A DNA stretch of 64,000 nucleotides. Origin: Minisyncoccota bacterium (GTDB lineage Bacteria; Patescibacteriota; Minisyncoccia; Phycocordibacterales; CAJBRS01). The notes under the pieces were generated by a model, which ran no database searches, was not told where the DNA came from, and saw nothing but the letters and a program-made list of their open reading frames with translations. Of the stretch, positions 1-64,000 are shown piece by piece. Numbering within the stretch: the stretch's first letter is position 1; every line of letters starts with the position of its first letter. The stretch spans positions 62,642 through 126,641 of the forward strand of contig DASRDX010000009.1 in NCBI GenBank assembly GCA_035652395.1, in the 5' to 3' direction. The translations under genes were made by a program, and so were the position numbers.

Positions 1-681
1 AATACGACACCAGGCCATGATGGGGCGGTTTTAATTGAGAACAAGAAAATCAAAACTTTCGGACTTCATCTGCCTTTGGCCGAGGATTTTCGCGGTTTTA
101 AAAATATGGGCACCCGTCATCGAGCGGCCCTAGGTTTGGCGGAAAGATCGGATGCTTTAGTCATCGTTGTTTCCGAAGAACGCGGCATTGTATCAGTGGC
201 TGAAAATGGAGCCTTGCGAACAGTGACGGACGCCCCAAGCCTGCAGGGTATCGTCCGAAATTTTATGAAAGAGAATGTGCAGGAGAATCAGAGTTTTTGG
301 TATTACATTTTAGTCAATAACTTTTTTATCAAAATTCTGTCAGTTCTAATTTCTTTCGCTTTGTGGGTGCTTCTCGTATTTCAGGCCAATGTCGTAACTG
401 AAAGCTTGATTATTCCTCTTGAATTCAGTCACATTCCCTCAAACCTGATCGTTTCAAAAGTAATTCCGGCAGATGTTAATCTCTCCATCAGCGGCAATTC
501 ATCGGATCTCCATAATCTTAATCAGAATTCGGTGCGGATTGTAATTGACCTTACAAACGCTGCCGCCGGCACCAAGCAGGTGATCATTACCGGCGACAAT
601 ATTTCCATGCCTTCTTACATTACTTTGAACAACATTACGCCGAACAAGGTGTTGATTGGATTGCAGAAAGCGGGACCATAA
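1..681 (+). CDS. cdaA: Diadenylate cyclase (DAC domain) fused to a transmembrane segment and YbbR-like (CdaR-type) domain; 5' end lies outside the window
   Basis: Frame 1 is open from base 1. Translation HDGAVLIENKKIKTFGLHLPLAEDF...GTRHRAALGLAERSDALVIVVSEERGIVSVAENG matches the DAC signature (DGA, GTRHRAA, VVSEE-G). A hydrophobic helix and a beta-rich segment resembling a YbbR repeat follow. Confidence 0.75.
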   Translation, partial: NTTPGHDGAVLIENKKIKTFGLHLPLAEDFRGFKNMGTRHRAALGLAERSDALVIVVSEERGIVSVAENGALRTVTDAPSLQGIVRNFMKENVQENQSFWYYILVNNFFIKILSVLISFALWVLLVFQANVVTESLIIPLEFSHIPSNLIVSKVIPADVNLSISGNSSDLHNLNQNSVRIVIDLTNAAAGTKQVIITGDNISMPSYITLNNITPNKVLIGLQKAGP

Positions 682-790
682 AGAGACACTCCGATAAATT
701 TACTCTTTTAAAAGTCCTCGGATCTCCCGCTCCGTCATTTAAGGTGGTCCAGACTATTTAAAAGAGTAAATTTATCTTCGTTTAGGTGGG
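682..790. repeat. Conserved structured intergenic element, copy A (24-bp near-perfect stem 693-716/752-776 around a conserved 35-nt core)
   Basis: About 75% identical to 31273-31375. The core CTCGGATCTCCCGCTCCGTCATTTAAGGTGGTCCAGAC is conserved. The stem arms differ between copies but stay complementary. Both copies start directly after a plus-strand stop codon. Confidence 0.55.
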
Positions 791-798
791 AATCAAAT

Positions 799-1983
799 CT
801 ATTTTGTGTCTTTCAAAAGAAAGGCGTAACGCAAACCTACCAGCATGATTAAGCCAAGAACTAGAAAGACATACTGAAAATCAAAGAAAACTAACACAAG
901 TGAAGCAATAGCAGGTACAAAAATATACGGTAGATTTTTAGTCATACGAAAGAGGCCGATTAGATGAATGTTGGCGACACTGACCTGTTTGAAGAAATAA
1001 GATTCAGCCGATATTTCAATGAAGCTCGCCCCAATACGGGTAACAAATAAGAGGATGGTCCAGATGAGGAAATTAGCTTGACTGATGTAGGGAATCAGAA
1101 TGGTAGAGATAGCCACAATGATAAAACCCATAATCAGAATTTCTTGCTCGCCGTATTTTCTATCTTCGAGCCGCCCAAGCGGAATCTGGAAGAGGATAAA
1201 AGGCAGCAACATAATGCTGAACATTATGCCAATCTGCGGCCAGCTGAAACCAACATACTGGTGAAGATAAATAGGCATGTAAATACTCATCCAGGCGTAG
1301 AAGAAGTTCAGCAAAAAGTTATCGAATAATATATCGTAGACATTCGGATTATCCGTTAACTCCCGAGCTAGATTTTTGGAATTGGTTTCGTGATACACCT
1401 GATCCTTAAATTTGCGGAAATTTGCCGAGATAACATATAGAAGAGGAATGAGAAAGGCTGCACCGGCCAGATAGACTTTCCAGTATTCTGAATTAGTTAA
1501 AATCAGGCCGGCCACAAAAGGCACGACAATTGGCGGCAAATTAGTCATGGTCAGAAATATGCCGCGAATATTGCCGGTCTCTTCGTTACGAGAATAATTT
1601 TCCAGAAAAATGTCCAGATTAAAAATTAAGATTGGGTTAAGGGCTTGAGAAATAATGAACATGACCGCTATTAGATAAATATTTTGCCCATAGGCTAGCC
1701 CAATTAAACACAGAGCTTCAAGGAGAATTAAACCGATCATCAAGCGATAATTGCCGGTTCGGTTGAGAATCTTACCGATATTAAGAAAGATAAAAAGATT
1801 GGCGAAAGCGCCCAGACTATAAAGTAATCCCACCAGAGCTGTACTGCCGAAGTAGCTGACTAAATAAGCGGAATTAATGAAGTAAATAAAAAAGAAGTGA
1901 ATGGAGTAGAGGAGAGCGGAGACATAGATAAGCATGAAGATGCGAATGGTTTTGGGTTGATATACAACAGGTTCTTGGTCCAT
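799..1983 (-). CDS. MFS-type transporter (about 12 predicted TM helices)
   Basis: 394-aa ORF that is hydrophobic throughout, with repeated helix-loop pattern and charged loops (GRLEDRK) typical of major facilitator proteins. Confidence 0.65.
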   Translation of the reverse strand: MDQEPVVYQPKTIRIFMLIYVSALLYSIHFFFIYFINSAYLVSYFGSTALVGLLYSLGAFANLFIFLNIGKILNRTGNYRLMIGLILLEALCLIGLAYGQNIYLIAVMFIISQALNPILIFNLDIFLENYSRNEETGNIRGIFLTMTNLPPIVVPFVAGLILTNSEYWKVYLAGAAFLIPLLYVISANFRKFKDQVYHETNSKNLARELTDNPNVYDILFDNFLLNFFYAWMSIYMPIYLHQYVGFSWPQIGIMFSIMLLPFILFQIPLGRLEDRKYGEQEILIMGFIIVAISTILIPYISQANFLIWTILLFVTRIGASFIEISAESYFFKQVSVANIHLIGLFRMTKNLPYIFVPAIASLVLVFFDFQYVFLVLGLIMLVGLRYAFLLKDTK

Positions 1984-1996
1984 GAAATTATTTTAA

Positions 1997-2082
1997 CACG
2001 CCAGAGCTCTCACTTTGTTTGAGACCGCTCCAGGGGCGCTTGCCCGAGTCTTAGTCTCAAACAAAGTGAGAGCTCTGGCGTG
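1997..2082. repeat. Perfect 29-bp inverted repeat (arms 1997-2025 and 2054-2082, 28-nt spacer) between RNase J stop and MFS start
   Basis: CACGCCAGAGCTCTCACTTTGTTTGAGAC ... GTCTCAAACAAAGTGAGAGCTCTGGCGTG read directly. It sits 13 nt upstream of the MFS ATG on the minus strand. No clear U-tract follows on either strand. Confidence 0.6.
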
Positions 2083-2144
2083 CCCCACACCTTATGTCTC
2101 CAAAGAGGGAGGAGGGAGGAGGTTGCGCCTGCGGCGCAACCGCT

Positions 2145-4064
2145 CTAAACTCCCAAAAGTACCGGAATGACAATCGGCCGTTTAGCCGTTTTCTGAAAGA
2201 GAAATTTGCCGACCGCATCAGCGACGTTGTTTTTGACGTACTCGAAATTAATCGGATGCATGCCAGCAGTGTTTTCTTCAATAGTTTTTTTAATGACGAA
2301 ACGAGCTTGTCTTAATAAGTCTTGGGATTCACGCAGGTAAACAAAACCGCGAGAAATAATATCGGGAGATTTTTTCAATTTACCGGTTTGGGAATTAACG
2401 ATGGCAAAGACGATAAACATCCCATCCTGCGCCAGCATCTGCCGGTCGCGGATGACAACGTCCTGCATATCTCCAATGGCGAAACCGTCTACCATCACCG
2501 TTCCCGACGGCGCTTTTTCTTTTAAGGCCACAATCTTTTGACCCTTATCCTGAATTTCTACTACGGTACCATCATCCGGCACGATAATATTATTTTTTGG
2601 AATGCCCAGATTCTCCGCCACTTCAGCATGTAGTTTCAAGCGGTAATGGTTACCGTGAATAGGGATAAAGAATTTTGGACGGAGCTTCCGATGAAGCCAT
2701 TCAATTTCTCCACGATTGCCGTGACCGGTCGAGTGAATGTAGACGTCCGAAGTCTGAATGGAAATTATCTTGGCCCCGAGACGCGCCAGATTATCCTTTA
2801 ACTTTTCCACCGACCTTTCGTTGCCCGGCACAATGGAAGAGGATAGTAAGACGGTATCGCGTTCATTAATATGGAAGTGCTTGTGAGTTTTGGTGCCCAT
2901 GCGCATCAGAGCGGCAAATTCGTCGCCTTGAGCGCCGGTGGCCAGAACCACAATCTTATCCGGCGGATAATCGCCCATGTTTTGAGAGGAAATAACTGTG
3001 CCTTTTTTAATTTCCAGCATTTTAGCCTGCTCCAGAATATCAATATTATTTTTCATACTGCGGCCCTCAATTACCAGTTTTTTGCCATATTTCTCACAGG
3101 CTTCTATTACTTTCATCATGCGCAAAATATGAGAGGCAAACATTCCGATAATTAGACGCCCTTTAATAGTGCGGATGATTTCGTCCAGATTTTTATGGAC
3201 TTCTTCTTCCGGCGTAGAAAAACCCGGATTCTCAATATTGGTTGATTCGCCCAGAAAAAGCAGCACTTTTTCTTTGGCAAGTTCCGAATACTCTCGATCT
3301 TCCTCTTCTACCGGCTCTCCGTCTTTATGAGTTAATTTAAAATCTCCGGGGTTCACAATGAGACCATAAGGTGTTTCCACCACTACGCCCATTGAGTCGG
3401 GAATACTGTGAGTGACTCCGAAAAATCTCACAGACATGTTGCCGATTTTAATCCGGTCATTTTTTTCTACAATCTTGTAGTCAATGGGGGCTAAATGCGG
3501 AAACTCGGCCTGCCTTTTCTTAATCATGAAGGCGGTGAGGTTTCGAGTATAAAGTGGAGGATTGCCAATTTTGTCCATGATGTAGGGAATGCCGCCGATA
3601 TGATCGAGGTGACCGTGAGTAATGATGACGGCCCGAACTTTTTCCTTTCGCTCCTCCAGATATTTGGTGTTGGGCAGAATGTAATCAATGCCCGGAGTAT
3701 CTTCCTCCTTGAATTTAAAGCCGATATCAATGACGATAATGTCGCCATTAATTTCAATAACCGTCATGTTCTTGCCGATTTCTTCTACTCCGCCAAGCGG
3801 AATAATCCGGATATTTTCGCCGACAGGCGGAATTTTACCGGTTTCTTTTCGGCGTTCCATTTCAAGGGTGGGGCGCGTCGGCGCGAAGCGCCGACGCGGC
3901 ATTGATCTTTTTTTCTTGGCCATAGGTGCCTCCGGCACGGCATGATAGGTGCGAGAACGCCGTCGCGAAGAATGAGCATGATGCTCACCTGGGGCGACCT
4001 GTTTTTCCTGAACTTCTTTGATAGCTTCTTTCAGACTGTCTTTTTTTTCTTTTTCTTCTTTCAT
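2145..4064 (-). CDS. rnj: Ribonuclease J (beta-CASP metallo-beta-lactamase RNase) with a basic low-complexity N-terminal extension
   Basis: IRIIPLGGVEEIGKNMTVIEINGDIIVIDIG...HGHLDHIGGIPY matches the RNase J / MBL HxHxDH motif. An alternative later start is possible (MAKKKR or MERRKETG). Confidence 0.85.
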   Translation of the reverse strand: MKEEKEKKDSLKEAIKEVQEKQVAPGEHHAHSSRRRSRTYHAVPEAPMAKKKRSMPRRRFAPTRPTLEMERRKETGKIPPVGENIRIIPLGGVEEIGKNMTVIEINGDIIVIDIGFKFKEEDTPGIDYILPNTKYLEERKEKVRAVIITHGHLDHIGGIPYIMDKIGNPPLYTRNLTAFMIKKRQAEFPHLAPIDYKIVEKNDRIKIGNMSVRFFGVTHSIPDSMGVVVETPYGLIVNPGDFKLTHKDGEPVEEEDREYSELAKEKVLLFLGESTNIENPGFSTPEEEVHKNLDEIIRTIKGRLIIGMFASHILRMMKVIEACEKYGKKLVIEGRSMKNNIDILEQAKMLEIKKGTVISSQNMGDYPPDKIVVLATGAQGDEFAALMRMGTKTHKHFHINERDTVLLSSSIVPGNERSVEKLKDNLARLGAKIISIQTSDVYIHSTGHGNRGEIEWLHRKLRPKFFIPIHGNHYRLKLHAEVAENLGIPKNNIIVPDDGTVVEIQDKGQKIVALKEKAPSGTVMVDGFAIGDMQDVVIRDRQMLAQDGMFIVFAIVNSQTGKLKKSPDIISRGFVYLRESQDLLRQARFVIKKTIEENTAGMHPINFEYVKNNVADAVGKFLFQKTAKRPIVIPVLLGV

Positions 4065-4173
4065 TGTTAATACTGTAATAAATATTGAGTAATAAGATTA
4101 TATCGATAGGTAAAAAATAATTTGATAACGCAATGATCGGATTTTATATCATTAGGCATTACCTCATTACTTG

Positions 4174-5946
4174 TTATTTGTTAAAAATTTTCCAAACTCT
4201 TTCTTTTTCCAGATACCAATTTTCAATGCCCAAGAATCGGTCTGAAGAGTTGGTAATATTACCCACCTCGAAACCTCCAAGAGCTTTTGGCACCACGTAA
4301 ATAAAATCGGGAGTGTAAAGGAAAACTGCCGGCACATCTTTATCTATTTCCGTTTCAAATTTCTGATAATTGGTGACGGTCGTAGCCGGGTCAGAAGCCG
4401 CTCTGGCTGCCTCAAGCAACTTATCTACTCGGCTGTTGGTGTAAAGGGCGATATTTAACCCCGGTGCATTTCGTTCAGCCGAATCCCAGAAGCTGTAGAC
4501 ATCGAGGCCCGGTGGAATAATCTCTCCGAAAAGTAAGGCGTCATATTTGCGCGGCTGAATAACGTTTTGATTAAGATCGGCGGCCTCATAAATCTTAATA
4601 TCAACACTGGCTCCGAGATCCTGCCACATTTTCTGAACCAGATTAGCAGTTTTAACTAAATCTGGCGTATCAATAGTGGAGATAGTTAACTGGAGACGCT
4701 CTGTTTTCTTATTAGCGCTCTTCTGTAAGACGCCGTCTGTACCAGTGGCCCAACCATTGGAAGCGAGAAGTTTGCGGGCCTCCGCTAAGCCGCCACTTGA
4801 AACCGACGAGGAAGCGCTATCTGAAGTAGAGCTAGTAGCGGCCGGGAGCAGACTTGTTGGAATCGGTTCAGTTAGAGGTTCGGCGTAACCGTTAAAAACT
4901 TCTTTGACAATTTCCTCTCGATCAACTGACAGGCTCAGGGCTTTGCGAACTTCCTGATGTAACAGGACCGGATTTTGACTCTGGTTGAAAAAGATGCCGA
5001 AAACTCGCGGCAGAGTAGAGGTAGCGATAGCAGTTTTTCCGGAATGGATATAAGCGGCCTGATCTGGAGAAATACTGTTAATGTCCTGCACCTCGTTATT
5101 GTTGAAAGCGGTCAGCAAGTTGTTTTGATTGGTATAAATTCTGACAATGATGTCCTTAATGAAGGGCGCGCCACCAGCGTAATTTTTAAACGGCACTAAA
5201 TGATAATATTCTGGCAGACCTGAAGAATCAGTCTTAATGCTTTTAATCATGTATGGGCCGGAGCCGATCGGAGTGCGGTTGAGATCACTTAGAGTAAAAG
5301 AGTCGGCATCACCAGCTTCATTCCAGAGATGTTTCGGCAAGATGCCCAAAGTAGTATTTTGAAGAAAAGGCCCATAGGGTTTCTTTAAAGTAAATTTAAT
5401 TTCTTTCGGATTAATTACCTGAACCGTCACACCCTGCCAATTAGCTTCTCGAGGACTTTTAATGGTGGGATCTTCCACTTTTAAAACCGTAAATTGCACA
5501 TCGTCAGCGGTGACGGCTACGCCGTCCTGAAAAGTGGCATCTTTTCTCAAAATAAAATCGTAAGTCAGGCCGTCCGGAGAGACACTGTAGCTTTCGGCTA
5601 AATCAGGTACTAATTCGCCCGAAGCGGTGCGCTTCATTAAGCCCGAATAGATAAGTTGAGTCAGATCTCGCCCCGAATCATTGATGGCCAGAACCGGATT
5701 GATATAACGCGGATAGCCGACAACACCCTCTTCTAAAGTACCGCCTTTAGCTGGAATCTCTACCATAAAGGCGTTATTCACTTCATTCAAAAGTAGTAAG
5801 GCTGACAAGGCAAAGAGTCCGAAAAACGTATAAAAAACCAGTTTTTCCGCCAAACCAAAGGACTTAATGGCCAGACGCAATTTTTCCGTCTTGGGGATAC
5901 GCCACTTGTGAGGGCCGATTTTTTGAAAGGAGGTTTTTAAATTCAC
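4174..5946 (-). CDS. ABC transporter substrate-binding protein, family 5 (peptide/nickel type), membrane-anchored
   Basis: N-terminal TM anchor followed by EIPAKGGTLEEGVVGYPRYINP...DLAESYSVSPDGLTYDFILRKDATFQDG, resembling SBP_bac_5. Confidence 0.7.
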   Translation of the reverse strand: MNLKTSFQKIGPHKWRIPKTEKLRLAIKSFGLAEKLVFYTFFGLFALSALLLLNEVNNAFMVEIPAKGGTLEEGVVGYPRYINPVLAINDSGRDLTQLIYSGLMKRTASGELVPDLAESYSVSPDGLTYDFILRKDATFQDGVAVTADDVQFTVLKVEDPTIKSPREANWQGVTVQVINPKEIKFTLKKPYGPFLQNTTLGILPKHLWNEAGDADSFTLSDLNRTPIGSGPYMIKSIKTDSSGLPEYYHLVPFKNYAGGAPFIKDIIVRIYTNQNNLLTAFNNNEVQDINSISPDQAAYIHSGKTAIATSTLPRVFGIFFNQSQNPVLLHQEVRKALSLSVDREEIVKEVFNGYAEPLTEPIPTSLLPAATSSTSDSASSSVSSGGLAEARKLLASNGWATGTDGVLQKSANKKTERLQLTISTIDTPDLVKTANLVQKMWQDLGASVDIKIYEAADLNQNVIQPRKYDALLFGEIIPPGLDVYSFWDSAERNAPGLNIALYTNSRVDKLLEAARAASDPATTVTNYQKFETEIDKDVPAVFLYTPDFIYVVPKALGGFEVGNITNSSDRFLGIENWYLEKERVWKIFNK

Positions 5947-6010
5947 AACAAAAGATTAACTGAAAATAGAATAGACTTCCGGCTTGATGGGTTAAGTCGT
6001 TAAAGACTAA

Positions 6011-6241
6011 TTAAACAACCAAGGCCAGGAAGGCCGATAAAGCGAATAGAATAGATATGACAATAGTTGATATAAATAAAGTTCTCTCAAAACCGCGACG
6101 CGTGCGATGAACGGAACTGAAGTTATCACCACCAAAAGCGGCTCCGACGGAAGCGTCCGACTGTTGCAGCAAAATAGCGACGATTAACAGAATCGACAAA
6201 ACGATCTCAATATAGGGCAATATTCCGGAGAGAAACTGCAT
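6011..6241 (-). CDS. secG: Preprotein translocase subunit SecG
   Basis: 76 aa with two TM helices and the LLQQSDASVGAAFGG motif typical of SecG. Confidence 0.7.
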   Translation of the reverse strand: MQFLSGILPYIEIVLSILLIVAILLQQSDASVGAAFGGDNFSSVHRTRRGFERTLFISTIVISILFALSAFLALVV

Positions 6242-6278
6242 TTAAGCCAGTATACCAAGATCCGACCGATATGGCAAG

Positions 6279-6307
6279 TTGAAAATTAGTCCTAAATCTT
6301 CTATATT
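6279..6307 (+). promoter_or_regulatory. Sigma-70-like promoter for groES-groEL (TTGAAA-17-TATATT)
   Basis: TTGAAA at 6279-6284 and TATATT at 6302-6307 with a 17-nt spacer. The six-frame track used the -35 TTG as a start codon, so the 6279 start is unlikely. Confidence 0.5.
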
Positions 6308-6392
6308 AAAAAACTACTCAGACTGTTCGAATTCGGGCCAGAAGCTTAAGGCCCGCAAATTATTCTATTATCAATTTATTTCGCTAGAAAAT

Positions 6393-6737
6393 ATGCCAAA
6401 AGAAAAGAATCGAAAAAATGGAAATAACAGAGGAGAAAATTCCGTTAGAATCAAACCGCTTGGCGATAAGATTTTACTGCGCCCGATTAGTACCGAAGAA
6501 AAAAAATCCTCTTTCGGAATTATTATCCCCGAGACTGTCAGCAAGGAAAAACCGGAGCAGGGAAAAGTAGTGGCTGTCGGAGAAGGTAAATTTGATGAGA
6601 GCGGCAAGCTTATTTCGGTGCGGGTGAAAGTGGGCGACAGAGTCCTCTTCTCCAAATACGGTTATGATGAAATCAAGATCGACGATGAGGAGTATCTAAT
6701 TGTTTCAGAGAATCAGATTTTAGCAGTCATTAAGTAA
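6393..6737 (+). CDS. groES: Co-chaperonin GroES
   Basis: IKPLGDKILLRP...GKVVAVGEG...VGDRVLFSKYG...IVSENQILAVI is canonical GroES. The internal ATG at 6393 is downstream of the promoter. Confidence 0.9.
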   Translation: MPKEKNRKNGNNRGENSVRIKPLGDKILLRPISTEEKKSSFGIIIPETVSKEKPEQGKVVAVGEGKFDESGKLISVRVKVGDRVLFSKYGYDEIKIDDEEYLIVSENQILAVIK

Positions 6738-6748
6738 TCATTTAAAAT

Positions 6749-8401
6749 ATGGCCAAAAGAATTATATACAATGAGGAAGCTCGAAAACTTTTAAAAAATG
6801 GCGTTGATGCAGTAGCTAACGCCGTCAAAATTACTATTGGCCCGCGTGGCCGTAATGTGGTGTTGGACAAAGGTTACGGAGCGCCAACTATTACTAATGA
6901 TGGGGTTTCAATCGCCAAGGAGATCACTTTGGAAGATAAATTTGAAAACATGGGGGCGGAGATTATTAAAGAAGTGGCTACTAAAACTAACGAAACAGCC
7001 GGAGACGGTACCACCACTTCAGTTATTTTGGCCCAGTCTATTATTAATGAAGGAATGAGGCATACCACCATGGGAGTAAATGCCATGGCTCTTCGCTCCG
7101 GTATTGAGAAGGCGACTGCCGATGTGGTTAAGGCCCTCCAAAGCATTGCCAAACCGATTAAAAATAAGGAGGAAATCAGACAAGTTGCCACTATTTCCGC
7201 CGAATCAGCTGAAATTGGCAAGTACATTGCCGACACTATTGATAAGGTAGGGAAGGACGGAGTGGTAACGGTGGAAGAATCTCAGACTATTGGTATCGAT
7301 TCGGAAGTGGTGGAAGGTTTGGAATTTGATAAAGGTTATGTTTCGCCGTACCTCATCACTAATACCGAAAGAATGGAGGCGGAATATCGGGATCCAGCCA
7401 TTTTAATTACTGACAAGAAAATTTCTACGGTTAAGGAAATTTTACCGCTTCTCGAAAAACTGGCCCAGAGCGGTAAGAAAGATCTTGTTATTATTGCTGA
7501 AGACGTTGATGGTGAAGCACTGGCCACCTTCATTGTTAATAAACTGCGGGGCGGTTTCAATGTCTTGGCTGTTAAAGCGCCGGGGTATGGCGATCGTAAA
7601 AAAGAGCAGCTTGCTGACATTGCCATTACTGTCGGTGCGCAGGTGATTTCAGAGGAGCTTGGAGTAAAACTTGAAAATGCCGAGCTCAATATGCTTGGCC
7701 GCGCTAATCGAGTGGTAGCTACTAAAGATAATACGATTATTGTCGGCGGCAAAGGTAAGAAAGCTGATATTGAAAAGCGAGTTTCATCACTGAAGAAACA
7801 GCGCGAAGCCAGTGATTCCAGTTTTGATAAAGAGAAGCTCGAAGAGAGAATTGCCAAACTTTCCGGCGGGGTGGCTGTTATTCGAGTGGGGGCGGCCACG
7901 GAGACGGAAATGAAATATTTGAAATTGAAAATTGAAGATGCCGTCAACGCCACCAAAGCGGCCATCGCTGAAGGAATTGTGGCCGGAGGTGGAAGCGCTT
8001 TGGTGCGTGTGGCCGAGATGATTGGTCGCGGCCACAAAACCAACAGAGCGGCCGCGGCCTCAAACGCCGAAGCCGATCTAGGCTACAGCATTGTTATCCG
8101 AGCTCTCGAGGAGCCGCTTCGACAAATTGCTCTAAACTCTGGCAAGGACGACGGCTCGGTGATCGTGGAAAAAGTAAAAAGCGGCAAAGGTAATGCCGGC
8201 TACGATGCCATGAAGGATGAAATCGTGACCGATATGATAGCGGCCGGAATTATTGATCCGGTAAAGGTGACTCGAAGCGGTATTCAGAATGCCGCCAGTG
8301 CTGCCGCCATTCTCTTAACTACGGAAGTGGCCATAGCTGATCTGCCGGAAGAGAAGAAACCTGCCGCAGGGATGGGCGAGATGGGAGGAATGGGATACTA
8401 A
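6749..8401 (+). CDS. groEL: Chaperonin GroEL
   Basis: MAKRIIYNEEARKLLKNGVDAVANAVKITIGPRGRNVVL...AEGIVAGGG..., with a C-terminal GGMGY tail. Confidence 0.97.
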   Translation: MAKRIIYNEEARKLLKNGVDAVANAVKITIGPRGRNVVLDKGYGAPTITNDGVSIAKEITLEDKFENMGAEIIKEVATKTNETAGDGTTTSVILAQSIINEGMRHTTMGVNAMALRSGIEKATADVVKALQSIAKPIKNKEEIRQVATISAESAEIGKYIADTIDKVGKDGVVTVEESQTIGIDSEVVEGLEFDKGYVSPYLITNTERMEAEYRDPAILITDKKISTVKEILPLLEKLAQSGKKDLVIIAEDVDGEALATFIVNKLRGGFNVLAVKAPGYGDRKKEQLADIAITVGAQVISEELGVKLENAELNMLGRANRVVATKDNTIIVGGKGKKADIEKRVSSLKKQREASDSSFDKEKLEERIAKLSGGVAVIRVGAATETEMKYLKLKIEDAVNATKAAIAEGIVAGGGSALVRVAEMIGRGHKTNRAAAASNAEADLGYSIVIRALEEPLRQIALNSGKDDGSVIVEKVKSGKGNAGYDAMKDEIVTDMIAAGIIDPVKVTRSGIQNAASAAAILLTTEVAIADLPEEKKPAAGMGEMGGMGY

Positions 8402-8417
8402 AAGATTAAGAGGGAGA

Positions 8418-8450
8418 TTTAAAAGGGCCGCCGAAGGCGGCCCTTTTAAT
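8418..8450 (+). terminator. Intrinsic terminator after groEL
   Basis: GGGCCGCCGAAGGCGGCCC hairpin followed by TTTTAAT. Confidence 0.7.
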
Positions 8451-8489
8451 AACTCTCCATTCTCATAAAAATGCTATAATGACTTTCTT

Positions 8490-9140
8490 ATGAAAGAGGG
8501 AAGAAGCGGCTTTATGAGCATGGCCATTGGCCTAGTTCTCATCCTTATCGGATTCTCACTTTGGGAATACGTCGCTTTTACTTTGCAATCTAAGACTCCT
8601 TCTCTTACTGCCTCTTCCACTTCTTCAACTACCTCAAATCAAATTCAGATTGCCGGCTGGAAAACCTATCAGGATAATCAGGCTGGGTTTTCCATTCAGT
8701 ATCCGCCAGATTTTTCTTTGACCGAGGAACCGGGTCAGAGTGTTTCACTAGTAGCCCCAATCAAAAATTATTTTCATACAGTACTTGCGAATGAAGCCAG
8801 CCTGACTATCTTTGATGCCAGCTCCACCTGCCCGAAGCTTGAGGAAGAAACATATTCTTCTCCTACTAAATCAACCGTTTCTTCTCCCGCCGGCACATTT
8901 AGTAGAAGCAGCTGGGCCGGTGTGGGCGCTGGTCAACTCTACGATTCTGTTCACTACACCTTAATCAAGAACAACACCTGTTATTCAATGCTTCTCTTAA
9001 TTCATAGCACTAATGGCGCCGGTTTCTATTATTCGGACCCCGATCAAATTGCCGAAGTAGACGCTCAAGAAGCTAAAGATAAAAGTGCCTTTATGCAGAT
9101 TATGGATCGAGTCGTTTCAACTTTTTCCTTTACTAAATAA
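8490..9140 (+). CDS. Hypothetical membrane-anchored protein (N-terminal TM, Ser/Thr-rich linker, extracytoplasmic domain)
   Basis: ORF with TM helix MSMAIGLVLILIGFSL and an S/T-rich linker. It shares the motif W/YKxYQNxxxGFSxQYPxDFxLxE with the protein at 22900-23997. Confidence 0.5.
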   Translation: MKEGRSGFMSMAIGLVLILIGFSLWEYVAFTLQSKTPSLTASSTSSTTSNQIQIAGWKTYQDNQAGFSIQYPPDFSLTEEPGQSVSLVAPIKNYFHTVLANEASLTIFDASSTCPKLEEETYSSPTKSTVSSPAGTFSRSSWAGVGAGQLYDSVHYTLIKNNTCYSMLLLIHSTNGAGFYYSDPDQIAEVDAQEAKDKSAFMQIMDRVVSTFSFTK

Positions 9141-9149
9141 TCTTTAAAT

Positions 9150-9716
9150 ATGCTCACCATCATCATTATCGTTCTTGCCATTTTACTCGGCTGGTTCATT
9201 GCCAGTTACAACGGTTTTATCCGACTGACCCAACGAGCTCGAGAAGCTTGGGCAGACATTGATGTTCAGCTCAAGCGCCGTCACGATCTTATTCCCAATT
9301 TGGTTAATACAGTTAAAGGCTACGCTTCTCATGAGGCCGGCGTTTTTGATCAAGTAAGCACTGCGAGAAGTGCCGCCATTAATGCCACTAACACCGGGCT
9401 GGCCGCTCGAGCGGCGGCCGAGGGCGAATTATCAGCCGCCCTCGGCCGCCTCTTTGCCGTCGCCGAAGCCTATCCAGACTTAAAAGCCAACCAGAACTTT
9501 CTGGAACTTCAGCGCGAACTTGAAGACACTGAAAACAAAATTCAGGCCGCTCGACGTTTTTACAATACCAACGTACGCGACCTTTCTATCAAGCTTTCCA
9601 CCTTCCCTTCAAATCTTATTGCCAGCCTCTTTCACTTTAAGGGGATGGATTACTTCCAGCTCGGAGATTCACCGGAAGATAAAGCTGCACGCGAGCCGGT
9701 AGAAGTGAAATTTTAA
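9150..9716 (+). CDS. lemA: LemA family protein
   Basis: N-terminal TM followed by YNGFIRLTQRAREAWADIDVQLKRRHDLIPNLV, a LemA signature. Confidence 0.85.
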   Translation: MLTIIIIVLAILLGWFIASYNGFIRLTQRAREAWADIDVQLKRRHDLIPNLVNTVKGYASHEAGVFDQVSTARSAAINATNTGLAARAAAEGELSAALGRLFAVAEAYPDLKANQNFLELQRELEDTENKIQAARRFYNTNVRDLSIKLSTFPSNLIASLFHFKGMDYFQLGDSPEDKAAREPVEVKF

Positions 9717-9738
9717 TAGGAATATCTCGCCTCAACGA

Positions 9739-10227
9739 ATGGCTTCTGAAGACAAATCTAAAGAGCTTCATCGCATTGCCGTTACCGCCATTATTTATAA
9801 AGACGGCAAATACTTAATCACTAAACGGGCGCCGACAGAAAACGCCTTTCCCAATATGTGGACGGTTCCCGGAGGTGGTCTCTCAACCGATGATTATATG
9901 AGTACTCCAGAAACTCATCCAAACCAGTGGTATTACGCCCTGGAAAAAAGTTTACGAAACGAGATTCGTGAGGAAGTTAATTTGGAAATTGAAAAACCGG
10001 AATATTTACTGGATTTAACCCTGGTCCGGCCGGATAAAACTCCGGTCTTAGTCTTGAGTTTCTTCGCCGCTTATAAATCTGGAGAGGTGAAACTCAATGA
10101 AGACTCCACCGACTTTGCCTGGGTTAGCTTTGAAGAAGCGAAAAAGTACGATCTTATCCCAGGGATTTTGGAGGAAATTGAACTGGCTGACAAACGTCTT
10201 TTTAAACATCCTCTCCCTTCAGAATAA
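9739..10227 (+). CDS. NUDIX hydrolase
   Basis: Nudix box GGGLS...SLRNEIREEVNLEIE (GX5EX7REUXEEXGU pattern). Confidence 0.8.
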   Translation: MASEDKSKELHRIAVTAIIYKDGKYLITKRAPTENAFPNMWTVPGGGLSTDDYMSTPETHPNQWYYALEKSLRNEIREEVNLEIEKPEYLLDLTLVRPDKTPVLVLSFFAAYKSGEVKLNEDSTDFAWVSFEEAKKYDLIPGILEEIELADKRLFKHPLPSE

Positions 10228-10230
10228 AAT

Positions 10231-11166
10231 TTGGAGGAAGGCACCGGACCGAACAATTTTATGGCCTCACTCTACACTCAACAAGATTCAAACATCGCCA
10301 AAACCTGGATTTTAATGATTATCTTTTTGATAGTGCTTCTAGGCATTGGTTATTTCTTCAGCTACTACTATCAAAGTCCAAGTATTTTATATTTCGCTTT
10401 TATTTTTAGCCTGATCATGAATATCGGCAGTTACTGGTTTTCGGACAAGATCGTGCTCGGTATTTCCCGCGCTAAGCAAGTAACTAAGGCTGAAGCCCCC
10501 GATCTTTATAATGTGGTGGAAAACCTTTCAATCACCGCCGGTCTTCCAATGCCGAAAATTTACATTATCAATGATCCGGCGCCGAATGCTTTTGCTACTG
10601 GCCGCAATAAGGATCACGCCGCCGTGGCTGTTACTTCGGGCCTGCTTCAAATGATGAACAAAACGGAACTTGAAGGAGTAATTGCTCATGAGCTTTCGCA
10701 TATTGGCAACCGGGATATTTTGCTTTCTACGGTGGTAGTAGTGCTGGTGGGCTTAATTACTTTGCTGTCTGATTTTTTTCTGCGGCTGTCGTTTTTTGGA
10801 GGCAACCGTAGTCGGGATAGGGAAGGCGGCGGCGCTATTCTGGCACTGATTGGTGTCGTGCTGGCCATTTTAACTCCGATAATTGCCACCTTGCTTCAGT
10901 TAGCCATCTCGCGCCGCCGCGAATCCCTTGCTGACACCAGTGGAGCCTTGCTCACACGCTACCCTGAAGGTTTGGCTTCGGCCTTGGAAAAAATTGCCGC
11001 CTATAAAGTGCCAATGAAGCACGCTAATAATGCCACCGCTCATCTTTATATATCGAATCCTTTTGGACCGGATAGCCGCCGGCTTAGCGGTATCTCCCGC
11101 CTTTTCATGACTCATCCGCCTATTGAAGAAAGAATTGCCGCCCTTCGCCAAAGCGAACAATCTTGA
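10231..11166 (+). CDS. htpX: HtpX-like zinc metalloprotease (peptidase M48)
   Basis: HELSHIGNRD (HExxH) with flanking TM helices. The LemA-HtpX pairing is common. The gene ends with TGA, which shows TGA is a stop codon here. Confidence 0.85.
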   Translation: MEEGTGPNNFMASLYTQQDSNIAKTWILMIIFLIVLLGIGYFFSYYYQSPSILYFAFIFSLIMNIGSYWFSDKIVLGISRAKQVTKAEAPDLYNVVENLSITAGLPMPKIYIINDPAPNAFATGRNKDHAAVAVTSGLLQMMNKTELEGVIAHELSHIGNRDILLSTVVVVLVGLITLLSDFFLRLSFFGGNRSRDREGGGAILALIGVVLAILTPIIATLLQLAISRRRESLADTSGALLTRYPEGLASALEKIAAYKVPMKHANNATAHLYISNPFGPDSRRLSGISRLFMTHPPIEERIAALRQSEQS

Positions 11167-11212
11167 TTTTTATTGAACCACGAAAGGCAAGATGAGATAA
11201 TAAGAGAGGATT

Positions 11213-11443
11213 ATGAGAGAAGACCCTCCAGAACTATCCAGAAAACTTCAAAAAGCTGTTCGAATGATGAAAGAGGACGGCGAGATCGAATCTATTGAAA
11301 TTGAGGGAACGGATATTACCCTTTGGCCAATAGAATCAAAGAGAGCTCAAGAGTTAAGAAATGATTCTCGTTTTCTCTCTAGCTACTATAGTTTTGAAAA
11401 TAAAACCGTTTTGCGAATTGAAGGGAAAACAGAGTTTGACTAA
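11213..11443 (+). CDS. Hypothetical small protein
   Basis: 76-aa ORF with no recognisable motif. Confidence 0.35.
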   Translation: MREDPPELSRKLQKAVRMMKEDGEIESIEIEGTDITLWPIESKRAQELRNDSRFLSSYYSFENKTVLRIEGKTEFD

Positions 11444-11528
11444 CTATCTGTCAGAAGGCAGGTAGTTTTTATATAGACGAATAAATAAAATCGCCGCATC
11501 TTTAGATAATGCGGCGAAAAAGTCAGGA

Positions 11529-11741
11529 TTAAGGTGGCGAGACAAGAACTTGCCGATCGACAAACTTGATTTGAACGTTACAACGACGCTTGAAAACTCG
11601 CTTGACCACTTTTTGAAAGAGAAGATCGGCTTTCTCGTCTTCCAGCTGTATACAAAAAATCTTTCTTACACGGTCAAACCGATTACGTAAGTCTTTGAGT
11701 TCGTTTCCGAAAATGATGTCTTCTGGTTTTGCTGTGTTCAT
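11529..11741 (-). CDS. Hypothetical small protein
   Basis: 70-aa ORF followed on the minus strand by hairpin CGCCGCATTATCTAAAGATGCGGCG plus a T-rich tract. Confidence 0.4.
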   Translation of the reverse strand: MNTAKPEDIIFGNELKDLRNRFDRVRKIFCIQLEDEKADLLFQKVVKRVFKRRCNVQIKFVDRQVLVSPP

Positions 11742-11812
11742 CTACACTCTCATTACCACAGCTATTTAAAATGTCAAGGCTAACCCTGGTTCAATTTTGC
11801 TAAGATATCTTT

Positions 11813-12124
11813 ATGACCACAAAAAATATTGCCGGAGGCACCGTTCATAAATTACCGACGGACTTGCGAAAATCTATTATTTCTTCGCCGAAGGCTCTTT
11901 CTGCTTGGCAATCTCTAACGCCTATTGCTCGAAACGAGTGGATCTGTTGGACCATATCTCCCAAAAAGTCAGAAACCCGGGAGGAGCATGTTCGACGAGT
12001 TCGTTCCGAGCTTATCGAAGGCATGCGCCGCCCTTGTTGCTGGCTCGGCTGTATTCACCGCAAAGATAAAAAAATTAGCCGATCAGTACAGTGGGTACTT
12101 GATAAGAAAAAGAAGGGGAGGTAA
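11813..12124 (+). CDS. YdeI/OmpD-associated (OmdA-like) family protein
   Basis: LPTDLRKSI...ALSAWQSLTPIARNEWICWTISPKKSETREEHVRRV matches the OmdA domain pattern (P-DL..AL....F..L....R..Y..WI..AK..ETR..RI). Confidence 0.65.
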   Translation: MTTKNIAGGTVHKLPTDLRKSIISSPKALSAWQSLTPIARNEWICWTISPKKSETREEHVRRVRSELIEGMRRPCCWLGCIHRKDKKISRSVQWVLDKKKKGR

Positions 12125-12305
12125 TTTGTTTAAAAATCCGAGGGGATTCGCCCGCGAGTAAATTTTTGCTACCCGCAAAAATTTCTCTGGGCACCGGCTC
12201 GCGGCCTCGCGTGCTCGCTCGGCATCCGCTCCGCCATTCGAATCCCTCCCTCTCAGAGTCAGACGCCTTGCCGCAGAGTGATGCAGATCACTCTTTGCAA
12301 GTCGT

Positions 12306-12394
12306 TGCGGAGAGGGAGGGATTCGAACCCTCGGTACCCTTACGAGCACACAGACTTTCCAGGTCTGCCCATTCAACCACTCTGGCACCTCTCC
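12306..12394 (-). tRNA. tRNA-Ser (anticodon GGA), type II with long variable arm
   Basis: The reverse complement reads GGAGAGGTGCCAGAGTGGTTGAATGGGCAGACCTGGAAAGTCTG...GGTTCGAATCCCTCCCTCTCCG. Anticodon stem CAGAC/GTCTG, loop CTGGAAA. Confidence 0.85.
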
Positions 12395-12492
12395 AATTAA
12401 GAATTCACTAACTTAAGCTATTTTGACACTAAATTCAACAGATTGAAAATATTTTCTCTTCATGTCAGTATCAAATCAGACAGAAAGACAAA

Positions 12493-13614
12493 ATGTATCT
12501 ATTCAATCTCGGAGCGAACCTTTACATTCTGGTTCTGACAGGCGGCCCTTGCGGTGGTAAAACCTCAGGTTTGCCCTACATCATTTCTAAACTCTCGGCT
12601 CGCGGCTATAAAGTGCTAGTGGTCTCTGAAGTGGCCACCAAATTCTTTTCTAGCGGCGTCGGTATTGGCGAACACGATCTCACTAGTTTGGAATTTCAGG
12701 AAGCAGTCCTTCGAAATATTCTTTCCGAAGAAGCGGCTGTTATTGAAATAGCTAAAATCTATCGAGATAGAGGTCAGAAAGTGGTAGTTCTCTGTGACCG
12801 AGGCACGATGGACGGAGAGGCTTATATCGGAGCCGAAGCTTATCAAAAACTCATCCTGAAAATCGGGGAAACTCCGCGGAATCTTTGCGAAGGACGCTAT
12901 CACGGCGTTTTTCATCTTCGCACGGCGGCCGATGGCGCGGAGGAGTTCTATACTTGCGAGAACAATGAAACTCGTCGCGAAAACGTCGATGAAGCTCGCA
13001 TATTGGACATGAAAACTCTCAATGCTTGGAGCCGCCATTTTCGGCCGCGAGTAATCGATAACAGTACTGATTTTCAGGGCAAAATGAAAAGGCTGCTTCA
13101 GGAAATCTGCTGTTGTATTGGTGAGCCAGTCCCTTCGGGAGTGGAGAAGAAGTTTCTGATTAAGAATTTTGATCAGAATCTTCTAAAAAAGCTGAATGTG
13201 CCACTCCACCGAACGGAGATTACTCAGACCTATCTTCTCTCTGACCTGCCGGAAAATTCCAGACGGGTTAGAAAACGCGGTACAGCGGAAGAAGGTTTTC
13301 TCTACTTCTTTACTTTGAAGAAAGAAGAACCCGATGCCAGCCGCTTGAGTCATGAGAGGATAATTGACCGGAGAGAGTACGAAACCCTGTTGGAATTTAG
13401 CGATTTCTCTCGAAGAGTCATTCGAAAAACTCGAAACTGCTTCTTCTGGCGCAATCAGTTCTTTGAACTTGATTTGTTCTCAGACGGTCTCGTCATTCTT
13501 GAGGTCGAGCTGACTGAAGAGAAGGAGGAGATGGAGCTGCCGCCACTCGGAGTCTTGGAAGATGTCACGCATAATCCAAGATATCGGAATAGTCAGCTGG
13601 CCAGAAAAGTTTAG
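12493..13614 (+). CDS. P-loop NTPase (AAA_28/NadR-kinase-like) fused to a C-terminal CYTH (triphosphate tunnel) domain
   Basis: Walker A LVLTGGPCGGKTSG followed by CDRGTMDGEAY. The C-terminal region VEKKFLIK...ILEVELTEEKEEMELPP...EDVTHNPRYRNSQLA resembles the CYTH EVE/ExE...RY.N..LA pattern. Confidence 0.6.
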   Translation: MYLFNLGANLYILVLTGGPCGGKTSGLPYIISKLSARGYKVLVVSEVATKFFSSGVGIGEHDLTSLEFQEAVLRNILSEEAAVIEIAKIYRDRGQKVVVLCDRGTMDGEAYIGAEAYQKLILKIGETPRNLCEGRYHGVFHLRTAADGAEEFYTCENNETRRENVDEARILDMKTLNAWSRHFRPRVIDNSTDFQGKMKRLLQEICCCIGEPVPSGVEKKFLIKNFDQNLLKKLNVPLHRTEITQTYLLSDLPENSRRVRKRGTAEEGFLYFFTLKKEEPDASRLSHERIIDRREYETLLEFSDFSRRVIRKTRNCFFWRNQFFELDLFSDGLVILEVELTEEKEEMELPPLGVLEDVTHNPRYRNSQLARKV

Positions 13615-13621
13615 AGAGCCG

Positions 13622-13652
13622 GGCGCCCTTTCAGGCGGCGCCCGGCCTTTTA
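13622..13652 (+). terminator. Intrinsic terminator
   Basis: GCCGGGCGCCCTTTCAGGCGGCGCCCGGC hairpin followed by CTTTTAATTTT. Confidence 0.7.
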
Positions 13653-13700
13653 ATTTTAGTATTGCAATCTCGGCCGCAGACGTTAAAATATCAGCGGAAA

Positions 13701-13960
13701 TGAAAGACGACGACCAAGCTAAAGAACTTTATGAGCGAACCCGCCAAAATTTGGCAGAGCTTCTTAACACCCGAGGAATTACTACTCTCGAGCAGCTAGC
13801 TCCATATAGGGAATCGGAACCAGCCACTTACAATAAAATTATTCAACTTTTCGGCCAAGTAACCGCTTGTCAAAGGCTTTTGCAAATGGACGAAGCCGAG
13901 AAGAGAGAGTCAATTAAAAAATCCGGTATCCCTATCGGACTGCTAATGGCCGCATCGTAG
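13701..13960 (+). CDS. Hypothetical small protein
   Basis: 86-aa ORF (MKDDDQAKELYERTRQ...) downstream of a terminator and followed by the GCCGCATCGTAGATGCGGC+T hairpin. Confidence 0.4.
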
Positions 13961-14000
13961 ATGCGGCATTTTATTTAAATAAAATGAGCGTCGACGACGC

Positions 14001-14561
14001 TCAGGGAATTCTGATAAAAACCGGTCCAATGCGAAACTTTTCTTTTGGCAATGGTTCGGAATGGAAGTCTTCCTTTTTAGTGAGCCAATAAATACCATTG
14101 GGTTCGAGGATGTACTCGCCAGATTTTTCCGGTTTGAAGAAGACTGTCAAACAGAAGGTGATCTCTTCTCCTGCCCGAATTTTCATCAGACCACTTTCAG
14201 AATTTGGAGAAGTGATGTTCCACGCGCTTTCCGCCTCGCCCGTTTCAATTAATTTCCCCTTGGGATCTCGTATGGAGTACGAAAGACCTTTCAAGCTCGA
14301 CTGAAGAAGCCCCGCTGATCTTGTAGCTCCTACCGGTACCCAGACATCTTCCGGCATCGGTCCGAGTTGATAATTTAAGGTAAAGATAACTGCTTCGAAA
14401 TTACTGTCTACTACTTTCCCGGTCCGGTTCCAAATCCAGCTCATTAGTTTGATTGGAAGAGGTTCTGATACCGAAGCCGTGGACAAGGGTGTAGGAGAAG
14501 GGAAAATCAAAGGGCTGGCTAAGAAGAGGGCCAAAGCAATCTGCAGATTGAGTTTGTTCAT
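14001..14561 (-). CDS. Hypothetical secreted protein (N-terminal signal peptide)
   Basis: MNKLNLQIALALFLASPLIFPS signal-like N-terminus. A bidirectional terminator hairpin GAGCGTCGACGACGCTC lies at 13986-14003. Confidence 0.5.
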   Translation of the reverse strand: MNKLNLQIALALFLASPLIFPSPTPLSTASVSEPLPIKLMSWIWNRTGKVVDSNFEAVIFTLNYQLGPMPEDVWVPVGATRSAGLLQSSLKGLSYSIRDPKGKLIETGEAESAWNITSPNSESGLMKIRAGEEITFCLTVFFKPEKSGEYILEPNGIYWLTKKEDFHSEPLPKEKFRIGPVFIRIP

Positions 14562-14617
14562 TTCTAATTCTATGTAACCACCTTTTAAAAGGAAGTCAAA
14601 TACGAGATAATCAGATC

Positions 14618-15214
14618 ATGAACATTCGAGAGCTTTTCAAGATCCTCTTGCCGCAAACCCACCTCAATCGGAGTCTTCGCATTTTGATAATTGTTAACAC
14701 TTTCATGGTTTTTGTTATTGGTCTATTTGCGCCGTTTTACGCCATTTTTGTGGTGGGGCTAGGGGGCAATATTGCTTTCGCTGGCTTTTCTTGGGCCTTG
14801 TTTTCAATAGTTTGTGGTATTTTGATTTTGCTTTTTACGCGATGGGAGCTCCAGATTAAGGAACAAGAATTGCTTCTTGCGCTCGGCTATCTTTTAAGAG
14901 GATTGGTTTTTCTTAGTTACGCTTTCATGGGAAGCATGTTTCAACTGATCATTACCCAAGTGCTTTGGGGAATAGCAGCCGCTATCGGCACTCCAGCTTT
15001 TGATGCCGTTTATCAAACTCACACTACCCAAGCCGAATCGATCGTACAGTGGGGCGGTTGGGAAGGCATTGCCGCCATAGCTACCGGTTTAGCCGCTTTG
15101 ATTGGAGGCATTCTTATTCAATCTTTCGGATATGCCTCCATCTTTTTATCAATGTCCATCATTTCTTTTGCTCTTGGAATTTATATTTGGCGCTTACCGA
15201 GGGAAATACTGTAG
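14618..15214 (+). CDS. Membrane protein, half-size MFS-like (about 6 TM helices)
   Basis: 198 aa, hydrophobic with MFS-like loop LPQTHLNRSLR, but only half the usual transporter length. Confidence 0.45.
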   Translation: MNIRELFKILLPQTHLNRSLRILIIVNTFMVFVIGLFAPFYAIFVVGLGGNIAFAGFSWALFSIVCGILILLFTRWELQIKEQELLLALGYLLRGLVFLSYAFMGSMFQLIITQVLWGIAAAIGTPAFDAVYQTHTTQAESIVQWGGWEGIAAIATGLAALIGGILIQSFGYASIFLSMSIISFALGIYIWRLPREIL

Positions 15215-15263
15215 AAGTCTTAATATTGACAGAATTCCCGCTTTGGCAGAATATCAGCACTAG

Positions 15264-15920
15264 ATGAACCTTAAACAGGAATCCTTTTTGCTTCGAAAAG
15301 TTAAGACGGATGAAGAGGGGAAAGAAGGCATTCTGAAACTCTCTTGGTTAACTAATGCGGTCCGACGAACGGTCATTGTAGAGATGGGAGAAATGACGGG
15401 CTGTGGATCCATTATTAATCGTTCTGTTATTATCTCGGGTCTTTTCGGCGATCAAATTAAAAGTGCCGTTTCCTTCCAACTTTATCTTCGGCCTATTGTT
15501 TCCCAGTTCTATCCCGAAGAGGTTAGTTCGCCGGTAGAAGTGAACTGGGGTTTTGACGAAAATCTAAAGCTTTGTCTGGTCGTCCCCGGACACCGTCCAA
15601 TCGCTCCAAGTTTTTTGGAATGTCGTCCTGATGTTGGCGAGTATCTGCTTTTGGTTAGCGGTTGCAGAGAGCCTTTGGTGCTCGAACTCTCCGAAATTAT
15701 CAAAAGTTCTTACTCCAGTTTCGCTAAAAAACTTTCATTGATGCACATAGATGTAGAATCGGGAATCCCAGCAAGCCTTCTTTATCGTATGAATGGTGAC
15801 GTAGCGGGCATAGCCATTACCTCCACCAGTGATGATAAAGTTCTGGCCATACCGGCTTATGAGGTCCTGAATTTTTATCATCACCATGCCGGTTTCTTGC
15901 GAGAAACTAAAACGGTTTGA
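15264..15920 (+). CDS. Hypothetical protein, possibly a degenerate trypsin-like fold
   Basis: Segments GCGSIINRSVIISGLF and RMNGDVAGIAITSTSDDKVLAIPAYEV resemble the positions of S1 protease motifs (GSGFVI..., GNSGGP...GINT...FAIP) but lack catalytic His and Ser. This is weak. Confidence 0.45.
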   Translation: MNLKQESFLLRKVKTDEEGKEGILKLSWLTNAVRRTVIVEMGEMTGCGSIINRSVIISGLFGDQIKSAVSFQLYLRPIVSQFYPEEVSSPVEVNWGFDENLKLCLVVPGHRPIAPSFLECRPDVGEYLLLVSGCREPLVLELSEIIKSSYSSFAKKLSLMHIDVESGIPASLLYRMNGDVAGIAITSTSDDKVLAIPAYEVLNFYHHHAGFLRETKTV

Positions 15921-16006
15921 TTCTTGGCGGCGCTTTTAAAAGATTGCGCCGCTTTTTATTTATATTTGCTAAATTCTTGATCTCTATTAATATCGACAGA
16001 AGGTCT

Positions 16007-16279
16007 ATGATCCGTCTTGAAGATCTTTCTTTTGAAGAAAAGCAATGTTTAGCTTACCTTGCTTACGTTAGAACCCATGGTCACCAAATGCTTCGAAATG
16101 TTTTTTACAAATCCAGCGATGAAAAAATCATTCTTCGCATTGATTTGGAACTTGATGTTTCCTCGCGTTTACTTTCCATACCCGAGTGGGTTAGACAAAA
16201 TTTGCCTGACCCAAAGGAGCACTGGGTCAAAGAATACCTACTTAACCGCTTTGCTCCCGATTCTCCAGCGGCGCCTTAA
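16007..16279 (+). CDS. Hypothetical small protein (the six-frame ORF starts at 15917; the internal ATG 16007 is preceded by GAAGG)
   Basis: ORF with a plausible RBS/ATG at 16007 and a terminator hairpin AGCGTTCGCCGTAGGCGAACGCT at 16306-16328. Confidence 0.35.
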   Translation: MIRLEDLSFEEKQCLAYLAYVRTHGHQMLRNVFYKSSDEKIILRIDLELDVSSRLLSIPEWVRQNLPDPKEHWVKEYLLNRFAPDSPAAP

Positions 16280-16331
16280 ATCCGGCGCCGTCTTTTATTT
16301 AAAAAGCGTTCGCCGTAGGCGAACGCTGAAA

Positions 16332-16928
16332 TCAATCTCCACCGAGGCGGAGCCGGCGATTGATGGTATAACCTCCCACCTCCAAGGCGTCAAGATTATA
16401 ACCAGATTCTTTATCACAATCGTCTCGCAGAATCGGTTTTGCTGTTTCGTAAGGAGTATGAAGCCAGATTTTATGTTTACGACTCAATTCTTCCAGCTCC
16501 TCGGCGAATTTCTTTGCTCGATTTAAGAAACTGTTTTCGGGCCAACATAATTCTGGCCACGCGAGTTCAGCTATTTCTGTTGCGGAGGCAAGGTTAAACT
16601 CAAGAAGCTCATTTTCCGTCAGCTTGGGCAGCCGCAGTAAATCTTCCTCTTTTATTTTTCTTAAAACCGGTTCTTGAATATTGAACGGTGTTCCGATTTC
16701 GGATCCACTTACCCAGCCGCGGGCGTCAAAATAAGAGACGGCACCTTCCGGCTGAAGTAATGCATGCCGAATAACTTCATTTACCATTAGGCCAACAATT
16801 GGCCAGCCCAAAGCTCGGTGAAGGGCGATGGCAAAGATGTAACACGCGCCGTCGAGATAAGCTGTCAAGATACGCTGATGAGTTCTCTCCTTCTCTCTGC
16901 CTGTCAAAGGTTGAAACTGAATAGACAT
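16332..16928 (-). CDS. Hypothetical protein
   Basis: 198-aa ORF convergent with the previous gene, sharing a bidirectional terminator. No motif recognised. Confidence 0.5.
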   Translation of the reverse strand: MSIQFQPLTGREKERTHQRILTAYLDGACYIFAIALHRALGWPIVGLMVNEVIRHALLQPEGAVSYFDARGWVSGSEIGTPFNIQEPVLRKIKEEDLLRLPKLTENELLEFNLASATEIAELAWPELCWPENSFLNRAKKFAEELEELSRKHKIWLHTPYETAKPILRDDCDKESGYNLDALEVGGYTINRRLRLGGD

Positions 16929-17032
16929 ATAGATCTTTCTAAAATTAAATTAGCTTTAAATTAGGAAAAGTCAATCCTGGATTTGATATTGAAAAATCCT
17001 CCAATAAATGCCAATCTTAATTCAGAAAACAA

Positions 17033-17458
17033 ATGAACCTTACGAATATTCTGGAAAAACCTCACGCTATTGGTGAGCGCTGTAAAGGCTGCGAGGAAGC
17101 CGATTATCGACATCCCACCGCGACCTGTTCGGACTTTCAATCTAAGATGTTGGCCATTGTCAGAGAAGCGGATCAACATCTTCAATTTGAAGTGGCTGTT
17201 CTCAATTACATCTCAGAAAACCTCGAAACTTTTTCTGAAGCCGAGATTTCTCCAAAGGGCCTGTTGGCTCACTTCAATTTTAAAATCCCTCTTACGCAAG
17301 AGTTCAGCTTAATTGAATACGGGAAAGAGATCCGGGAATGGGTAAAAACGCGACTGCCCACAAAATCCAGCAGCACTCTCGGTAAGTTCTTAATAAAGAA
17401 GGGTCTCATCCAGCCTCACGAGCTTTACTTCAACATTCATCCACCGCATAGCGCTTAG
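17033..17458 (+). CDS. Hypothetical protein (CxxC...C near N-terminus)
   Basis: 141-aa ORF containing CKGCEEADYRHPTATC. Confidence 0.4.
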   Translation: MNLTNILEKPHAIGERCKGCEEADYRHPTATCSDFQSKMLAIVREADQHLQFEVAVLNYISENLETFSEAEISPKGLLAHFNFKIPLTQEFSLIEYGKEIREWVKTRLPTKSSSTLGKFLIKKGLIQPHELYFNIHPPHSA

Positions 17459-17626
17459 CCTTCGTTCCGAAACTCTATAGTTGAAGAGGTGAAGGTCAGA
17501 GAGATCAGTCGTGCTCGTCGGCGGCAAAAGCGCCTAATCCTTCGAAGTCGCAAACCAAGAGCCGCTGTGCAGGTGTCACCTTCACAGCGATTTTTATTAA
17601 ATCAGAAGACTTGTTAGAATTAATAT

Positions 17627-18130
17627 ATGGCCGAGGAAGAGCAATATTTAAAGGAATTTACTAAACCAGCGGAAGAGCTGACTGAGACAGATCTTTTTAA
17701 TAAAAGATTTGTGGAAGCAGCTGATCATCTTTATATTGCTAGACCGAGAGTAGATACATTTCAGGAGTTTGAGCAGGGCATTGTGAATCTCAATAATCTG
17801 ATTGAGAAATATGAAAATGAACTCTTGCCTCAGATTCAGAAAGTAAAGAATCCCATAATCAGCGACCATTTTTTACAATCTCTAGTGGACGCCGATAGTT
17901 TCTTGCAGATCCTTCTGGCGGAAGCCATGATTCCACTAGAGACTCTGGATAGACTTGATGAAGAAGATTTGAAATCTTTAAGAAATCTCCATGATTATGT
18001 TTCAAATAGAATAATTCCTCGGGCTCGGGCGGAAACTATTAATACGTTAGCCGAGAACACTCGAGCACTTTTAGATAAGATAGAATTAGCATTAGCTCTG
18101 GAAGAGGGTAGTCCTGAGGTGAAAGAATAG
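17627..18130 (+). CDS. Hypothetical acidic protein
   Basis: 167-aa ORF rich in Glu/Asp/Leu. Confidence 0.45.
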   Translation: MAEEEQYLKEFTKPAEELTETDLFNKRFVEAADHLYIARPRVDTFQEFEQGIVNLNNLIEKYENELLPQIQKVKNPIISDHFLQSLVDADSFLQILLAEAMIPLETLDRLDEEDLKSLRNLHDYVSNRIIPRARAETINTLAENTRALLDKIELALALEEGSPEVKE

Positions 18131-18186
18131 AATGCAGCGAAGCTGCCGTTTTAAAGTTTCTTGACAACTTGCTCCTTTGAAGTAAG

Positions 18187-18582
18187 TTGGAGGCAGAAAT
18201 GAATAATTGGGGAACCATTTTCCAAGAAACTCACCTGGTCATTACAGACAATGCGACATCGAAACTTTTGGCAGATTGGAGGAAGCTTTATGGAGTATTA
18301 CACCCTGATCCAGTCCTCCAGATTAAAAGATTTCTAAGAAATCCAGCTCTGGAGAAACTCCCTGCTCGCTATCAAGATCGGCGGCAGGCTAGTAACGGTC
18401 AGGTAAAAGCTGACTATTATCGTTTCGGTGAATGGCGCCTGGTGATCATCAAAGACGAAGAGGCTAAGACTTCGACCGTTGTCACCGTTGAGGCAGTACC
18501 CGATATCTCGCATCTAAGAAGGCGGAGACGACGGTGGAGAAGAAGGCCGAAGGGGAAGAGGCCGCGCCGTAGGCGGGGCTAG
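18187..18582 (+). CDS. Hypothetical protein with RelE/ParE-like core pattern and a C-terminal poly-Arg tail
   Basis: ADYYRFGEWRLVIIKDEEAKTSTVVTVEAV resembles the GDYRIIYRIDDE..TVYIL(R)IGHR pattern of RelE/ParE. The tail RRRRRRWRRRPKGKRPRRRRG is unusual. Confidence 0.4.
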   Translation: MEAEMNNWGTIFQETHLVITDNATSKLLADWRKLYGVLHPDPVLQIKRFLRNPALEKLPARYQDRRQASNGQVKADYYRFGEWRLVIIKDEEAKTSTVVTVEAVPDISHLRRRRRRWRRRPKGKRPRRRRG

Positions 18583-18584
18583 AG

Positions 18585-18650
18585 AACCTCGTCGTGAGAC
18601 GAGGATTTTATTTGAGAGGTTCGGCGCCTTGCGCGCCGAACCTCTGCTAT
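18585..18650 (+). terminator. Tandem intrinsic terminators
   Basis: CCTCGTCGTGAGACGAGG+TTTTATTT, then GAGGTTCGGCGCCTTGCGCGCCGAACCTC. Confidence 0.65.
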
Positions 18651-18686
18651 AATTAATAGATATTATTACTAGCTAATTTTAGACTT

Positions 18687-19106
18687 ATGCCTATTAATTA
18701 TTTAGCGGTGTTGGTCTGTGGAATTGCAGCCATGATTCTTGGTTATCTTTGGTACGGTCCATTTTTTGGTAAAACTTGGATGCGGGAGATGGGAGTTTCT
18801 GTGGAGACGATGTCTCCGGAGCAGACGAAAGGAATGGGTAAGAGATACTTTTTGATGTTTATTGGTGCCCTAGTGATGGCTTGGGTTTTGGCTCATTCTA
18901 TTATTACGGCAGCTCTCTATACCGGCCTTACTGGAGTTGGCTTGGGGTTATTAATCGGCTTCATGAGCTGGTTAGGTTTTGTTGCTCCCGTCACTCTCGG
19001 TTCCGTACTTTGGGAAAATAAAAGTTGGAAACTCTGGTGGATCAACAACAGCTATTACATTGTTGATCTCGTTATCATGGGCATAATTTTAGCCCTCTGG
19101 GTGTAG
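18687..19106 (+). CDS. DUF1761-like small membrane protein
   Basis: LAVLVCGIAAMILGYLWYGPFFGKTWMREMG and four TM helices, recalled as the DUF1761 pattern. Confidence 0.55.
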   Translation: MPINYLAVLVCGIAAMILGYLWYGPFFGKTWMREMGVSVETMSPEQTKGMGKRYFLMFIGALVMAWVLAHSIITAALYTGLTGVGLGLLIGFMSWLGFVAPVTLGSVLWENKSWKLWWINNSYYIVDLVIMGIILALWV

Positions 19107-19475
19107 ATGAAACCTAAAACTGTAGATGAATACATTAGGATGGCCGCGCCGAAGGCGCGGCCACATCTCCGAACTCTCCGTCAGATTATCAAAAAAGAGG
19201 TACCGGAAGTAAAAGAGAAAATCGGCTATAGCATGCCATATTACAATTACCTCGGGATGTTTACCGGCTTCGCTGCTTTCCCAAATCATATTGGGCTTTA
19301 TACGTTGAACATGCATATTAAAGGAGATCTGAAAAAACGAGCGGACAAATACGTTACCAGCAAAGGGACAATGCAGTTTTCTTATGACAAAGCTCTCCCC
19401 GCAAATTTAATTAGAAAATTGGTTAGAGAAAAAGGCCGAAGAATGGAGAAAAAGAAAAAAAATTATGAAAAATAA
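19107..19475 (+). CDS. DUF1801 (YdhG-like) domain protein
   Basis: MKPKTVDEYIRMAAPKARPHLRTLRQIIKKEVPEVKEKIGYSMPYY resembles DUF1801. Start is adjacent to the stop of the previous gene. Confidence 0.55.
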   Translation: MKPKTVDEYIRMAAPKARPHLRTLRQIIKKEVPEVKEKIGYSMPYYNYLGMFTGFAAFPNHIGLYTLNMHIKGDLKKRADKYVTSKGTMQFSYDKALPANLIRKLVREKGRRMEKKKKNYEK

Positions 19476-19971
19476 ATATTTAATTACCCTCTTTATAATT
19501 TGCGTGGTAATTCTCGTAATTGTCTTCAAACTGCCCGCTCCTAAATCTACCACTTCCTCCTCATCTACAAACAATACACCGGTTTCTTCTGATCTGGCAG
19601 ATGTTGGCAGTGCAGTAACCGATTTTGGCAGTAAGTTGAAAAATGTTTCGCTCCTTGCTCCAACTTCTACTTTAAAGGCGGACATAGCTAGATATTACGG
19701 ACCTTACATAACCGTTGAGCTTCTCGCAGAGTGGCAAAACAATCCATCGCTCGCTCCTGGTCGACTAACCTCTAGTCCTTGGCCAGATCACATTGATATT
19801 CTTTCTATTAATCAAATAGACTCCACCCATTATCAAGTGCAAGGTGAAATCGTGGAAATGACCAGCCAAGAAGTAGTCGCCGGCGGTGATTCTGGTAGGG
19901 AAGAAGTAAAAATCACTCTTACTAAAGTAAAGAACAAATGGCTAATTAGTCAGTTTGGGTCAGGAAAATAA
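19465..19971 (+). CDS. Hypothetical membrane-anchored protein
   Basis: N-terminal TM helix. Followed by terminator GGCGCCGAAGGCGCC at 19977-19995. Confidence 0.5.
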   Translation: MKNKYLITLFIICVVILVIVFKLPAPKSTTSSSSTNNTPVSSDLADVGSAVTDFGSKLKNVSLLAPTSTLKADIARYYGPYITVELLAEWQNNPSLAPGRLTSSPWPDHIDILSINQIDSTHYQVQGEIVEMTSQEVVAGGDSGREEVKITLTKVKNKWLISQFGSGK

Positions 19972-20038
19972 AGAAAGGCGCCGAAGGCGCCTTTCTCATG
20001 CTATGATAAAAATCTTAATAATTAATTCTATTTAAATT

Positions 20039-20440
20039 ATGAATCCAGTTGTTCACTTTCAATTGCCATATGAAGATGGCAAACGCATCAGCAAGTTCTA
20101 TCAGCAGGCTTTTGGCTGGGTTACTAATGAGACTGGTCCGGAAATGGGTAACTATATTAATGTCGGTACTACTGAAACTGATCAGAAGACTATGCGGCCA
20201 ACTACTCCCGGCACTATTAACGGTGGATTTTACAAAAGAGGAGATGATCTTCCCAGTCAGATCCCGAATGTAGTTATTGCCGTAGAAGATATAAACGCGG
20301 CCTTAAAAAAAGTGGAGGAAGCCGGTGGTAAGATTAACAGCCAGCCACAGGGTATTCCGGGAGTAGGTATATTTTCTACTATCATTGATACGGAAGGCAA
20401 TCACATGGTGCTGTTGGAACCCGGTCCTCAAAACCAATAA
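20039..20440 (+). CDS. VOC/glyoxalase family protein
   Basis: 133 aa with VVHFQLPYEDGKRISKFYQQAFGW...GNHMVLLEP, a glyoxalase-like beta-alpha-beta-beta-beta pattern. Confidence 0.7.
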   Translation: MNPVVHFQLPYEDGKRISKFYQQAFGWVTNETGPEMGNYINVGTTETDQKTMRPTTPGTINGGFYKRGDDLPSQIPNVVIAVEDINAALKKVEEAGGKINSQPQGIPGVGIFSTIIDTEGNHMVLLEPGPQNQ

Positions 20441-20454
20441 GATCGTGGAATTAA

Positions 20455-20487
20455 AAAGAAAGGGCCGCCGTCGGCGGCCCTTTCTTT
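20455..20487. terminator. Bidirectional terminator
   Basis: AAAGAAAGGGCCGCCGTCGGCGGCCCTTTCTTTTT between convergent genes. Confidence 0.7.
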
Positions 20488-20492
20488 TTCCC

Positions 20493-21041
20493 TTATTCCT
20501 CCTCTTCTATCTCAATCGCCCTCTCATTAATTTTGTGAGTAGCCAACTCCGTCAAATTAGTATCGGCTGCTTTCTCCTCGTCTAAAGTTTCTTCCAGGAT
20601 GTCGGCTACTTCATCGCGGCCCACCTGTCGTGCCCAAGCTATCGCCGAACCATATCCAGCTATTTCATAATGCTCGATATATTGAAGAGCGGCCACCAGA
20701 TTAGTATCCTTGGCCTCCGGTCCCTCAATATTTTTAATTACCCACTCGGCATCTTTAATCAATCCGCTGATGGCTTCACCTTCCAGACGCTTCGGATTTT
20801 CATCGAGGAGCTCAAAACACTGCTCCAGTCTATTCACATGATTAATAGTTTCTTCAAAATGATCTTCCAGAACCGCTTTCAATTCACTGCTCGCAACAGC
20901 CTCGCTCACCTTCGGTAAATTTTTTACTAAATTCTGCTCTACGTCATAGAGCACCTGCATTTTTGTAATCAGCAGATCATAAAGGGTTTTTGTATGGGTT
21001 TTCCTCCCAATAACTCTTCTAGGCCTAGCTTTAGTTGGCAT
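20493..21041 (-). CDS. Ferritin-like DUF892 (YciE/YciF-type) protein
   Basis: LYDVEQNLVKNLPKVSEAV...LEDHFEETINHVNRLEQCFELL matches the YciF pattern (DLYDAEKQL.KALPKM...HLEET..QVERLE). Confidence 0.7.
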   Translation of the reverse strand: MPTKARPRRVIGRKTHTKTLYDLLITKMQVLYDVEQNLVKNLPKVSEAVASSELKAVLEDHFEETINHVNRLEQCFELLDENPKRLEGEAISGLIKDAEWVIKNIEGPEAKDTNLVAALQYIEHYEIAGYGSAIAWARQVGRDEVADILEETLDEEKAADTNLTELATHKINERAIEIEEEE

Positions 21042-21131
21042 TCTATTGAAATTTTAACGAATAAGTCCCTCTAGACCCGTGGACGTGGAGCCTCAAAAAT
21101 TCTGACAGATGTCCTCTAACTCTGTTAAAAT

Positions 21132-21812
21132 GTGAGGATGAAAGAGTTATTCTATAGACTGCCAGAAAATATCCTTTCTTGTTTTAAAGGCCGTAATTTA
21201 CTTTGGCAGCTTCTGGCTTTTCTATTGACTTATTTACTGATAATCACCGGAGCGGATTGGGCTTACTTCCAATACTTTGCTCGGCACACAGAAACCCGTA
21301 CCATTCTTTTCGGCGCTGCCATCCTCGGCTTTTTCGTACCGGTCTTTTTGCCTCTTGTACTGTTCTGTTGGGGGCAGATTAAAAGGGATTTTAAAACTCT
21401 TCGAGTCAGTTTTGCCATTACTCAAGCTGAAATTTTAGGATGGATGCTTTCCAGTTTTTATAAAATTTTTACGGGCCGCGCTCATCCCGATCTTAGTGGC
21501 CAAACCGACATCAGTCACGTTTTTCATTTCGGTTTCTGGCAAGGCGGAATTTTCTGGGGCTGGCCATCTTCTCATACGGCCGTCGCTTTTGCCTTGGCGG
21601 GTACTATCTTCGCTCTATTTCCCAGAAAAAGATTTCTAAAAATTCTAATTGGTTTTTACGCTCTATATATTGGTATTGGAGTAGGGGCTACCATTCACTG
21701 GTTTTCCGACTTTGTAGCCGGAGCCATTTTAGGTCTCATTATTGGTTCGGCAGTCGGTCGCAGCTTTCATTCACTCTTAAATAATGGTCAAAGCTTTTCA
21801 AAAACTGACTGA
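21132..21812 (+). CDS. PAP2-family phosphatase (membrane)
   Basis: WPSSHTAVAF (PSGH-like) and HWFSDFVAGAILG (SRxxxxxHxxxD-like) with TM helices. Confidence 0.6.
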   Translation: MRMKELFYRLPENILSCFKGRNLLWQLLAFLLTYLLIITGADWAYFQYFARHTETRTILFGAAILGFFVPVFLPLVLFCWGQIKRDFKTLRVSFAITQAEILGWMLSSFYKIFTGRAHPDLSGQTDISHVFHFGFWQGGIFWGWPSSHTAVAFALAGTIFALFPRKRFLKILIGFYALYIGIGVGATIHWFSDFVAGAILGLIIGSAVGRSFHSLLNNGQSFSKTD

Positions 21813-22884
21813 ATGGTATTGGAAATACGAGCGACCACTTTCTTCGCTCGGTCTAATTGGCGGTTTTCTTTTTGATATCTTCACTCTGACGAGAGTGGAT
21901 GAGCTCCTGGAAAATATCTGGGTCGGTTTTCATTTGATTGTAGCGGCCGTTGGGATTCTGATGTTGAATTTATATGAAGAGGGAAGACTGAAAGAAAAAG
22001 TGCCGGGACGGGCTCACTTCTGGTGGACTTTTGTTATCCAGTTTGCTTTCGGCGGCCTCTTCAGTGTCTACCTAGTCTTTTATTCTCGCAGCGCTAACTT
22101 TTTTGCCAGCTGGCCGTTTTTGGTAGTACTTGCTTTAAACTTTCTAGCGAATGAGCGGCTTCGCGAACGCTATCGACGAGCCGGTTTTCAGATGGCTATG
22201 CTTTTTCTCGGCATCTTCTTTTACTGTCTTTACATTGTGCCAATTATCGTCGGCCAGATTTCCAGTCAAATTTTTATTTTAAGCGGCCTTATTAGTCTCG
22301 CAGCTATGGCTCTTTTCCTTCTGATTCTTTTTGCCATCTCACCAAAAAGAATGAAACAGGAGAAATGGTTGATCATGCCAGCTGTGGCCCTCTCTTATCT
22401 TTTAATTAATTTTCTCTATTTCGCTCACGTTATTCCGCCCATCCCGTTATCTCTAAAAGCAGCCGGCGTTTATCACTCAATTTCGCGCGATCCGACCACG
22501 GGCAACTACTTTGTAACAGAGGAAACAAACAGCAATCCGTGGTATCAATATTTTTTAATTCGGCCAACTATCCATCTGGTTTCCGGGGAGCCGGCGTACG
22601 TCTTCAGCTCGGTTTTTGCCCCTGCCCGTTTTGCCACCGGCATCGTTCATCGCTGGCAATATTATGATCAAGTGCGAAAAGAATGGTTAACAGAGAGTGT
22701 TATTCGGCTTGGAATTGTCGGAGGAAGAGAAAGCGGCTACCGAACCTTTTCTTTAAAGGCCGGTCTTGCGGCCGGTCGCTGGCGAGTGAGTGTAGAAACA
22801 CCGGAAGGGCAGGTGATTGGCCGGCTCGACTTTAATGTCGAGCCGGCCGCAACCACTCCACTTTTGCAGGAGAAGTGGCAGTAA
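21784..22884 (+). CDS. Polytopic membrane protein with C-terminal soluble domain
   Basis: 366-aa ORF with about 8 hydrophobic helices followed by a beta-rich tail. Overlaps the previous gene by 29 nt. Confidence 0.5.
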   Translation: MVKAFQKLTEWYWKYERPLSSLGLIGGFLFDIFTLTRVDELLENIWVGFHLIVAAVGILMLNLYEEGRLKEKVPGRAHFWWTFVIQFAFGGLFSVYLVFYSRSANFFASWPFLVVLALNFLANERLRERYRRAGFQMAMLFLGIFFYCLYIVPIIVGQISSQIFILSGLISLAAMALFLLILFAISPKRMKQEKWLIMPAVALSYLLINFLYFAHVIPPIPLSLKAAGVYHSISRDPTTGNYFVTEETNSNPWYQYFLIRPTIHLVSGEPAYVFSSVFAPARFATGIVHRWQYYDQVRKEWLTESVIRLGIVGGRESGYRTFSLKAGLAAGRWRVSVETPEGQVIGRLDFNVEPAATTPLLQEKWQ

Positions 22885-22899
22885 TGCTATTCTATAAAA

Positions 22900-23997
22900 A
22901 TGAAGAAACCCGGTGAGCTCTTAATCATTCTCATAATTATTTTATGTATTGTCGGTCTTGGCATCTGGCATGTGGTAGCCGAGTGGCATGACAAGTCTCT
23001 GACCCTCCATTCCTTTCAGGCGACTTCTCAAAAGAATCTGAAAGATTATCAAAATTCAGAATTTGGTTTTAATTTTTCTTATCCTGCCGATTACGTTCTT
23101 TCGGAAAGCACCACTCAAAACGCCAGCAGCTCATATCAGACCGCCTTAGTTCGAACGGAGGATAACCTTCAGCCACCAGTTGGCGAAGGACCTCGGGCCA
23201 TTACGGTTGAAGTCTTTAAAAATCAATCCGATATTTTTAAATGGCTGAATACTAATCCCGCTTCAAATTGGCAGATCAGTAATCATACCTACGCCTCCGC
23301 CACCGTTGATAGTTCTGTGGCCATTCAGTATAGCTGGCAGGGTTTATACAATGGCCGGACGACAGTTTTTGAACACCTTGGAAACATAATTGCCCTTTCT
23401 GTTACCTATGATGCTCCAACTGATGCCATTCTTCTCGACTATAACGACCTTTTAAATACCATTAAACTTTCTGAAAGAACCTTGACTAAAGATGAGGCTG
23501 TTGAGATGGTGGCCGCTAAATATCCGGAAGTGAAAAAATTTCTAGAAACATCATTGCCACCAACTTCGGTTGAAGTCATTCCGTATAATGACGGCATTCA
23601 TTCGGCTGTGATTTTTAAAACGAGTGGAAGCGGAGTTCCTTATCTCTTGTCCGCTAAATGTTTTGATATCTCAACTAATGGTCAAGTCAGTCTGACCGGG
23701 GAGTATAAAATTAATCCGAAAGATGCTTATAAGCCAAAGAATGTTTCTGCTCGTGGTTGTTTACCTTTGGGGATAGAGGTGACAAAATACATCAGTGACC
23801 ATATTAACGATCTCTCTCCCATCAAGGCTTCCTTGGGTGGCAAATTTTATGCTACTAATATTGAGCTAGCTGAGAGCGGTGAGGCGGGTCAAATCTCTTA
23901 TGAAGACGGGCACAATGTTTACAGAGCCTCTTTTAATTATTCAAGTGATCCGAATTATCAAAATATTAAAATTACTAATTTCAAACTCCTGCCGTGA
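22900..23997 (+). CDS. Hypothetical membrane-anchored extracytoplasmic protein
   Basis: N-terminal TM. Shares the YQNxEFGFNFSYPADY motif with the protein at 8490-9140. Confidence 0.5.
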   Translation: MKKPGELLIILIIILCIVGLGIWHVVAEWHDKSLTLHSFQATSQKNLKDYQNSEFGFNFSYPADYVLSESTTQNASSSYQTALVRTEDNLQPPVGEGPRAITVEVFKNQSDIFKWLNTNPASNWQISNHTYASATVDSSVAIQYSWQGLYNGRTTVFEHLGNIIALSVTYDAPTDAILLDYNDLLNTIKLSERTLTKDEAVEMVAAKYPEVKKFLETSLPPTSVEVIPYNDGIHSAVIFKTSGSGVPYLLSAKCFDISTNGQVSLTGEYKINPKDAYKPKNVSARGCLPLGIEVTKYISDHINDLSPIKASLGGKFYATNIELAESGEAGQISYEDGHNVYRASFNYSSDPNYQNIKITNFKLLP

Positions 23998-24395
23998 ATA
24001 AAACATTTCCTACAGACGAAGAATTGAAGAAAAAAGATCCAGAACTTTATCGCATAGCTCGGGAGAAGGGAACCGAGATGCCGGGAACCGGTCAATATCT
24101 CCACTCAAAAGAAAAGGGGATGTTTAAATGCGCCGTTTGCGGAGCAGCTCTTTTTCCTTCGGATGTTAAATTCGATTCGGGTAGTGGTTGGCCGAGCTTC
24201 TATGACGCTTTGCCTAACGCCGTTAAACTGGAGGAAGACAATAGTTTAGGAATGCATCGCACCGAAGTCAGCTGTGCTAACTGCGGTGCACATCTCGGCC
24301 ATCTTTTCAATGATGCCCCTCAAACCCCAACAGGTGCCCGCTACTGCATTAACGGGGTTTGTCTTGATTTAGAAAAAGAAAATGAAAATCACTAA
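23994..24395 (+). CDS. msrB: Peptide methionine sulfoxide reductase MsrB
   Basis: CAVCGAALF...GWPSF...CANCGAHLGHLF, the two CxxC pairs and RxCxN-type SelR motifs. Confidence 0.9.
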   Translation: MNKTFPTDEELKKKDPELYRIAREKGTEMPGTGQYLHSKEKGMFKCAVCGAALFPSDVKFDSGSGWPSFYDALPNAVKLEEDNSLGMHRTEVSCANCGAHLGHLFNDAPQTPTGARYCINGVCLDLEKENENH

Positions 24396-25020
24396 ACTCG
24401 GACATTGCTGTTTGATAATTGAAGAGAAAGGATTAAAGATCTTGACCGATCCGGGCAACTATACTCACAAACAAAATGAAGTAACGGGGATTGATATTGT
24501 CCTAATCAGTCACGAACATTCCGATCACTATCACTTGGATTCAGTCAAAGCTTTGATGAAGAATAATCCGACAGCTCGACTGATTAGCAATGGCGCCGTC
24601 GGAAGCCTTCTGGAAAAAGAAGGTTTTAAATATGAAAAAGTGGGAGATGGAGAGAAGATAGAAATCGGCGGAGTATTAATCGAGGGATTTGGTAAAGATC
24701 ATGCGCCGATTTATAAAGACTTGATGCTGGTAGAAAACACCGGATATCTGATCAATTCATATTTGTATATTCCGGGAGATGCTTTTCATGCGCCATCCAA
24801 AGGAGTTTTAGTGTTGGCTTTGCCGGTAGCCGGTCCTTGGGTGAAGATTTCCGATTCGATTGATTATGCCTTAGAAGTGAAACCCAAAAAGACTTTTCCC
24901 GTTCACGATGCCAATCTTAGAATTCTCGGCGGAGCGCCGTATTATGTTTCCAAAGAAATTTTAGAGAAAAACAACATTGAGTTTCTGCCGCTTGAATTAG
25001 ACAAGCCAACAGAGATATAA
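24382..25020 (+). CDS. MBL-fold metallo-hydrolase
   Basis: ISHEHSDHYHLD (HxHxDH) metallo-beta-lactamase motif. Confidence 0.7.
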   Translation: MKITKLGHCCLIIEEKGLKILTDPGNYTHKQNEVTGIDIVLISHEHSDHYHLDSVKALMKNNPTARLISNGAVGSLLEKEGFKYEKVGDGEKIEIGGVLIEGFGKDHAPIYKDLMLVENTGYLINSYLYIPGDAFHAPSKGVLVLALPVAGPWVKISDSIDYALEVKPKKTFPVHDANLRILGGAPYYVSKEILEKNNIEFLPLELDKPTEI

Positions 25021-25027
25021 TTGATTT

Positions 25028-25330
25028 ATGGAAACTATCTTTGCCTATGGAACACTGAAAGATCCGAAAGTTCAGCAAGAAGTGATTGGTCGGGAAATTG
25101 AAGGAGCGGCCGATCATCTGGATGGCTGCATTAAATCTCATTTTCAGCATGGCGATCGAAAGACTTATCCGGTTATTATTTGTCCGATTGAAGGCCATGG
25201 CGTAGACGGAATCACCTTTGATGTTACGCCGGAAGAATTAACAAAAATCGATCAATACGAAGAAGATTTCTATAAACGCCAAAGAGTAAGATTAAAAAGC
25301 GGCAGGGAAGCCTGGACGTATACGAAATAG
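25028..25330 (+). CDS. Gamma-glutamyl cyclotransferase-like (AIG2/GGCT fold) protein
   Basis: IFAYGTLKDPKVQQEV N-terminus (YGTL motif). About 100 aa. Confidence 0.65.
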   Translation: METIFAYGTLKDPKVQQEVIGREIEGAADHLDGCIKSHFQHGDRKTYPVIICPIEGHGVDGITFDVTPEELTKIDQYEEDFYKRQRVRLKSGREAWTYTK

Positions 25331-25365
25331 GTTATAAAGGAGCAAGTTTATAAAGTTGTAATCAG

Positions 25366-25396
25366 GATTAAAGGCGCCGGCAAAGCCGGCGCCTTT
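25366..25396 (+). terminator. Intrinsic terminator
   Basis: AAAGGCGCCGGCAAAGCCGGCGCCTTTAAT. Confidence 0.7.
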
Positions 25397-25719
25397 AATA
25401 TAAAAATATAAAAGGAAACGACCGCGGCCCAGAGGCAGCGGTCGTTTGTTTCGAAGTGGTTGCAATGTCTGGTCAGCGGGTCGACCTCAGAAAACACGAT
25501 AGTAATACACTGGATTACTGCCTACTCGTTATCCTTAGTTGATCGGCATCTCGAGACAAGTTGTGCGAAACGTCCTTTGCTTCGAACATTGGTCTAGACA
25601 AGGTCTAGACCGTCGGATCGTGGCAATGGAGCATTGGTCTAAATAGATATTCTACAGAGGAATAAGATTTTTACTAGCCAGTTTTCCACACCATCACTTT
25701 TCTTTGCTATAATCGATTT

Positions 25720-26559
25720 ATGAAAGGTATCGTCTTCGATGCTCAAAAAAGGGCCTTCATTCCACTCGAAAAAGCGGCCGTGCCAATCACCGACATTGCT
25801 TTTCAGCGAGCGGCTGGAGTTTTCGAAACCCTCCTCTCTTACAACGGCAAGCCATTCCATCTAAGGGAACATTTAAAACGATTACAAGTTTCCGCCAAGC
25901 TCCTCGGCATCAAGGAACACTATCTCCTTTCATATCTCGAAGAAAAAGTCAGGCTAGGCTTAGGCAAGATAAAAGCTCCAATTGTTTCCGTCAAAATCAT
26001 TATTACCGGCGGCGACAGCTCCTATCTTTCTCTAGAAAATGACCCCCGGCTCTATATCATCTTCAATCCTTTTAATCCGGAGAAATTCTGGCCAAAATAC
26101 GCCTTTGAAAAAGGAGTTTCGCTTCTCACTACACCCATTCTAAGGACCCTGCCCTCGGTGAAATCTCTCAATTATGTCGGAGCGGTAGTTTCAAATCAGA
26201 CAGCCGTGCGCAAGAAATATTATGATTCACTTTACGCCACCAAAGATCATATTTTAGAAGGCACGACCTTTAACTTTGCCATCATTATTAAAAATAATCT
26301 GATTACACCTGCTGATCAGGTCCTCGACGGTATTACCATGCAGGTTGCCATGAAGCTGGCTAAAAAGATCGGGCTAAATGTTTTTGAAAAGAATATTACT
26401 TTCAAAGAACTCCGACAGGCCGAGGAAGCCTTTCTAACTTCTTCTTATCGGGAAGTAATGCCAGTAGTTAGAGTTGATAACATTAAAATTGGCAGCGGCC
26501 GACCCGGTCCGTACAGCCAAAGACTAGAGGAACTCTATCGGGCGGAAACCCAAAAATAG
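25720..26559 (+). CDS. Class IV (fold type IV) PLP aminotransferase (branched-chain/D-amino-acid aminotransferase family)
   Basis: AFQRAAGVFETL...GKPFHLREHLKRL, typical of the class IV aminotransferase N-terminus. TATAAT at 25703-25708 lies immediately upstream of the ATG. Confidence 0.7.
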   Translation: MKGIVFDAQKRAFIPLEKAAVPITDIAFQRAAGVFETLLSYNGKPFHLREHLKRLQVSAKLLGIKEHYLLSYLEEKVRLGLGKIKAPIVSVKIIITGGDSSYLSLENDPRLYIIFNPFNPEKFWPKYAFEKGVSLLTTPILRTLPSVKSLNYVGAVVSNQTAVRKKYYDSLYATKDHILEGTTFNFAIIIKNNLITPADQVLDGITMQVAMKLAKKIGLNVFEKNITFKELRQAEEAFLTSSYREVMPVVRVDNIKIGSGRPGPYSQRLEELYRAETQK

Positions 26560-26581
26560 TCAATACTTCTGTCAAGACTAC

Positions 26582-27304
26582 TTAACTTCGATAATCCCAA
26601 GTCCAAAGATGGATTCTAATCAGCAGAACTTCAAAAAACATTCTAATCATTCCTTTGAAGTTCATACCGCTTCGCTCATCATTAACCCAGACAATCGGTA
26701 CTTCCTTGATTCTAAATCCAAATCTCTTAGCTAGAGCCAAAATCTCCACATCAAAAGCCCAGTAAAAAGATGTTTGATGGCGGAAAATTTTTTCGGCTGC
26801 ACGTTGGGAAAAAAGTTTAAAACCATCTTGAGTGTCCGCAATTTCAAGTGGTATTAAAAGACGCACTATCCACTGAAAAAGATTTCCCAGAAAAATCCGT
26901 AATGGTGGTTGAGGGGAAATAATTTCGGAGCCGGTAATCTTCCGAGAACCTATCACCACATCAAAACCGGCGCGAGCAAAAGACAGAAGCTGGGGCAGTT
27001 GCTTGATATCGGTAGAATTATCAGCATCAGTAAAAAGACGGTATTTGCCGGAAGCGTTTACCATACCTTCGCGAACGGCATAACCCTTGCCATGACTGTG
27101 CCGCTCTAAAAGCCTTAAATTCGTGACTCTACCTTCAAACTGCCTAATAATTTCTCGGCTTCGGTCAATTGAGCCATTATCTACTACGATTATTTCAGTT
27201 TCGTATTCTTGCTCTCCTAAAAACCTGCCGATGGCCTCTAAAGTAGAGCCAATTCGGGCTTCTTCGTTGAAACAGGGGATAATAATAGAGAGAAAAAGAG
27301 GCAT
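26582..27304 (-). CDS. Family 2 glycosyltransferase (polyprenol-phosphate sugar transferase type)
   Basis: IIIPCFNEE...VVDNGSIDRS...DAD, the GT2 DxD-type motifs. Confidence 0.8.
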   Translation of the reverse strand: MPLFLSIIIPCFNEEARIGSTLEAIGRFLGEQEYETEIIVVDNGSIDRSREIIRQFEGRVTNLRLLERHSHGKGYAVREGMVNASGKYRLFTDADNSTDIKQLPQLLSFARAGFDVVIGSRKITGSEIISPQPPLRIFLGNLFQWIVRLLIPLEIADTQDGFKLFSQRAAEKIFRHQTSFYWAFDVEILALAKRFGFRIKEVPIVWVNDERSGMNFKGMIRMFFEVLLIRIHLWTWDYRS

Positions 27305-27355
27305 ACAGTAGGTTATAAAGTTATATAGTTCTTAAAGTTTATAAAGTAAGGCATT

Positions 27356-27796
27356 TTAGACATTTTTAAAGACCCAAAATCGAGCAAAAAGGAAATTCCA
27401 AAACAAGGTACTGAAAGAGGCGGTCAAAAGCGCTAGAATATCGGGAAAATTCAGATAAGTACGGGTCAGAAAATGAATCAAGACATTTAAAAACACACCG
27501 CTGCCAACCGTTGCATAAAAACGCAAGGCTTCGTTCCAATTGACACGACTTTTTCGATTAAAAGTAAAAGAACGATTGGTAAAAAAACTAAAAGTGACGG
27601 CAGTCAAAAAAGAAATTGTCTTTGCCAGACTTAAGTGATAAGTAAAATAAAAAGTCCAGTGTTTTAAATCAAAATAGACAGATATATCTATTAAGGTGTT
27701 AACAATTCCCACTAACGAGAATTTTATAAACTGCCGGAAAGCAATTGATTTGGGGAGACGATTAAAAATTTTTTCCTTCATATTTATTTCCATCAT
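27356..27796 (-). CDS. GtrA-like membrane protein
   Basis: FIKFSLVGIVNTLIDISVYF with four TM helices. Upstream of the GT2 gene in the same orientation. Confidence 0.7.
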   Translation of the reverse strand: MMEINMKEKIFNRLPKSIAFRQFIKFSLVGIVNTLIDISVYFDLKHWTFYFTYHLSLAKTISFLTAVTFSFFTNRSFTFNRKSRVNWNEALRFYATVGSGVFLNVLIHFLTRTYLNFPDILALLTASFSTLFWNFLFARFWVFKNV

Positions 27797-27873
27797 ATAT
27801 CATTTTGAAAAATTCTTAGAAACCGATGTGAAAAAATTTAGACGTCAGATTGGATTTTTAATATAATAGAGAA

Positions 27874-28359
27874 ATGAGAAACACCACTAAAATTTTATTA
27901 ATCGGTTTTCTAATTTTAATTATTGTACTATGTCTTTTACATTTTTGGCCTAAAGGACAAGTACAGGCTCCTGCTATCAATGCTATAAAGGACACAAATA
28001 ATTACGCTACCACCAGTCTTTCTATAGGACAGGATCACATTACGGTAGAAATAGCCGACACTGAAGAGAAGCGAACCCTAGGTTTAGGTAATCGTTCGAG
28101 CCTTCCTCTAAACACTGGCATGCTTTTTATTTTTGATCACCCTGATCATTATGGTTTCTGGATGAAGGACACTAAAATTGCTCTTGATATGATTTGGATT
28201 AGTGAAGATAAAAAAATTGTTGACATTAAAAGTGACGTTTTGCCCGAAACTTATCCGATGGTTTTTCGTCCCCAATCGCTTGCTCTATATGTTCTCGAAT
28301 TACCGGCTGGTTACGCTAAAATCCATCAAATAAAAACAGGTGAGCAGGTAAATTTCTAA
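27874..28359 (+). CDS. DUF192 domain protein
   Basis: EIADTEEKRTLGLGNRSSLPLNTGMLFIFD...FWMKDTKIALDMIWI matches DUF192. Confidence 0.7.
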   Translation: MRNTTKILLIGFLILIIVLCLLHFWPKGQVQAPAINAIKDTNNYATTSLSIGQDHITVEIADTEEKRTLGLGNRSSLPLNTGMLFIFDHPDHYGFWMKDTKIALDMIWISEDKKIVDIKSDVLPETYPMVFRPQSLALYVLELPAGYAKIHQIKTGEQVNF

Positions 28360-28530
28360 AGAAAGCTCCTAAAAAAGTATATTTTCTGGTCTATTTTAGG
28401 GGGCGATTTTACATCTCTAGTTTTTTATTTTCATATGCAAGAATCCTTGCTCCAGAACTGGTCTTTCTCTCCATTTCCGAGTAAAATTAAGTGAAATATT
28501 TAGTAAAATAATTCTCAAAATATAAAGAAC

Positions 28531-31272
28531 ATGAGCCTTTCAATCACCAAGCATGACGGTAGCCGCGAACCTTTTAATGCCGATCAAATTAATCGATCCA
28601 TTGAAAGAGCTTGTCGCGGACTGATGGATCCGATTGCGATGGTTACTCAAATTGCTACTGAAACGCGACTGACTCTTTATGATGGAATCACTACCAAAGA
28701 ACTTGATCAGGCTACCATCAATGCTTCTCTTCAAAATGTTAAAGATGACCCTTCATACGACAAGGTAGCTACTCGTATTCTTCTGAAAACCATTTATCGT
28801 GAGGTTTTGGGAGATTACGATAAGGATAGTGAAGCGGAATTAATTAAAAAACATCGCGACGGTTTCATTAACTTCATTAAAAAGGGAGTGGAAGAGGGTA
28901 AGCTCGATTCACGAATGGAAGAAAAATTTAATCTGCGTGAACTTTCCAAAACTTTAGATATTGAACGAGATGAATTATTTCAGTACGCCGGTCTTTCCAC
29001 TTTTCTCAATCGTTATGCTCTGAAGAATTTAGATCAAAGTCCGCGCGAAACGCCGCAATATTTTTTCATGCGAGTGGCCATGGGACTTTCATTCAACGAA
29101 AACAAACCAACGGAGTGGGCCAAGAAGTTTTACAACAAGATGAGCAAATTTGAATACATTGGTGGCGGTTCCACCAATCTCGGCGCCGGAACAACTCACC
29201 CGGCACTTTCAAATTGTTTCCTGATGGAAGTGCAGGACGACATGGCGCACATTGCCAAGAGTGTGGCGGATGTGATGATGCTCTCTAAAGCTTCAGGCGG
29301 CCTGGGTGTTTCCGTTTCAAAATTACGAGCGGCCGGCTCACCTCTAAAATCAAACAATGGAGTTTCCACTGGTCCTACTCCTTTTGCCAAGATTATGGAC
29401 ACGGCCATTCGGGCTATTCAGCGAGGCGGCAAGAAAAAGGGGGCTCTCTGCTTCTATTTAGAGAATTGGCACATTGATTTTCCAGAATTTATTGACTGGA
29501 AGCACAACGCCGGCGATGACTACATGAGAATGAGAACCGCCAATACGGCCGCTTATCTTTCGGATGAATTCATGAAACGAGTCAGAAAAGCCGAGATGTG
29601 GTACATGTTTGATCCGGCTGAAACGGCTGACTTGGGAGAATTATACGGAGAAGCGTTCAGCAAGCGCTACAACAAGTACGTGGAGTTGGCTGATCAGGGT
29701 AAATTAAAGATGGCCAAGAAAATGCCAGCCGTAGAACTTTATCGTAAGATGCTCGTCTCTCTGCAGACCACCGGACACCCATGGCAGATTTTTAAAGACA
29801 CCATTAATCTGCGAGCTCTCAACAACAACACCGGCACCATTCACATGTCTAATCTCTGCACGGAAATCTGTTTACCACAGGATAAGGATAATATTGCTGT
29901 CTGTAATCTGGCTTCACTTAACTTAGCCGTGCATGTCATTAATAAGGAAGTTAACTGGGGCAAATTGGAAGAGTCAGTACGATTAGCCATTCGGCAGCTT
30001 GACAACCTTATTGACATTAACGTTCTGCCGGTAGCCGAGGCGGAGCGAGCGGATAAAGAGAATCGGGCCGTCGGACTCGGAGTAATGGGCTTTGCCGATG
30101 CTCTGGAGAAAATGGGCTTGGCATATGATAGTCAGCCGGCATACGATTTTGCCGATCGAATTTTTGAATTCATTAGTTATATGGCTATTGATGAGAGCGC
30201 CCGATTGGCCGATGAGCGCGGAGCGTACAAAAACTTCGCCGGCTCCGAATGGTCAAAAGGTCACGTGCCATTCGACACTATTTCTAAAATCGAAAAAGAG
30301 AGAGGTGTTCCGGTTTCCGTCACTCTTGAGAGCAAACACAAAGGTCTTAACTGGGATATCTTGCGGGAGAAAGTTAAGAAGGGAATTAGAAACGCCACTC
30401 TGATGGCTATTGCTCCGAACGCCAATATCGGCTTAATTGCCGCTACTACGCCGGGAGTAGACCCACGTTTTGCTCAAGTTTTTTCTCGCAACAAGATTTC
30501 CGGCAAATATCTCGATATCAACCATAATCTAGTGAAGGATTTGAAGAACCTTGGGGTTTGGGAAAAGGTAAAAGATTTAATCATTGAATATCAAGGTGAC
30601 ATTTCCAACATTGCCGAGATTCCCGAACACATCAAGGCAGTTTATAAGACTTCATTTACCACTTCACCCTATGGCTTTATTGAAGTAGTAGCTCGGGCCC
30701 AGAAATGGATGGATCAGGCTATTTCGCGCAACATGTATCTGCGCACCCGTGACATTGATGAGACGATGAAGATTTATATGAGCGCTTGGGAGAAAGGATT
30801 AAAGAGTACTTACTATCTACACATGGAACCAAGACACACAGCCGAGCAAAGTACCGTCTCCGTCAATAAGTCGCAGAAGATGGGCCGGGTGGGCTTCGGC
30901 GGTCTTCGAAAGAGTACCGTAGCGGCTGCGGTGGTAGAGGAAAAGACCACCGATGAATCGGAACTTCTGGCAGACAGTGCTCCCGCTACCATGATTGTGG
31001 AACCGGTGGTTAGTCCGATTAAAGAAGAAGACATGGTTGAGCCGGTAATGGTAGCGAAGATAGAGAAAAACATCGTCGAGACTGACAAAGCCGTGAGAAC
31101 TGTTGAGAGTGTCTCGAAAACTCCTAAAGTAGAAACTTCTGACGTTGCTCCAGCCGCCGTTACTCCCGCTGATCCAATTGCTCAATCTAAAAAGCCGAAC
31201 GTTCGTTTTATCGGCGCCAAGACTTGCCCAACGGATCCGGCTGAATTAAATCAGTGCGATAGTTGTCAATAA
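28531..31272 (+). CDS. nrdA: Ribonucleotide reductase class I alpha subunit with N-terminal ATP-cone and a C-terminal low-complexity extension
   Basis: ATP-cone ITKHDGSREPFNADQINRSIERAC. NxCxE region NLCTEICL. C-terminal Cys pair CPTDPAELNQCDSCQ. About 913 aa. Confidence 0.95.
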   Translation: MSLSITKHDGSREPFNADQINRSIERACRGLMDPIAMVTQIATETRLTLYDGITTKELDQATINASLQNVKDDPSYDKVATRILLKTIYREVLGDYDKDSEAELIKKHRDGFINFIKKGVEEGKLDSRMEEKFNLRELSKTLDIERDELFQYAGLSTFLNRYALKNLDQSPRETPQYFFMRVAMGLSFNENKPTEWAKKFYNKMSKFEYIGGGSTNLGAGTTHPALSNCFLMEVQDDMAHIAKSVADVMMLSKASGGLGVSVSKLRAAGSPLKSNNGVSTGPTPFAKIMDTAIRAIQRGGKKKGALCFYLENWHIDFPEFIDWKHNAGDDYMRMRTANTAAYLSDEFMKRVRKAEMWYMFDPAETADLGELYGEAFSKRYNKYVELADQGKLKMAKKMPAVELYRKMLVSLQTTGHPWQIFKDTINLRALNNNTGTIHMSNLCTEICLPQDKDNIAVCNLASLNLAVHVINKEVNWGKLEESVRLAIRQLDNLIDINVLPVAEAERADKENRAVGLGVMGFADALEKMGLAYDSQPAYDFADRIFEFISYMAIDESARLADERGAYKNFAGSEWSKGHVPFDTISKIEKERGVPVSVTLESKHKGLNWDILREKVKKGIRNATLMAIAPNANIGLIAATTPGVDPRFAQVFSRNKISGKYLDINHNLVKDLKNLGVWEKVKDLIIEYQGDISNIAEIPEHIKAVYKTSFTTSPYGFIEVVARAQKWMDQAISRNMYLRTRDIDETMKIYMSAWEKGLKSTYYLHMEPRHTAEQSTVSVNKSQKMGRVGFGGLRKSTVAAAVVEEKTTDESELLADSAPATMIVEPVVSPIKEEDMVEPVMVAKIEKNIVETDKAVRTVESVSKTPKVETSDVAPAAVTPADPIAQSKKPNVRFIGAKTCPTDPAELNQCDSCQ

Positions 31273-31375
31273 AAGGACGCTCCACAAAATCTTATTTTAA
31301 AGGTCCTCGGATCTCCGGCTTTGTCTAATTAAGGTCGGCCAGACCATTTAAAATAAGATTTTGCTTCGCTTAAGA
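31273..31375. repeat. Conserved structured intergenic element, copy B (stem 31285-31305/31342-31363)
   Basis: Same architecture and core as 682-790. Stem arms are changed in a compensatory way (GGTC/GACC versus AGTC/GACT). Confidence 0.55.
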
Positions 31376-31385
31376 GTTCTAATAA

Positions 31386-31414
31386 TTAGAGCGCCGGCGA
31401 AGCCGGCGCTCTAC
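31386..31414 (+). terminator. Hairpin between nrdA and nrdB
   Basis: AGAGCGCCGGCGAAGCCGGCGCTCT. Confidence 0.5.
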
Positions 31415-31496
31415 ATATCCATTTGCGTCATATTTACTTTCCATTACAATAGTAATCACTTACTTTAAAAACCTTATAAACTTTAAGAACCAACCC

Positions 31497-32504
31497 ATGC
31501 CCCTCATCGGAAAAGCCTCACCGGAAGATATGAATCTACACCCACTGCGATATCAGTGGGCTTATGATCTCTACAATCAGGCCGTGCGCAATACTTGGTT
31601 TCCGCACGAAATTGCCCTGAAAGAAGACCTGGATGACTGGGAGAAAATGACGGAGGACGAGAGACACGCGGTAAAATTCTTAATGGCTTTCTTCAATCCG
31701 GCCGAACTGATTGTCAATCGCTCCATTGCTCTCGGTATTTATCCATATCTGAAGGCGCCGGAAGCTCACCTCTATCTCGCCAAGGTGATGTGGGAGGAAG
31801 CTAATCATTGCGTTTCTTTTGAATACGTACTTGAAACCTTCCCCCTTGATCGAGAAAAGATTTTTGGTATCCATCTTCAGACTCCTTCGATGATAGCCAA
31901 GGAAGAATTTATTTTTCGGTATTTAAGGAGAATGACGGAAGAGACTCTGGATATTGAATCGCCGGAAGGGAAGAAGGATTTCATCCGCAACCTTGTGGCC
32001 ACCAATATTGTAATGGAGGGTACTTGGTTTTATTCAGGTTTCATGGTGGCTCTGTCTTTTCGACAGCGAAATCAGTTGCGCAATTTCGGCTCAATGATTA
32101 ATTGGGTCTTGCGGGATGAATCGCTTCACTTGAAATTCGGCATCAATCTAGTCCACACCATTCTTGAGGAGAATTCCGAACTTGTAACCGAAGAATTTGC
32201 TAATGAAATCCGCAACATCGTCATTGAAGGGGTGGATAAGGAGGTAGCCTACAACAAAGATCTCTTTCCAAACGGCATTCTTGGTTTGAACGCTGATTAT
32301 GTCAATCAATATGTGCAGTATGTGGCGGATAGACGTTTGGAAGAATTGGGTCTGGAGAAACACTATAATGCCACCAATCCGGCCAAATGGATGAGCACTG
32401 CCACTGACGTTTTTGAGCTGGTGAATTTCTTTGAAGCTCAAAATACTAGCTACGAAGTGGATGTGCAGGCGCATTCATCGGAGAAGAAGGAACCGACGAA
32501 ATAA
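31497..32504 (+). CDS. nrdB: Ribonucleotide reductase class I beta subunit
   Basis: Di-iron ligand pattern EEANHCVSFEY...ESLH, ferritin-like R2. Confidence 0.9.
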   Translation: MPLIGKASPEDMNLHPLRYQWAYDLYNQAVRNTWFPHEIALKEDLDDWEKMTEDERHAVKFLMAFFNPAELIVNRSIALGIYPYLKAPEAHLYLAKVMWEEANHCVSFEYVLETFPLDREKIFGIHLQTPSMIAKEEFIFRYLRRMTEETLDIESPEGKKDFIRNLVATNIVMEGTWFYSGFMVALSFRQRNQLRNFGSMINWVLRDESLHLKFGINLVHTILEENSELVTEEFANEIRNIVIEGVDKEVAYNKDLFPNGILGLNADYVNQYVQYVADRRLEELGLEKHYNATNPAKWMSTATDVFELVNFFEAQNTSYEVDVQAHSSEKKEPTK

Positions 32505-32511
32505 TTTATGT

Positions 32512-32546
32512 TTGCAGCAAAAAGGCGGCCGTGAGGCCGCCTTTTT
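32512..32546. terminator. Bidirectional terminator shared by nrdB (+) and RNase P RNA (-)
   Basis: AAAAAGGCGGCCGTGAGGCCGCCTTTTTGA, a hairpin with A/T runs on both sides. Confidence 0.75.
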
Positions 32547-32552
32547 GATTTG

Positions 32553-32962
32553 TTTCTCTTTGGATCTGTAAGCCGAATTCTGTGCGAGATAGGCGAAGTC
32601 GCTTTTCTCGTGACAATTATTTATCTGGGCCAGCTGTTACCAGCCGGCTCTAGCGGCACCCCCAGCCGTAGTTTTGAGATTTTAAAACAAAACTACGGTT
32701 GGGTACGGCCTTGCACAGGGGTAAGGATTTTGCCGTTTCACTCCCGAAATTACTTTCGGGCTTCGCCCTACAGACCATTCGCCTGTAGAGCGGCGGTTTT
32801 CTTTCGAAAACCGCCGTTTCTGTTCGCACCTCTTGGATTGCTCCAGACGGGCGTTACCCGCCACCTTTTCAAATTAATGAACTGTGTTCGGACTTTCCTC
32901 CCAATCATTTCTGACCGAGCAATTGTCCAATTCAAAGAGGCTAGAAGTATAATATAGGCCGT
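32553..32962 (-). ncRNA. rnpB: RNase P RNA, bacterial type A
   Basis: The minus strand carries GGGAGGAAAGUCCG (P4 5' strand, rc of 32889-32902), GGUAACGCC, GUGCGAACAGAAACGGCGG, and a 3' region CUGGCCCAGAUAAAUAAUUGUCACGA...CACAGAAUUCGGCUUACAG matching E. coli M1 RNA CUGGCCUAGAUGAAUGACUGUCCACGACAGAACCCGGCUUA. The region contains many nested hairpins. Exact ends are uncertain. Confidence 0.8.
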
Positions 32963-33022
32963 TTGCGAAGGCAAGGGGATCAAGTTATAATGAGGGAATA
33001 TTATTTATAGTTCATTATTCGC

Positions 33023-33421
33023 ATGGAAAAAATCAGCATTAATGTTCAGAAGGAAAGAAGCAGCAACCTTCTAGAAAAAATTGTTTATATTTTACTGGTT
33101 GGTCTAATTTTTCTTTTACCCTTATTTTTCATTCCCTCCGCGGTAATTTCCTTTGCCTACAGCAAGGTTATTCTCCTTTTTTTAATCACTCTGCTTTCTC
33201 TATTTATCTGGGCAATTGCCTCCTTTAAAAGCGGAGAGTTAGTTCTTCCATATAACTGGCTCTCGCTCGCCGCCATCGCTATTCCGGTGGTCTTTCTATT
33301 ATCTTCACTTTTTTCTCCGACCAAAAATCTTTCTTTAATCGGTGGTGGTTTTGAACTGGGGACCTTCAGTACCATATTTCTTTTAACTGTCTTGATGTTT
33401 CTGGTTTCTATTTTTGTCTGA
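33023..33421 (+). CDS. N-terminal fragment (4 TM helices) of a large membrane/TPR protein; ends at an in-frame TGA
   Basis: Same frame as 33461-35428. Hydrophobic helices run continuously into the next ORF. Confidence 0.5.
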   Translation: MEKISINVQKERSSNLLEKIVYILLVGLIFLLPLFFIPSAVISFAYSKVILLFLITLLSLFIWAIASFKSGELVLPYNWLSLAAIAIPVVFLLSSLFSPTKNLSLIGGGFELGTFSTIFLLTVLMFLVSIFV

Positions 33422-33460
33422 AGCAAGGAAAAAATCTTTTATTGCTATCTTTCATTTGGA

Positions 33461-35428
33461 GTGGCTTTTTTAGTCCTGGCTCTCTACCAAATTCTTCATT
33501 TAATTGCCGGGCCAAGCAGCTTCCTTTCTTTTAAATATTTTCTGGATGTGACAGCAAATCCCATCGGCAAGTGGAACGACTTGGGAGTCTTTTCCGGCGT
33601 AGCCGTTCTGCTTTCCCTAATTAGTCTGGAACTTCTGGCTCTTAGTCGCGGATTTAAAATTCTCTCCTACATTGTTTTGGTGGTCGGTCTGTTTTTGCTG
33701 GCCCTCACCAACTTTACTGTTATCTGGAATACTCCGATCACCATCGTTACCATTATCGGTTTCTTTGCTCTTGTATTTTTTGTTTACTTTATCTCTTCCA
33801 ACAATGCAGAGATTCAGACCGCTGAAGGAACAACTCTCGCCAGGAGCCGCAAGCTGCCACTCCCTTCGTTAATTGTTCTGGTCTTTGCCGTTATCTTTAC
33901 TTTGGCCGTAACTCCTTTATCTAATTTTTTCAATAATTACTTTCACATCAACGTTACGGACGTCGAACCAACTTGGCAATCCACTCTAGTTGTATCTAAA
34001 GGAGCCCTTTCTCACAACGCTCTCTTGGGTGTCGGACCAAATCGTTTTGACAGCCAATGGTTTCTGTCAAAGCCTGACGGTGTCAATCAAACGGATTTTT
34101 GGGATACGGCATTTAACTATGGCGTTGGTCTCATTCCAACTTTTCTCGTCACCACCGGTATTCTGGGAATTCTCGCCTGGCTGGCTTTCTTAGGCTTATT
34201 TGTCTATCTTGGTATTCGAGCCCTGTTCTCACGGGTTAAAGACCGATTTTCGCTTTATTTAATGGTTTCTTCCTTCTTTATCGCTCTTTATCTCTGGATT
34301 ATTCACATTCTATATGTTCCGAGTCTCGTTACCTTATCAATGGCTTTCATCTTCACCGGACTTTTTCTAGCCTCTCTATTTCGGGAAGGAATTCTCGGCG
34401 AAAAACGCATTCATTATGTTCAGGACTCGCGTAAAGGATTTGCCGTCATTCTACTGCTCGTCCTTGTCATTATTGGCATTCTGACTTGGGGTTACTTTAT
34501 TTCCAACAAAATAATGGCTTCCGTCTATGCCAATAAAGGAGTGATTGCCGTAAACAACAATAATATTACTGCCGCTGAAACCGACATGCTCCGAGCAGGC
34601 TCCCTCGATCGAAATCCGATTTATTATCGTCTGCTGGCGCAAGTGGAACTGACTCGCCTGAATGATTTGCTCTCGCAAAATAATCTGACCGCCAATTTAA
34701 TCCAGACTCAATTTCAATCAATTCTAAGTAATGCCGTCTCGGCTGCCACTGTTTCCACCCAGCTTGATCCAACCGATTATCGCAACTGGATGGCTCTGGG
34801 ATCGGTTTACCAGAGCGTGGTGCCTCTTGGGGTGAAGGATGCCGATACTAGCGCTGAAAGCGCCTATCAAGAAGCTCTGAAGCGCGATCCGCGAGATCCG
34901 GACATTTATCTTGCCCTGGCCCAATTAGAAGTAGCCCGCCGAAATGCCGATAAAGCAAAAGAAAATATTGTCAGTGCCTTGAAATTAAAAAATAATGATC
35001 TTCAGGCAATTTATCTCTTAGCTCAGATTCAGTTAGCTCAAAATGATTCGAATGGAGCAGTTCAGACAATGCTTGCCGCCACCACCGTTGCTCCGAACAA
35101 TGCCAGTGTCTATTATCAGTTGGGTCTTTTGGAATATGGTTTGGGAAATTATGCTGATGCCGTGACCGTCTTTAATCAAGCGGTGGCTCTTATTCCAAAT
35201 TATGCTGATGCCCGATATTATCTTGGCCTAAGCTTTTACAAGACTGGTCAAACCGCCGACGCCATTAACCAATTTCAGTACCTAGCTGACAATAATCCTG
35301 ATAATTCGGTAGTTACTGCCATTCTCGCCAATCTGAAAGCCGGCCGCGACCCATTTAGTGGCTTAAATACTTCAAACGCTAATCAACCCTCTCAAAGCGC
35401 CAGTTCTACCAAAAAAACGGCTCAATAA
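33461..35428 (+). CDS. Polytopic membrane protein with C-terminal TPR repeats (O-antigen-ligase/Wzy_C-like architecture)
   Basis: More than 8 TM helices, then TPR-like repeats (AYQEALKRDPRDPDIYLALAQLE..., YYQLGLLEYGLGNYADAVTVFNQAVALIPNYADARYYLGLSFYKTGQ). Confidence 0.6.
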   Translation: MAFLVLALYQILHLIAGPSSFLSFKYFLDVTANPIGKWNDLGVFSGVAVLLSLISLELLALSRGFKILSYIVLVVGLFLLALTNFTVIWNTPITIVTIIGFFALVFFVYFISSNNAEIQTAEGTTLARSRKLPLPSLIVLVFAVIFTLAVTPLSNFFNNYFHINVTDVEPTWQSTLVVSKGALSHNALLGVGPNRFDSQWFLSKPDGVNQTDFWDTAFNYGVGLIPTFLVTTGILGILAWLAFLGLFVYLGIRALFSRVKDRFSLYLMVSSFFIALYLWIIHILYVPSLVTLSMAFIFTGLFLASLFREGILGEKRIHYVQDSRKGFAVILLLVLVIIGILTWGYFISNKIMASVYANKGVIAVNNNNITAAETDMLRAGSLDRNPIYYRLLAQVELTRLNDLLSQNNLTANLIQTQFQSILSNAVSAATVSTQLDPTDYRNWMALGSVYQSVVPLGVKDADTSAESAYQEALKRDPRDPDIYLALAQLEVARRNADKAKENIVSALKLKNNDLQAIYLLAQIQLAQNDSNGAVQTMLAATTVAPNNASVYYQLGLLEYGLGNYADAVTVFNQAVALIPNYADARYYLGLSFYKTGQTADAINQFQYLADNNPDNSVVTAILANLKAGRDPFSGLNTSNANQPSQSASSTKKTAQ

Positions 35429-35443
35429 GGCCGTTTAGCCCTG

Positions 35444-37132
35444 ATGGTTCGCAAGTTTCTGAATATCTTTAATAAGGAGATAGGCGGCGTTCATGAGGCC
35501 GCCTATCTCCTCGGTTTTTTCGCCATTCTTTCCCAGCTTCTGGCCCTGATTCGTGATCGCTTGTTGGCCTACTATTTCGGGGCTGGTCAGACTCTCGATG
35601 TTTATTATGCCGCTTTTAGAATTCCGGATTTTATTTTTGCTTCCATTGCCTCACTCGTTTCCATTTCCGTGCTGATTCCATTTTTAGTGGAGCGGCTTGA
35701 TCGAGACAAGGAAGAATCAAAAATTTTTCTCAATACCATTTTCACCGCCTTCTCGTTAGTAATGATTGTGGTATGTGTGGCGGCTTTCTTCTTAATTCCT
35801 TATCTTCTGAAAATTATTCTGCCGGCCCTGGCTAATGGCCCTCAACGCGACGAACTGATTACTTTATCAAGATTACTGCTTCTCTCGCCAATCTTTTTAG
35901 GCATTTCCAACTTTCTTGGTTCCATTACACAGACTTTTCGCCGATTCTTTCTTTACGCTACCAGTCCGATTATTTATAACGCCGCTATCATTTTCGGCAT
36001 CATTTTTCTGCGGCCGCATTTTGGTTTGCGCGGCATTGTCTTCGGAGTAATTATCGGAGCATTTCTCCATTTCTTTATTCAGATTCCGTTTGTTAGAGGA
36101 CAGGGGATGCTGCCTCACTTTATCGGTCGGCTGGACTGGAAAAAGGTGAAGCAAGTTATTTTTCTGTCACTGCCGCGTACCATCGCCTTATCGGCGGACA
36201 GCTTTTCTTTGCTCTGTGTCACCGCTTTTGCCGGACTAATGTTAAGCGGCTCGATCGCTATTTTTAATTTCGCTCTGAATCTTCAGTCGGTGCCACTGGC
36301 CATCATTGGAACGAGTTACACTTTGGCCGCTTTTCCAACCTTGGCCAAGCTTTATTCGCGCGGCGAAAAGAGTCAGTTTGTGGAACAGGTAGTAACGGCC
36401 GCTCGTCACATTATTTTTCTCTCTATTCCGATCACCGCTCTCTTCATTGTCTTACGGGCCCAGATTGTCCGATCTATTTTGGGGGCAGGGCATTTCAGCT
36501 GGGATGACACTCGCTTGGTGGCGGCGGCCCTTTCAATGTTCACTATCTCCCTTTTTGCCCAAGGGCTCACTCTACTTTTTGTCCGCGGCTATTACGCCGC
36601 CGGTAATACCAAAAAACCCTTAATTATCAACCTTTTAACCACTTTGGGGGACATTTTCTTTCCGTTTCTTCTCTGGCAGGCTTTTGTCCATTTTCCAATG
36701 TTTCAGTATTTTATTGAAAGCTTATTTAAGGTAAGTGATGTGGCGGGAACGGAAGTGTTGATGCTGCCGCTCGGCTATTCGATCGGCGTTCTGCTCAATG
36801 TTCTGATCTTCTTTATTGCCTTTGAGCGGGATTTCAAAAATGTGGCTGCTCACCTCTGGCGCACTTTTCGCCAGAGTTTCTCGGCAGCCATCCTGATGGG
36901 TTTTGTCGCTTACATTTCCTTAAATGTTTTTGACAAGGTTTTTGATCTCTCCACCACTATCGGCATCTTCCTCCAAGGATTGTGTTCCGGAGTGATTGGT
37001 ATTTTGTTCGGTCTTCTCATTTTGAAATTAATCAACAATCAAGAAATCGGGGAAATTTGGCAAACGCTGCACCGCCGCATCTTCCGAACCAAGGAAGTGG
37101 TGGTGGCCGAGCAGACGAAGATTGAAGTGTAA
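35444..37132 (+). CDS. murJ: Lipid II flippase MurJ (MviN family)
   Basis: AILSQLLALIRDRLLAYYFGAGQTLDVYYAAFRIPDFIFASIA matches the MurJ N-terminal signature. About 14 TM helices. Confidence 0.8.
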   Translation: MVRKFLNIFNKEIGGVHEAAYLLGFFAILSQLLALIRDRLLAYYFGAGQTLDVYYAAFRIPDFIFASIASLVSISVLIPFLVERLDRDKEESKIFLNTIFTAFSLVMIVVCVAAFFLIPYLLKIILPALANGPQRDELITLSRLLLLSPIFLGISNFLGSITQTFRRFFLYATSPIIYNAAIIFGIIFLRPHFGLRGIVFGVIIGAFLHFFIQIPFVRGQGMLPHFIGRLDWKKVKQVIFLSLPRTIALSADSFSLLCVTAFAGLMLSGSIAIFNFALNLQSVPLAIIGTSYTLAAFPTLAKLYSRGEKSQFVEQVVTAARHIIFLSIPITALFIVLRAQIVRSILGAGHFSWDDTRLVAAALSMFTISLFAQGLTLLFVRGYYAAGNTKKPLIINLLTTLGDIFFPFLLWQAFVHFPMFQYFIESLFKVSDVAGTEVLMLPLGYSIGVLLNVLIFFIAFERDFKNVAAHLWRTFRQSFSAAILMGFVAYISLNVFDKVFDLSTTIGIFLQGLCSGVIGILFGLLILKLINNQEIGEIWQTLHRRIFRTKEVVVAEQTKIEV

Positions 37133-37134
37133 TA

Positions 37135-37500
37135 TTGTTTTTTTTCTTGTCTTTTGGTAATCTCTCAAGAGATATGAATACAATCATTCCTTTAATCAAG
37201 GTCTTTGTCTGTTTCCTTTTTCTGGGTTTTTTAGGTCTTTGGGTCTACCTCACTGTCATCGAAAGGAATATCGTACGCCGTAATTTTGCTAGGATTGAAG
37301 TCAGGACAAAAAACCTGATTATCCAGATGGGGTCTTACTGTATCCTTTATTCAGTAATCTTTGTCTTTTGGCAATGGAGCTTGCCTCAACCATGGGGAAT
37401 TCTCGCAACCATACTTGGCACTTCAATTGGTGTACGGCTTGGCTATAAAATTTTCAAATTGCGAATTCACTCAATGCGCCGGCGGCTATTTCTCGAATAG
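37135..37500 (+). CDS. Hypothetical small membrane protein
   Basis: 121 aa with three hydrophobic helices. Confidence 0.4.
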   Translation: MFFFLSFGNLSRDMNTIIPLIKVFVCFLFLGFLGLWVYLTVIERNIVRRNFARIEVRTKNLIIQMGSYCILYSVIFVFWQWSLPQPWGILATILGTSIGVRLGYKIFKLRIHSMRRRLFLE

Positions 37501-37575
37501 ATACCGAGTTGCTTTTAAGCAACTCTTTTAATTTAAGCTGAAATATTGAATACTTTCTGTTACTATTGAGACTCA

Positions 37576-39405
37576 ATGGAAAATATTAGGAACTTTTCTA
37601 TCATCGCCCATATTGATCACGGCAAGTCGACGCTGGCTGATAGGATGTTGGAGATTACCCATACGATTGAGAAACGGAAGATGAAAGAACAGGTATTGGA
37701 TGATATGGAACTGGAGCGGGAAAAGGGCATTACCATTAAAATGCGGCCGGTCAGGATGGAATATAAAAATCCAGCCGACGGGCAAGCCTACGTTTTAAAT
37801 CTCATAGATACGCCTGGACATATAGATTTCTCCTATGAAGTCTCCCGAGCTCTAAAGGCGGTAGAGGGCTCTATTCTATTAGTAGACGCTACCCAGGGGG
37901 TACAAGCCCAGACTCTTACTACTTTGGGCATGGCTAGAAATTCAGGCCTGACTATTATCCCCGTTTTATCCAAAGTAGATTCGCCTTTAGCTCGTATTCC
38001 GGAAGTGAAGGAAGAAGTGGCCAAATTGTTAGATTGTCCGATTGAAAGCATTTTAGAAACCTCGGGAAAAACAGGGGAGGGGGTGGAGAAGCTTTTGGAA
38101 GAGATTGTTAAAAGAGTGCCGCCGCCAAGCACTTTTGATTCGCCGGTAAACGAAGGCGATTCAAAAGTGCGTGGCGGTCCAAAAGAGAGCTTTCGCTCCC
38201 TCGTCTTTGACTTCCAATATTCAAATCACAAAGGAGTAATCGTCTACGTTCGCGTCTTTGAAGGAAAAGTGGCAAAAGGAGAAGAATTACTTTTCCGTAT
38301 TGCCGAAGAGAAGTTTTTTGCGCTCGAGGTCGGAGTTTTTAAACCCGAAGAAGCGCCCGCGCCATCTTTAGGCGCGGGCGAAATCGGCTACATCGTCACC
38401 GGTATTAAAAAACCCGGTATTGCCTCCGTTGGAGATACTGTTACTTTACTGAAGCGGCCGGCCGAAGCTCTTCCCGGTTACGAAAGGCCCTCACCTGTAG
38501 TTTGGGCCTCCATTTACCCTGAAGATGCCGATGATTTCGACTTACTTCGACAGGCCCTTGGAAGATTGCGCCTCTCCGATTCGTCCTTTTCATACGAGGA
38601 AGAATCTTCAGGATCGCTGGGGCGCGGTTTCAGATGTGGTTTCTTGGGTTTACTTCACCTTGAAATTATTACTGAAAGATTGAAACGTGAATTTCGCTTG
38701 AAATTAATTATTGCCACCCCCTCTATCACCTACGAAATTAAATATAAAAATGGAAAAACGGCTACTATTTATTCACCCTCGCTTTTTCCCGAGCAAAATG
38801 AAATTGAAAGTATTCTCGAGCCGTGGATGAGACTGCAAATTATTTCGCCGTCTGAATACTTGGGTAAAATTACCCAACTACTCTATGAGCACGAAGCCGA
38901 TCTGGATCACTCCGAAACTTTCGGGGATAACCGAACCAACTTAACGGTGCTGATACCGCTGCGGGAACTGATGCGTAACTTTTTTGATGAATTAAAAAGC
39001 GTCTCTTCAGGCTTCGCCTCTCTTTCATATGAATTTGAGGAAATGCGACCAGCCGAAGTGGCTCGTTTGGATATTTTAGTGGCGGATGAGCCGGTGGAAG
39101 CTTTTACCCGAGTGGTTTCCACTCGGCGGGTTCAGGAGGAAGCGGAAAAAGCCGTGGAAAAACTTTACGGGGTTTTGCCGCGCCAGCTATTCGTTACTAA
39201 AATTCAAGGCAGAGCTTTAGGTAGAATCCTTTCCTCAAGAACTCTTTCGGCCTTACGCAAAGACGTTACCGGCTATCTATACGGCGGAGATATCACTCGA
39301 AAGATGAAGCTCTTGGAAAAGCAGAAGAAAGGCAAAAAGAAAATGAAGGAGCGCGGTAAAGTAAATATTCCGCACGAAACCTTCTTAAAGATGATGAAAA
39401 GTTAG
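37576..39405 (+). CDS. lepA: Elongation factor 4 (LepA)
   Basis: IRNFSIIAHIDHGKSTLADRMLE, DTPGHIDF, NKVD-like SKVD, and the LepA-specific C-terminal domain ...GGDITRKMKLLEKQKKGKKKMK. Confidence 0.92.
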   Translation: MENIRNFSIIAHIDHGKSTLADRMLEITHTIEKRKMKEQVLDDMELEREKGITIKMRPVRMEYKNPADGQAYVLNLIDTPGHIDFSYEVSRALKAVEGSILLVDATQGVQAQTLTTLGMARNSGLTIIPVLSKVDSPLARIPEVKEEVAKLLDCPIESILETSGKTGEGVEKLLEEIVKRVPPPSTFDSPVNEGDSKVRGGPKESFRSLVFDFQYSNHKGVIVYVRVFEGKVAKGEELLFRIAEEKFFALEVGVFKPEEAPAPSLGAGEIGYIVTGIKKPGIASVGDTVTLLKRPAEALPGYERPSPVVWASIYPEDADDFDLLRQALGRLRLSDSSFSYEEESSGSLGRGFRCGFLGLLHLEIITERLKREFRLKLIIATPSITYEIKYKNGKTATIYSPSLFPEQNEIESILEPWMRLQIISPSEYLGKITQLLYEHEADLDHSETFGDNRTNLTVLIPLRELMRNFFDELKSVSSGFASLSYEFEEMRPAEVARLDILVADEPVEAFTRVVSTRRVQEEAEKAVEKLYGVLPRQLFVTKIQGRALGRILSSRTLSALRKDVTGYLYGGDITRKMKLLEKQKKGKKKMKERGKVNIPHETFLKMMKS

Positions 39406-39587
39406 GCGGCTGGCAGTCGTCTCAGGCAATAGGAAAAGAGTTATTGAAAAGCTGGAAAGTAGAGCATAATCATGCCTAAAATCATGATCGCCGCTACGAT
39501 AGTCATTATAATCTGCAGAGTCTTTCTATGTTTTGGGTTAAAAAACATCTCTTTTAGGTTTAAGAAATTCATTATATCATACGGATA

Positions 39588-39980
39588 ATGCGGGAATTTC
39601 GAGAACGTAAAAAAATTAAGAAGCGCATCTATTCCAAGACAGTGGTAATAATTTTAGCTATTTTACTTGCTCTTTTAATTGAAGGGACCTGGAAAGTTTT
39701 CCAAAAAGAACGGGAGAGTGCGGCCAACTTGTGGCGAGTTAATAACCAGCTTTCGGAACTTCAGGCTCGAAATACCGCCCTGTCAGATGATGTGGCGGCC
39801 CTCCAGACTGATCAGGGGATTGAGAGTGAGATTCGCAGCAAATATCAGGTGGCCAAGTCAGGGGAGCAGGTCATAGTCATTGTGGACAAGGATAATACAG
39901 CTAGTTCAACTCCTCCCGGTAATTTCTTAGTCCGCTGGTGGGATAATTTTCTTAGTCTTTTTAAAAGAAAGACTAAATAG
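39588..39980 (+). CDS. ftsB: Septum formation initiator family protein (FtsB/DivIC-like)
   Basis: Single N-terminal TM then coiled coil NQLSELQARNTALSDDVAALQTDQGIESEIRSKY. Confidence 0.6.
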   Translation: MREFRERKKIKKRIYSKTVVIILAILLALLIEGTWKVFQKERESAANLWRVNNQLSELQARNTALSDDVAALQTDQGIESEIRSKYQVAKSGEQVIVIVDKDNTASSTPPGNFLVRWWDNFLSLFKRKTK

Positions 39981-40024
39981 CGAGATTAGTTCAATGGTAG
40001 AACACATGCTTCCCACCCCGACAG
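39980..40024 (+). pseudogene. Truncated 5' half of a tRNA-Gly-like gene (acceptor, D-arm, anticodon 5' stem and loop only)
   Basis: GCGAGATTAGTTCAATGGTAGAACACATGCTTCCCAC, then a non-tRNA sequence. Parallel to the intact tRNA-Gly 8 nt downstream. Confidence 0.6.
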
Positions 40025-40031
40025 TAAAATT

Positions 40032-40102
40032 GCGAGTGTCGTATAGTGGTAATACGTCTGCTTCCCAAGCAGATAACGCGAGTTCGATTCTCGCCACTCG
40101 CA
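40032..40102 (+). tRNA. tRNA-Gly (anticodon CCC)
   Basis: GCGAGTGTCGTATAGTGGTAATACGTCTGCTTCCCAAGCAGATAACGCGAGTTCGATTCTCGCCACTCGCA, a cloverleaf with T-loop TTCGATT. Confidence 0.85.
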
Positions 40103-40139
40103 CTAATGTTAGATTCGCAATTTACCACAGGATAAGAGC

Positions 40140-40315
40140 ATGAAATTGGTTCAATAATTCTATGGCAATAAGCCTAACACTCGAATATTCGGACTATGAG
40201 AAATGTTTTTCCCGTATCTCGCACTTTACAGAGTTCGATAATTCTATGGCACCGAGCCCCAATATACGAATATTCGGACGATGAGAGATATTTTTCTCGC
40301 CACTCGCACTAATTA
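40140..40315 (+). repeat. Two degenerate tRNA-derived repeat units (about 87 nt each) containing TAATTCTATGGCA and CGAATATTCGGAC; unit 2 ends with a 19-nt copy of the tRNA-Gly 3' end
   Basis: 40151-40195 and 40231-40280 share GTTCGATAATTCTATGGCA...CGAATATTCGGAC. 40296-40314 TCTCGCCACTCGCACTAAT is identical to 40090-40108. Confidence 0.6.
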
Positions 40316-40369
40316 CGATTTTAATTTTTATTTAAGGTTTTTTCATGCTCGATAGTTTAGAATCGGCGC

Positions 40370-40879
40370 ATGAAAAAATTATTTATTCGGGCGCCGGCCT
40401 GCGGCCGGCGCCTCAGGAATTATCAGATATCCCACGCCGGCTTCACCCTGATCGAAATTCTGGTGGTCATTGGCATTATTGCCATTCTGGCGGCCGTCGT
40501 GCTGGTGGCTATTAATCCGGCGCGGCAATTTAAACTGGCTCGGGACTCCCAACGCCAGAGTAACGTCACCGCTATCCTAAACGCCGTCGGCCAGAATCTG
40601 GCCGAAAACAAAGGCATTTTTACTTGCGGTAGCGCCTCTACTTCCATTCCCAACACCAAGACTCTTATGAAAAGCAGCGGCGGTTTTGATGTTGGACCTT
40701 GTTTAGTGCCGACTTACATTTCTACCTTACCGTTTGATCCGAGTGCCACTGGCGCACATTATAGCAGTAATAGTGATTACGATACCGGCTACACCATTGC
40801 TACCGACTCAGACGGACGCATTACCATTAGCGCACCAGCCACTGAAGTAGCCAGCCAGGAAATTTCAGTGACTAGATAA
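40370..40879 (+). CDS. Type IV pilin / pseudopilin-like protein (prepilin-type N-terminal cleavage/methylation motif)
   Basis: GFTLIEILVVIGIIAILAAVVLVAI, the class III signal peptide and hydrophobic helix of type IV pilins. The start codon is uncertain because the leader is long. Confidence 0.7.
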   Translation: MKKLFIRAPACGRRLRNYQISHAGFTLIEILVVIGIIAILAAVVLVAINPARQFKLARDSQRQSNVTAILNAVGQNLAENKGIFTCGSASTSIPNTKTLMKSSGGFDVGPCLVPTYISTLPFDPSATGAHYSSNSDYDTGYTIATDSDGRITISAPATEVASQEISVTR

Positions 40880-40940
40880 ATATAAATTTCCTGCGTCGCA
40901 AATAAAAATGACGGAAGAAATTCTTCCGCCACTATCCGAA

Positions 40941-41198
40941 TTAGTATCGACAGCCGCAATCCCTATAAATAATCACGGGCTCGGGTTGCATCCACTGCCA
41001 ACCACCGCCGATGAAAATCCAGCGAGGTTGAGGATAAAAAACCCGGAAATCTCTGTGCGATCCCCCATGATACCCATAACCTCCTTGTGAGTGGTCAAAA
41101 TTTCGGTAGTACATTCTACCGCGCCGACCTTGTGAGTTCCCTGAACTAGGCACAAAAGTCAAAGTCAGGGCCAAGATAACCATCATTAGTCTATTCAT
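40941..41198 (-). CDS. Hypothetical small secreted Gly/Tyr/Arg-rich protein
   Basis: Signal-like MNRLMMVILALTLTFVPSSG, then GYGYHGG. Confidence 0.4.
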   Translation of the reverse strand: MNRLMMVILALTLTFVPSSGNSQGRRGRMYYRNFDHSQGGYGYHGGSHRDFRVFYPQPRWIFIGGGWQWMQPEPVIIYRDCGCRY

Positions 41199-41249
41199 TA
41201 TGTCTCCTTCTAAACAGACTTTAGCACTTCAGGATTGAGGAGGCAAGGC

Positions 41250-41678
41250 TCAATAAGATTGGTCAGTTTCAAAATTATCGTACATATTTTCCTCAGCCAT
41301 TTTGTTGATTTCCGGTAGGGAAGTCTCGTCTTCTTTAAGTGGGGCACTTTTATCGCGGTCAACAAAAGTAAAAGATAAAAATTCGCTACCCTTTACGACA
41401 TCGTTGTTACATCGAAAGGTCAGACGATCCGCCTCAAAAATATCAAAAAATTCTTCCCAGCCAATAGGTTCGGCATTCTCGGAATTATCTCCAAAGATTA
41501 TACGTAAGATGCCTTTACCACTCCCGTCTTCCGAATCTCCGCCGATAGCCGGAGTGCCGCCCCACTTTAGAATCCAATTTTTAATTACTTCATGATCGGT
41601 GGTTGCCTGCATATTGTCAAAAATTAGTTTATTAAGACGTACATAAAACCTGACGCTTTGGTGCCCGGAATCTTTCAA
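41250..41678 (-). CDS. Hypothetical protein
   Basis: 142-aa ORF with no motif recognised. Confidence 0.45.
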   Translation of the reverse strand: MKDSGHQSVRFYVRLNKLIFDNMQATTDHEVIKNWILKWGGTPAIGGDSEDGSGKGILRIIFGDNSENAEPIGWEEFFDIFEADRLTFRCNNDVVKGSEFLSFTFVDRDKSAPLKEDETSLPEINKMAEENMYDNFETDQSY

Positions 41679-41747
41679 GGATCCTTATTTTAAGCCATAT
41701 TTTTGAAATATTGCTACCCATTTTAAAGGTTGATATACTTAAGCCCT

Positions 41748-41981
41748 ATGAAAAACGTATCAATTTACACCACCGATACTTGCACCTATTGCAAGATGGC
41801 TAAGGAGCTCTTTAAGGAGCACAATATTAAATATAATGAATATAACGTCGGAACTGATTTAGAGAAGCGACAGGAAATGATTGATAAGAGCGGACAGCTA
41901 GGCGTGCCTGTAATCGTCATTGATGATGAAGTGATGGTGGGTTTTGATGCAGATACTTTAAAGCAAACTCTCGGCGTATAA
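41748..41981 (+). CDS. Glutaredoxin-like protein (NrdH/YruB type)
   Basis: IYTTDTCTYCKMAKELF (CxxC) ...GVPVIVIDDEVMVGF thioredoxin fold. Internal ATG at 41748. Terminator at 42003-42037. Confidence 0.75.
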   Translation: MKNVSIYTTDTCTYCKMAKELFKEHNIKYNEYNVGTDLEKRQEMIDKSGQLGVPVIVIDDEVMVGFDADTLKQTLGV

Positions 41982-42065
41982 AGTTAAATGGGAATCTAAA
42001 CGAACAACAAAGCGGCTGCCAAAGGCAGCCGCTTTGTTGTAGTATGTATGATGTCCTTCTTATCC

Positions 42066-42110
42066 GCCCTCGTAGTTCAATGGAGAACAACACCCCGCCT
42101 AAGGGTATAA
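42066..42110 (+). pseudogene. Truncated 5' half of a tRNA-Arg-like gene
   Basis: CCCTCGTAGTTCAATGGAGAACAACACCCCGCCTAAGGGT parallels positions 1-45 of the adjacent tRNA-Arg but lacks the T-arm. Confidence 0.55.
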
Positions 42111-42116
42111 TTATTT

Positions 42117-42189
42117 GCTCCTGTAGTTCAACGGATAGAACGGATCCGTCCTAAGGATTTAATGTAGGTTCAATTCCTACCAGGAGCAC
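42117..42189 (+). tRNA. tRNA-Arg (anticodon CCT)
   Basis: GCTCCTGTAGTTCAACGGATAGAACGGATCCGTCCTAAGGATTTAATGTAGGTTCAATTCCTACCAGGAGCA. Confidence 0.8.
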
Positions 42190-42218
42190 AAGCCAGAAAT
42201 CTGAACCCCAATAATAAT

Positions 42219-43094
42219 ATGATTTTAACTACTAAAGCATCAAAAGATTACGAACTTCTTGATAGTGGAGAAGGAGAAAAGCTGGAGCGGTATGGCCAAT
42301 ATATTTTAGTCCGTCCCGATCCACAAGCTCTTTGGCCGAAAAATCTTTCGGTAAAAGAATGGGAAAAGGCCGTCGGTCGCTTCGCGACCGACGGCCACAG
42401 CAAAGGCTCTTGGAAATTCAAATCCAAGATTCCGGAAAGCTGGCATATTGAGCTCGGCACTCTGAATTTCATCATTAAACCAACGCCGTTCAAACATGTA
42501 GGTATTTTTCCAGAGCAACTTTCAAACTGGCAGTGGATTGAAGAAAAAGTAAAAGCGGCTGCCAAGACCACAGGGCAGCCGCCCGCCATTCTTAACCTCT
42601 TCGGTTATACCGGCGGTGCCACTTTAGCCGCGGCTCAAGCCGGCGCTTCGGTTACTCACCTCGACAGCTCAAGAAGCACTATTAATTGGGCTAAACAAAA
42701 TGCCGAAATTTCCAACCTTAAGGAAAAACCCATCCGCTGGATTTTAGATGATGTTCGGAAATTTCTAAAAAGGGAAGTGAAGCGGGCTGTTAAATACGAC
42801 GGCATCATTATGGATCCACCGGCTTTTGGCCGTGGTCCGAACGGAGAAGTCTGGAAAATCGAAGAGCATTTTGTGGAGCTTTTGGATTTAGCTTTCCTCA
42901 CTCTTTCCAAAAAACCAATATTTTTCTTAATAAACGGTTATGCTTCGGGTTATTCTGCTATTGCTTATGAAAATAATCTCCAAACGCTTGCTTCCAAATT
43001 TGGCGGCCAAATTGAAAAAGGAGAATTAACTATCGAAGAATCCCAAAGCAAACGACTTTTACCGTCCGGGATTTTTGCAAGATGGATTATATAA
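42219..43094 (+). CDS. Class I SAM-dependent methyltransferase (RlmI/COG1092-like)
   Basis: LNLFGYTGGATLAAAQAGASVTHLDSS (motif I) and IIMDPPAFG (motif IV). Confidence 0.65.
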   Translation: MILTTKASKDYELLDSGEGEKLERYGQYILVRPDPQALWPKNLSVKEWEKAVGRFATDGHSKGSWKFKSKIPESWHIELGTLNFIIKPTPFKHVGIFPEQLSNWQWIEEKVKAAAKTTGQPPAILNLFGYTGGATLAAAQAGASVTHLDSSRSTINWAKQNAEISNLKEKPIRWILDDVRKFLKREVKRAVKYDGIIMDPPAFGRGPNGEVWKIEEHFVELLDLAFLTLSKKPIFFLINGYASGYSAIAYENNLQTLASKFGGQIEKGELTIEESQSKRLLPSGIFARWII

Positions 43095-43383
43095 AAAAAG
43101 AGAGCCCAATGATTTAAAAATTATCATTGAGCTCTCAGCATGACAAGACCGGTAAAACGCTAAACCGTGAAAACGCGAAAATGCGAAACGAGGGAGCACT
43201 GCTCAACCAGAGACGTTACCCGCCTTACGGTGCACCATAGGCCTCACGCATAGTTAAGTGGACCAACTCCTGGCTTTCCCGTTCATTTCTGAACAGTTGG
43301 GCTTGTTTGATGATCCCGTATCCGTTCTTATCCTATCTAAATTTTAATGTCTGTCAAATTTATGATATAAATTAAGCTTCTAT
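43095..43383 (-). ncRNA. Candidate small RNA locus (minus-strand terminator hairpin at 43098-43140 plus T-tract; 8-nt tandem repeats)
   Basis: There is no ORF. On the minus strand the hairpin GAGAGCTCAATGATAATTTTTAAATCATTGGGCTCTC is followed by TTTTTTT. 43157-43200 holds five tandem GAAAACGC-like units. Confidence 0.35.
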
Positions 43384-43456
43384 GCCGAGGTAGCTCAGTT
43401 GGTAGAGCATTTGCCTGAAGAGCAAGGGGTCGCCGGTTCGAGCCCGGCCCTCGGCA
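43384..43456 (+). tRNA. tRNA-Phe (anticodon GAA)
   Basis: GCCGAGGTAGCTCAGTTGGTAGAGCATTTGCCTGAAGAGCAAGGGGTCGCCGGTTCGAGCCCGGCCCTCGGCA. Confidence 0.9.
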
Positions 43457-43500
43457 CTAAAATAATAACCGCCAATTCTAATTGGCGGTTATTATTTTAG
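43457..43500. terminator. 21-bp perfect palindrome after tRNA-Phe (bidirectional terminator-like)
   Basis: CTAAAATAATAACCGCCAATT CT AATTGGCGGTTATTATTTTAG. Confidence 0.6.
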
Positions 43501-43607
43501 TGCCGTAAAGTCCGTATAGCTTAAGCAATTATGTGGCAAGAAGCTATTAACCTCCAAAATTCAAACAATGAGAAGTATTTTCCGGCCCTCGACTTTGTAT
43601 AATTGAT

Positions 43608-43862
43608 CTACTTTCCGAAGAAATTGCCAACCGTGGGCAATTGGTGGCCTGTTAAAAAGACGTAAGAAGCAGACAGCCGATCAATAACCGGCTTCAAATA
43701 ATAGAAAGCGCCGATAGCTAAACCAATGATAATTGCCCACCTAATAATTGAAAAAACAGTAGACCAGCGGGCCGATCGGTACATATATCGAAGCATTCGG
43801 TTATTTTCCTCTCCCAATTTAATATTTTCCCGAAGCAGATTTTTTAATTCCGGATCATCCAT
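43608..43862 (-). CDS. Hypothetical small membrane protein
   Basis: 84 aa with two hydrophobic helices. Confidence 0.45.
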   Translation of the reverse strand: MDDPELKNLLRENIKLGEENNRMLRYMYRSARWSTVFSIIRWAIIIGLAIGAFYYLKPVIDRLSASYVFLTGHQLPTVGNFFGK

Positions 43863-44182
43863 GCCTCAATTATAACAAACTCTGAAACTAGACCAAATTT
43901 TATTGATATGATAATCTCGGGGAAATGTTCAAAAAAATTCTATTTACGCTTTTCTGCGCCGCTCTGTTTGCAGAGATTCTAGCCAAGCAGCCTTTATCAC
44001 CAACCTATCTCACTTTAAAGATTCTCTGCTCTGCAGCTTTAATCCGTAGTTTAGTAGTTTGGCTCCAGCGCCATCCAGAAGAACAGGCCTCATCAAGAGT
44101 TATTTTTCGAGCTCACTGGCTCTCTTAGGTCTGTGGGTTCGAATCAAACCCGACATCTATATGTCGGGTCTTTTATTTTAAA

Positions 44183-44677
44183 TTATGATGCTCTTACTCG
44201 TAGTTTTGCTTGCCTTTCCTTGTCTACCTTCGGCAGCTTAACGGTCAAAAGTCCTTGATTTTCTATAGCCTCCGCACCCTCTATTTCAATTTCATGCGGC
44301 AAAAGCACGGTCCGAGAGAAAGCTCCCCAATAAAGCTCTTTATGAAAGTAATCCTGCTCCGAAATACCCGGCTCTTCGTTGCGACGGCCCTTAATGGTGA
44401 CCATGTCTCGGGTAATAGAAATATCCAAATCTTCCCGCCGTACGCCGGCTACCATTGTTCTAATCACAATTTCGCGAGGCGTCTGATAAACATCTACTGA
44501 AAGCTCACCCTCGCCGGTGTCTTCTTCCAGCCAGTTACTGGTGGCTTTTTCCCGATTAGTAATAGGGTTGAAACTTCTCTCCGGTGCGGAATTTGCATCC
44601 TCTGATTCATCTTCATATTCATCCACGTTGATACTGCCGGTTAGTCGCTCAAAAAATGATTTTTTATCTTTGGCCAT
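44183..44677 (-). CDS. Hsp20/alpha-crystallin family small heat-shock protein
   Basis: VDVYQTPREIVIRTMVAGV...ELYWGAFSRTVLLP...LLTVKLPK, an alpha-crystallin domain pattern. Confidence 0.85.
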   Translation of the reverse strand: MAKDKKSFFERLTGSINVDEYEDESEDANSAPERSFNPITNREKATSNWLEEDTGEGELSVDVYQTPREIVIRTMVAGVRREDLDISITRDMVTIKGRRNEEPGISEQDYFHKELYWGAFSRTVLLPHEIEIEGAEAIENQGLLTVKLPKVDKERQAKLRVRAS

Positions 44678-44687
44678 AAATAATTAT

Positions 44688-45452
44688 TTAAGAAGTTCGT
44701 TTAATAGTTTTAACTTTTTCAAATACAAGAATGAGAAGAATCACGCAAAGCCAGACAGCGCCGAAAATTAGAAATAAATCCCCTCCCGCCTTAATTATAA
44801 AGAAATTAAAGAGTCCATGCAACACAACAGCCAAGACTAGGCCAATAATTAAATACAGTCTTCTTTGCCAAGGTGGTTTATAAAAGGCAAAAGCAATAAA
44901 AATACCGATAGTAGCTGAAGAGATAACATGGAGCAGGTTAGCTCCCAAAAATCGCAAATTACCAGTTACCACGCTATTGAAGAGATTATTTTGAAGGATA
45001 GGAGTATTTAGAAAGAAGATATTTTCCAGCGCCGCGAATCCCAGCGCGGCGCTGATAAGGTAAATTGCCGGATCAATCGGTTCATCGTTGTAAGGCGTAT
45101 TGATGCAGCTAAAATAGGCTGCCCAATATTTGAAAATTTCTTCCACCAGAGCAAAAATAAAGAATATCAACAGAGTAGCTTGAGTAGGATCCGGTTGAAT
45201 TAGATGCTCAAGACCCACCGCAATTAAAACGGCGATGATTCCGGCCCCGAAAGAACGCCAGATGATTTTTTTTGGTTCGGGATGCAGGCGATCTTCCTGA
45301 ATCCAGAAAAAGAGCCAAACGCAAGAAGGAACCACTCCTCCCAGGATGGCCCATACGGCCACCTGCGGATGAACAGATGTGAAGATCAGAGCTGCTATTA
45401 AAATCCGCAGAGGGTAAATCAGGAGCGAAATGATAATTAAAATTAATCTCAT
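44688..45452 (-). CDS. PrsW-like intramembrane protease family protein
   Basis: VEEIFKYWA (EExxK), LHVISSA (FxxxH-like) and HGLFNF motifs within a polytopic membrane protein. Confidence 0.55.
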   Translation of the reverse strand: MRLILIIISLLIYPLRILIAALIFTSVHPQVAVWAILGGVVPSCVWLFFWIQEDRLHPEPKKIIWRSFGAGIIAVLIAVGLEHLIQPDPTQATLLIFFIFALVEEIFKYWAAYFSCINTPYNDEPIDPAIYLISAALGFAALENIFFLNTPILQNNLFNSVVTGNLRFLGANLLHVISSATIGIFIAFAFYKPPWQRRLYLIIGLVLAVVLHGLFNFFIIKAGGDLFLIFGAVWLCVILLILVFEKVKTIKRTS

Positions 45453-47581
45453 TTAGAATTGCTTGGCCAACTTGCTACCATTAGCAGATCACTCTGGGCG
45501 GTTTCTTTTGGCAAAAATGACCATATTTCTTCCGTAATGAAAGGCATGAATGGATGGAGAAGTGCTAAGGATTTTTTTAAAAGGTGGCGTAGAAACCATT
45601 GTGTCCCTAGGGGGTTTTCTTTTAAGGTAGTCTTGCTTTCCTCGATTATTTTATCAGCAAAAGTGTGCCAGATATAGTGGTAGATATTTTCAGCGGCTAA
45701 ATGAAATTGAAAATTTTCAAAATAATTTGTCACCTCCTTCAGCAGTTTATTAAACTCCGTCAATTGTTTCTGTTGAAGTTCACTTAATTTAAGCTCCCCG
45801 GATTCTTGATAGTTTTCTGAGTTAGTTAAAACAAATCGGGCGATATTCCAGATTTTATTGGCAAAGTTCTTATAGCCGCGAATTTTATTTTCGTCTAATG
45901 ACATGTCACTGCCCGGAGGATTACCAACGATCAAAGCCATTCGCAAAGCATCCGTACCGTACTTTTCAATTAGCTCGAGCGGACTGACGACGTTGCCTTT
46001 ACTCTTGGACATTTTCTTACCCTTAGAATCATTAACTAATCCGTGAAGATAAACATGTTGAAAGGGGACTTCTTTAGCGAGATAGAGTCCGAAGATCACC
46101 ATTCGCGGAATCCACTTAAAGATTAAATCATAACCGGATTCCATTACCGAGGTAGGGTAAAAAGTCTTAAAATCAGACTGATCGGGGAAACCTAAAGTAA
46201 TGAGTGGCCATTGTCCGGAAGAAAACCAAGTATCGAATGTATCGGTGTCGGCAACCATGGCGCCACCACATTTTGGGCATTTCCGAATAGAATCATCCAA
46301 ATCGGGAAAAGCTTCTCCGCATTCCTGACAAATTTTGGCCGGAATGGGGATGCCCCAGACAATCTGGCGGGAAATATTCCAGTCAATAGTGTTCTCCATC
46401 CAGTAAGTAAAAATCTTCTTATAATTTTCAGGATGAAAAATTACTCGGTTTTCTTCAGCCGCTTTTAAAGCCAAATCGGCCAAGGGTTTCATTTTCACAA
46501 ACCATTGGGGCAATTCTCGAGGTTCAATAATCGTCTCGCATTTATAACAGACGGGAACAGGGTGGGTGTAGTCTTCGATTTTTTCAATTAAATGCATGGA
46601 TTCAAGATCAGCCACTACCTGTTTGCGAGCCTCCAGCACTTTAAGACCTTTATACTTGCCAGTCTTTTCGTTTAGTCGGCCAAACTGATCAATGACTTCC
46701 TTTTTCGGCAAATTATGTCGAGCGGCAATTTCAAAATCATTTTTATCGTGCGAAGGAGTAATTTTTAAAGCGCCTGTGCCAAATTCCATTTCTACGGCTG
46801 CGTCTGCAACTACTGGAAGATCCATCTGACCAATCGGTGTTTCTACCGTAATGTTTTGACCGATATATTTTTGATATCTGGAATCTTCCGGATTAACCGC
46901 TATCGCCCCATCTCCGAACATTGTCTCCGGTCTAACCGTGGCAACTACCAACGGTCCATATTTTAGATAATAGAGTTTATCCGTCATTTCTTTGGAGACC
47001 GTTTCTACGTCGGAGAGGGAAGTCTGATGTTTCGTGCACCAGTTTACCAGCCGACTGGCACGGTAAATCAAACCATCGTCAAACATTTTTTTAAAAGTCT
47101 GGTGGACAGTTTTGATGACGTCGGGATCGAGGGTAAATTTTTCACGTGACCAGTCGCAGGAAGCCCCCAGAGCGCGGATTTCACTCTCCATTTTTTTCTT
47201 GTTTTCCTGAGTAAAGTTATAGATTTCCTGATAAAGCTCTTTTGGATCCATCTTGAACCGGGATCGGCCTTCCTTTTCCAGCTTTTTCTCATAAACAATC
47301 TGGGTTTCAAAACCGGCGTGATCGGCGCCAGGAAGCCAGAGAGTTTTAAAGCCTTGCATTCGTTTGTATCGGATCATCAGGTCTTCCAGTGTCGTGCCTA
47401 AAGCATGACCGGCGTGAAGATGGCCGTTGGCGTTAGGTGGCGGCATGATGATAGTGAAGGGCTCTTTTCGATCATTTGGAAGCTTGTCGGGATTAAAAAA
47501 ACCGCTCGCTTCCCAGATTTGGTAAATGCGAGACTCTGTTTCTTTTGGATTGTAGGGCTTTAGGAGTTTCTCGGGGATCAT
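45449..47581 (-). CDS. valS: Valyl-tRNA synthetase (short form lacking the C-terminal coiled coil)
   Basis: PPPNANGHLHAGHA (HIGH), KMSKSKGN (KMSKS), an editing-domain segment, and zinc-knuckle CxxC pairs. Confidence 0.85.
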   Translation of the reverse strand: MIPEKLLKPYNPKETESRIYQIWEASGFFNPDKLPNDRKEPFTIIMPPPNANGHLHAGHALGTTLEDLMIRYKRMQGFKTLWLPGADHAGFETQIVYEKKLEKEGRSRFKMDPKELYQEIYNFTQENKKKMESEIRALGASCDWSREKFTLDPDVIKTVHQTFKKMFDDGLIYRASRLVNWCTKHQTSLSDVETVSKEMTDKLYYLKYGPLVVATVRPETMFGDGAIAVNPEDSRYQKYIGQNITVETPIGQMDLPVVADAAVEMEFGTGALKITPSHDKNDFEIAARHNLPKKEVIDQFGRLNEKTGKYKGLKVLEARKQVVADLESMHLIEKIEDYTHPVPVCYKCETIIEPRELPQWFVKMKPLADLALKAAEENRVIFHPENYKKIFTYWMENTIDWNISRQIVWGIPIPAKICQECGEAFPDLDDSIRKCPKCGGAMVADTDTFDTWFSSGQWPLITLGFPDQSDFKTFYPTSVMESGYDLIFKWIPRMVIFGLYLAKEVPFQHVYLHGLVNDSKGKKMSKSKGNVVSPLELIEKYGTDALRMALIVGNPPGSDMSLDENKIRGYKNFANKIWNIARFVLTNSENYQESGELKLSELQQKQLTEFNKLLKEVTNYFENFQFHLAAENIYHYIWHTFADKIIEESKTTLKENPLGTQWFLRHLLKKSLALLHPFMPFITEEIWSFLPKETAQSDLLMVASWPSNSK

Positions 47582-48165
47582 TAGGAAAATTCTAGCAAAA
47601 ATAAGGGTTTTTTGGAATTGGGAGGGCGGCGAGCTTCGCTCGCCGCCCTTTATATAAAAGAAAAGAGCCGCATAATTTCATTTGTCAATCATGAAATTAT
47701 GCGGCTCGGCAAGTTGGTAAGTCTATCGAGCACTTCAACCAACTGCAGCGGTCCGTGGTGCGAAAACCATCTGTGACTCAGAGCTTGCGCCGGGGCGATA
47801 AGCGAAGGCGCTAAAAAGTCGACTCGGAGTCACAGCAAGAGAAATCCCGTCCCCGCGTCGCCAAGTTAGTCGATGCCAGCGATGGTCTGCTAGCCGGCGA
47901 CGCGGGGTTGCATTCCTCTGCGATAAGTCAGGGCCAGATCTAATCGGCTGGCACAAGGTCATCAACAAGACTAATCGCAGGTATCGATGCCGACTAAATG
48001 TCGGCGAAAATGTTGCGAGGGTTCTACGTCGCCAAGGTTAAGATGGTTGCGATAGTAAATAGTAAACAAATTAGCACCCTTTTCCTAACCCGAACCCTCG
48101 CCGATGAGAAATCGTCAAAGTCCAAATTCTCCTATAGTATAGCACATTCTAAAAAATAGTCAAGA
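47582..48165 (-). promoter_or_regulatory. Long structured leader/ncRNA between tsaD and valS with promoter TTGACT-16-TATACT (48163-48136) and an intrinsic terminator (47715-47665, 17-bp stem plus UUUUCUUUU)
   Basis: There is no ORF. Multiple long-range inverted repeats occur, e.g. CCCCGCGTCGCC/GGCGACGCGGGG, GCGAGGGTTC/GAACCCTCGC, TGTGACTC/GAGTCACA. The terminator is immediately upstream of valS. Confidence 0.45.
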
Positions 48166-48177
48166 GGGGCGCCGGCC

Positions 48178-49364
48178 TTATTTTAAAGCCAGATTTCCAG
48201 TTGCTTTGAAATCCAAGGAAGCCGATTTTTTGTTCAAATAATTGAAATATCCGGCTACGGCAATCATGACGGCGTTATCAGTAGAGAGAGATGAATGAGG
48301 AATTAAGAGTTCGGAATCAGGAAAGTCTAAAATCAGGGCCTGAAAAGCTTCCCGAATATGTTTATTGGCAATAACTCCACCTCCAACAATTAAAGTTTTG
48401 GCGCCAAATTCTTCCAGCGCCCGTTTAGTTTTTGAGACCAAGACTTCAGTTACGGCTTCTTCGAACTCTCTGGCCAGTTGAACTTTCCAGTTTGGGTTTT
48501 CTTTTTCAGTATTTGTCATACTGCGTAGACGATAAAGAACTGCCGTTTTTAATCCGGCGAAAGAGAAATCATAATCTTTGGATTTGATCATCGGTCGCGG
48601 CAAGTTGGCAATTGAACCGCCACCGTGCCGCGCCCGTGCTTCTTCTGCCAATTTTGAAATCTCCGGCCCGCCAGGATAGGGCAGTTCCATCATTCGAGCC
48701 ACCTTGTCAAAAGCTTCGCCCACGGCATCATCTCGGGTCTGTCCGAGAATTTCGTATTTCTGCCAGTCTTTCATCAAAACCAGTTCCGTATGACCGCCGC
48801 TGATAAGAAGAGCAACTGCTGGAAATTTAAAACTCTCAACTTTTAACTTTGAATTCTCCGATTTTGTCAGATCGGATTCTAAAAGAACTGACAGAATGTG
48901 TCCTTCCATATGATTGACGGCCACCACTGGCAAATCCCAGACTATCCCTAAGACCTTGGCAAAATTGATTCCTACCCAGAGAGCCGGTTCCAAGCCCGGG
49001 CCAACAGTAACGGCGATCGCTTCAAGGTCAGGTTTTGGTAGAGCCGGAAGTGCTGCTAGAAACTGTCGCAGCAATTCCGGCTCTCTTTCTAGAATTTTTT
49101 CAATCTCTTCTTGATTGAATTCTACTTTCAACTTTTGACTTTTAACTTCTGACTGGTCAAAAATCTTCTTTAAAAGAGGGATGAGATTTTTAGCATGCTC
49201 TCTCTTGGCCATCATCGGAAACACGCCTCCATATTTTTCATGGATTTTTGTTTGAGAATTAAGAGCTTCGGCCAAGATCTTGAAATGCGGCTTCGCGCCT
49301 CCTTCCGCTTCCACAATCGCCAAAGCCGTCTCATCACAGCTAGTTTCAATACCAAGAATTTTCA
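48178..49364 (-). CDS. tsaD: tRNA N6-threonylcarbamoyladenosine synthase TsaD (Kae1/YgjD family) with an internal ~40-aa insertion
   Basis: MKILGIETSCDETALAIV and HMEGH... signatures. The true start is the ATG at 49364, because the longer six-frame ORF overlaps tRNA-Val. Confidence 0.85.
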
Positions 49365-49366
49365 TT

Positions 49367-49439
49367 GTGCGCGGTGAGGGATTCGAACCCCCGGCATCAA
49401 CAACGTCAATGTTGCGCTCTACCAACTGAGCTAACCGCG
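49367..49439 (-). tRNA. tRNA-Val (anticodon GAC)
   Basis: rc: GCGCGGTTAGCTCAGTTGGTAGAGCGCAACATTGACGTTGTTGATGCCGGGGGTTCGAATCCCTCACCGCGCA. Confidence 0.85.
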
Positions 49440-49524
49440 CCTTTTATGAAATTTACCATTTTTCGGCGATAGAGGAAAAAGTTTTACCACAGTTTGCCAC
49501 ATACCTTGGAGTATCGGGCCTTCT

Positions 49525-49598
49525 TGCCATAGAATTACTCTTCACCTCTAACATCAACCACGTCAATGTTGCGCTCTACCAATTGAGCTAATCGCCCT
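49525..49598 (-). pseudogene. Truncated tRNA-Val 5' half followed by TAATTCTATGGCA-containing sequence
   Basis: rc of 49549-49598 is GGGCGATTAGCTCAATTGGTAGAGCGCAACATTGACGTGGTTGATG, then TTAGAGGTGAAGAGTAATTCTATGGCAAGAAGGCC. There is no T-arm. Confidence 0.6.
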
Positions 49599-49643
49599 TC
49601 TTTTGAATAATAAAGTCTTCCGAGCTTTTGGGCAAGAATCTGT

Positions 49644-50414
49644 TCAATGAATCTTTTTGTAATGTTTCAAGTAAGCCACGATGATGAAGCTGATTATAAC
49701 CATCAAAAACCAAGAGGTGATTTTGTTGGTAGAAACGACATTCCATACATGAACTTGATCGGGATATTGCCAGGCGCCCCAAAAAGTTGAAAGATTTTCG
49801 GCAACCCAAAGAAAGAAGGCGATGAGACAGAAGCCTAAAGCAAGCGGCATGGAGCGACGTCTTTCCGTAACTGTAAAGAAGACTTGAGTGCGGGCAAATA
49901 GAAGAAATACTGCCGGAATAAGTAGAATACGAAGATCCGGAATAAAGTGATTGGTGAAAAAGTTAAGGTAAATTAAAACTCCCAGCACTAACATGGCCGG
50001 ATAATTTGGTGGCTCTTCCAGTTCAAGTTTCAGTATTCTCCAAGCTTGAGCAATGTAGCTTCCTACAGAGGCGTACATAAAACCGGCAAAGAGCGGCACG
50101 GTAGCGATTTTAAAGATAGCCGCTTCGGGATAACTCCATGAGCCGATAGCTGGATTAGTCTTGAAAACTTCCAAAAGAGTTCCAATAAGGTGAAAGAGAA
50201 AAATAGTTTTGATCTCATCCCATGTCTCGATTTTTGTCAGAAATAGAATAATCTGCAAAAGAACCGCCGATAAAAAGAGAAAATCGTATCTCGCCAAACC
50301 AAAAAGGGGAATGTGATTTGAAAGAAATAAAAGAGCAAAAAATGAGCCCGCAAAAATGCAGGCACGGGCTTCTTTTATGATGAAGATCATGAATTCTCGA
50401 GCAAGTTTTTTCAT
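49644..50414 (-). CDS. DUF817 family membrane protein
   Basis: 256 aa, polytopic. IKEARACIFAGSFFALLFLS...FHLIGTLLEVFKT resembles DUF817. Confidence 0.6.
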   Translation of the reverse strand: MKKLAREFMIFIIKEARACIFAGSFFALLFLSNHIPLFGLARYDFLFLSAVLLQIILFLTKIETWDEIKTIFLFHLIGTLLEVFKTNPAIGSWSYPEAAIFKIATVPLFAGFMYASVGSYIAQAWRILKLELEEPPNYPAMLVLGVLIYLNFFTNHFIPDLRILLIPAVFLLFARTQVFFTVTERRRSMPLALGFCLIAFFLWVAENLSTFWGAWQYPDQVHVWNVVSTNKITSWFLMVIISFIIVAYLKHYKKIH

Positions 50415-50423
50415 GAAATATTG

Positions 50424-50495
50424 TGACCCTACCGGGAATCGAACCCGGATTACCAGCTTGAAAAGCTGATGTCCTAACCGTTAGACGATAGGGCC
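50424..50495 (-). tRNA. tRNA-Glu (anticodon TTC)
   Basis: rc: GGCCCTATCGTCTAACGGTTAGGACATCAGCTTTTCAAGCTGGTAATCCGGGTTCGATTCCCGGTAGGGTCA. Confidence 0.85.
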
Positions 50496-50562
50496 GTAAA
50501 AATAGCTTTTAAAATATAGCATTTTTTGTTCAAACGACAAAAAATGCTACGATTTTCAGACT

Positions 50563-50649
50563 GGAGGAGTGGCTGAGTGGTTGAAGGCACCAGTTTCGAA
50601 AACTGGCATGTGGGAAACCGCATCAGAGGTTCGAATCCTCTCTCCTCCG
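50563..50649 (+). tRNA. tRNA-Ser (anticodon CGA), type II
   Basis: GGAGGAGTGGCTGAGTGGTTGAAGGCACCAGTTTCGAAAACTGG, long variable arm, GAGGTTCGAATCCTCTCTCCTCCG. Confidence 0.85.
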
Positions 50650-50714
50650 CATCGTCGAGATAGGTCACCCCGCACGAGGAGCGTCATTTTGATTTACTCT
50701 GATACAATTTAACC

Positions 50715-51527
50715 ATGATCAAGGGGAATGAAGTTACATGGTATTCCAAATTAGCGGCTATCATTTTCTTTATTGGAGTATTACCAACTCTGACTTTTTA
50801 TGTGGGGACACAATTTGAATTAACTCAATCAACTTTAAAAAGTGAAAAGTCTTCTATCCCGGATTCTGCTACGCCCAGTTTTTTAAGTAATAAGTTTTTA
50901 ACTAGTGACAATAATTGCAATGTTCTACCTCCTAAAGAAAGCACCTCATCTCTAGAAGGTTATTTACAAAGATATCCAAATATTACAGGGGGAATGGTCT
51001 GTAAATATTCAATCTTCCCTAATCAATCCCCATATACATTCAATTTGTTGGGAAGTGAGTACGACACGATCATAGGAATCGATGTCATAAAAGATGGAAA
51101 GAAGATCCAACATATTGCTATGGATAACAAAGCAGAGGGACCGTATATGTTTGAGCCGTCATACTCTACCGACTTTTTTCATAGTGCCGACATTAATTTC
51201 GATGGATACAATGATATAGAAATGGACACTTGTTTTGGAGCAACCGGAAATGTTTGTAGAACTTATTTCTTATTTAATCCTCAAACCAGTCAATTTGACT
51301 ACAGCGAGGATTTTAGCAAAATGTCCGGATTGCCCGATCCTGTGACTAAAACTATCTTAACTCACGGAAACAGTTGCGCAGACTGTAACTACGATGCTGA
51401 ATATAAAGTAGTAAATAACAAACCAGTTCTCGTAAAAGGCGTTGATAGTGAGCATGGAGTTGTTGTGACGACCGAACTAAAAAATGGAGTCTATGTCACT
51501 TCTACCTCTACAGAAAAAACCAATTAA
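50715..51527 (+). CDS. Hypothetical membrane-anchored, Cys-containing protein encoded in a visibly lower-GC segment
   Basis: N-terminal TM. AT-rich codon usage compared with neighbouring genes. Sits immediately after the tRNA cluster. Confidence 0.5.
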   Translation: MIKGNEVTWYSKLAAIIFFIGVLPTLTFYVGTQFELTQSTLKSEKSSIPDSATPSFLSNKFLTSDNNCNVLPPKESTSSLEGYLQRYPNITGGMVCKYSIFPNQSPYTFNLLGSEYDTIIGIDVIKDGKKIQHIAMDNKAEGPYMFEPSYSTDFFHSADINFDGYNDIEMDTCFGATGNVCRTYFLFNPQTSQFDYSEDFSKMSGLPDPVTKTILTHGNSCADCNYDAEYKVVNNKPVLVKGVDSEHGVVVTTELKNGVYVTSTSTEKTN

Positions 51528-51660
51528 AATTAGCTCGAGGTCCGTCGAAGAATCTAAAATTAAAATGCTAAAATAACCTTACTGGGCTTGACCGATAAAA
51601 GTTCTAAGTCGAGATAGCCCGCCTTGACTTTCCCAGGCTTTTGACTAATGTGGTTTTAGT

Positions 51661-52044
51661 ATGCACCTTTATATTGAAATGACTTTGATTGCTGGCTCGT
51701 TGATCTTGTTTATAACTGGCCGTCGGTTTCCGACCTATCGGAAGCAGTACGAAATTAAGACCCAAACTACACGCGACTTGCTCAGGTTCTGGTACGGAAA
51801 TCCTAAGAGAACATGGAAGTGTACTCGTACATTTGTTGAACCTCACGGCGGTCCTTTTGGGCGGCCCGAAAACATGATCATTCTTAACGACCAATCGGAA
51901 AGAGTTATTCTTTGCGCTGATCCAACGAAGATACCCGAAGGAGCCTTGGTTAAATTGCGTCTACGGAGAAAGGATGAATCCCGATATTCTAGTCGGGTTG
52001 CTAGTCTCGTGGACGAGTTTATGGTTCCTGAAGTAGTTTCTTAA
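51661..52044 (+). CDS. Hypothetical protein (uncertain; an overlapping minus-strand ORF 51604-51894 is the alternative)
   Basis: 127-aa ORF with no motif. Which strand codes is not resolved. Confidence 0.3.
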   Translation: MHLYIEMTLIAGSLILFITGRRFPTYRKQYEIKTQTTRDLLRFWYGNPKRTWKCTRTFVEPHGGPFGRPENMIILNDQSERVILCADPTKIPEGALVKLRLRRKDESRYSSRVASLVDEFMVPEVVS

Positions 52045-52090
52045 TTCGATCATTCTTGCGGCGCGTGTCCAAAATATGCGCCCGTTTTAT

Positions 52091-53011
52091 TTATTTCGTG
52101 TGCAAATGGACGTAGATGTCCTCCAACGCTTTGACGGCGTCGCCGGCGGCGATGTTGTTTTGGTGATAGAGACCGTCGGTGCAGTCGCCGGCGGCCCAAA
52201 TGCCGGCGACTGAAGTTTGCTGGGTTTGGTGATCAACTACAATGTGCCCGTACACGTCCTTCTTTAAAAGCTCGCCAATAAAATCGGTGGAAGGGATGAG
52301 CCCGATTTCCACGAAAACACCGGCTACGGGGATTTCGGTGTTTTCGCCGGTTTCATTGTTTTTATAGATCACTCCTTTCACAAATTTATCTCCCTTTACT
52401 TCTACTAATTCGGCATTTAAAACCGCGTGCATTTTCGGATTTGAAAGAACTTTCTTGACGGTGACTGGATCGGCGCGAAACTCTTCGCCACGATTCAGCA
52501 GGGTAACGCTTTTACAATAGGCGAGTAATTGAGCGGCCGTTTCAAAAGCGGCGTTACCCCCGCCAATAACTACGACATCCTGGCTGGCAAAAAGAGGACC
52601 ATCGCAGGTGGCGCAATAAGTAATACCTTTATTTTCAAATTCGGTGGCGCCCGGCACCGCAATTTTCCGCCGCGTGCTGCCGACTGTCACTAGAACGGTT
52701 TTAGTTTCAAAATCACCGCCCGTGGTTTTAACCACAAAACCATTCCCACTTTTTTCAATAGATTTAACTAAAATTCCTTCTTTCAAATCCACCACATCTT
52801 CGGCGTAAGCCAGCAGATGTTTGCGAAAAGAGGTGGCCAGATCAATGCCACTAATGGAAACGGTACCAATCCAGTTTTGAATGTCGCCGGAGACGTTTGA
52901 CTGACCGCCAATTTCTTTGGCGATCAGAACGGTTTTGAGGCGTTTACGCGCAGCGTAAACGCCGGCGGCTACACCAGCCGGACCGCCTCCGATGATTGCT
53001 AAGTCGTACAT
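52091..53011 (-). CDS. trxB: Thioredoxin reductase
   Basis: IIGGGPAGVAAGVYAAR (FAD), CATCDG redox-active disulfide, VIGGGNAAFE (NADPH). Confidence 0.9.
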   Translation of the reverse strand: MYDLAIIGGGPAGVAAGVYAARKRLKTVLIAKEIGGQSNVSGDIQNWIGTVSISGIDLATSFRKHLLAYAEDVVDLKEGILVKSIEKSGNGFVVKTTGGDFETKTVLVTVGSTRRKIAVPGATEFENKGITYCATCDGPLFASQDVVVIGGGNAAFETAAQLLAYCKSVTLLNRGEEFRADPVTVKKVLSNPKMHAVLNAELVEVKGDKFVKGVIYKNNETGENTEIPVAGVFVEIGLIPSTDFIGELLKKDVYGHIVVDHQTQQTSVAGIWAAGDCTDGLYHQNNIAAGDAVKALEDIYVHLHTK

Positions 53012-53026
53012 ATTAAACCCAAATGA

Positions 53027-54169
53027 CTACTTTAATTTAGATCTCCTAAGAAAAGCCGGAACCGCACCCCAGTCTTCATCGTCTCCGACGGTTTCTAATT
53101 TCTTATCGTCAGTTTTAGGACTCTCTGATTTGCCGTTGCTAATGGTGTTGTAAATCTTTCCTTTATCAGCTTTTAAATCAAATTCTGATTGCAGAGCCGG
53201 TCTTCGAGCGGCTCCATCCGGGAAACCGGAAGCGATAACAGTTACTTTAATTTCTCCTTTCTTTAAGCGGTCATCTTTAATGGTACCGAAGATAACTTTG
53301 GCACCAGGATCAATGGATTCGGTGATAATTTTAGCCGCATCCTGAATTTCGTGAAGAGTAACATCCTCACCGCCGGCAATCGAGAACAGCACGCCTTTAG
53401 CTCCCTGAATAGAAGTATCAAGTAGGGGAGAATTAATGGCCATTTTAGCTGCCTCAACAGCTCGGTTCTCGCCACTAGCCATACCGATACCCATGAGGGC
53501 CGATCCGGCGTTAGCCATAACTGCCCGAATATCGGCGAAGTCAATATTAATGAAACCGGGAGTGGTAATAAGATCGGAAATTCCTTCCACTGCCTGCTTA
53601 AGCACTTCGTCACACATGGCAAAAGCATTCTTGGCCGTAGTTTCTTTAGTAACGGTGCTTAAGAGACGATCGTTTGGGATTACTACCAGAGCGTCCACTT
53701 CTTTAGATAGTTCGGCTAGGGCTTCTTCGGCTAGTCTCATACGCTGTTGTCCTTCAAAAAAGAAAGGCTTAGTTACTACTCCAACAGTTAGAGCCCCGAG
53801 TTCTTTGGTAGTCTTGGCCAGAATTGGCGAAGCACCGCTGCCAGTACCACCACCCAAACCGCAAGTAATGAAAACCATGTCAGCCGATTTCACCGCTTCC
53901 TGGATTTCTTCCTTTGTTTCTTCAATGGCGCGTTTGCCCATTTCTGGATTCATGCCGGTGCCAAGACCTTTCGTTAAATTTTTTCCAATATGAATTTTTT
54001 TCTTGGCTAATGAATGATGTAAATCCTGCGCGTCAGTATTGACAGCGATAAAATCAACTCCTTTTACTTTGGAATTGACCATATGATTTAAAGCATTTTT
54101 ACCTGAGCCGCCGACACCAATAACTTTGATGCGAGCAAATGTTTCAACTTCCGGTTTTAATTGTGGCAT
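53027..54169 (-). CDS. ftsZ: Cell division GTPase FtsZ
   Basis: GGGTGSGASPILAKTTKELGALTVGVVTKPFFFEG tubulin signature. Confidence 0.95.
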   Translation of the reverse strand: MPQLKPEVETFARIKVIGVGGSGKNALNHMVNSKVKGVDFIAVNTDAQDLHHSLAKKKIHIGKNLTKGLGTGMNPEMGKRAIEETKEEIQEAVKSADMVFITCGLGGGTGSGASPILAKTTKELGALTVGVVTKPFFFEGQQRMRLAEEALAELSKEVDALVVIPNDRLLSTVTKETTAKNAFAMCDEVLKQAVEGISDLITTPGFINIDFADIRAVMANAGSALMGIGMASGENRAVEAAKMAINSPLLDTSIQGAKGVLFSIAGGEDVTLHEIQDAAKIITESIDPGAKVIFGTIKDDRLKKGEIKVTVIASGFPDGAARRPALQSEFDLKADKGKIYNTISNGKSESPKTDDKKLETVGDDEDWGAVPAFLRRSKLK

Positions 54170-54333
54170 ATGTGAATAGGAGTTAGGGGTTGAGAATTAG
54201 GATGTAAATAATCCTAAAATCCCAAGGCCTCTGTCCTGAAAATAAGAATCCCTCTTGTAATGTTTCAATAATACATAAGGAGAATGAAAAATGCAAAAGG
54301 CCAGCTCGCGAAGCGAGCCGGCCTTTTAAGTCT

Positions 54334-55521
54334 TTACGGCAACAACTTTTTCACCCATCTCCAAAGTCTGCTTGGCGTATCTTTAATACCGGAAAGACCT
54401 AAGTCAGTAATAAGGTTATCTTCGGCCGAAGTCAGCCCCAAAACGCAAAGGCCGTAAGCCACAGCCCATTCCGAGCCTTTAATAATTCCTTTAATATTGC
54501 CCTCAAATTTCAGATCGGAACGCTTGGAAGGGAGTTTCAAGGCCGCCTTAGCCATATCTTCAATGGTCGCTACTCCCGAGCCTCCACCGGTAATAATGAT
54601 GCCGGCTGGAAGAAGACCATTGCGCCCGATTTTTCGTAGGTGGGCCTCAACTAATTCAAAAATATCTGACAGACGAGCGATCACAATTTCATCTAACTTC
54701 TTTTTGGAAAATTTATCGTTTTGACTGGCGCCGAGTTTTACCCGCTCCGCTTCATCAATTGGAATTTTTAGACCGAGCGCGATGTCGTTAGTAATGTCAT
54801 TTGATCCGATCGGAAAAACTTCCAATGAAATCGGGATGTCATTTTCAAAAACGACGATGGAAACAGTCTCGGAACCGATGTTGGTCAAAACACATCCGGC
54901 AATTTTTTGAGTTTTACTAAGTGTTACCAAACTGGCGGCAAGCGGTGCCGCCATGACATCTTCCACTTCCACGCCGGCTTTTTCTACGGCGCTGATAATG
55001 TCATTGAGATGATGTGAAAGCGAAGTAACAAAAAGAGTGCGTACTTCAAGTTTGGCGCCTTTCATTCCTTGCGGCCGGCCCAGAACAATTTTACCGTCAA
55101 CTTTATATTGAAGAGGAATAGTATGAAGAACCGTGCGATTGAGAGAAAGAGAATTTGGAATTTCATTTTCGCTAATCTCCACTACTCTCTTAACATCATT
55201 TTCGGAAATTTCTGAATCAGCTCTGGTGGTGATTAATGAACCTACCGAAATGAAGGCGGAAAGTCCGATTCCGCCAAAAGCTAAATAAGCCTTGCTAATT
55301 CGAACACCGGCCGTCTTTTCGGCCTGACGGACAGCGGAAGAGACGCTTTTGGCCGCTTCTTCCACGTTAATAACGTAACCATGGCGTAGTCCCTTGGTTT
55401 CAGCAGAGCCGGACCCAATAATGCGAGGCCCAGCCTTAGGATTGTCGGAAGAGGCTTCAGCCACCACGACTTTGATTTGGTAACTTCCTATGTCTATGCC
55501 GGCTGCAATTTGACGGGCCAT
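54334..55521 (-). CDS. ftsA: Cell division protein FtsA
   Basis: Actin-like ATPase with AAGIDIGSYQIKVVVAE N-terminus and GGGSGVATIEDMAKAAL. Immediately upstream of ftsZ. Confidence 0.9.
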   Translation of the reverse strand: MARQIAAGIDIGSYQIKVVVAEASSDNPKAGPRIIGSGSAETKGLRHGYVINVEEAAKSVSSAVRQAEKTAGVRISKAYLAFGGIGLSAFISVGSLITTRADSEISENDVKRVVEISENEIPNSLSLNRTVLHTIPLQYKVDGKIVLGRPQGMKGAKLEVRTLFVTSLSHHLNDIISAVEKAGVEVEDVMAAPLAASLVTLSKTQKIAGCVLTNIGSETVSIVVFENDIPISLEVFPIGSNDITNDIALGLKIPIDEAERVKLGASQNDKFSKKKLDEIVIARLSDIFELVEAHLRKIGRNGLLPAGIIITGGGSGVATIEDMAKAALKLPSKRSDLKFEGNIKGIIKGSEWAVAYGLCVLGLTSAEDNLITDLGLSGIKDTPSRLWRWVKKLLP

Positions 55522-55551
55522 TTAGAGGGGTTAAAAGTTAAAAGTAAAAGG

Positions 55552-55977
55552 TTAAAAGTTGCTAGATTTGATTTTGAAAAATTGACGGTATTTTTTTTCC
55601 TCACTTTCCATTTTACTACCATGTCGGAAGCCTTTCAAATGACAAAGCCCGTGAATGAAGAGGGTAGTCGTCGCGGCAGTGACGGCGGATTTGGATTTCG
55701 GCTGCTTGGGATTTGCCCAAGCAGCCGGCGAAATAAAAATTTCTCCCTCATTTTTTGAAATTGGAAAACTCAAAATGTTGGCGGGCTTTCTTTTTTGGCG
55801 GTATTTCCGGTTAAGTTTCTGGCTGTGAGAGAGGGAAGTAAAGACCAGACTTAATTGATATTTTCGTCCCAGAACTTTGTCTTTAATTCGAAGGAGAAGC
55901 GCCCCGCCTATAGGCGGGGCGCTTCCAATCAACTTCGTCACACTAAAATTAGGAGAATAGAAAACCGTTTTAGCCAT
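55552..55977 (-). CDS. ybeY: rRNA maturation RNase YbeY
   Basis: HGLCHLKGFRH (HxxxHxxGxxH zinc motif), KLNRKYRQKRKPANILSFP. Confidence 0.75.
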   Translation of the reverse strand: MAKTVFYSPNFSVTKLIGSAPPIGGALLLRIKDKVLGRKYQLSLVFTSLSHSQKLNRKYRQKRKPANILSFPISKNEGEIFISPAAWANPKQPKSKSAVTAATTTLFIHGLCHLKGFRHGSKMESEEKKYRQFFKIKSSNF

Positions 55978-56228
55978 TATCTTCCGGAACCCATGTGAGT
56001 TTCTCGCGGTCTGATCTTGCCGAGTTTAATCATTTCGTTAATTTCCTCTCGTTTTCTGAGACTCTTTAAAGCCTTCTTTTTTCGGACATATGGAGAAGTG
56101 GTGCGCTGACTGTAACGAAGGGAACGCACTCGATTTAAAATGCCAGCCTCCTGCACCCGGCGGGTGAACTTCCGGATTAAGGTAGCGTTATTTTCATTAT
56201 TATTTCGGCTGACTTCAACGTTAATCAT
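55977..56228 (-). CDS. rpsU: 30S ribosomal protein bS21
   Basis: MINVEVSRNNNENNATLIRKFTRRVQEAGILNRVRSLRYSQRTTSPYVRKKKA has the same length and basic pattern as S21 (FKRSCEKAG...R...EKP). Confidence 0.6.
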   Translation of the reverse strand: MINVEVSRNNNENNATLIRKFTRRVQEAGILNRVRSLRYSQRTTSPYVRKKKALKSLRKREEINEMIKLGKIRPRETHMGSGR

Positions 56229-56256
56229 GGTTCATTAGAATAGCACGGCTCTTTCA

Positions 56257-57501
56257 CTATTTCAACTTTTTCAAATATTTCACCAGGTCTTCAATCATGA
56301 TAGTTTCCTGAGAACGGTTGCTCATGTTGCGAACTACCGCGCTGCCCTCCAGAGCCTCTTTTTGTCCCATAATAATAACGTAAGGAATATTCATTTTCTC
56401 TGCCGTGCCAATTTGCACCGTTAATTTGTCTTTACTTAAGGATTGATGCATTGGAATCTTGGCCTGTCGGAGCATTTCCATGATTTTCAAACTCTGCAGT
56501 TTAGCGTCAAAACCAAATTGAATGAAATAAAATTTTGGTGCCACCTCCCGATGTCGTCTATTTTGTTTCAAATGATCCGGATGAATTAAGATGGCCACTC
56601 CAACTGACGGCACATCTTTTTTGTTCCAAATTTTTTTGGCCAGCCCGTTGTAACGCTCTCCAATGGCGTAAGTATTTTCCTCCTTGGTTTTTTTATTAGT
56701 ACCGCGAATTTCAAAAATGGTACCACTGCAGAAACTTCGACTACCCACCAATGAATGCTCAATGTTATAAGGCAAACCAAGAGACTCCAGATACTCCAGA
56801 ACCTCTTTAAAGTGAACTCGGCTTGGTTCGGAGAGAAAACTCATAGCCTTTGGCGCCGCCTCCTGTAGGGCCAAACACTCTTCTTCCCTGCAGTGAAGAA
56901 TTTCAAAAATATCTTTCTTAAAAGTGGCCCGGCAATGGGCAGGCAGACTACTCCAGTTTTTACGATAATAAGCTGTTAATTCTCGGGTAAAACGGGCAAT
57001 TGATTCTTTATCCCCAATACTATTGATGCCAATGGATAACTCTTCCTCCGGATACTGATCTTTCAAGATGACAAAAGCCGTCTCAATAATCATGGCGTCA
57101 GCAATGCTTTTAGAATTGCTCAAGATTTCCATATTAAAAGTCTTTTCTCTTTTAATACGGGGAATATGTGGGTTGCCAGCAATCGGCCCTTCATAATAAA
57201 TCGGCGCCGGAATACCTAAGTGCGCCATATTTTTTTCCAGAAAATTTCGAAGAATGCAGATCTTCTCTTCTAAAAATCCGGAGAATTTAAATTCATCCTC
57301 CCGAAAAGGATGAACTTCTTTCGTATGAGAATCCTTAAAAGTTTTGGCTTTGATTAAATCTTCTCTTTCAATCTCCAGATATGGCGCCTGACAAAAACCA
57401 TAATATTTGGCTGTCTCTGTCGCTCGTTCATATTCTCGACTGATTCTCTTTGGTGGACGAACGCGTCTGATCTTTTTCTTTAGATTAGTTTTAGTAGCCA
57501 T
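56257..57501 (-). CDS. hisS: Histidyl-tRNA synthetase (divergent, with basic N-terminal extension)
   Basis: Class II motif 3-like AIGERYNGL, HisRS HisA-like GSRSFCSGTIFEI (compare RGLDYYTGTVFE), and a C-terminal anticodon-binding fold PYVIIMGQKEALEGSAVVRNM. Confidence 0.65.
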   Translation of the reverse strand: MATKTNLKKKIRRVRPPKRISREYERATETAKYYGFCQAPYLEIEREDLIKAKTFKDSHTKEVHPFREDEFKFSGFLEEKICILRNFLEKNMAHLGIPAPIYYEGPIAGNPHIPRIKREKTFNMEILSNSKSIADAMIIETAFVILKDQYPEEELSIGINSIGDKESIARFTRELTAYYRKNWSSLPAHCRATFKKDIFEILHCREEECLALQEAAPKAMSFLSEPSRVHFKEVLEYLESLGLPYNIEHSLVGSRSFCSGTIFEIRGTNKKTKEENTYAIGERYNGLAKKIWNKKDVPSVGVAILIHPDHLKQNRRHREVAPKFYFIQFGFDAKLQSLKIMEMLRQAKIPMHQSLSKDKLTVQIGTAEKMNIPYVIIMGQKEALEGSAVVRNMSNRSQETIMIEDLVKYLKKLK

Positions 57502-57502
57502 C

Positions 57503-58228
57503 TTAATTCGTAGGTTTTTCTTTTACAGCTCCTGGCATGAAGCTGACTCGATCAATGGGCAGAAGTCTCAAGAAAGCTCGACCAACAATTTCATCACGGG
57601 AGAGGGGTCCCCAAGCACGCGAATCAAAACTGACGGGCCGATTATCGCCAAGAACAAAATATTGATCCGGACCAAGAGTGATAGTTTCATTTTTTTCTCC
57701 GGAATATTTAACGTAAGGTTCATCCAAAACAAAACCATTTGGATGTTCCTGATTTTTAATAATGATTTGGTTGTCTTGAATGACAATAGTCTCATTTGGA
57801 AGACCGATGATGCGTTTGATGTAATAGATACCGCTTTGAGGTTTTATTCCCTGATCGGTGAAAGCTTGTCGGGGCGGATGGAAAATAATTACATCGCCGC
57901 GCGAAGGATTTCCAAGATGATATGAAAGTTCGTCAACGATTAGATACTCACCGCCGGAGAAGGTTGGCTCCATAGAAGTTCCAACTACAATGAAGGGCTG
58001 AGCCACGAAGACTCGCAAGGGTACCAAGATGATTAAAATAAAAAAGACAAACTTGACTAATTCCTTGAAAAAACCGCCCTTTTTAGCCGTATTTTCAGAA
58101 GATGAAAGATTTTGAGGCGAGGTATTCTCGTCTGACATGGGCACATCATATAGGCAAAGCTTATTTGACACAAGCGTCGTGTCAGCTTTGGCGTTCGCTG
58201 TTTCGTTTCTCTTCACCTTTTGTGGCAT
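57503..58228 (-). CDS. lepB: Signal peptidase I
   Basis: GTSMEPTF (catalytic Ser box), YIKRIIGLPNETI (Lys box), LGDNRPVSFDSRAWG. Confidence 0.8.
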   Translation of the reverse strand: MPQKVKRNETANAKADTTLVSNKLCLYDVPMSDENTSPQNLSSSENTAKKGGFFKELVKFVFFILIILVPLRVFVAQPFIVVGTSMEPTFSGGEYLIVDELSYHLGNPSRGDVIIFHPPRQAFTDQGIKPQSGIYYIKRIIGLPNETIVIQDNQIIIKNQEHPNGFVLDEPYVKYSGEKNETITLGPDQYFVLGDNRPVSFDSRAWGPLSRDEIVGRAFLRLLPIDRVSFMPGAVKEKPTN

Positions 58229-58287
58229 TGTCGGCGTTTAGGACTGGTTGTGGTAGCACCTAACACTCTTAAAAATGAAATGCTAGA

Positions 58288-58920
58288 ATGATTTTTATGT
58301 TTTATATTGTGGGATTGGGCAATCCTGGAGAGGAATATCAAAATACTCGACATAATGTCGGACGAATGATGGTTGTAAATTTTATAAAACAAAATTTACC
58401 ATCTACAGCTTTTGCTTTTAATAAGAAATTACAGGCTCTGATAACCGAAGGAAAAGTCGGCTCGCCTCGCTTGCGTGCAGGCGAAGCGGGTCGCGAGCGC
58501 GCCACCCTGATCCTGCCCGAAACTTTCATGAATAAATCCGGTCAATCTGTTAAACCACTAATTACCAGCAAGAAAAAAGCCGAATCACTGATCGTCATAA
58601 ATGATGATTTGGATTTACCACTAGGAAGATTCAAAATTACCTTCAATCGTGGTTCCGGTGGCCACAAAGGAGTGGAGTCAATTATTCGGGCCATTAAAAC
58701 TGAAGCTTTCATCCGAATCAAAGTCGGAATTTCCCCGGCCACTCCATCCGGGAAAATTCGAAAGCCGGATCATAAAAAGATTTTAGATTTCATTATCGGT
58801 CCATTTAAAAAATCTGAACTGGACATTTTAAAAAAAGTTTCAAAAAAAGTCTCCGCAGCAATTGAAATGATAATAATGGAAGGAAAAGAAAAAGCGATGG
58901 GCGAATTTAATAGTCTATAA
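58288..58920 (+). CDS. pth: Peptidyl-tRNA hydrolase
   Basis: IVGLGNPGEEYQNTRHNVG and NDDLDLPLGRFKI...GGHKGVESI. Confidence 0.85.
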   Translation: MIFMFYIVGLGNPGEEYQNTRHNVGRMMVVNFIKQNLPSTAFAFNKKLQALITEGKVGSPRLRAGEAGRERATLILPETFMNKSGQSVKPLITSKKKAESLIVINDDLDLPLGRFKITFNRGSGGHKGVESIIRAIKTEAFIRIKVGISPATPSGKIRKPDHKKILDFIIGPFKKSELDILKKVSKKVSAAIEMIIMEGKEKAMGEFNSL

Positions 58921-58926
58921 AAAAGA

Positions 58927-58962
58927 ATGCCGGGTTGCGCGAAGCGTAACCCGGCATTAGAT
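58927..58962. terminator. Bidirectional terminator
   Basis: ATGCCGGGTTGCGCGAAGCGTAACCCGGCAT. Confidence 0.7.
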
Positions 58963-58977
58963 TGATCCTTTTTGAAG

Positions 58978-59268
58978 CTAATTGGTGAGGAATATTACTA
59001 TTCCCCCAAGAACTAATCCACCAACCATGCAGACGATACCCATGGTCGTGATAGAGCTAGGGATTTCCTTCTCCCAACTCCTTACTTCTTCCCCCAGTCT
59101 TTCAATCTCCTGTTGGAGAGGGAGCTGACTCCGCTCCAGGATTTTCTCATGAAGTACGGCCTCCGTAGCTTGTATGTGTCGACGAGCTTCCTTTGCTCGG
59201 GGCGTATACAGACTGCACAAAGTCAGAATCACTCCGCCCAAACAAACAGCTGCACTCATACTCAACAA
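58978..59268 (-). CDS. Hypothetical small membrane protein
   Basis: 96 aa, hydrophobic at both ends with a central coiled region. Confidence 0.4.
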   Translation of the reverse strand: MLSMSAAVCLGGVILTLCSLYTPRAKEARRHIQATEAVLHEKILERSQLPLQQEIERLGEEVRSWEKEIPSSITTMGIVCMVGGLVLGGIVIFLTN

Positions 59269-59343
59269 TATCTTTTGATTTTTTTTCGTATGTTTACCTC
59301 CTTTTTAGAATATTGGTATTTTATTAGAAATTGTCAAGGTGAA

Positions 59344-60459
59344 TTATATATGCTCTACAAAAGACAATGCCATCTTTTGTTCCTTTGGATCGAAGAGAGT
59401 AATGCGGAAAGTATAGCTTTTGCCAAGTTCCAATTTCTGACGAAGTTTTTCCTCACTGCCAAATTCGCTGATGTGAACCAGACCCGCTACTCCTTCCTCA
59501 ATGGAGGCTAGAGCACCGTGTTTGTTGTATTTAATGACGACACCCTGAACGACATCATCCTTCTTGTATTTGGCCTCGGCCGCCTTCCAAGGATTTTCTT
59601 TCAGCGCTTTGATAGAGAGAGAAATCTTCCCATCTTTAATTTCAATAATTTTCACTTTTACTTTCTCGCCGATATGAAAACGAGTGCGCGGGTCTTCCAC
59701 CAACGACCAGTCAATTTCTGAAATGTGAACTAGTCCTTCCAACCCCTCTTCTACTTTGACGAAGACGCCGAAATCGACAATGCCGGTTACTTCACCATCA
59801 AGATCATCACCGACAGTATATTTGCCGATAATCTTTTCTTTGTCTTTTAATTCCGGATTTTTTTCCGAGAAGATTAATTTGCCTTCCTTAGGCAGAGCGG
59901 AAATAATTGCCACGGAAATTTTCTGGCCGATTAATTTTTTCAACTCTTCTAGAATTTTATCTTTATCGCCATCAAGAACACGCGGGTAATGTTCGGTTTT
60001 AAGTTGAGAAGCCGGCAAAAATCCCTGAATGCCTTGCCAGGTCAGAATCAGCCCACCCTTATTAGCCTCCACTACCGGCAAATCAAGAATGCGTTTATCC
60101 CGGATAGCCGCTTCAGCCTCGCTCCAGATGAGCGCTTGCTTAGCTTCTTTTAGTGAAAGTTCAATGTAGCCTTCAGCACTATTTAAATCAACAATCTTAG
60201 CTGCTACTGTATCCCCAACATTGATTCTTTTAATAATATCGCGGGCGGCAATGTATTCTCGGCCATAGATAATACCGGTGCCGAAAGGAGACAAATTAAC
60301 AAAGACTCCATTCTTATCAATGGCTAAAACCGCCCCTTCTATTAAATCGCCGGTTGAGGGCGGTGTAGGGGAATCGGACAAGTATTTGGACATGATGCTG
60401 TCCTTCTTGGACTTAACTTCCTTTTCAACTTCCGGACTTTTGGTGGCTATGCGTGGCAT
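59344..60459 (-). CDS. rpsA: 30S ribosomal protein S1 (four S1 domains)
   Basis: Repeated S1-domain pattern (GDLIEGAVLAIDKNGVFV..., GDTVAAKIVDLN..., GKYTVGDDLDGEVTGIVDFGVFVKV..., DDVVQGVVIKYNKHGALASI...). Confidence 0.85.
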   Translation of the reverse strand: MPRIATKSPEVEKEVKSKKDSIMSKYLSDSPTPPSTGDLIEGAVLAIDKNGVFVNLSPFGTGIIYGREYIAARDIIKRINVGDTVAAKIVDLNSAEGYIELSLKEAKQALIWSEAEAAIRDKRILDLPVVEANKGGLILTWQGIQGFLPASQLKTEHYPRVLDGDKDKILEELKKLIGQKISVAIISALPKEGKLIFSEKNPELKDKEKIIGKYTVGDDLDGEVTGIVDFGVFVKVEEGLEGLVHISEIDWSLVEDPRTRFHIGEKVKVKIIEIKDGKISLSIKALKENPWKAAEAKYKKDDVVQGVVIKYNKHGALASIEEGVAGLVHISEFGSEEKLRQKLELGKSYTFRITLFDPKEQKMALSFVEHI

Positions 60460-60638
60460 AAATTATGTAACAAAAATATCCCGACGTTCACCCCGCGAAG
60501 CTATCGTGACAAAAAGGTGGATTACGTCCGTGGATCGATTCGATTAATATATTTAGTATACACAGGAAATCTCCCAGTGCAAGGCAATTCGTCGTTATTC
60601 TCATTCGTAATTCTCTCAAAATCTGGTAAGATTTTTTT

Positions 60639-61244
60639 ATGGTCATTACCTATCACGGTTTGGAATTTTTCAAGATGCAACTGGGCGACTTAACAGTGGC
60701 TTTTAATCCGCCTTCCAAGAAATCTCCTTTTAAAGCTCCTCGATTTGGCGCTGATATTGTTTTGGTTTCCATGAACAATGTTGATATGAATGGCGCTGAG
60801 GAATTAAAACACGGAGAAAGAGTGCCGTTTATCATTTCCGGTCCGGGCGAGTATGAAGTGAAAGAAGTTTTTATTCGCGGTTTAGATATGTTGCCGGTAA
60901 CTATCTACACTTTGAATTTGGATAACATCAATCTTTGTTTCCTGGGACCTCTCGAATCGAAAGACTTGCCACCTAATATTGTGGAGGCTTTGGACGATAT
61001 TGATATTTTATTTGTGCCAATCGGGGGACACGGTGTGTTAACGCCGGCTGATGCCAATAAACTAGCAGTTAACCTTGAGCCGAAGCTAGTTATCCCGATG
61101 CATTATGTTGAACAGGACAAGAGTTCACTAAAAACTTTTCTGAAAGAAGCTGGGGAAGAGGTGAAGGCGATTGATAAGCTGACAATCAAAAAGAAAGATT
61201 TGGAAGGAAAGGAGGGTGATGTGGTGGTCTTAAGTATTGTTTAG
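60639..61244 (+). CDS. MBL-fold metal-dependent hydrolase (UPF0173-like)
   Basis: ITYHGLEFFKMQLGDLTVAFNP...ADIVLVS...LFVPIGGHGVLTPADANKL, the pattern of small Zn-dependent hydrolases. Confidence 0.6.
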   Translation: MVITYHGLEFFKMQLGDLTVAFNPPSKKSPFKAPRFGADIVLVSMNNVDMNGAEELKHGERVPFIISGPGEYEVKEVFIRGLDMLPVTIYTLNLDNINLCFLGPLESKDLPPNIVEALDDIDILFVPIGGHGVLTPADANKLAVNLEPKLVIPMHYVEQDKSSLKTFLKEAGEEVKAIDKLTIKKKDLEGKEGDVVVLSIV

Positions 61245-61275
61245 AAGAGGTGACCGGCAATTATAAAAAGTAAGC

Positions 61276-61587
61276 ATGTTCAAACTAATTCAAAGACTTC
61301 AGCAAAAACCGGAGAATGAGCGCCGCCGCATTTTAATTGTCAGCACTTTTTCCATAACGCTCGTTATTTTTTTAGTTTGGCTAGCGAGCTTTACTCATGA
61401 ATTAATGTTTAAATCAAATAATTCAAAAACGGTGGAAATTAATCCAATTACTCTTTTACAAAACAATCTGGGTAATGCTTCTACGGGTCTAAATCATTTT
61501 ATGGAAGCAAGTTCAAGTAATATCCAAAATCTGCCAGCCTCAAGCTCATCTTCCTCTACTCTAAATGCCACCACATCCACCGAGTAA
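61276..61587 (+). CDS. Hypothetical membrane-anchored protein with Ser-rich tail
   Basis: N-terminal TM RRRILIVSTFSITLVIFLVWL. Confidence 0.4.
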   Translation: MFKLIQRLQQKPENERRRILIVSTFSITLVIFLVWLASFTHELMFKSNNSKTVEINPITLLQNNLGNASTGLNHFMEASSSNIQNLPASSSSSSTLNATTSTE

Positions 61588-61630
61588 AATCAATGGAAAA
61601 TGGCTTAAAATCGTGTTAAAATAGCAATAT

Positions 61631-64000
61631 ATGGCTCCAAAAGAAAACCCTAAAAATAAGGAAGAAAAGCCCATCGCCGGCGAAAATCGCCCCAATATTG
61701 TTCCGCGAAGTCTGGTGACCGAGATGAAAGAGTCGTATCTCGACTACGCCATGTCCGTTATTACGGCGCGAGCTTTGCCTGACATTCGTGATGGACTGAA
61801 GCCGGTGCATCGCCGCATTCTCTATGCCATGAACGAACTTGGTTTAACCGCCGGTGCCAAAACTCGAAAGTCAGCCAAGATTACCGGAGACGTTACAGGT
61901 AATTATCATCCGCACGGAGATGCGGCTGTTTATGAATCGCTGGTAAAGATGGCACAGGATTTTTCCATGCGCTACCCGCTCATTATTGGGCAGGGGAATT
62001 TCGGATCAATTGATGGCGACGGCGCGGCTGCCCCGCGTTACACTGAAGCTAAAATGTCGCGCATTGCCAGCGAACTTCTACGCGATCTGGAAAAAGGCAC
62101 GGTGGAATTCCGGCCAAATTATGAAGGCACTCGTCGTGAGCCGGTAGTTTTGCCGACGGCCGTGCCAAATCTTCTATTGAATGGAACATTAGGGATCGCT
62201 GTTGGTATGGCCTCAAACATTCCTCCTCACAACCTCGGAGAAGTAATAGACGCCACTATTCATTTAATTGATAATCCGGAAGCCGGCAATCCCGAACTGA
62301 CACAATTTATCAAAGGACCGGATTTTCCGACCGGCGGAATTATTTACGGTGAGAAAGATATTCATCACGCTTACGCCAACGGCAAAGGTCCGGTAGTAGT
62401 GCGGGGAGAAGCCGAGATTGTGGAAGAGAAGGCTGGCCGCTCCCAAATTATCGTCACTTCCATTCCATTTAGAGTGAACAAAGCCGATCTCATCACTCAT
62501 ATTGCTGATCTAGTGCGCGACAAGAAACTTGAAGGCATTAAGGACATTCGCGATGAATCAACCAAAGATATTCGCATTGTCATTGATCTTAAAAACGGTG
62601 CCTATCCGCAGAATGTTTTAAATTATCTTTACAAACACACACAACTCGAAGAAACTTTCCACTTTAACAATGTAGCCTTGGTAGATGGAGTGCCTCAAAC
62701 TCTGGCTCTCAAGGGCTTTTTAGAAGAGTTCATTAGCCACCGAAAGGTTGTTATTCGACGGCGCACTGAATTCGATCTGGCTCGAGCCGAAGAGAAAGAA
62801 CACATTTTGCTCGGCTTAAAGAAGGCTCTGGACCACATCGATCGCATCATTAAATTGATACGAGCGGCCAAAGACGTCACCACTGCTCATGGCGACTTGC
62901 GCAAGGAATTTAAATTCTCGGATAAGCAAGCTACTGCTATTTTGGAAATGCGGCTGCAGAAGCTTGCCGGGCTCGAGCGCAAGAAGATAGAAGATGATTT
63001 AAAAGAAACTCAAACTCTCATTAAAGATCTCAAAGAAATTTTGGCCAGCTCAAAGCGCATTCAAACGATTATTAAAAACGAACTGAAGGAAATCCGAGAG
63101 AAATATGCGGACGAACGCAAAACCAAGATCATCAAACACGGTGCCAAAGCTTTTTCTATTGAAGATGTTATTCCGGATGAGGAATCCGTACTGGTTCTGA
63201 CGGCTGGAGGCTACATCAAGCGCACCAATCCCGACGAATATCGACGTCAGAAACGTGGCGGAGTCGGAGTAGTTGATCTTGATACTAAGGAAGAAGATTT
63301 TATTACTAAATTCTTGACCACTAGCAGTCACAGCGACTTGCTTTTCTTTACCGATAAAGGCAAGGCATATCAAATCAAGATGTATGACATTCCGGAAGGA
63401 CGTCGGGCTACTCGCGGCAAATCAATTATGAATTTTCTGTCACTTGGCTCAGACGAGAAAGTCACCTCCATTTTACCGATGCCGAAAGTGGTGAAGAATA
63501 ATCCGGTTTCTCTTCTTATGGTAACCAAAGGTGGGACGGCCAAAAAAGTCAAAGCCGAAAATTTTCATGATGTTAGACGCAGCGGTTTGATCGCCATTCG
63601 GCTGGAGGCGGGAGATGAATTAATTTCAGCCTCTTTTGTGGAAAAGGGAGATGAGGTCAGTGTTGTCTCGTCCGATGGACAATCCATTCGATTTAGGGAA
63701 TCAGACGTGAGAGAAATGGGCAGAAGCGCCGGCGGAGTTCGGGTCATGAAATTAGCTAAAAAGGCCGAAGTTGTGGGGGCGGATGTCATCAAGAAAAGCT
63801 ATAGTAATCCGGAAATTCTGGTGGTGATGAAGAATGGTTATGGCAAGAAGACTGATCTGAAAGAATACAAAACTCAAAAACGAGGGGGAAGCGGCATTAA
63901 GACGGCCAAAGTAACTTCCAAAACTGGCGATCTGATCGCTTCCAAAGTTATTTCCGGAGCCGAAACGGAAGTAGTAGCTATTTCCAAAAAGAGTCAGGTC
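61631..64000 (+). CDS. gyrA: DNA gyrase subunit A (3' end beyond window)
   Basis: [29 protein letters not shown]...[22 protein letters not shown]...GNFGSIDGD. It is missing from the ORF track because no stop codon falls inside the window. Confidence 0.95.

What the first reader, a model, noticed from the sequence alone, without database searches (positions are those of the whole stretch)
682..790. Conserved ~110-nt structured element in two copies with compensatory changes in the stem (copy A)
Copy A (682-790) and copy B (31273-31375) share a conserved core, CTCGGATCTCC(C/G)GCT..GTC..TTAAGGT.G.CCAGAC, and a conserved 3' tail, CTTCGYTTARG. The core is flanked by a 22-24-bp stem whose arms differ between the copies (GATAAATTTACTCTTTTAAAAGTC versus CAAAATCTTATTTTAAAGGTC) but remain complementary. 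Both stems have the same single-T bulge. Compensatory change like this argues for a selected secondary structure (RNA or cruciform), not a mobile element's inverted repeats.

Both copies begin within 3-10 nt of a plus-strand stop codon, after the cdaA-like gene and after nrdA. Copy B lies inside the nrdA-nrdB operon, so it could be an RNA stability or processing element, a protein-binding site, or a small repeat family.
Basis: seen in the sequence. Interest (0 to 1): 0.65.

Follow-up and report, generated by a model that had tools for sequence, protein, structure and literature searches.

The report
Mobile hairpin element of Paceibacterota genomes
The two ~100-nt copies are real and belong to an apparently undescribed family of small hairpin-forming selfish DNA insertions in ultra-small (CPR/Paceibacterota) bacteria; they land at gene ends and sometimes in frame inside essential genes, and are not a dedicated regulatory RNA of the nrdA-nrdB operon.

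Summary
Copies A (682-782) and B (31273-31370) are about 86% identical. Their 24/21-bp stems differ by 5 two-sided compensatory changes plus a symmetric 2-bp indel, with no one-sided change.

- A metagenome scan and follow-up loci gave at least 10 more members (12 in all), at about 9 independent loci.
- All share an invariant core, AAA(A/G)GTC-CTCGGATCT-CCNGC...GCNGG-CCA-GAC, inside a long outer stem whose sequence is free but almost purely Watson-Crick (1 G-U in about 216 pairs).
- Close relatives have precise empty sites. Copy B is absent after the nrdA stop codon in the nearest genome. A 100-nt member is present or absent between genomes whose flanks are about 90% identical.
- Other members sit in frame inside RecJ (33 extra residues, antisense orientation), Dus and a surface protein.
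- Intergenic copies abut stop codons.

There is no Rfam family, no plasmid or phage match, no paper found, and no transposase in the window.

Best reading: a non-autonomous mobile palindromic element, like MITEs, Rickettsia palindromic elements and REPINs, but with a conserved centre and variable arms. The transposition enzyme is unknown. Any effect on mRNA (3' hairpin, RNase III site) is inferred and secondary.

The parts
679..681 (+). TAA stop codon of the CdaA(DAC)-YbbR gene (ORF 76-681). It abuts the 5' end of copy A, and its TA may be one copy of a TA target duplication.
682..692 (+). Copy A 5' leader AGAGACACTCC. The family motif is (TA)AA(A)G...CTCC, just 5' of the outer stem.
693..716 (+). 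Copy A outer stem P1, 5' arm (24 nt).
   Evidence: (I20)
717..751 (+). Copy A core: invariant CTCGGATCT (717-725), inner hairpin P2 CCCGC...GTGGT (726-748), and invariant CCA (749-751).
752..776 (+). Copy A outer stem P1, 3' arm, with one unpaired A at 756.
777..785 (+). Copy A 3' tail TTCGTT (777-782) followed by TAG (783-785). The family tail motif is CTNCGYY followed by TA.
31270..31272 (+). TAA stop codon of nrdA (28531-31272), abutting copy B.
31273..31370 (+). Copy B, 98 nt. Leader 31273-31284; P1 5' arm 31285-31305; CTCGGATCT 31306-31314; P2 31315-31338; CCA 31339-31341; P1 3' arm 31342-31363 (unpaired A at 31346); tail CTTCGCT 31364-31370. It is absent from the orthologous site of the closest relative.
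31371..31373 (+). A second TAA directly after copy B. Downstream sequence (TAAGAGTTCTAATAATT) matches the relative's post-stop sequence (TAAGAATTTAATAATT), so this is read as duplicated target TA(A).
31388..31412 (.). GC-rich terminator-like hairpin AGAGCGCCGGCGAAGCCGGCGCTCT downstream of copy B. It is not part of the element. It belongs to a separate five-member hairpin family in the window, and a counterpart exists in the relative's spacer.
   Evidence: (D1)

Best explanation
Copies A and B are two insertions of a non-autonomous, hairpin-forming mobile DNA element, about 100 nt long, that circulates in Paceibacterota (CPR) genomes.

Anatomy. A short 5' leader (..AAAG..CTCC) is followed by a long outer stem P1. 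P1 has free sequence but strict Watson-Crick complementarity, and always closes with AAA(A/G)GTC/GAC(T/C)(A)TTT. Inside it is an asymmetric internal loop of invariant bases (CUCGGAUCU on the 5' side, CCA on the 3' side). Next comes a variable-length inner hairpin P2 (CCNGC...GCNGG), and then a short 3' tail (CTNCGYY).

Shown here:
- It inserts as a unit into new sites.
- It is present or absent between close relatives.
- It occurs in several unrelated loci per genome.
- It is tolerated at gene ends, where its boundaries coincide with stop codons, and as in-frame translated insertions in conserved proteins.

Inferred:
- The invariant core presented on a DNA hairpin is the recognition site of a trans-acting enzyme. 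The candidates are an IS630/Tc1-like DDE transposase, if TA is duplicated, or an HUH/Y1 single-strand transposase of the IS200/IS605-RAYT type, given the sub-terminal hairpin with asymmetric single-stranded ends.
- The arms stay complementary either because only hairpin-competent copies propagate, or through templated correction within the palindrome.
- Once inserted after cdaA and between nrdA and nrdB, the element is co-transcribed. It forms a 21-24-bp RNA helix of about -35 kcal/mol. This could act as a 3' stabiliser or an RNase III substrate, as a by-product rather than its reason for existing.
For: (1) Family.
- The pattern AAARGTCCTCGGATCTCCNGC hit 7 metagenome contigs, and all 7 have the same architecture.
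- More members came from related contigs.
- The family model R3 scores the 12 listed members at 72-103 bits. Every other hit scores 33 bits or less, and those are the members' own reverse strands or generic hairpins. Identical copies of the Dus insertion in L054-L056 score 71.9 bits.

(2) Insertion polymorphism.
- The window reads 'GTCAATAA[98 nt]TAAGAGTTCTAATAATT'. The closest relative (NrdA 85% identical) reads 'GTCAATAA|GAATTTAATAATT'.
- L050 and L053 carry exactly 100 nt that L051 and L052 lack. The flanks are 91% and 87.5% identical.

(3) Coding insertions.
- RecJ in L041 has 36 residues where the solved RecJ 8y30 has 3, right after the DHH motif, with the element antisense.
- Dus in L040 (also held as L054-L056) carries QKSSDLLPPAGQTF in frame.
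- A large surface-type protein in L035 also carries an in-frame copy.
- Every coding insertion found (three) is in frame and free of stop codons, which argues for translation rather than splicing.

(4) Stems.
- P1 is 92% paired. 17 of 24 pairs change on both sides, and only 1 G-U pair occurs.
- The third pair of P2 covaries T-A / C-G / G-C (read).

(5) Orientation relative to flanking genes varies. The element is sense after cdaA, nrdA and dsbA, but antisense between ruvX and a tRNA-binding gene in L037.

(6) Patchy distribution.
- There are 2 copies in the 64-kb window and 2 in the 21 kb of L050.
- There are none in about 500 kb of 28 other Paceibacterota nrdA loci, or in the closest relatives' syntenic regions.

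(7) Not a known RNA. No Rfam match even at E up to 10 for the window copy, or up to 1 for the metagenome members.
Against: - No transposase, recombinase, HUH or reverse-transcriptase domain was found in about 50 window ORFs or in the annotated neighbourhoods of other members. No autonomous partner was identified.
- The termini are not inverted repeats of each other, which is unlike classical MITEs.
- Target duplication is ambiguous. TA(A) fits copy B exactly, but the L050/L051 comparison allows only a 1-nt duplication.
- The strong conservation of the core across genomes of 44-58% GC, and of a second hairpin family's loop at the same RNase J-proximal spacer in two genomes with unrelated stems, would also fit a host function.
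- Only about 9 independent loci were seen, so copy numbers per genome are unknown.
- No expression data exist.
Confidence: 0.72

Rival explanations
1. A cis-acting structured RNA (or RNA motif bound by a protein) selected for host function. It would be a 3'-UTR or intercistronic stabiliser, an RNase III/RNase J processing site, or an unconventional terminator. It would have spread among genes because it is useful, with the invariant internal-loop bases as the protein- or ligand-binding site.
For: - Very stable predicted RNA hairpins, z = -3.9 and -5.3.
- Invariant unpaired nucleotides in an asymmetric internal loop, plus covarying P1 and P2.
- Five of the intergenic loci have the element directly after the stop codon of a co-oriented gene.
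- Copy A fills a convergent-gene spacer that holds a plain terminator hairpin in relative L033.
- Correia and ERIC elements are known to affect mRNA through RNase III or RNase E (PMC10969869).
Against: - It is absent from the same spacers in the nearest relatives.
- It occurs antisense to the flanking genes (L037) and antisense inside RecJ.
- Coding insertions are in frame and translated.
- Stems are Watson-Crick only, with 1 G-U against about 18 other mismatches, whereas RNA-selected helices normally tolerate G-U.
- There is no U-tract and no terminator call.
- A conventional GC hairpin still follows copy B.
- There is no Rfam family.
Confidence: 0.17
2. A recent local duplication within this genome, with no wider family and no function.
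For: Only two copies occur in the window, and the first two collection scans found nothing.
Against: - At least ten further members occur in other genomes and samples, with entirely different stems.
- The two window copies are about 14-17% diverged, with every stem change compensated.
Confidence: 0.01
3. An integron attC-like recombination site. This would be a structure-specific, sequence-variable hairpin with extrahelical bases, placed at the 3' end of a cassette ORF.
For: - The stem sequence is variable while the structure is conserved.
- There is a single unpaired base in the stem, and the position is directly after ORFs.
Against: - The outermost flanks do not pair, so there are no R''/R' core sites (RYYYAAC...GTTRRRY).
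- The neighbours are housekeeping genes in conserved synteny, not cassettes.
- No integrase was found in the window.
- The element occurs inside coding sequences.
- The unpaired base is missing in 5 of 12 members.
Confidence: 0.02

Closest known systems
Rickettsia palindromic elements (RPEs)
   Same: - Both are short palindromic repeats with no ORF of their own, living in reduced genomes of host-dependent bacteria.
- Both are found in intergenic DNA and as in-frame, translated insertions in unrelated housekeeping genes.
- No transposase is known for either (RPE facts from PMC10969869; in-frame RecJ, Dus and surface-protein insertions here).
   Different: - There is no sequence relation, and the phylum is different (Paceibacterota).
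- This element is about 100 nt, against about 150 bp for RPEs.
- This family is defined by an invariant central core with hypervariable arms.
- Intergenic copies abut stop codons.
- Only 3 coding insertions have been seen so far, against dozens in Rickettsia.
REPINs (REP doublets forming hairpins) mobilised by RAYT (IS200/IS605-type Y1 transposases)
   Same: - Both are about 100-nt hairpin-forming non-autonomous elements in extragenic space.
- Compensatory changes across the hairpin are common in REPINs (PMC3116915).
- The proposed REPIN intermediate is a hairpin with an asymmetric single-stranded tail. The leader and tail here are likewise unpaired and unequal (11-14 nt against 6-7 nt or more).
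   Different: - In REPINs the conserved parts are the two inverted REP 16-mers in the arms, and the spacer is variable. Here the arms are variable and the centre is conserved.
- There is no GTAG-type REP motif.
- No RAYT or TnpA gene was found.
- REPINs are not reported in frame in genes.
Correia elements (CREE) and other IS630/Tc1-type TA-duplicating MITEs
   Same: - Both are about 100-150-bp elements that fold into long hairpins in mRNA.
- Correia transcripts are cut by RNase III (PMC10969869). TA target duplication of Correia elements is from my own knowledge.
- Here TA flanks both ends in about 10 of 12 copies, and copy B fits a TA(A) duplication exactly.
   Different: - The termini here are not inverted repeats, because the hairpin is sub-terminal.
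- One empty-site comparison supports only a 1-nt duplication.
- No promoter-like sites were found in the element itself; the one weak hit spans the nrdA end and the start of copy B.
- Arms are not conserved between copies.
Integron attC sites
   Same: Both are recognised (or maintained) as a folded structure with variable sequence, and both lie at the 3' ends of ORFs.
   Different: There is no R/L box pairing of the ends, no integrase, no cassette context, and the core sequence is conserved (see the membership test).

Membership tests
MITE (classical, DDE-transposase derived) | Terminal inverted repeats at the very ends of the element | tested here: not met
   The leader (for example AAGGACGCTCCA) and the reverse complement of the tail (AGCGAAG) do not match. 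The inverted repeat (P1) starts 11-14 nt in from the 5' end and 6-7 nt in from the 3' end.
MITE (classical, DDE-transposase derived) | Target-site duplication of fixed length | tested here: inconclusive
   Copy B has TAA...TAA against a single TAA in relative L003. Copy A has TAA...TAG. L050 against the empty site in L051 allows only a 1-nt (T) duplication. TA is present on both flanks in about 10 of 12 copies, but the boundaries were chosen flexibly.
MITE (classical, DDE-transposase derived) | Small, non-coding, multi-copy, with presence/absence polymorphism | tested here: met
   The element is 98-101 nt with no ORF. There are 2 copies in the window and 2 in L050, and two independent filled/empty comparisons.
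MITE (classical, DDE-transposase derived) | A related autonomous IS sharing the ends | tested here: not met
   None was found in the window or in the fetched loci (Pfam columns). Complete genomes could not be searched.
Rickettsia palindromic element-like (in-frame palindromic insertions) | Palindromic repeat inserted in frame in unrelated protein-coding genes, without disrupting them | tested here: met
   RecJ has about 33 extra residues between the DHH motif and LPxA, compared with PDB 8y30. Dus carries extra residues. The L035 ORF is continuous through the element. All six frames of the minimal core are open (translation by hand in this analysis, partly seen).
Rickettsia palindromic element-like (in-frame palindromic insertions) | Sequence homology to RPE-1 to RPE-10 | not tested
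The host phylum and the core motif differ, so homology is not expected.
REPIN / RAYT system | Two inverted, conserved REP sequences (with a 5' GTAG-type motif) forming the arms | tested here: not met
   The arms are the variable part: 17 of 24 pairs change between members. The conserved block is central.
REPIN / RAYT system | Cognate RAYT (Y1 HUH transposase) gene in the genome | not testable with these tools
   No Y1_Tnp hit was found in the window ORFs. The rest of the 462-kb source contig, and the other genomes, could not be retrieved.
Integron attC | R''-L''...L'-R' organisation, with R' = GTTRRRY pairing with R'' = RYYYAAC | tested here: not met
   The flanks outside P1 are not complementary, and the tail is CTTCGYTTA.
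Integron attC | Adjacent intI integrase and cassette array | tested here: not met
   The window has housekeeping synteny and no integrase.
Intrinsic (Rho-independent) terminator | GC-rich stem with a short loop followed by a U-tract | tested here: not met
   The stem is AT-rich and 21-24 bp, with a 35-nt interior and no T-run. The scan found 0 terminator-like sites at either copy.
Any Rfam RNA family (release 15) | Covariance-model score at or above the gathering threshold | tested here: not met
   There is no hit at gathering score. At E up to 10 only miRNA-like hairpin noise appears, at 18 bits or less. None was found in 7 metagenome members.

The most novel reading that the evidence does not exclude
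A previously undescribed class of bacterial mobile DNA in the Candidate Phyla Radiation. These would be hairpin elements whose identity lies in an invariant internal-loop core (CUCGGAUCU / CCA around a small inner hairpin), not in their termini, with arms that evolve freely under strict Watson-Crick complementarity. They would integrate at TA/TAA, preferentially in stop codons, and regenerate a stop at both junctions (5' TA+A; 3' C/T+TA on the other strand). They can persist translated inside essential genes. This would imply an unknown structure-specific, probably single-strand, transposition enzyme in CPR bacteria. At least one sister family with a different core appears to exist (window 1997-2082 and L031 11210-11297).
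Probability: 0.4. Interest if true: 0.7.

Novelty: new variant of a known kind. Interest (0 to 1): 0.6.

Why it matters
CPR/Patescibacteria genomes are regarded as streamlined and poor in repeats and transposons. A family of selfish hairpin insertions that colonises gene ends and even essential genes (recJ, dus) in these roughly 0.5-Mb genomes would be a counterpart of the Rickettsia palindromic elements in a second, unrelated lineage of host-dependent bacteria.

It offers four things:
- Markers for strain-level population genetics in metagenomes, through presence/absence sites.
- A source of protein-sequence novelty.
- A handle for finding an unknown structure-specific transposase.
- A caution for annotators: such hairpins after stop codons look like regulatory RNAs and can create spurious covariation-supported 'RNA motifs'.

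Tried and rejected
Searches that found nothing:
- Strict two-block DNA patterns in genome contigs and metagenome contigs gave 0 hits. The source genome is not in those collections, and the TTAAGGT block turned out to be subfamily-specific.
- Exact look-up of the window's NrdA, to reach the rest of the 462-kb source contig, was not on record.
- Viral contig scans with either half of the core gave only chance hits without stems.
- blastn of the minimal core against plasmids and phages gave only chance hits.
- A six-frame peptide query for in-frame insertions in the 5.8-billion-protein index found 2 word-sharing candidates, and none scored. An earlier attempt failed on a parameter error.
- Literature searches for the motif string, for 'palindromic element' plus CPR, and for MITE plus CPR terms found nothing relevant.

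Tool error:
- Model R1 was built with a structure shifted by one column and was discarded.

Leads checked and dismissed:
- A possible third copy at 37227-37257 and a leader-like hit at 60714-60744 both lie inside coding ORFs and are chance matches.
- The L033 hairpin at the orthologous cdaA/MFS spacer resembles the leader and tail at 25.8 bits. The 'leader' there is the MFS C-terminal coding sequence, so it is treated as chance.
- Read-through or an extended ORF after the TAA stops: the short conceptual peptides are similar (RDTPINLLF against KDAPQNLIL), but Paceibacterota are not known to recode TAA, and the similarity follows from DNA identity.
- An anti-Shine-Dalgarno mimic (GGAUCUCC against the 16S 3' end GGAUCACCUCC) and a tRNA-minihelix-plus-CCA idea were both considered from memory only, have no supporting test, and were not pursued.
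- GC skew gave no usable strand signal for a replication-strand bias test.

Full report
**1. What is in the window**

Copy A occupies 682-782 and copy B 31273-31370, both on the + strand.
- Copy A follows the TAA stop (679-681) of a truncated ORF with DAC and YbbR domains, a CdaA-type protein. It fills almost the whole spacer to the convergent MFS gene, whose stop is at 799-801.
- Copy B follows the TAA stop (31270-31272) of nrdA (913 aa). A GC-rich hairpin (31388-31412) comes next, then nrdB at 31497.
- The source is a Candidatus Paceibacterota MAG. A 100% identical NrdA is named that way, on a 462-kb contig.

**2. Checking the observation**

- The copies align with 86% identity.
- A covariance model finds them at 141 and 127 bits. 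The next hit is the reverse strand of copy A at 34 bits.
- On the correct register, the 24-pair stem has 18 invariant pairs and 5 pairs changed on both sides. A 2-bp deletion is mirrored in both arms. No change is one-sided and there is no G-U pair.
- Shifting partners by one column collapses pairing to about 51-53%. An off-by-one structure was discarded.
- Predicted RNA folds are -35.2 kcal/mol (z = -3.9) and -37.3 kcal/mol (z = -5.3).
- The unpaired stem base is an A, not a T.

**3. Not a conserved operon element**

- The two nearest genomes lack it between nrdA and nrdB. L001 (NrdA 85% identical) has a 541-nt spacer with an antisense ORF. L002 (81%) has a 93-nt spacer.
- The downstream flank of copy B (TAAGAGTTCTAATAATT) matches the sequence that directly follows the nrdA stop in L003 (TAAGAATTTAATAATT). 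Copy B is therefore a clean 98-nt insertion with TAA on both sides.
- None of 28 Paceibacterota nrdA loci (500 kb) has a member. Most have nrdA-nrdB spacers of only 25-60 nt.

**4. The family**

- Two strict pattern scans failed. A looser 5'-half pattern then returned 7 metagenome contigs, all with the same layout.
- The layout is a long outer stem of unrelated sequence, closing with AAAAGTC. Then come CTCGGATCT, an inner hairpin CCNGC...GCNGG (from the minimal CCTGCCCCCGGCAGG up to about 30 nt), CCA, and GAC(T)(A)TTTT.
- Related contigs added L050 (two copies), L053, and identical copies in L054-L056.
- L036 belongs to a 90% protein cluster named Candidatus Paceibacterota.
- On a 10-member alignment, P1 is 92% paired. 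17 of 24 pairs change on both sides (62 cells), and 0 of 500 shuffles reach this. Only one G-U pair occurs. That alignment was fitted to the model, so it leans towards the structure. However, each sequence is self-complementary on inspection.
- The third pair of P2 covaries T-A / C-G / G-C (read).
- The family model R3 separates members (72-103 bits) from everything else (33 bits or less).

**5. Evidence that it moves**

(a) The copy B empty site described above.

(b) L050 and L053 carry exactly 100 nt between CAAGTT and TACTCATC that L051 and L052 lack. The flanks are 91% and 87.5% identical.
- That junction lies inside the TAA stop (on the minus strand) of the convergent PD-(D/E)XK gene.
- After insertion, the element's last C plus TA recreates a TAG stop.

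(c) In-frame coding insertions.
- RecJ (L041) has 36 residues where the solved RecJ 8y30 has 3, immediately after the DHH motif. The element there is antisense.
- Dus (L040, also L054-L056) has the element in sense orientation, translated as ...QKSSDLLPPAGQTF....
- L035 has a large surface-type ORF that runs straight through the element.
- Every coding case found (three) is in frame and stop-free, which argues that they are translated, not spliced.

(d) Orientation relative to neighbours is not fixed. In L037 the element is antisense between ruvX and a tRNA-binding-domain gene. In L039 its 3' end abuts the stop of ndk on the other strand.

**6. Ends and target**

- Intergenic copies abut stop codons.
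  - At the 5' end, TAA is the stop of cdaA and of nrdA (window), DUF1360 (L050b) and dsbA (L036). In L038 the boundary stop is TAG, the stop of a penicillin-binding protein.
  - At the 3' end, C/T+TA is the stop on the opposite strand of PD-(D/E)XK (L050a, L053), gmad2 (L050b), ruvX (L037) and ndk (L039).
- TA flanks both ends in about 10 of 12 copies. That fits a TA duplication, in which an element beginning with A and ending in C/T regenerates a stop at either junction.
- However, L050 against L051 supports only a 1-nt duplication. In addition, I chose the boundaries with some freedom. The target rule is therefore a hypothesis.
- The leader and tail are not inverted repeats of each other.

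**7. Enzyme**

- No transposase, recombinase, HUH or reverse-transcriptase domain was found in about 50 window ORFs, or in the annotated neighbourhoods.
- The rest of the source contig was unreachable. The mobilising activity is unknown.
- Two models remain:
  - An IS630/Tc1-like DDE enzyme, supported by the TA flanks.
  - An HUH/Y1 single-strand transposase, supported by the sub-terminal hairpin, the asymmetric single-stranded ends, and the weak or absent duplication.
- The Watson-Crick-only arms indicate constraint at the DNA level or on both strands. The alternative is templated correction within the palindrome. The last point is an inference from the general literature on quasipalindrome template switching, cited from my own knowledge.

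**8. Consequence for the host (inferred)**

- Both window copies are almost certainly co-transcribed with cdaA and with nrdA.
- A 21-24-bp helix is long enough for RNase III. By analogy with Correia and ERIC elements (PMC10969869), it could alter mRNA stability or uncouple nrdA from nrdB.
- No terminator-like site and no promoter-like site within the element itself were found.

**9. Comparison with known elements**

- The closest analogues are Rickettsia palindromic elements (in-frame palindromic insertions; PMC10969869), REPINs (hairpin replicators with compensatory changes; PMC3116915) and Correia-type MITEs.
- It fails the defining tests for classical MITEs (terminal inverted repeats), REPINs (conserved arms), attC sites, intrinsic terminators, and any Rfam family.
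- It has no match in plasmid or phage databases.
- No paper was found on the motif or on MITE-like repeats in CPR bacteria. The 2024 MITE review does not mention Patescibacteria.

**10. Verdict**

This is a real, previously uncatalogued (as far as I could search) family of small mobile hairpin elements in Paceibacterota. I rate it a new variant of a known kind, because the centre is conserved and the arms are free, the reverse of the usual pattern. Interest is moderate to high. The mechanism and genome-wide abundance are still open.

Noticed in passing
window 1997-2082; L031 11210-11297: A second hairpin element: a 29-bp perfect stem with a 28-nt loop, between the RNase J stop and the MFS start. 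L031 has a hairpin with an unrelated stem but a similar loop (GGG.CGCT.G.CC.AGTCTTA) in its RNase J-proximal spacer. L033 has only 12 nt there. This looks like a sister family with the same 'conserved centre, free arms' logic.
   Followed up: partly
window 799-1983 vs L031 10001-11185 and L033 10001-11179: The MFS transporter gene next to copy A is inverted in the closest relative (L031), relative to the window and to L033. In the window it is bracketed by the two hairpin elements.
   Followed up: partly
window 38122-38177 (inside lepA 37576-39405): A palindrome with 23-nt arms (91% complementary) coincides with a 9-residue in-frame insertion in LepA, relative to the two closest relatives. It may be another small palindromic insertion in a coding gene.
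   Followed up: partly
window 49040-49084 (inside tsaD 48178-49425): A palindrome with 17-nt arms lies inside TsaD. The Pfam match for TsaD is split into two stretches and the protein is long (415 aa), so this is a possible in-frame insertion.
   Followed up: no
window 43452-43505: A perfect 26-bp palindrome with a 2-nt loop starts inside the 3' end of the tRNA at 43384-43456.
   Followed up: no
window 49395-49450 and 49552-49607; 40173-40225 and 40258-40310: An 88% identical 56-nt direct repeat duplicates part of the tRNA at 49368-49440 (minus strand). A 79% identical 53-nt direct repeat lies downstream of the tRNA at 40032-40102. These may be integration scars or tRNA pseudogenes.
   Followed up: no
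window 14618-15214 and 15264-15920: A 198-aa ORF matches only the first half of the MFS_1 profile. It is followed by a 218-aa ORF with no Pfam hit. This may be a split or interrupted transporter gene.
   Followed up: no
window 8422-8446, 20459-20483, 25371-25395, 31388-31412, 42010-42034: A family of GC-rich perfect hairpins (AAAGGGCCGCCGAAGGCGGCCCTTT type) flanked by A and T runs. They are probably bidirectional terminators.
   Followed up: no
L018 12588-12731; L012 about 7390-7470; L031 11330-11560: Other long palindromic inserts occur in distant Paceibacterota. L018's and L012's lie directly after nrdA. L018's shares the AAAAGTC...GAGTCTTTT stem base but has a different core (21.5 bits with R3). 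L031's lies in the MFS-RNase J spacer. Such hairpin inserts seem common in this phylum.
   Followed up: partly
L001/L003 12729-13139: In the closest relative, the nrdA-nrdB spacer carries a 136-aa antisense ORF with no Pfam domain, in place of the element.
   Followed up: no
L036 1581-1699 vs L050 10768-10878 and L050 1156-1273: Orthologous copies in L036 and L050 have identical outer stems but a replaced inner-hairpin apex. The L036 apex (GAGCCATTAAGGCTC) instead matches the second, non-orthologous copy in L050. This hints at exchange or conversion between copies.
   Followed up: partly
window 32553-32938 (-): The RNase P RNA (bacterial class A, 142.7 bits) lies immediately downstream of nrdB on the opposite strand. 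The mechanical ORF at 32550-32957 overlapping it is spurious.
   Followed up: yes

What the first reader, a model, noticed from the sequence alone, without database searches (positions are those of the whole stretch)
31273..31375. Copy B of the structured element lies between nrdA and nrdB, upstream of a separate hairpin
Copy B starts immediately after the nrdA stop (31272). It is followed by an independent GC hairpin at 31386-31414, and nrdB starts at 31497. An NrdR box would be a 16-bp palindrome, which this is not. Its placement inside a ribonucleotide reductase operon with an ATP-cone alpha subunit makes it a candidate for post-transcriptional control of alpha/beta stoichiometry.
Basis: partly seen in the sequence, partly recalled or inferred. 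Interest (0 to 1): 0.5.

Follow-up and report, generated by a model that had tools for sequence, protein, structure and literature searches.

The report
Dispersed long-hairpin repeat after nrdA
The structured sequence between nrdA and nrdB is real, but it is one copy of a small hairpin repeat found beside unrelated genes in this tiny candidate-phylum (Paceibacterota) genome and, in other versions, in its relatives, so it is not a dedicated ribonucleotide reductase regulator.

Summary
Window 31270-31376 (+) is a 107-nt element that starts at the nrdA stop codon. It folds into a 21-bp perfect stem (plus 4 bp beyond a bulged A) carrying a 36-nt apex. A separate GC hairpin follows at 31387-31413, and nrdB starts at 31497. 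A second copy at 679-792 follows an unrelated gene (cdaA). The two copies are 84% identical, with 7 compensated pair changes, a compensated 2-nt indel and no unpaired cell. Rfam, phage, plasmid, viral, genome and metagenome searches found no other copy of this sequence. The organism is a Candidatus Paceibacterota (CPR) bacterium. Five related genomes with the same nrdA-nrdB arrangement were examined. Three lack any element in the spacer. Two carry different long-hairpin elements at the same spot, and one of those types has 4-5 copies in 21 kb. All these elements share one architecture: a 15-29 bp perfectly Watson-Crick stem that differs from copy to copy, and an apex whose sequence is conserved within a genome. 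My best reading is a proliferating non-coding hairpin repeat. Transcribed after nrdA, it would act as a generic 3'-end barrier or insulator, and nrdB appears to have its own -10 box. Dedicated alpha/beta stoichiometry control is not supported. I class it as a new variant of bacterial palindromic repeats, of moderate interest.

The parts
31270..31284 (+). nrdA stop codon (TAA, 31270-31272) plus the conserved 5' flank of copy B (AAGGACGCTCCA)
   Evidence: Aligns with TAAAGAGACACTCC of copy A. Sequence.
31285..31305 (+). 5' arm of the long stem of copy B (CAAAATCTTATTTTAAA plus GGTC)
   Evidence: 17 perfect Watson-Crick pairs, plus 4 more beyond a bulged A. 5 of 23 pairs of this helix changed on both sides relative to copy A, and there is a compensated 2-nt indel.
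31306..31341 (+). Apex of copy B (CTCGGATCTCCGGCTTTGTCTAATTAAGGTCGGCCA), the sequence-conserved core
   Evidence: GTCCTCGGATCTCC and TTAAGGTNGNCCAGAC are identical in both copies and occur nowhere else in the window. A predicted 5-bp inner helix has two G-U pairs in both copies, so it is specific to the + strand.
31342..31363 (+). 3' arm of the long stem of copy B (GACC, bulged A at 31346, TTTAAAATAAGATTTTG)
   Evidence: The bulged A is kept in copy A (position 756).
31364..31376 (+). Conserved 3' flank of copy B (CTTCGCTTAAGAG)
   Evidence: Aligns with CTTCGTTTAGGTG of copy A. Similarity ends after this point.
31387..31413 (+). Independent GC hairpin (12-bp stem, GAA loop) with no T-run on either side; not part of the repeat
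   Evidence: (family D1). No terminator-like site was called in 31000-31700. It is absent after copy A and absent from the L001 spacer.
31445..31450 (+). TACAAT, a candidate -10 box for nrdB, 46 nt before the ATG at 31497
   Evidence: TACAAT or CATAAT lies 29-46 nt upstream of the nrdB ATG in the window, L001, L082 and L087. This is an inference, not a mapped start.
679..792 (+). Copy A of the same element: cdaA stop at 679-681, arms at 693-716 and 752-776, apex at 717-751
   Evidence: (D4). It lies between cdaA (+) and an MFS transporter gene (799-1983, -), which converge.
1997..2082 (-). A second type of long-hairpin element ('type 2'): 29-bp perfect stem, apex UAAGACUCGGGCAAGCGCCCCUGGAGCG
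   Evidence: (I3). The same apex (24 of 28 nt) sits on an unrelated stem in relative L001 at 5025-5081, directly after nrdB.

Best explanation
Copy B is one of two copies in this 64-kb window of a non-coding long-hairpin repeat, which I call type 1. It belongs to a wider class of intergenic hairpin elements in this clade of Candidatus Paceibacterota. Each member has a long stem (15-29 bp in the elements seen) that is perfectly Watson-Crick and differs from copy to copy. Each also has an apex of 27-90 nt whose sequence is conserved among copies within a genome but differs between genomes. The elements multiply within genomes and come and go between related genomes, like the small palindromic repeats of other bacteria. 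They are not tied to any gene function. Shown: the two copies, their compensated stems, their positions at stop codons, their absence from three related nrdAB loci, and the presence of different elements of the same build at two other related nrdAB loci and beside other genes. Inferred: the apex together with the inner stem is the unit under sequence constraint. Inferred: the outer stem is kept perfectly complementary by a DNA-level process, such as template switching between the arms during replication, or by very strict selection. Inferred: when transcribed as the tail of the nrdA message, the + strand folds into a hairpin of about -37 kcal/mol. That hairpin would act as a generic 3'-end barrier or processing site, either blocking 3'-to-5' exonucleases or serving as an RNase III substrate. 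Together with the GC hairpin it would separate nrdA from nrdB, which appears to have its own promoter.
For: Two copies at 132 bits each, with nothing else in the window above 31 bits. 84% identity, 62 of 62 cells paired, 7 compensated pairs and a compensated 2-nt indel; slid controls give 0 compensated pairs. Copy A follows cdaA, an unrelated gene. Relatives L001, L003 and L081 have nrdA-nrdB spacers of 93, 39 and 42 nt and no element. L082 has a different element after nrdA and 3-4 further copies of that type within 21 kb, in both orientations. Their 15-nt loop block is identical in three of the copies, and 22 of 38 pairs are compensated across the three aligned copies. Two of the copies have apices that are 52 of 54 identical on unrelated stems. 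L087 has yet another long hairpin directly after the nrdA stop. The type 2 apex is shared by the window (1997-2082) and L001 (after nrdB) on unrelated stems. In 11 elements, 219 bp of long stem are all Watson-Crick with no G-U pair, which fits DNA-level maintenance. Template switching as a maker and keeper of perfect hairpins is described in PMC8794818 (abstract seen). No Rfam family matches. No transposase, integrase or reverse transcriptase domain was found in the window proteins scanned or in the precomputed Pfam hits of the overlapping loci; a few short ORFs were not scanned. -10-like hexamers lie upstream of nrdB in four genomes. The genome has almost no Shine-Dalgarno motifs, and -10-like boxes sit close to many start codons, so genes may often be transcribed singly.
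Against: Only two type 1 copies could be seen. No mobilising enzyme, target-site duplication or exact empty site was found. Classical MITEs and REPINs conserve their arms, which is the opposite of what is seen here. Both type 1 copies and all three type 2 copies are in sense orientation directly after a stop codon, and the inner apex helix uses G-U pairs. These two points argue for a selected RNA role rather than purely selfish DNA. A large hairpin after nrdA in 3 of 6 lineages is more than I would expect from random placement (my rough estimate is about 1 in 1000), so some locus-specific benefit cannot be excluded. The link between type 1 and the other types rests on shared architecture and one short motif (CUCGG-N3-4-CCSGC). 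By-eye similarity to the L087 element failed a local-alignment test.
Confidence: 0.6

Rival explanations
1. The element is a dedicated cis-regulatory RNA of the ribonucleotide reductase operon that tunes the alpha/beta ratio after transcription.
For: It sits exactly between nrdA and nrdB in sense orientation. A large hairpin occupies the same spot in L082 and L087. The GC hairpin and a candidate nrdB promoter follow it.
Against: The only other copy follows cdaA. Three of five related nrdAB loci have no element. The elements at the L082 and L087 nrdAB loci have different sequences, and the L082 type also sits beside unrelated genes in both orientations. No riboswitch or other Rfam family matches.
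Confidence: 0.1
2. The conserved apex is a small RNA in its own right, and the long perfect stem is only a processing signal. RNase III would cut the double-stranded stem of 17 bp or more and release the apex from the tails of housekeeping transcripts. Stem sequence would then be free to vary while the apex is conserved.
For: This explains the unusual pattern of a conserved apex on unrelated but always perfect stems of 15-29 bp. The small inner hairpins of type 3 covary. The inner helix of type 1 uses G-U pairs, so it is strand-specific. Types 1 and 2 are always in sense orientation.
Against: No expression data exist. Type 3 copies occur in both orientations, including an inverted pair 220 nt apart. 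The apex differs between closely related genomes, which is odd for a trans-acting RNA with a fixed partner. No complementary target was found in the window. The presence of RNase III in this genome was not checked.
Confidence: 0.15
3. The element works as DNA. It would be a cruciform or hairpin site for a recombinase, nuclease or replication protein, or a hot spot for rearrangement.
For: The stems are perfect palindromes with no G-U pair. Single-gene inversions lie next to such elements: the MFS gene is inverted in L039 relative to the window and L042, and RNase P RNA is inverted in the window relative to L001 and L082. Type 3 occurs in both orientations.
Against: No recombinase or HUH-type gene was seen in the window proteins scanned or in the precomputed Pfam hits of the overlapping loci. 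The apex is asymmetric and its inner helix needs G-U pairs on one strand. The inversions can be explained without the elements.
Confidence: 0.1
4. It is simply the intrinsic transcription terminator of nrdA.
For: It is a stable hairpin placed right after a stop codon.
Against: There is no T-run after the stem, and the terminator scan finds nothing in 31000-31700 or 400-1100. The genome's ordinary terminators are GC-rich 11-17 bp stems with 3-5 nt loops and A/T-run flanks. A simple terminator has no need for a 36-nt conserved apex.
Confidence: 0.05

Closest known systems
REP/REPIN, ERIC, Correia (NEMIS) and Rickettsia palindromic elements: small non-coding palindromic repeats of bacterial genomes (from my own knowledge of these families)
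   Same: About 100 nt long, non-coding and hairpin-forming. Present in several copies per genome, mostly intergenic and close to gene ends. Patchy between related genomes, with families specific to a genome. Co-transcribed with neighbouring genes, where some are known to affect mRNA stability or processing.
   Different: In those families the arms (REP units or terminal inverted repeats) are the conserved part and the loop varies. Here the arms differ from copy to copy and the apex is conserved. No RAYT or other transposase, GTAG motif, clear target-site duplication or IHF site was found. The copy number seen for type 1 is only two.
Intercistronic RNase III processing hairpins, such as the R sites of phage T7 early mRNA and the long stems flanking 16S and 23S rRNA (from my own knowledge)
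   Same: A stem of about two helical turns interrupted by an internal loop, placed between cistrons. Cutting would leave a protective 3' hairpin on the upstream message or release the enclosed RNA.
   Different: Cleavage has not been tested. The T7 sites are not perfect duplexes and share sequence with each other. Nothing shows that this organism's RNase III acts here.
Integron attC sites
   Same: Structured hairpin sites that begin at or just after the stop codon of a gene. They are defined more by structure than by sequence and carry extrahelical bases.
   Different: attC sites conserve the base of the stem (the RYYYAAC and GTTRRRY core sites) and vary at the tip. Here the tip is conserved and the core sites are absent: the 3' ends read GCTTAAG and GTTTAGG. 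There is no integrase and no cassette array, and the flanking genes are syntenic housekeeping genes.
TIGR stem-loop arrays (PMC12045711)
   Same: Found in CPR bacteria. Units have variable palindromic stems around a loop with conserved motifs.
   Different: [quoted passage not shown] The elements here are solitary, no UGAUGA box C is visible in the apex sequences, and no Nop-domain protein was seen among the window proteins checked.

Membership tests
NrdR operator | A 16-bp palindromic NrdR box (acaCwAtATaTwGtgt), usually two copies, upstream of nrd genes | tested here: not met
   No match to ACACWATATATWGTGT with up to 3 mismatches anywhere in the window.
Intrinsic (Rho-independent) terminator | A short GC-rich stem followed directly by a run of U | tested here: not met
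   The scan found 0 terminator-like sites in 31000-31700 and in 400-1100. The uninterrupted run of the stem is 12-15% GC, and the tails read CUUCGCUUAAG and UUCGUUUAGG.
Known RNA families (Rfam 15), including riboswitches, ribozymes and sRNAs | A covariance-model score at or above the family's gathering threshold | tested here: not met
   Only tRNAs and RNase P reach threshold in the window. Permissive searches over copy B, copy A, type 2 and type 3 give only weak chance-level matches and generic miRNA-precursor hairpin matches.
MITE | Terminal inverted repeats whose sequence is conserved among copies | tested here: not met
   The arms of copies A and B differ at 6 positions and by a 2-nt indel. 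The outermost flanks are not inverted repeats of each other. Type 2 and type 3 copies have wholly unrelated arms.
MITE | A target-site duplication flanking each copy | tested here: inconclusive
   TA or TAA lies at both ends of copy B (TAA...TAA) and nearly so at copy A (TAA...TAG). These are too short and AT-rich to judge, and no exact empty site is available because related spacers have diverged.
MITE / REPIN | Many copies per genome and a cognate transposase or RAYT gene | not testable with these tools
   Only 64 kb plus about 3 kb of the source genome could be read. That gives two copies and no transposase-like Pfam domain. The related type 3 does reach 4-5 copies in 21 kb of L082.
REP / REPIN | A conserved REP palindrome with a GTAG-type head, paired in inverted orientation | tested here: not met
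   Conservation lies in the asymmetric apex, not in the arms, and the sequences show no such head motif.
Integron attC | R''/R' core sites (RYYYAAC ... GTTRRRY) at the base of the hairpin, an integrase gene and a cassette array | tested here: not met
   The bases of the hairpins lack these cores. The flanking genes are syntenic housekeeping genes in relatives. No integrase domain was found.
TIGR-Tas stem-loop array | [quoted passage not shown] | tested here: not met
   The copies are solitary and 30.6 kb apart. No UGAUGA box C is visible in the apex sequences, and no Nop-domain protein was seen among the window proteins checked. Family features are taken from PMC12045711.
RNase III processing site | About 20 bp or more of uninterrupted double-stranded RNA | tested here: met
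   17-20 perfect pairs, plus 4 more beyond a single bulged A, in both copies.
RNase III processing site | Cleavage by RNase III in vivo or in vitro | not testable with these tools
   This needs RNA-end mapping or an enzyme assay.

The most novel reading that the evidence does not exclude
These Paceibacterota hairpins may be a previously undescribed kind of genetic element in which the 27-90 nt apex is the unit that spreads or functions, and the long perfect stem is made anew at each site. One route is that the apex is a small mobile DNA whose insertion, or later template switching, turns one flank into an inverted copy of the other. The other route is that the apex is a multi-copy small RNA released from housekeeping transcripts by RNase III cutting in the stem. 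Either would be a mechanism not known for bacterial repeats.
Probability: 0.2. Interest if true: 0.75.

Novelty: new variant of a known kind. Interest (0 to 1): 0.5.

Why it matters
CPR bacteria have genomes of about 0.5-1 Mb with very short intergenic spacers, so 100-130 nt structured repeats that persist and multiply there need an explanation. If they are selfish, they are a new type of repeat with a reversed conservation pattern: the tip is conserved and the arms are unique. They would then be a natural test case for how perfect hairpins are made and kept. If they are useful, they point to a general way of ending, insulating or processing messages in organisms that largely lack Shine-Dalgarno sequences and seem to transcribe many genes singly. 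For annotation, the practical point is that a structure between nrdA and nrdB should not be read as an nrd regulator without checking for other copies.

Tried and rejected
1. Exact-pattern scans for the type 1 apex gave no real hit. The viral collection gave 0. GTDB species genomes gave 19 hits and JGI metagenomes gave 12. All of these lie in GC-rich, apparently coding sequence without the hairpin, and their number matches chance expectation.
2. A looser apex pattern in viral contigs gave 37 hits, and none matched the element model.
3. Viral scans for the type 2 apex, one stem arm, and the type 3 loop gave only chance hits or none.
4. blastn against phage and plasmid collections found nothing meaningful.
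5. I could not reach more of the source genome. The exact NrdB sequence is not indexed, and look-ups of genes at the window edges returned short Logan contigs that add only about 3 kb.
6. Orthology between copy B and the L087 element looked convincing by eye. In a local-alignment scan of L087, however, the element was not the best hit, so I dropped the claim.
7. A simple 19-bp hairpin in L042 lies in the same cdaA-MFS gap and has flanks like type 1 (25.9 bits). It is in the opposite orientation and breaks the proposed closing pair, so I keep it only as a possible relative.
8. Stop-codon readthrough: the in-frame extensions resemble each other only because the DNA is homologous, and nothing else supports the idea.
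9. attL/attR of an island: the 30.6 kb between the two direct copies holds syntenic housekeeping genes.
10. The stems as guides against other window sequences: there is no second match for any arm.
11. The ORF-free stretch at 61.6-64 kb is only gyrA running off the end of the window.

Full report
**What is there**

The window carries nrdA (28531-31272; ATP-cone, all-alpha and barrel domains) and nrdB (31497-32504) on the + strand, separated by 224 nt. The nrdA stop codon is the TAA at 31270-31272. The layout from there is:
- a conserved 5' flank, AAGGACGCTCCA (31273-31284);
- a 5' arm (31285-31305);
- a 36-nt apex (31306-31341);
- a 3' arm (31342-31363) with a bulged A at 31346;
- a conserved 3' flank, CTTCGCTTAAGAG (31364-31376).

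The separate GC hairpin is a 12-bp stem with a GAA loop at 31387-31413. The region 31265-31425 folds at -62 kcal/mol, z = -7.9 against shuffles. The element alone folds at -37.3 kcal/mol on the + strand and at -31.5 on the - strand. The difference comes from G-U pairs in the apex.

**The second copy**

A second copy lies at 679-792 (+). It begins at the TAA of a diadenylate cyclase gene (cdaA, with DAC and YbbR domains) and fills the 117-nt gap to a convergent MFS transporter gene. The two copies are 84% identical. A covariance model built from them scores each at 132 bits. The next best hit in the 64 kb scores 31 bits and is only the reverse strand of copy A.

On the consensus structure all 62 cells are paired. 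Seven pairs changed on both sides, and a 2-nt deletion in one arm is matched by a 2-nt deletion in the other. Sliding the partners by 1-3 columns gives 27-51% paired and no compensated pairs. Sequence conservation is concentrated in the apex (GTCCTCGGATCTCC and TTAAGGTNGNCCAGAC are identical in both copies) and in the flanks. The outer stem is the most diverged part.

**Known families**

Rfam at gathering thresholds finds only seven tRNAs and RNase P RNA in the window. Permissive searches over both copies give only chance-level or generic hairpin matches. There is no NrdR-box-like palindrome in the window, and no terminator-like site (GC stem plus T-run) at either copy.

**Organism**

NrdB and CdaA have 100%-identical database entries named Candidatus Paceibacterota bacterium, on a 462,702-bp contig. 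This is a CPR genome. Intergenic gaps are mostly under 110 nt. Only 1 of 54 genes has a Shine-Dalgarno-like motif, and -10-like boxes often lie within about 10-25 nt of the start codon. Many genes may therefore be transcribed singly, with little or no leader.

**Is it specific to nrd?**

I compared five related genomes that keep nrdA directly upstream of nrdB.
- Three have short spacers and no element: L001 (NrdB 92% identical, 93 nt), L003 (90%, 39 nt) and L081 (88%, 42 nt).
- Two have long spacers, each holding a long hairpin directly after nrdA but with a different sequence. L082 (88%, 256 nt) carries a 21-bp perfect stem with a 70-nt Y-shaped apex. L087 (86%, 331 nt) carries a 20-bp perfect stem with an 89-nt apex made of two perfect small hairpins.

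By-eye similarity between copy B and the L087 element did not survive a local-alignment scan, so I do not claim they are orthologous. A -10-like hexamer (TACAAT or CATAAT) lies 29-46 nt before the nrdB ATG in the window, L001, L082 and L087. This fits nrdB having its own promoter whether or not an element is present.

**A wider class of elements**

The L082 type ('type 3') occurs at least four times in 21 kb:
- after nrdA;
- between an asparaginase gene and RNase P RNA;
- twice, in inverted orientation, between murJ and lepA, with a degenerate fifth copy between those two.

The stems of these copies are unrelated in sequence, but each is a perfect run of 17-27 bp. Their apices share CACG, a 7-8 bp hairpin with a URCU loop, and a 15-nt block (CTCGGCTACCCGCCT) that is identical in three of the copies. 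Across the three aligned copies, 22 of 38 predicted pairs are compensated. The two murJ-lepA copies have apices that are 52 of 54 identical. The two differences form a compensated GGC/GCC to GCC/GGC swap. Yet their stems are unrelated.

The window itself holds another type ('type 2') at 1997-2082, read on the - strand downstream of RNase J. It has a 29-bp perfect stem. Its apex is 24 of 28 identical to that of a hairpin directly after nrdB in L001, again on an unrelated stem. L039 has a partial match downstream of its RNase J gene.

Type 1 and type 3 apices share the motif CUCGG-N3-4-CCSGC. Five of its 11 occurrences in 188 kb are in these apices. This is suggestive only.

Over 11 elements, 219 bp of long stem are all Watson-Crick, with no G-U pair or mismatch inside the runs.

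**Interpretation**

The pattern has four features: genome-specific conserved cores, several copies per genome, recent duplicates, and patchy presence among relatives beside unrelated genes. Type 3 also occurs in both orientations. This is how small non-coding repeats such as REP/REPIN, ERIC, Correia and Rickettsia palindromic elements behave. It is not how a gene-specific regulator behaves.

The unusual point is that the arms are unique to each copy while the tip is conserved. Perfect arms without wobble pairs point to a DNA-level process that copies one arm from the other. Template switching during replication has been proposed as a way to create and maintain such hairpins (PMC8794818, abstract seen). 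Very strict selection for uninterrupted duplex is the alternative.

Other features suggest that the transcript of the sense strand matters for types 1 and 2. Both are in sense orientation, type 1 starts in register at a stop codon, and the inner helix of type 1 uses G-U pairs. The most economical role is generic: a stable 3' hairpin that blocks exonucleases, or a duplex of about two turns that RNase III can cut. Either would separate the nrdA message from nrdB. This is inference, because no expression data were available.

**What I could not do**

The remainder of the source genome could not be read. Pattern scans of the genome, metagenome and viral collections returned only chance matches. 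The copy number of type 1 beyond two is therefore unknown. No transposase, integrase, reverse transcriptase or Nop-domain protein was seen in the window proteins scanned or in the precomputed Pfam hits of the overlapping loci; a few short ORFs were not scanned.

**Verdict**

The nrd-specific regulatory reading is only partly supported: a big structure after nrdA recurs in 3 of 6 lineages and probably insulates the two genes, but it is a generic, dispersed element. It is best filed as a new variant of bacterial palindromic repeats. There is a minority chance (about 0.2) that the pattern of a conserved tip on locally made arms reflects a mechanism not yet described.

Noticed in passing
window 1997-2082 (- strand); L001 5025-5081; L039 12425-12506: A second family of long hairpins ('type 2'). 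The apex UAAGACUYGGGCAARCGCCCC...GGAGYG sits between GAGAC and GUCUC on unrelated perfect stems of 29, 15 and 16 bp. The copies lie downstream of RNase J (window, L039) or directly after nrdB and upstream of RNase P RNA (L001). No Rfam match.
   Followed up: partly
L082 9783-9894, 12230-12341, 16977-17077, 17299-17399, and about 17150-17230: 'Type 3' elements: 4-5 copies in 21 kb of a relative, with unrelated perfect stems and a Y-shaped apex that shares a 15-nt block identical in three copies. An inverted pair and a degenerate copy fill the murJ-lepA spacer, where the window and L087 have a small ORF instead.
   Followed up: partly
L087 9675-9803: A long hairpin directly after the nrdA stop in another relative: a 20-bp perfect stem and an 89-nt apex made of two perfect small hairpins of 12 and 10 bp, folding at -83 kcal/mol.
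   Followed up: partly
window 799-1983 compared with L039 11213-12397 and L042 11263-12441; window 32553-32938 compared with L001 5139-5538 and L082 12378-12737: Single-gene inversions between close relatives. The MFS transporter gene is inverted in L039, and the RNase P RNA gene is inverted in the window. Both lie next to long-hairpin elements.
   Followed up: partly
window, whole (54 gene starts): Almost no Shine-Dalgarno motifs (1 of 54). TATAAT-like boxes often lie 7-25 nt before the start codon, suggesting widespread leaderless or short-leader transcripts.
   Followed up: partly
window 12237-12327: An 18-bp inverted duplicate of the 3' part of tRNA-Ser (12307-12394, -) lies next to the gene. 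It may be a scar of an integration or rearrangement. Two Logan assembly contigs of this genome break here.
   Followed up: no
window 43452-43505: A perfect 26-bp palindrome with a 2-nt loop starts inside the 3' end of tRNA-Phe (43384-43457). It is a long hairpin with no apex.
   Followed up: no
window 49395-49450 and 49552-49607; 40173-40225 and 40258-40310: An 88%-identical second copy of part of tRNA-Val is not called as a tRNA by ARAGORN or Rfam. Two 53-nt direct repeats (79% identical) lie downstream of tRNA-Gly. Neither is explained.
   Followed up: no
L042 11215-11280 (- strand): A simple 19-bp hairpin in the orthologous cdaA-MFS gap has flanks (UAAAAGACACU ... UUUCGCUU) that resemble the type 1 flanks. 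It is oriented towards the MFS gene rather than cdaA. It is the best hit of the element model outside the window (25.9 bits).
   Followed up: partly
L039 12525-12777: About 250 nt of further non-coding sequence with long internal complementarity lies between the type 2-like hairpin and the RNase J stop. No Rfam family reaches threshold.
   Followed up: no

What the first reader, a model, noticed from the sequence alone, without database searches (positions are those of the whole stretch)
33023..35428. Single in-frame TGA splits a large TPR-containing membrane protein
ORFs 33023-33421 and 33461-35428 are in the same frame. They are separated only by the TGA at 33419-33421, and the 13 codons between that TGA and the called GTG start also have no stop. 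Hydrophobic helices run continuously across the junction. TGA is a genuine stop elsewhere (htpX 11164-11166; 15918-15920), so this is not genome-wide recoding. It could be a recent nonsense mutation making a pseudogene, a sequencing error, two genuinely split genes, or programmed read-through.
Basis: seen in the sequence. Interest (0 to 1): 0.5.

Follow-up and report, generated by a model that had tools for sequence, protein, structure and literature searches.

The report
One-base stop in a membrane gene
A single TGA interrupts an otherwise intact gene for a WaaL-like membrane protein with a TPR tail, but other assemblies of the same genome read arginine at that codon, so this is an ordinary one-base nonsense variant or assembly error and not recoding.

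Summary
TGA at 33419-33421 is the only stop in frame between 33023 and 35428, and it splits an 801-codon gene into pieces of 132 and 655 (668) codons.

The interpretation resolves to the ordinary options. Of 118 homologues, 117 are single proteins of about 800 aa that span the junction. Three syntenic orthologues carry CGT, CGA and CGC (Arg) at this codon. Across the family the position is Arg in 72 of 118 and Lys in 13, never Trp or Cys.

The most telling result is an 801-aa protein in JGI/IMG, Logan and ENA. It equals the window's read-through translation exactly except for Arg at residue 133. A 271-aa fragment from run SRR5581483 agrees. Fifteen of 15 neighbouring proteins (7309 aa) are identical between those sources and this record. 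The TGA is therefore a one-base difference, most simply CGA to TGA, known only from this deposited MAG.

No downstream hairpin exists (z = 0.03). The TGAA context matches genuine stops here. TGA ends other genes, and no suppressor tRNA lies in the window.

This is ordinary and of low interest. Read pile-up would separate a true allele from a consensus error.

The parts
33023..35428 (+). One gene of 801 codons plus its TAA stop. It encodes a WaaL-like polytopic membrane protein with a C-terminal TPR domain and is interrupted by one TGA.
   Evidence: Single frame with one internal stop. It covers 100% of the 786-798 aa orthologues. P0121 (801 aa) is identical except for Arg133. AF2 model pLDDT 93, pTM 0.90.
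33023..33418 (+). Upstream piece, 132 codons, annotated at NCBI as hypothetical protein HZS42722.1. It holds predicted transmembrane helices 1-4.
   Evidence: Helices 16-31, 44-70, 79-96 and 115-131 in the model.
33419..33421 (+). The in-frame TGA. It aligns with Arg in the family and is one transition away from CGA.
   Evidence: Arg in 72 of 118 homologues, Lys in 13. CGT, CGA and CGC in orthologues L001, L004 and L006. Arg in P0121 and P0123.
33422..33460 (+). Thirteen codons between the TGA and the called GTG. They are coding sequence of the same gene (SKEKIFYCYLSFG), not an intergenic spacer.
   Evidence: They align with the conserved KExIF..YLAF motif. A run of 24 nt here is identical to orthologue L001.
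33461..35428 (+). Downstream piece, 655 codons from a GTG, annotated at NCBI as 'tetratricopeptide repeat protein' HZS42723.1. It holds the rest of helix 5, helices 6-13 and the TPR domain. The GTG is probably only the gene-caller's first available start.
   Evidence: 48 of my 50 gene calls in the window start with ATG, and the next in-frame ATG is 280 codons downstream.
34565..35338 (+). TPR repeat domain, residues about 515-772 of the fused protein. It is predicted to be extracytoplasmic because it follows a 13th transmembrane helix.
   Evidence: Pfam TPR_2, TPR_19, TPR_11 and TPR_16 at E about 1e-17. Helical repeats 515-772 in the model. The topology is inferred.
32553..32938 (-). Upstream neighbour: RNase P RNA (bacterial class A). 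Context only.
   Evidence: Rfam RF00010, 142.7 bits.
35444..37132 (+). Downstream neighbour, 16 nt after the gene's TAA: murJ (lipid II flippase). The synteny is conserved, so the two are probably co-transcribed.
   Evidence: Pfam MurJ E = 1.2e-62. Same gene order in L001, L004 and L006.

Best explanation
The locus is one gene for an ~800-aa envelope protein with 13 predicted transmembrane helices, a WaaL (O-antigen-ligase)-like fold and an outward-facing TPR domain. It is conserved next to murJ in Paceibacteria. In this deposited MAG, codon 133 reads TGA where the lineage has an Arg codon (CGN). The simplest change is a single C-to-T transition from CGA, which is this genome's commonest Arg codon. 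The change is known only from this assembly. Other assemblies of the same genome encode the intact protein with Arg133 and have no other difference. The TGA is therefore either a nonsense allele that is very young or in the minority, or a base-calling or consensus error in this assembly. It is read as an ordinary stop. No recoding mechanism is involved. Shown: one gene; Arg at the homologous position; an intact allele in the same population; no recoding signals. Inferred: the direction C to T; that the stop abolishes function by leaving a 4-helix fragment, with the rest made at best by inefficient re-initiation at GTG 33461 or by background read-through. Not decidable here: whether it is a real allele (my estimate about 45%) or an assembly artefact (about 45%).
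Against: I could not retrieve the DNA of the Arg133 version or any reads. The codon there (CGA or AGA) and the allele frequencies are therefore unknown. A real mutation cannot be separated from an artefact. P0121 is listed on a contig of 462,702 bp, the same length as the NCBI contig. If these are the same contig, a one-base difference between copies is odd and unexplained. NCBI's pipeline annotated two CDSs rather than a pseudogene.
Confidence: 0.9

Rival explanations
1. A functional split: the organism makes a 4-helix N-terminal fragment and, by re-initiation at GTG 33461, a 655-aa C-terminal fragment. The two assemble in the membrane into an active WaaL-like protein, so the TGA is tolerated or even selected.
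For: A GTG lies 13 codons after the stop, and the cut falls in a loop between helices rather than inside one. From general knowledge, polytopic membrane proteins can sometimes be reconstituted from fragments cut in loops, and bacterial ribosomes can re-initiate near a stop.
Against: No homologue is split: 117 of 118 span the junction. The 13 intervening codons are conserved coding sequence that would be lost. 48 of my 50 gene calls here start at ATG, and nothing marks this GTG as a start. The intact allele exists in the same genome background.
Confidence: 0.05
2. Programmed read-through or recoding of this UGA, as selenocysteine, Trp, Gly, or Arg through a near-cognate tRNA, to produce the full-length protein.
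For: The frame stays open, and the full-length product would be the conserved protein. From general knowledge, background UGA leakiness exists in bacteria and would give traces of full-length protein.
Against: No structure downstream of the stop (z = 0.03). The aligned residue is Arg or Lys, never Cys or Trp, and Gly only once in 118. The TGAA context matches other TGA stops here. No tRNA-UCA in the window. TGA terminates other genes, and none of my other 48 gene calls has an in-frame TGA. No relative has TGA at this codon. The same genome in other assemblies simply has Arg.
Confidence: 0.02
3. An old pseudogene: the gene is decaying and is no longer under selection in this lineage.
For: The stop would remove 84% of the protein from normal translation.
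Against: There is no other lesion. The read-through translation is 100% identical to the intact P0121 over 800 residues. All nearly invariant family residues listed are compatible with the sequence. The gene keeps its conserved position upstream of murJ.
Confidence: 0.03

Closest known systems
Nonsense (CGA to TGA) mutation, or a single-base consensus discrepancy, in a metagenome-assembled genome
   Same: One transition away from the sense codon used by relatives. The gene is otherwise intact. The intact allele is present in other assemblies of the same genome. The annotation pipeline split the gene into two CDSs.
   Different: Nothing distinguishes it. The only open point is whether the T is present in the reads.
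WaaL O-antigen ligase (PDB 7TPJ, Cupriavidus metallidurans) and the Wzy_C superfamily
   Different: Only 14% identity. No hit to any Pfam model, including Wzy_C (PF04932), or to any NCBIfam model for the membrane domain. There is an extra 13th helix and a C-terminal domain of about 260 aa made of TPR repeats. The host is a Paceibacteria (CPR) bacterium, which from general knowledge is monoderm-like and lacks LPS, so the acceptor cannot be lipid A-core.
UGA recoding systems: selenocysteine insertion, and genetic codes 4 and 25 (UGA = Trp or Gly; code 25 occurs in the CPR lineages Gracilibacteria and Absconditabacteria)
   Same: An in-frame UGA inside a conserved gene of a CPR bacterium.
   Different: It is a single occurrence. 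UGA ends other genes. The aligned residue is Arg. There is no SECIS-like hairpin. The genome belongs to Paceibacterota, which uses the standard code.

Membership tests
Gene disrupted by a single nonsense substitution (or a base error) | Orthologues encode one continuous polypeptide across the site | tested here: met
   117 of 118 homologues span both sides. Three syntenic orthologues are single genes of 786-798 aa.
Gene disrupted by a single nonsense substitution (or a base error) | The stop is one base change from the sense codon found in relatives | tested here: met
   Relatives have CGT, CGA and CGC. TGA is one transition from CGA, the commonest Arg codon here.
Gene disrupted by a single nonsense substitution (or a base error) | An intact allele exists in the same or a near-identical genome | tested here: met
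   P0121 (801 aa) and P0123 (271 aa) carry Arg133 and are otherwise identical. 15 of 15 neighbouring proteins are identical across sources.
Gene disrupted by a single nonsense substitution (or a base error) | The T is supported by the sequencing reads (real allele versus consensus error) | not testable with these tools
   No reads are available. The alternative contig's DNA was not retrievable.
Naturally split (two-gene) form | Relatives consistently have two genes, and the second has its own start | tested here: not met
   No split relative among 118. The only start is a GTG inside conserved coding sequence, and the next ATG is 280 codons downstream.
Selenocysteine insertion at UGA | Stem-loop (bacterial SECIS) immediately 3' of the UGA | tested here: not met
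   33410-33500 folds at -14.0 kcal/mol against a shuffle mean of -14.1 (z = 0.03).
Selenocysteine insertion at UGA | Cys or Sec at the homologous position in relatives | tested here: not met
   Arg 72, Lys 13, Ser 9, Asn 8, Gln 7; Cys 0.
UGA reassignment (codes 4 and 25) | UGA is frequent inside conserved genes, is not used as a stop, and aligns with Trp or Gly | tested here: not met
   TGA ends 7 of my 50 gene calls, which include the two pieces of this gene, and none of the other 48 has an in-frame TGA. The aligned column has Trp 0 and Gly 1 of 118. No tRNA-UCA in the window.
WaaL / O-antigen ligase-like (Wzy_C) superfamily | Polytopic membrane fold of WaaL | tested here: met
   [not shown]
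WaaL / O-antigen ligase-like (Wzy_C) superfamily | Sequence match to the Wzy_C model (PF04932) or an NCBIfam ligase model | tested here: not met
   No Pfam family matched the membrane domain even at E <= 10. NCBIfam gave only TPR hits. A profile search against PDB sequences gave only TPR hits.
WaaL / O-antigen ligase-like (Wzy_C) superfamily | Catalytic His/Arg residues in the large extracytoplasmic loop, and ligase activity on undecaprenyl-PP-linked glycans | not tested
   No residue-level superposition was available. The invariant residues of the family (G182, G336, G338, W360, F364, G379, W425, G446) include no His. Activity needs experiment.
TPR repeat proteins | Multiple 34-residue helical hairpin repeats | tested here: met
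   [not shown]

The most novel reading that the evidence does not exclude
The TGA is a real, maintained allele. The WaaL-like/TPR protein is then made either as two co-assembling fragments (4 helices plus 9 helices and the TPR domain, by re-initiation at GTG 33461) or as full-length protein by efficient UGA read-through. That would be a natural split or a regulated version of an envelope glycan ligase in a CPR bacterium.
Probability: 0.04. Interest if true: 0.4.

Novelty: already known. Interest (0 to 1): 0.08.

Why it matters
It matters little biologically. It is a one-base nonsense difference, known only from one deposited MAG, in a gene that is intact in other assemblies of the same genome and in all relatives. 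The practical value is for annotation. HZS42722.1 (132 aa, 'hypothetical') and HZS42723.1 (655 aa, 'TPR protein') are two halves of one gene. They should be merged or flagged as a pseudogene or possible sequence error. A by-product is that this ~800-aa family, conserved in Paceibacteria and encoded beside murJ, has a WaaL-like fold that no Pfam or NCBIfam model detects. That could be of modest interest for cell-envelope biology of CPR bacteria.

Tried and rejected
1. I tried to fetch the DNA of the Arg133 version, or of any other copy of this contig. Exact look-ups of P0002, P0121, MurJ and RNR-beta found nothing on record. Pattern scans of the metagenome and genome collections found nothing with a 37-mer carrying NNN at the codon. 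A conserved 24-mer found only the orthologue L001/L003.

2. Selenocysteine or a read-through hairpin is rejected.

3. Genome-wide TGA recoding is rejected.

4. I looked for an independent ribosome-binding site for GTG 33461. This is uninformative, because essentially none of my 50 gene calls in the window has a Shine-Dalgarno motif at the normal distance.

6. A literature search for the run accession SRR5581483 found nothing. A search for O-antigen ligase + TPR + Patescibacteria gave one paper that I did not read, since its title and abstract concern a different protein superfamily.

7. In one search, six look-ups failed because I trimmed the wrong end of minus-strand genes. Five of those genes were repeated correctly.

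Full report
**Observation.** TGA occupies 33419-33421. ORF 33023-33421 (ATG, 132 aa) and ORF 33461-35428 (GTG, 655 aa) share a frame. Translating 33023-35428 gives one internal stop, at codon 133, plus the terminal TAA. The 13 codons between the TGA and the called GTG encode SKEKIFYCYLSFG.

I made 50 gene calls in the window, counting the two pieces of this gene. TGA ends 7 of them (TAA 30, TAG 13), and none of the other 48 has an in-frame TGA, so the genome uses the standard code. Seven same-frame neighbouring ORF pairs occur in the window. This is the only pair separated by TGA. It is also the only one without a start within 5 codons; the first ATG is 280 codons downstream.

**Whose genome.** The 132-aa and 655-aa products match two NCBI entries exactly. 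These are HZS42722.1 (hypothetical protein VFA52_00675) and HZS42723.1 (tetratricopeptide repeat protein), from a 'MAG TPA: Candidatus Paceibacterota bacterium' on a contig of 462,702 bp. The stop is therefore in the deposited record. NCBI annotated two CDSs.

**One gene, not two.** A search with the fused N-terminal 550 residues returned 280 significant hits. The listed ones are nearly all proteins of about 800 aa covering 93-100% of the query. In an alignment of the window with 118 of them, 117 have residues on both sides of the junction.

The three closest orthologues are 75%, 59% and 59% identical to the search query. They sit in the same gene order: RNR large subunit, RNR small subunit, this gene, murJ, lepA. 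Each is a single gene of 786-798 aa (window context).

The segment after the stop aligns with the conserved motif xKExIFxxYLAF. It includes 24 nt identical to orthologue L001.

**What the stop replaces.**
- In the family the column reads Arg 72, Lys 13, Ser 9, Asn 8, Gln 7, Thr 3, Val 2, Asp 2, Pro 1, Gly 1. There is no Trp and no Cys.
- The three orthologues use CGT, CGA and CGC.
- TGA is one transition from CGA. CGA is the most used Arg codon in the window (155 of 658) and in this gene (7 of 22).

**The decisive result.** The 90%-identity cluster of the 655-aa piece contains P0121, an 801-aa protein from JGI/IMG, Logan and ENA. It is identical to the window's read-through translation at every position except residue 133, which is Arg. 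The cluster of the 132-aa piece contains P0123, a 271-aa fragment from run SRR5581483 in the SRC collection. It is also identical and also has Arg133.

To see whether those sources hold the same genome, I looked up 15 neighbouring window proteins, 7309 aa in total. All 15 are present with exactly the same sequence in NCBI, JGI/IMG, Logan and ENA. Several are also in SRC SRR5581483, and one is in the 'gem' source. Other assemblies of this same genome therefore carry an intact gene. The only difference I found is this one codon.

**No recoding.**
- The 91 nt from 33410 fold at -14.0 kcal/mol, against -14.1 ± 2.9 for shuffles (z = 0.03), so there is no SECIS-like or read-through-promoting hairpin.
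- The context TGA-A is shared with 3 other TGA-terminated calls in the window.
- The seven tRNAs in the window do not include a UCA anticodon.
- No relative has TGA at the position.

A Shine-Dalgarno test for the GTG is uninformative. Essentially none of the 50 gene calls here has such a motif at the normal distance, and 48 of the 50 start with ATG. The GTG looks like the first start codon available to the gene-caller.

**What the protein is.** With the 119-sequence alignment, AlphaFold2 gave a confident model (pLDDT 93.1, pTM 0.90).
- It has thirteen long hydrophobic helices between residues 16 and about 511.
- A helical loop region spans residues 318-356.
- A helical-repeat domain spans residues 515-772.

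I infer a WaaL-like polytopic enzyme or scaffold. WaaL has 12 helices (general knowledge). An additional 13th helix would place the TPR domain outside the cell. The conserved position next to murJ suggests a role in envelope glycan assembly. The function is not shown.

The stop falls in the short basic turn (R)SKEK between helices 4 and 5. By the positive-inside rule (general knowledge), this turn is a cytoplasmic loop. Termination there leaves a 132-aa, four-helix fragment of a single-domain fold.

**Most likely explanation.** This is a one-base C-to-T difference (CGA to TGA), known only from this deposited assembly, in a gene that is intact in the lineage and in other assemblies of the same genome. 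It is either a real nonsense allele that is very young or in the minority, or a consensus error. I cannot separate these without reads. Three or four other assemblies or sources give Arg, which suggests C is the majority base, but that is an inference.

If the allele is real, the gene is probably a null. A conserved family, the loss of the 13 junction codons, and possible polarity on murJ all argue against a tolerated split. The polarity point is inference.

- Functional split by re-initiation: about 5%.
- Programmed read-through: about 2%.
- Old pseudogene: about 3%. It is unlikely because there is no second lesion in 800 codons.

**Unexplained.** P0121 is not an NCBI protein, yet it is listed on a contig of 462,702 bp, exactly the length of the NCBI contig. 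If the two are the same contig, a single-base difference between copies needs an explanation, such as post-assembly polishing or an ambiguity code. I could not fetch the DNA to check.

**Verdict.** This is a known kind of event, a nonsense SNP or base error that splits a gene in a MAG annotation. Interest is low.

Noticed in passing
[not shown]
   Followed up: partly
window 32553-32938 (-); L001 4031-4441 (-); L004 3500-3916 (-); L005 106-522 (-): RNase P RNA (RF00010, 142.7 bits) lies between the RNR small-subunit gene and the gene of interest. A mechanical 135-aa ORF (32550-32957, +) overlaps it. At the equivalent place in related loci, gene-callers placed 136-138 aa ORFs with no Pfam hit. 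These are probably mis-called proteins over the RNase P RNA gene.
   Followed up: no
whole window (50 gene starts): Essentially no Shine-Dalgarno motif (GGAG, GAGG, AGGA or AAGG) occurs in the -15 to -5 region of any gene call. Leaders are A/T-rich, and 48 of the 50 calls start with ATG. This genome apparently does not rely on SD-led initiation.
   Followed up: partly
window 37135-37500 (+), probable ATG at 37175: A small hydrophobic ORF fills a 440-nt gap between murJ and lepA. A 131-aa ORF sits at the same place in L006 (8096-8491). In L001 and L004, murJ and lepA are only 15-60 nt apart. It has no Pfam hit.
   Followed up: no
protein-collection record of P0121 compared with P0002: The intact 801-aa version (sources JGI/IMG, Logan and ENA, not NCBI) is listed on a contig of 462,702 bp, the same length as the NCBI contig that carries the TGA. 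Either the same contig exists in two versions differing at this base, or the contig field is not source-specific.
   Followed up: partly
SRC proteins P0125 (MurJ) and window 35444-37132: The protein-level assembly of MurJ from SRR5581483 differs from the window's MurJ at two residues (L to F in TSYT(L/F)AAFP and G to V in TTI(G/V)IFLQ). Some micro-diversity, or read-level error, therefore exists in that sample. A segregating nonsense allele is plausible.
   Followed up: no
window 48178-49425 (-) and tRNA-Val 49367-49440 (-): The mechanical TTG-start ORF of 415 aa overlaps a tRNA-Val gene at its 5' end, so the real start must lie further downstream. Similarly, ORF 49644-50414 (-) abuts tRNA-Glu at 50423-50495.
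   Followed up: no
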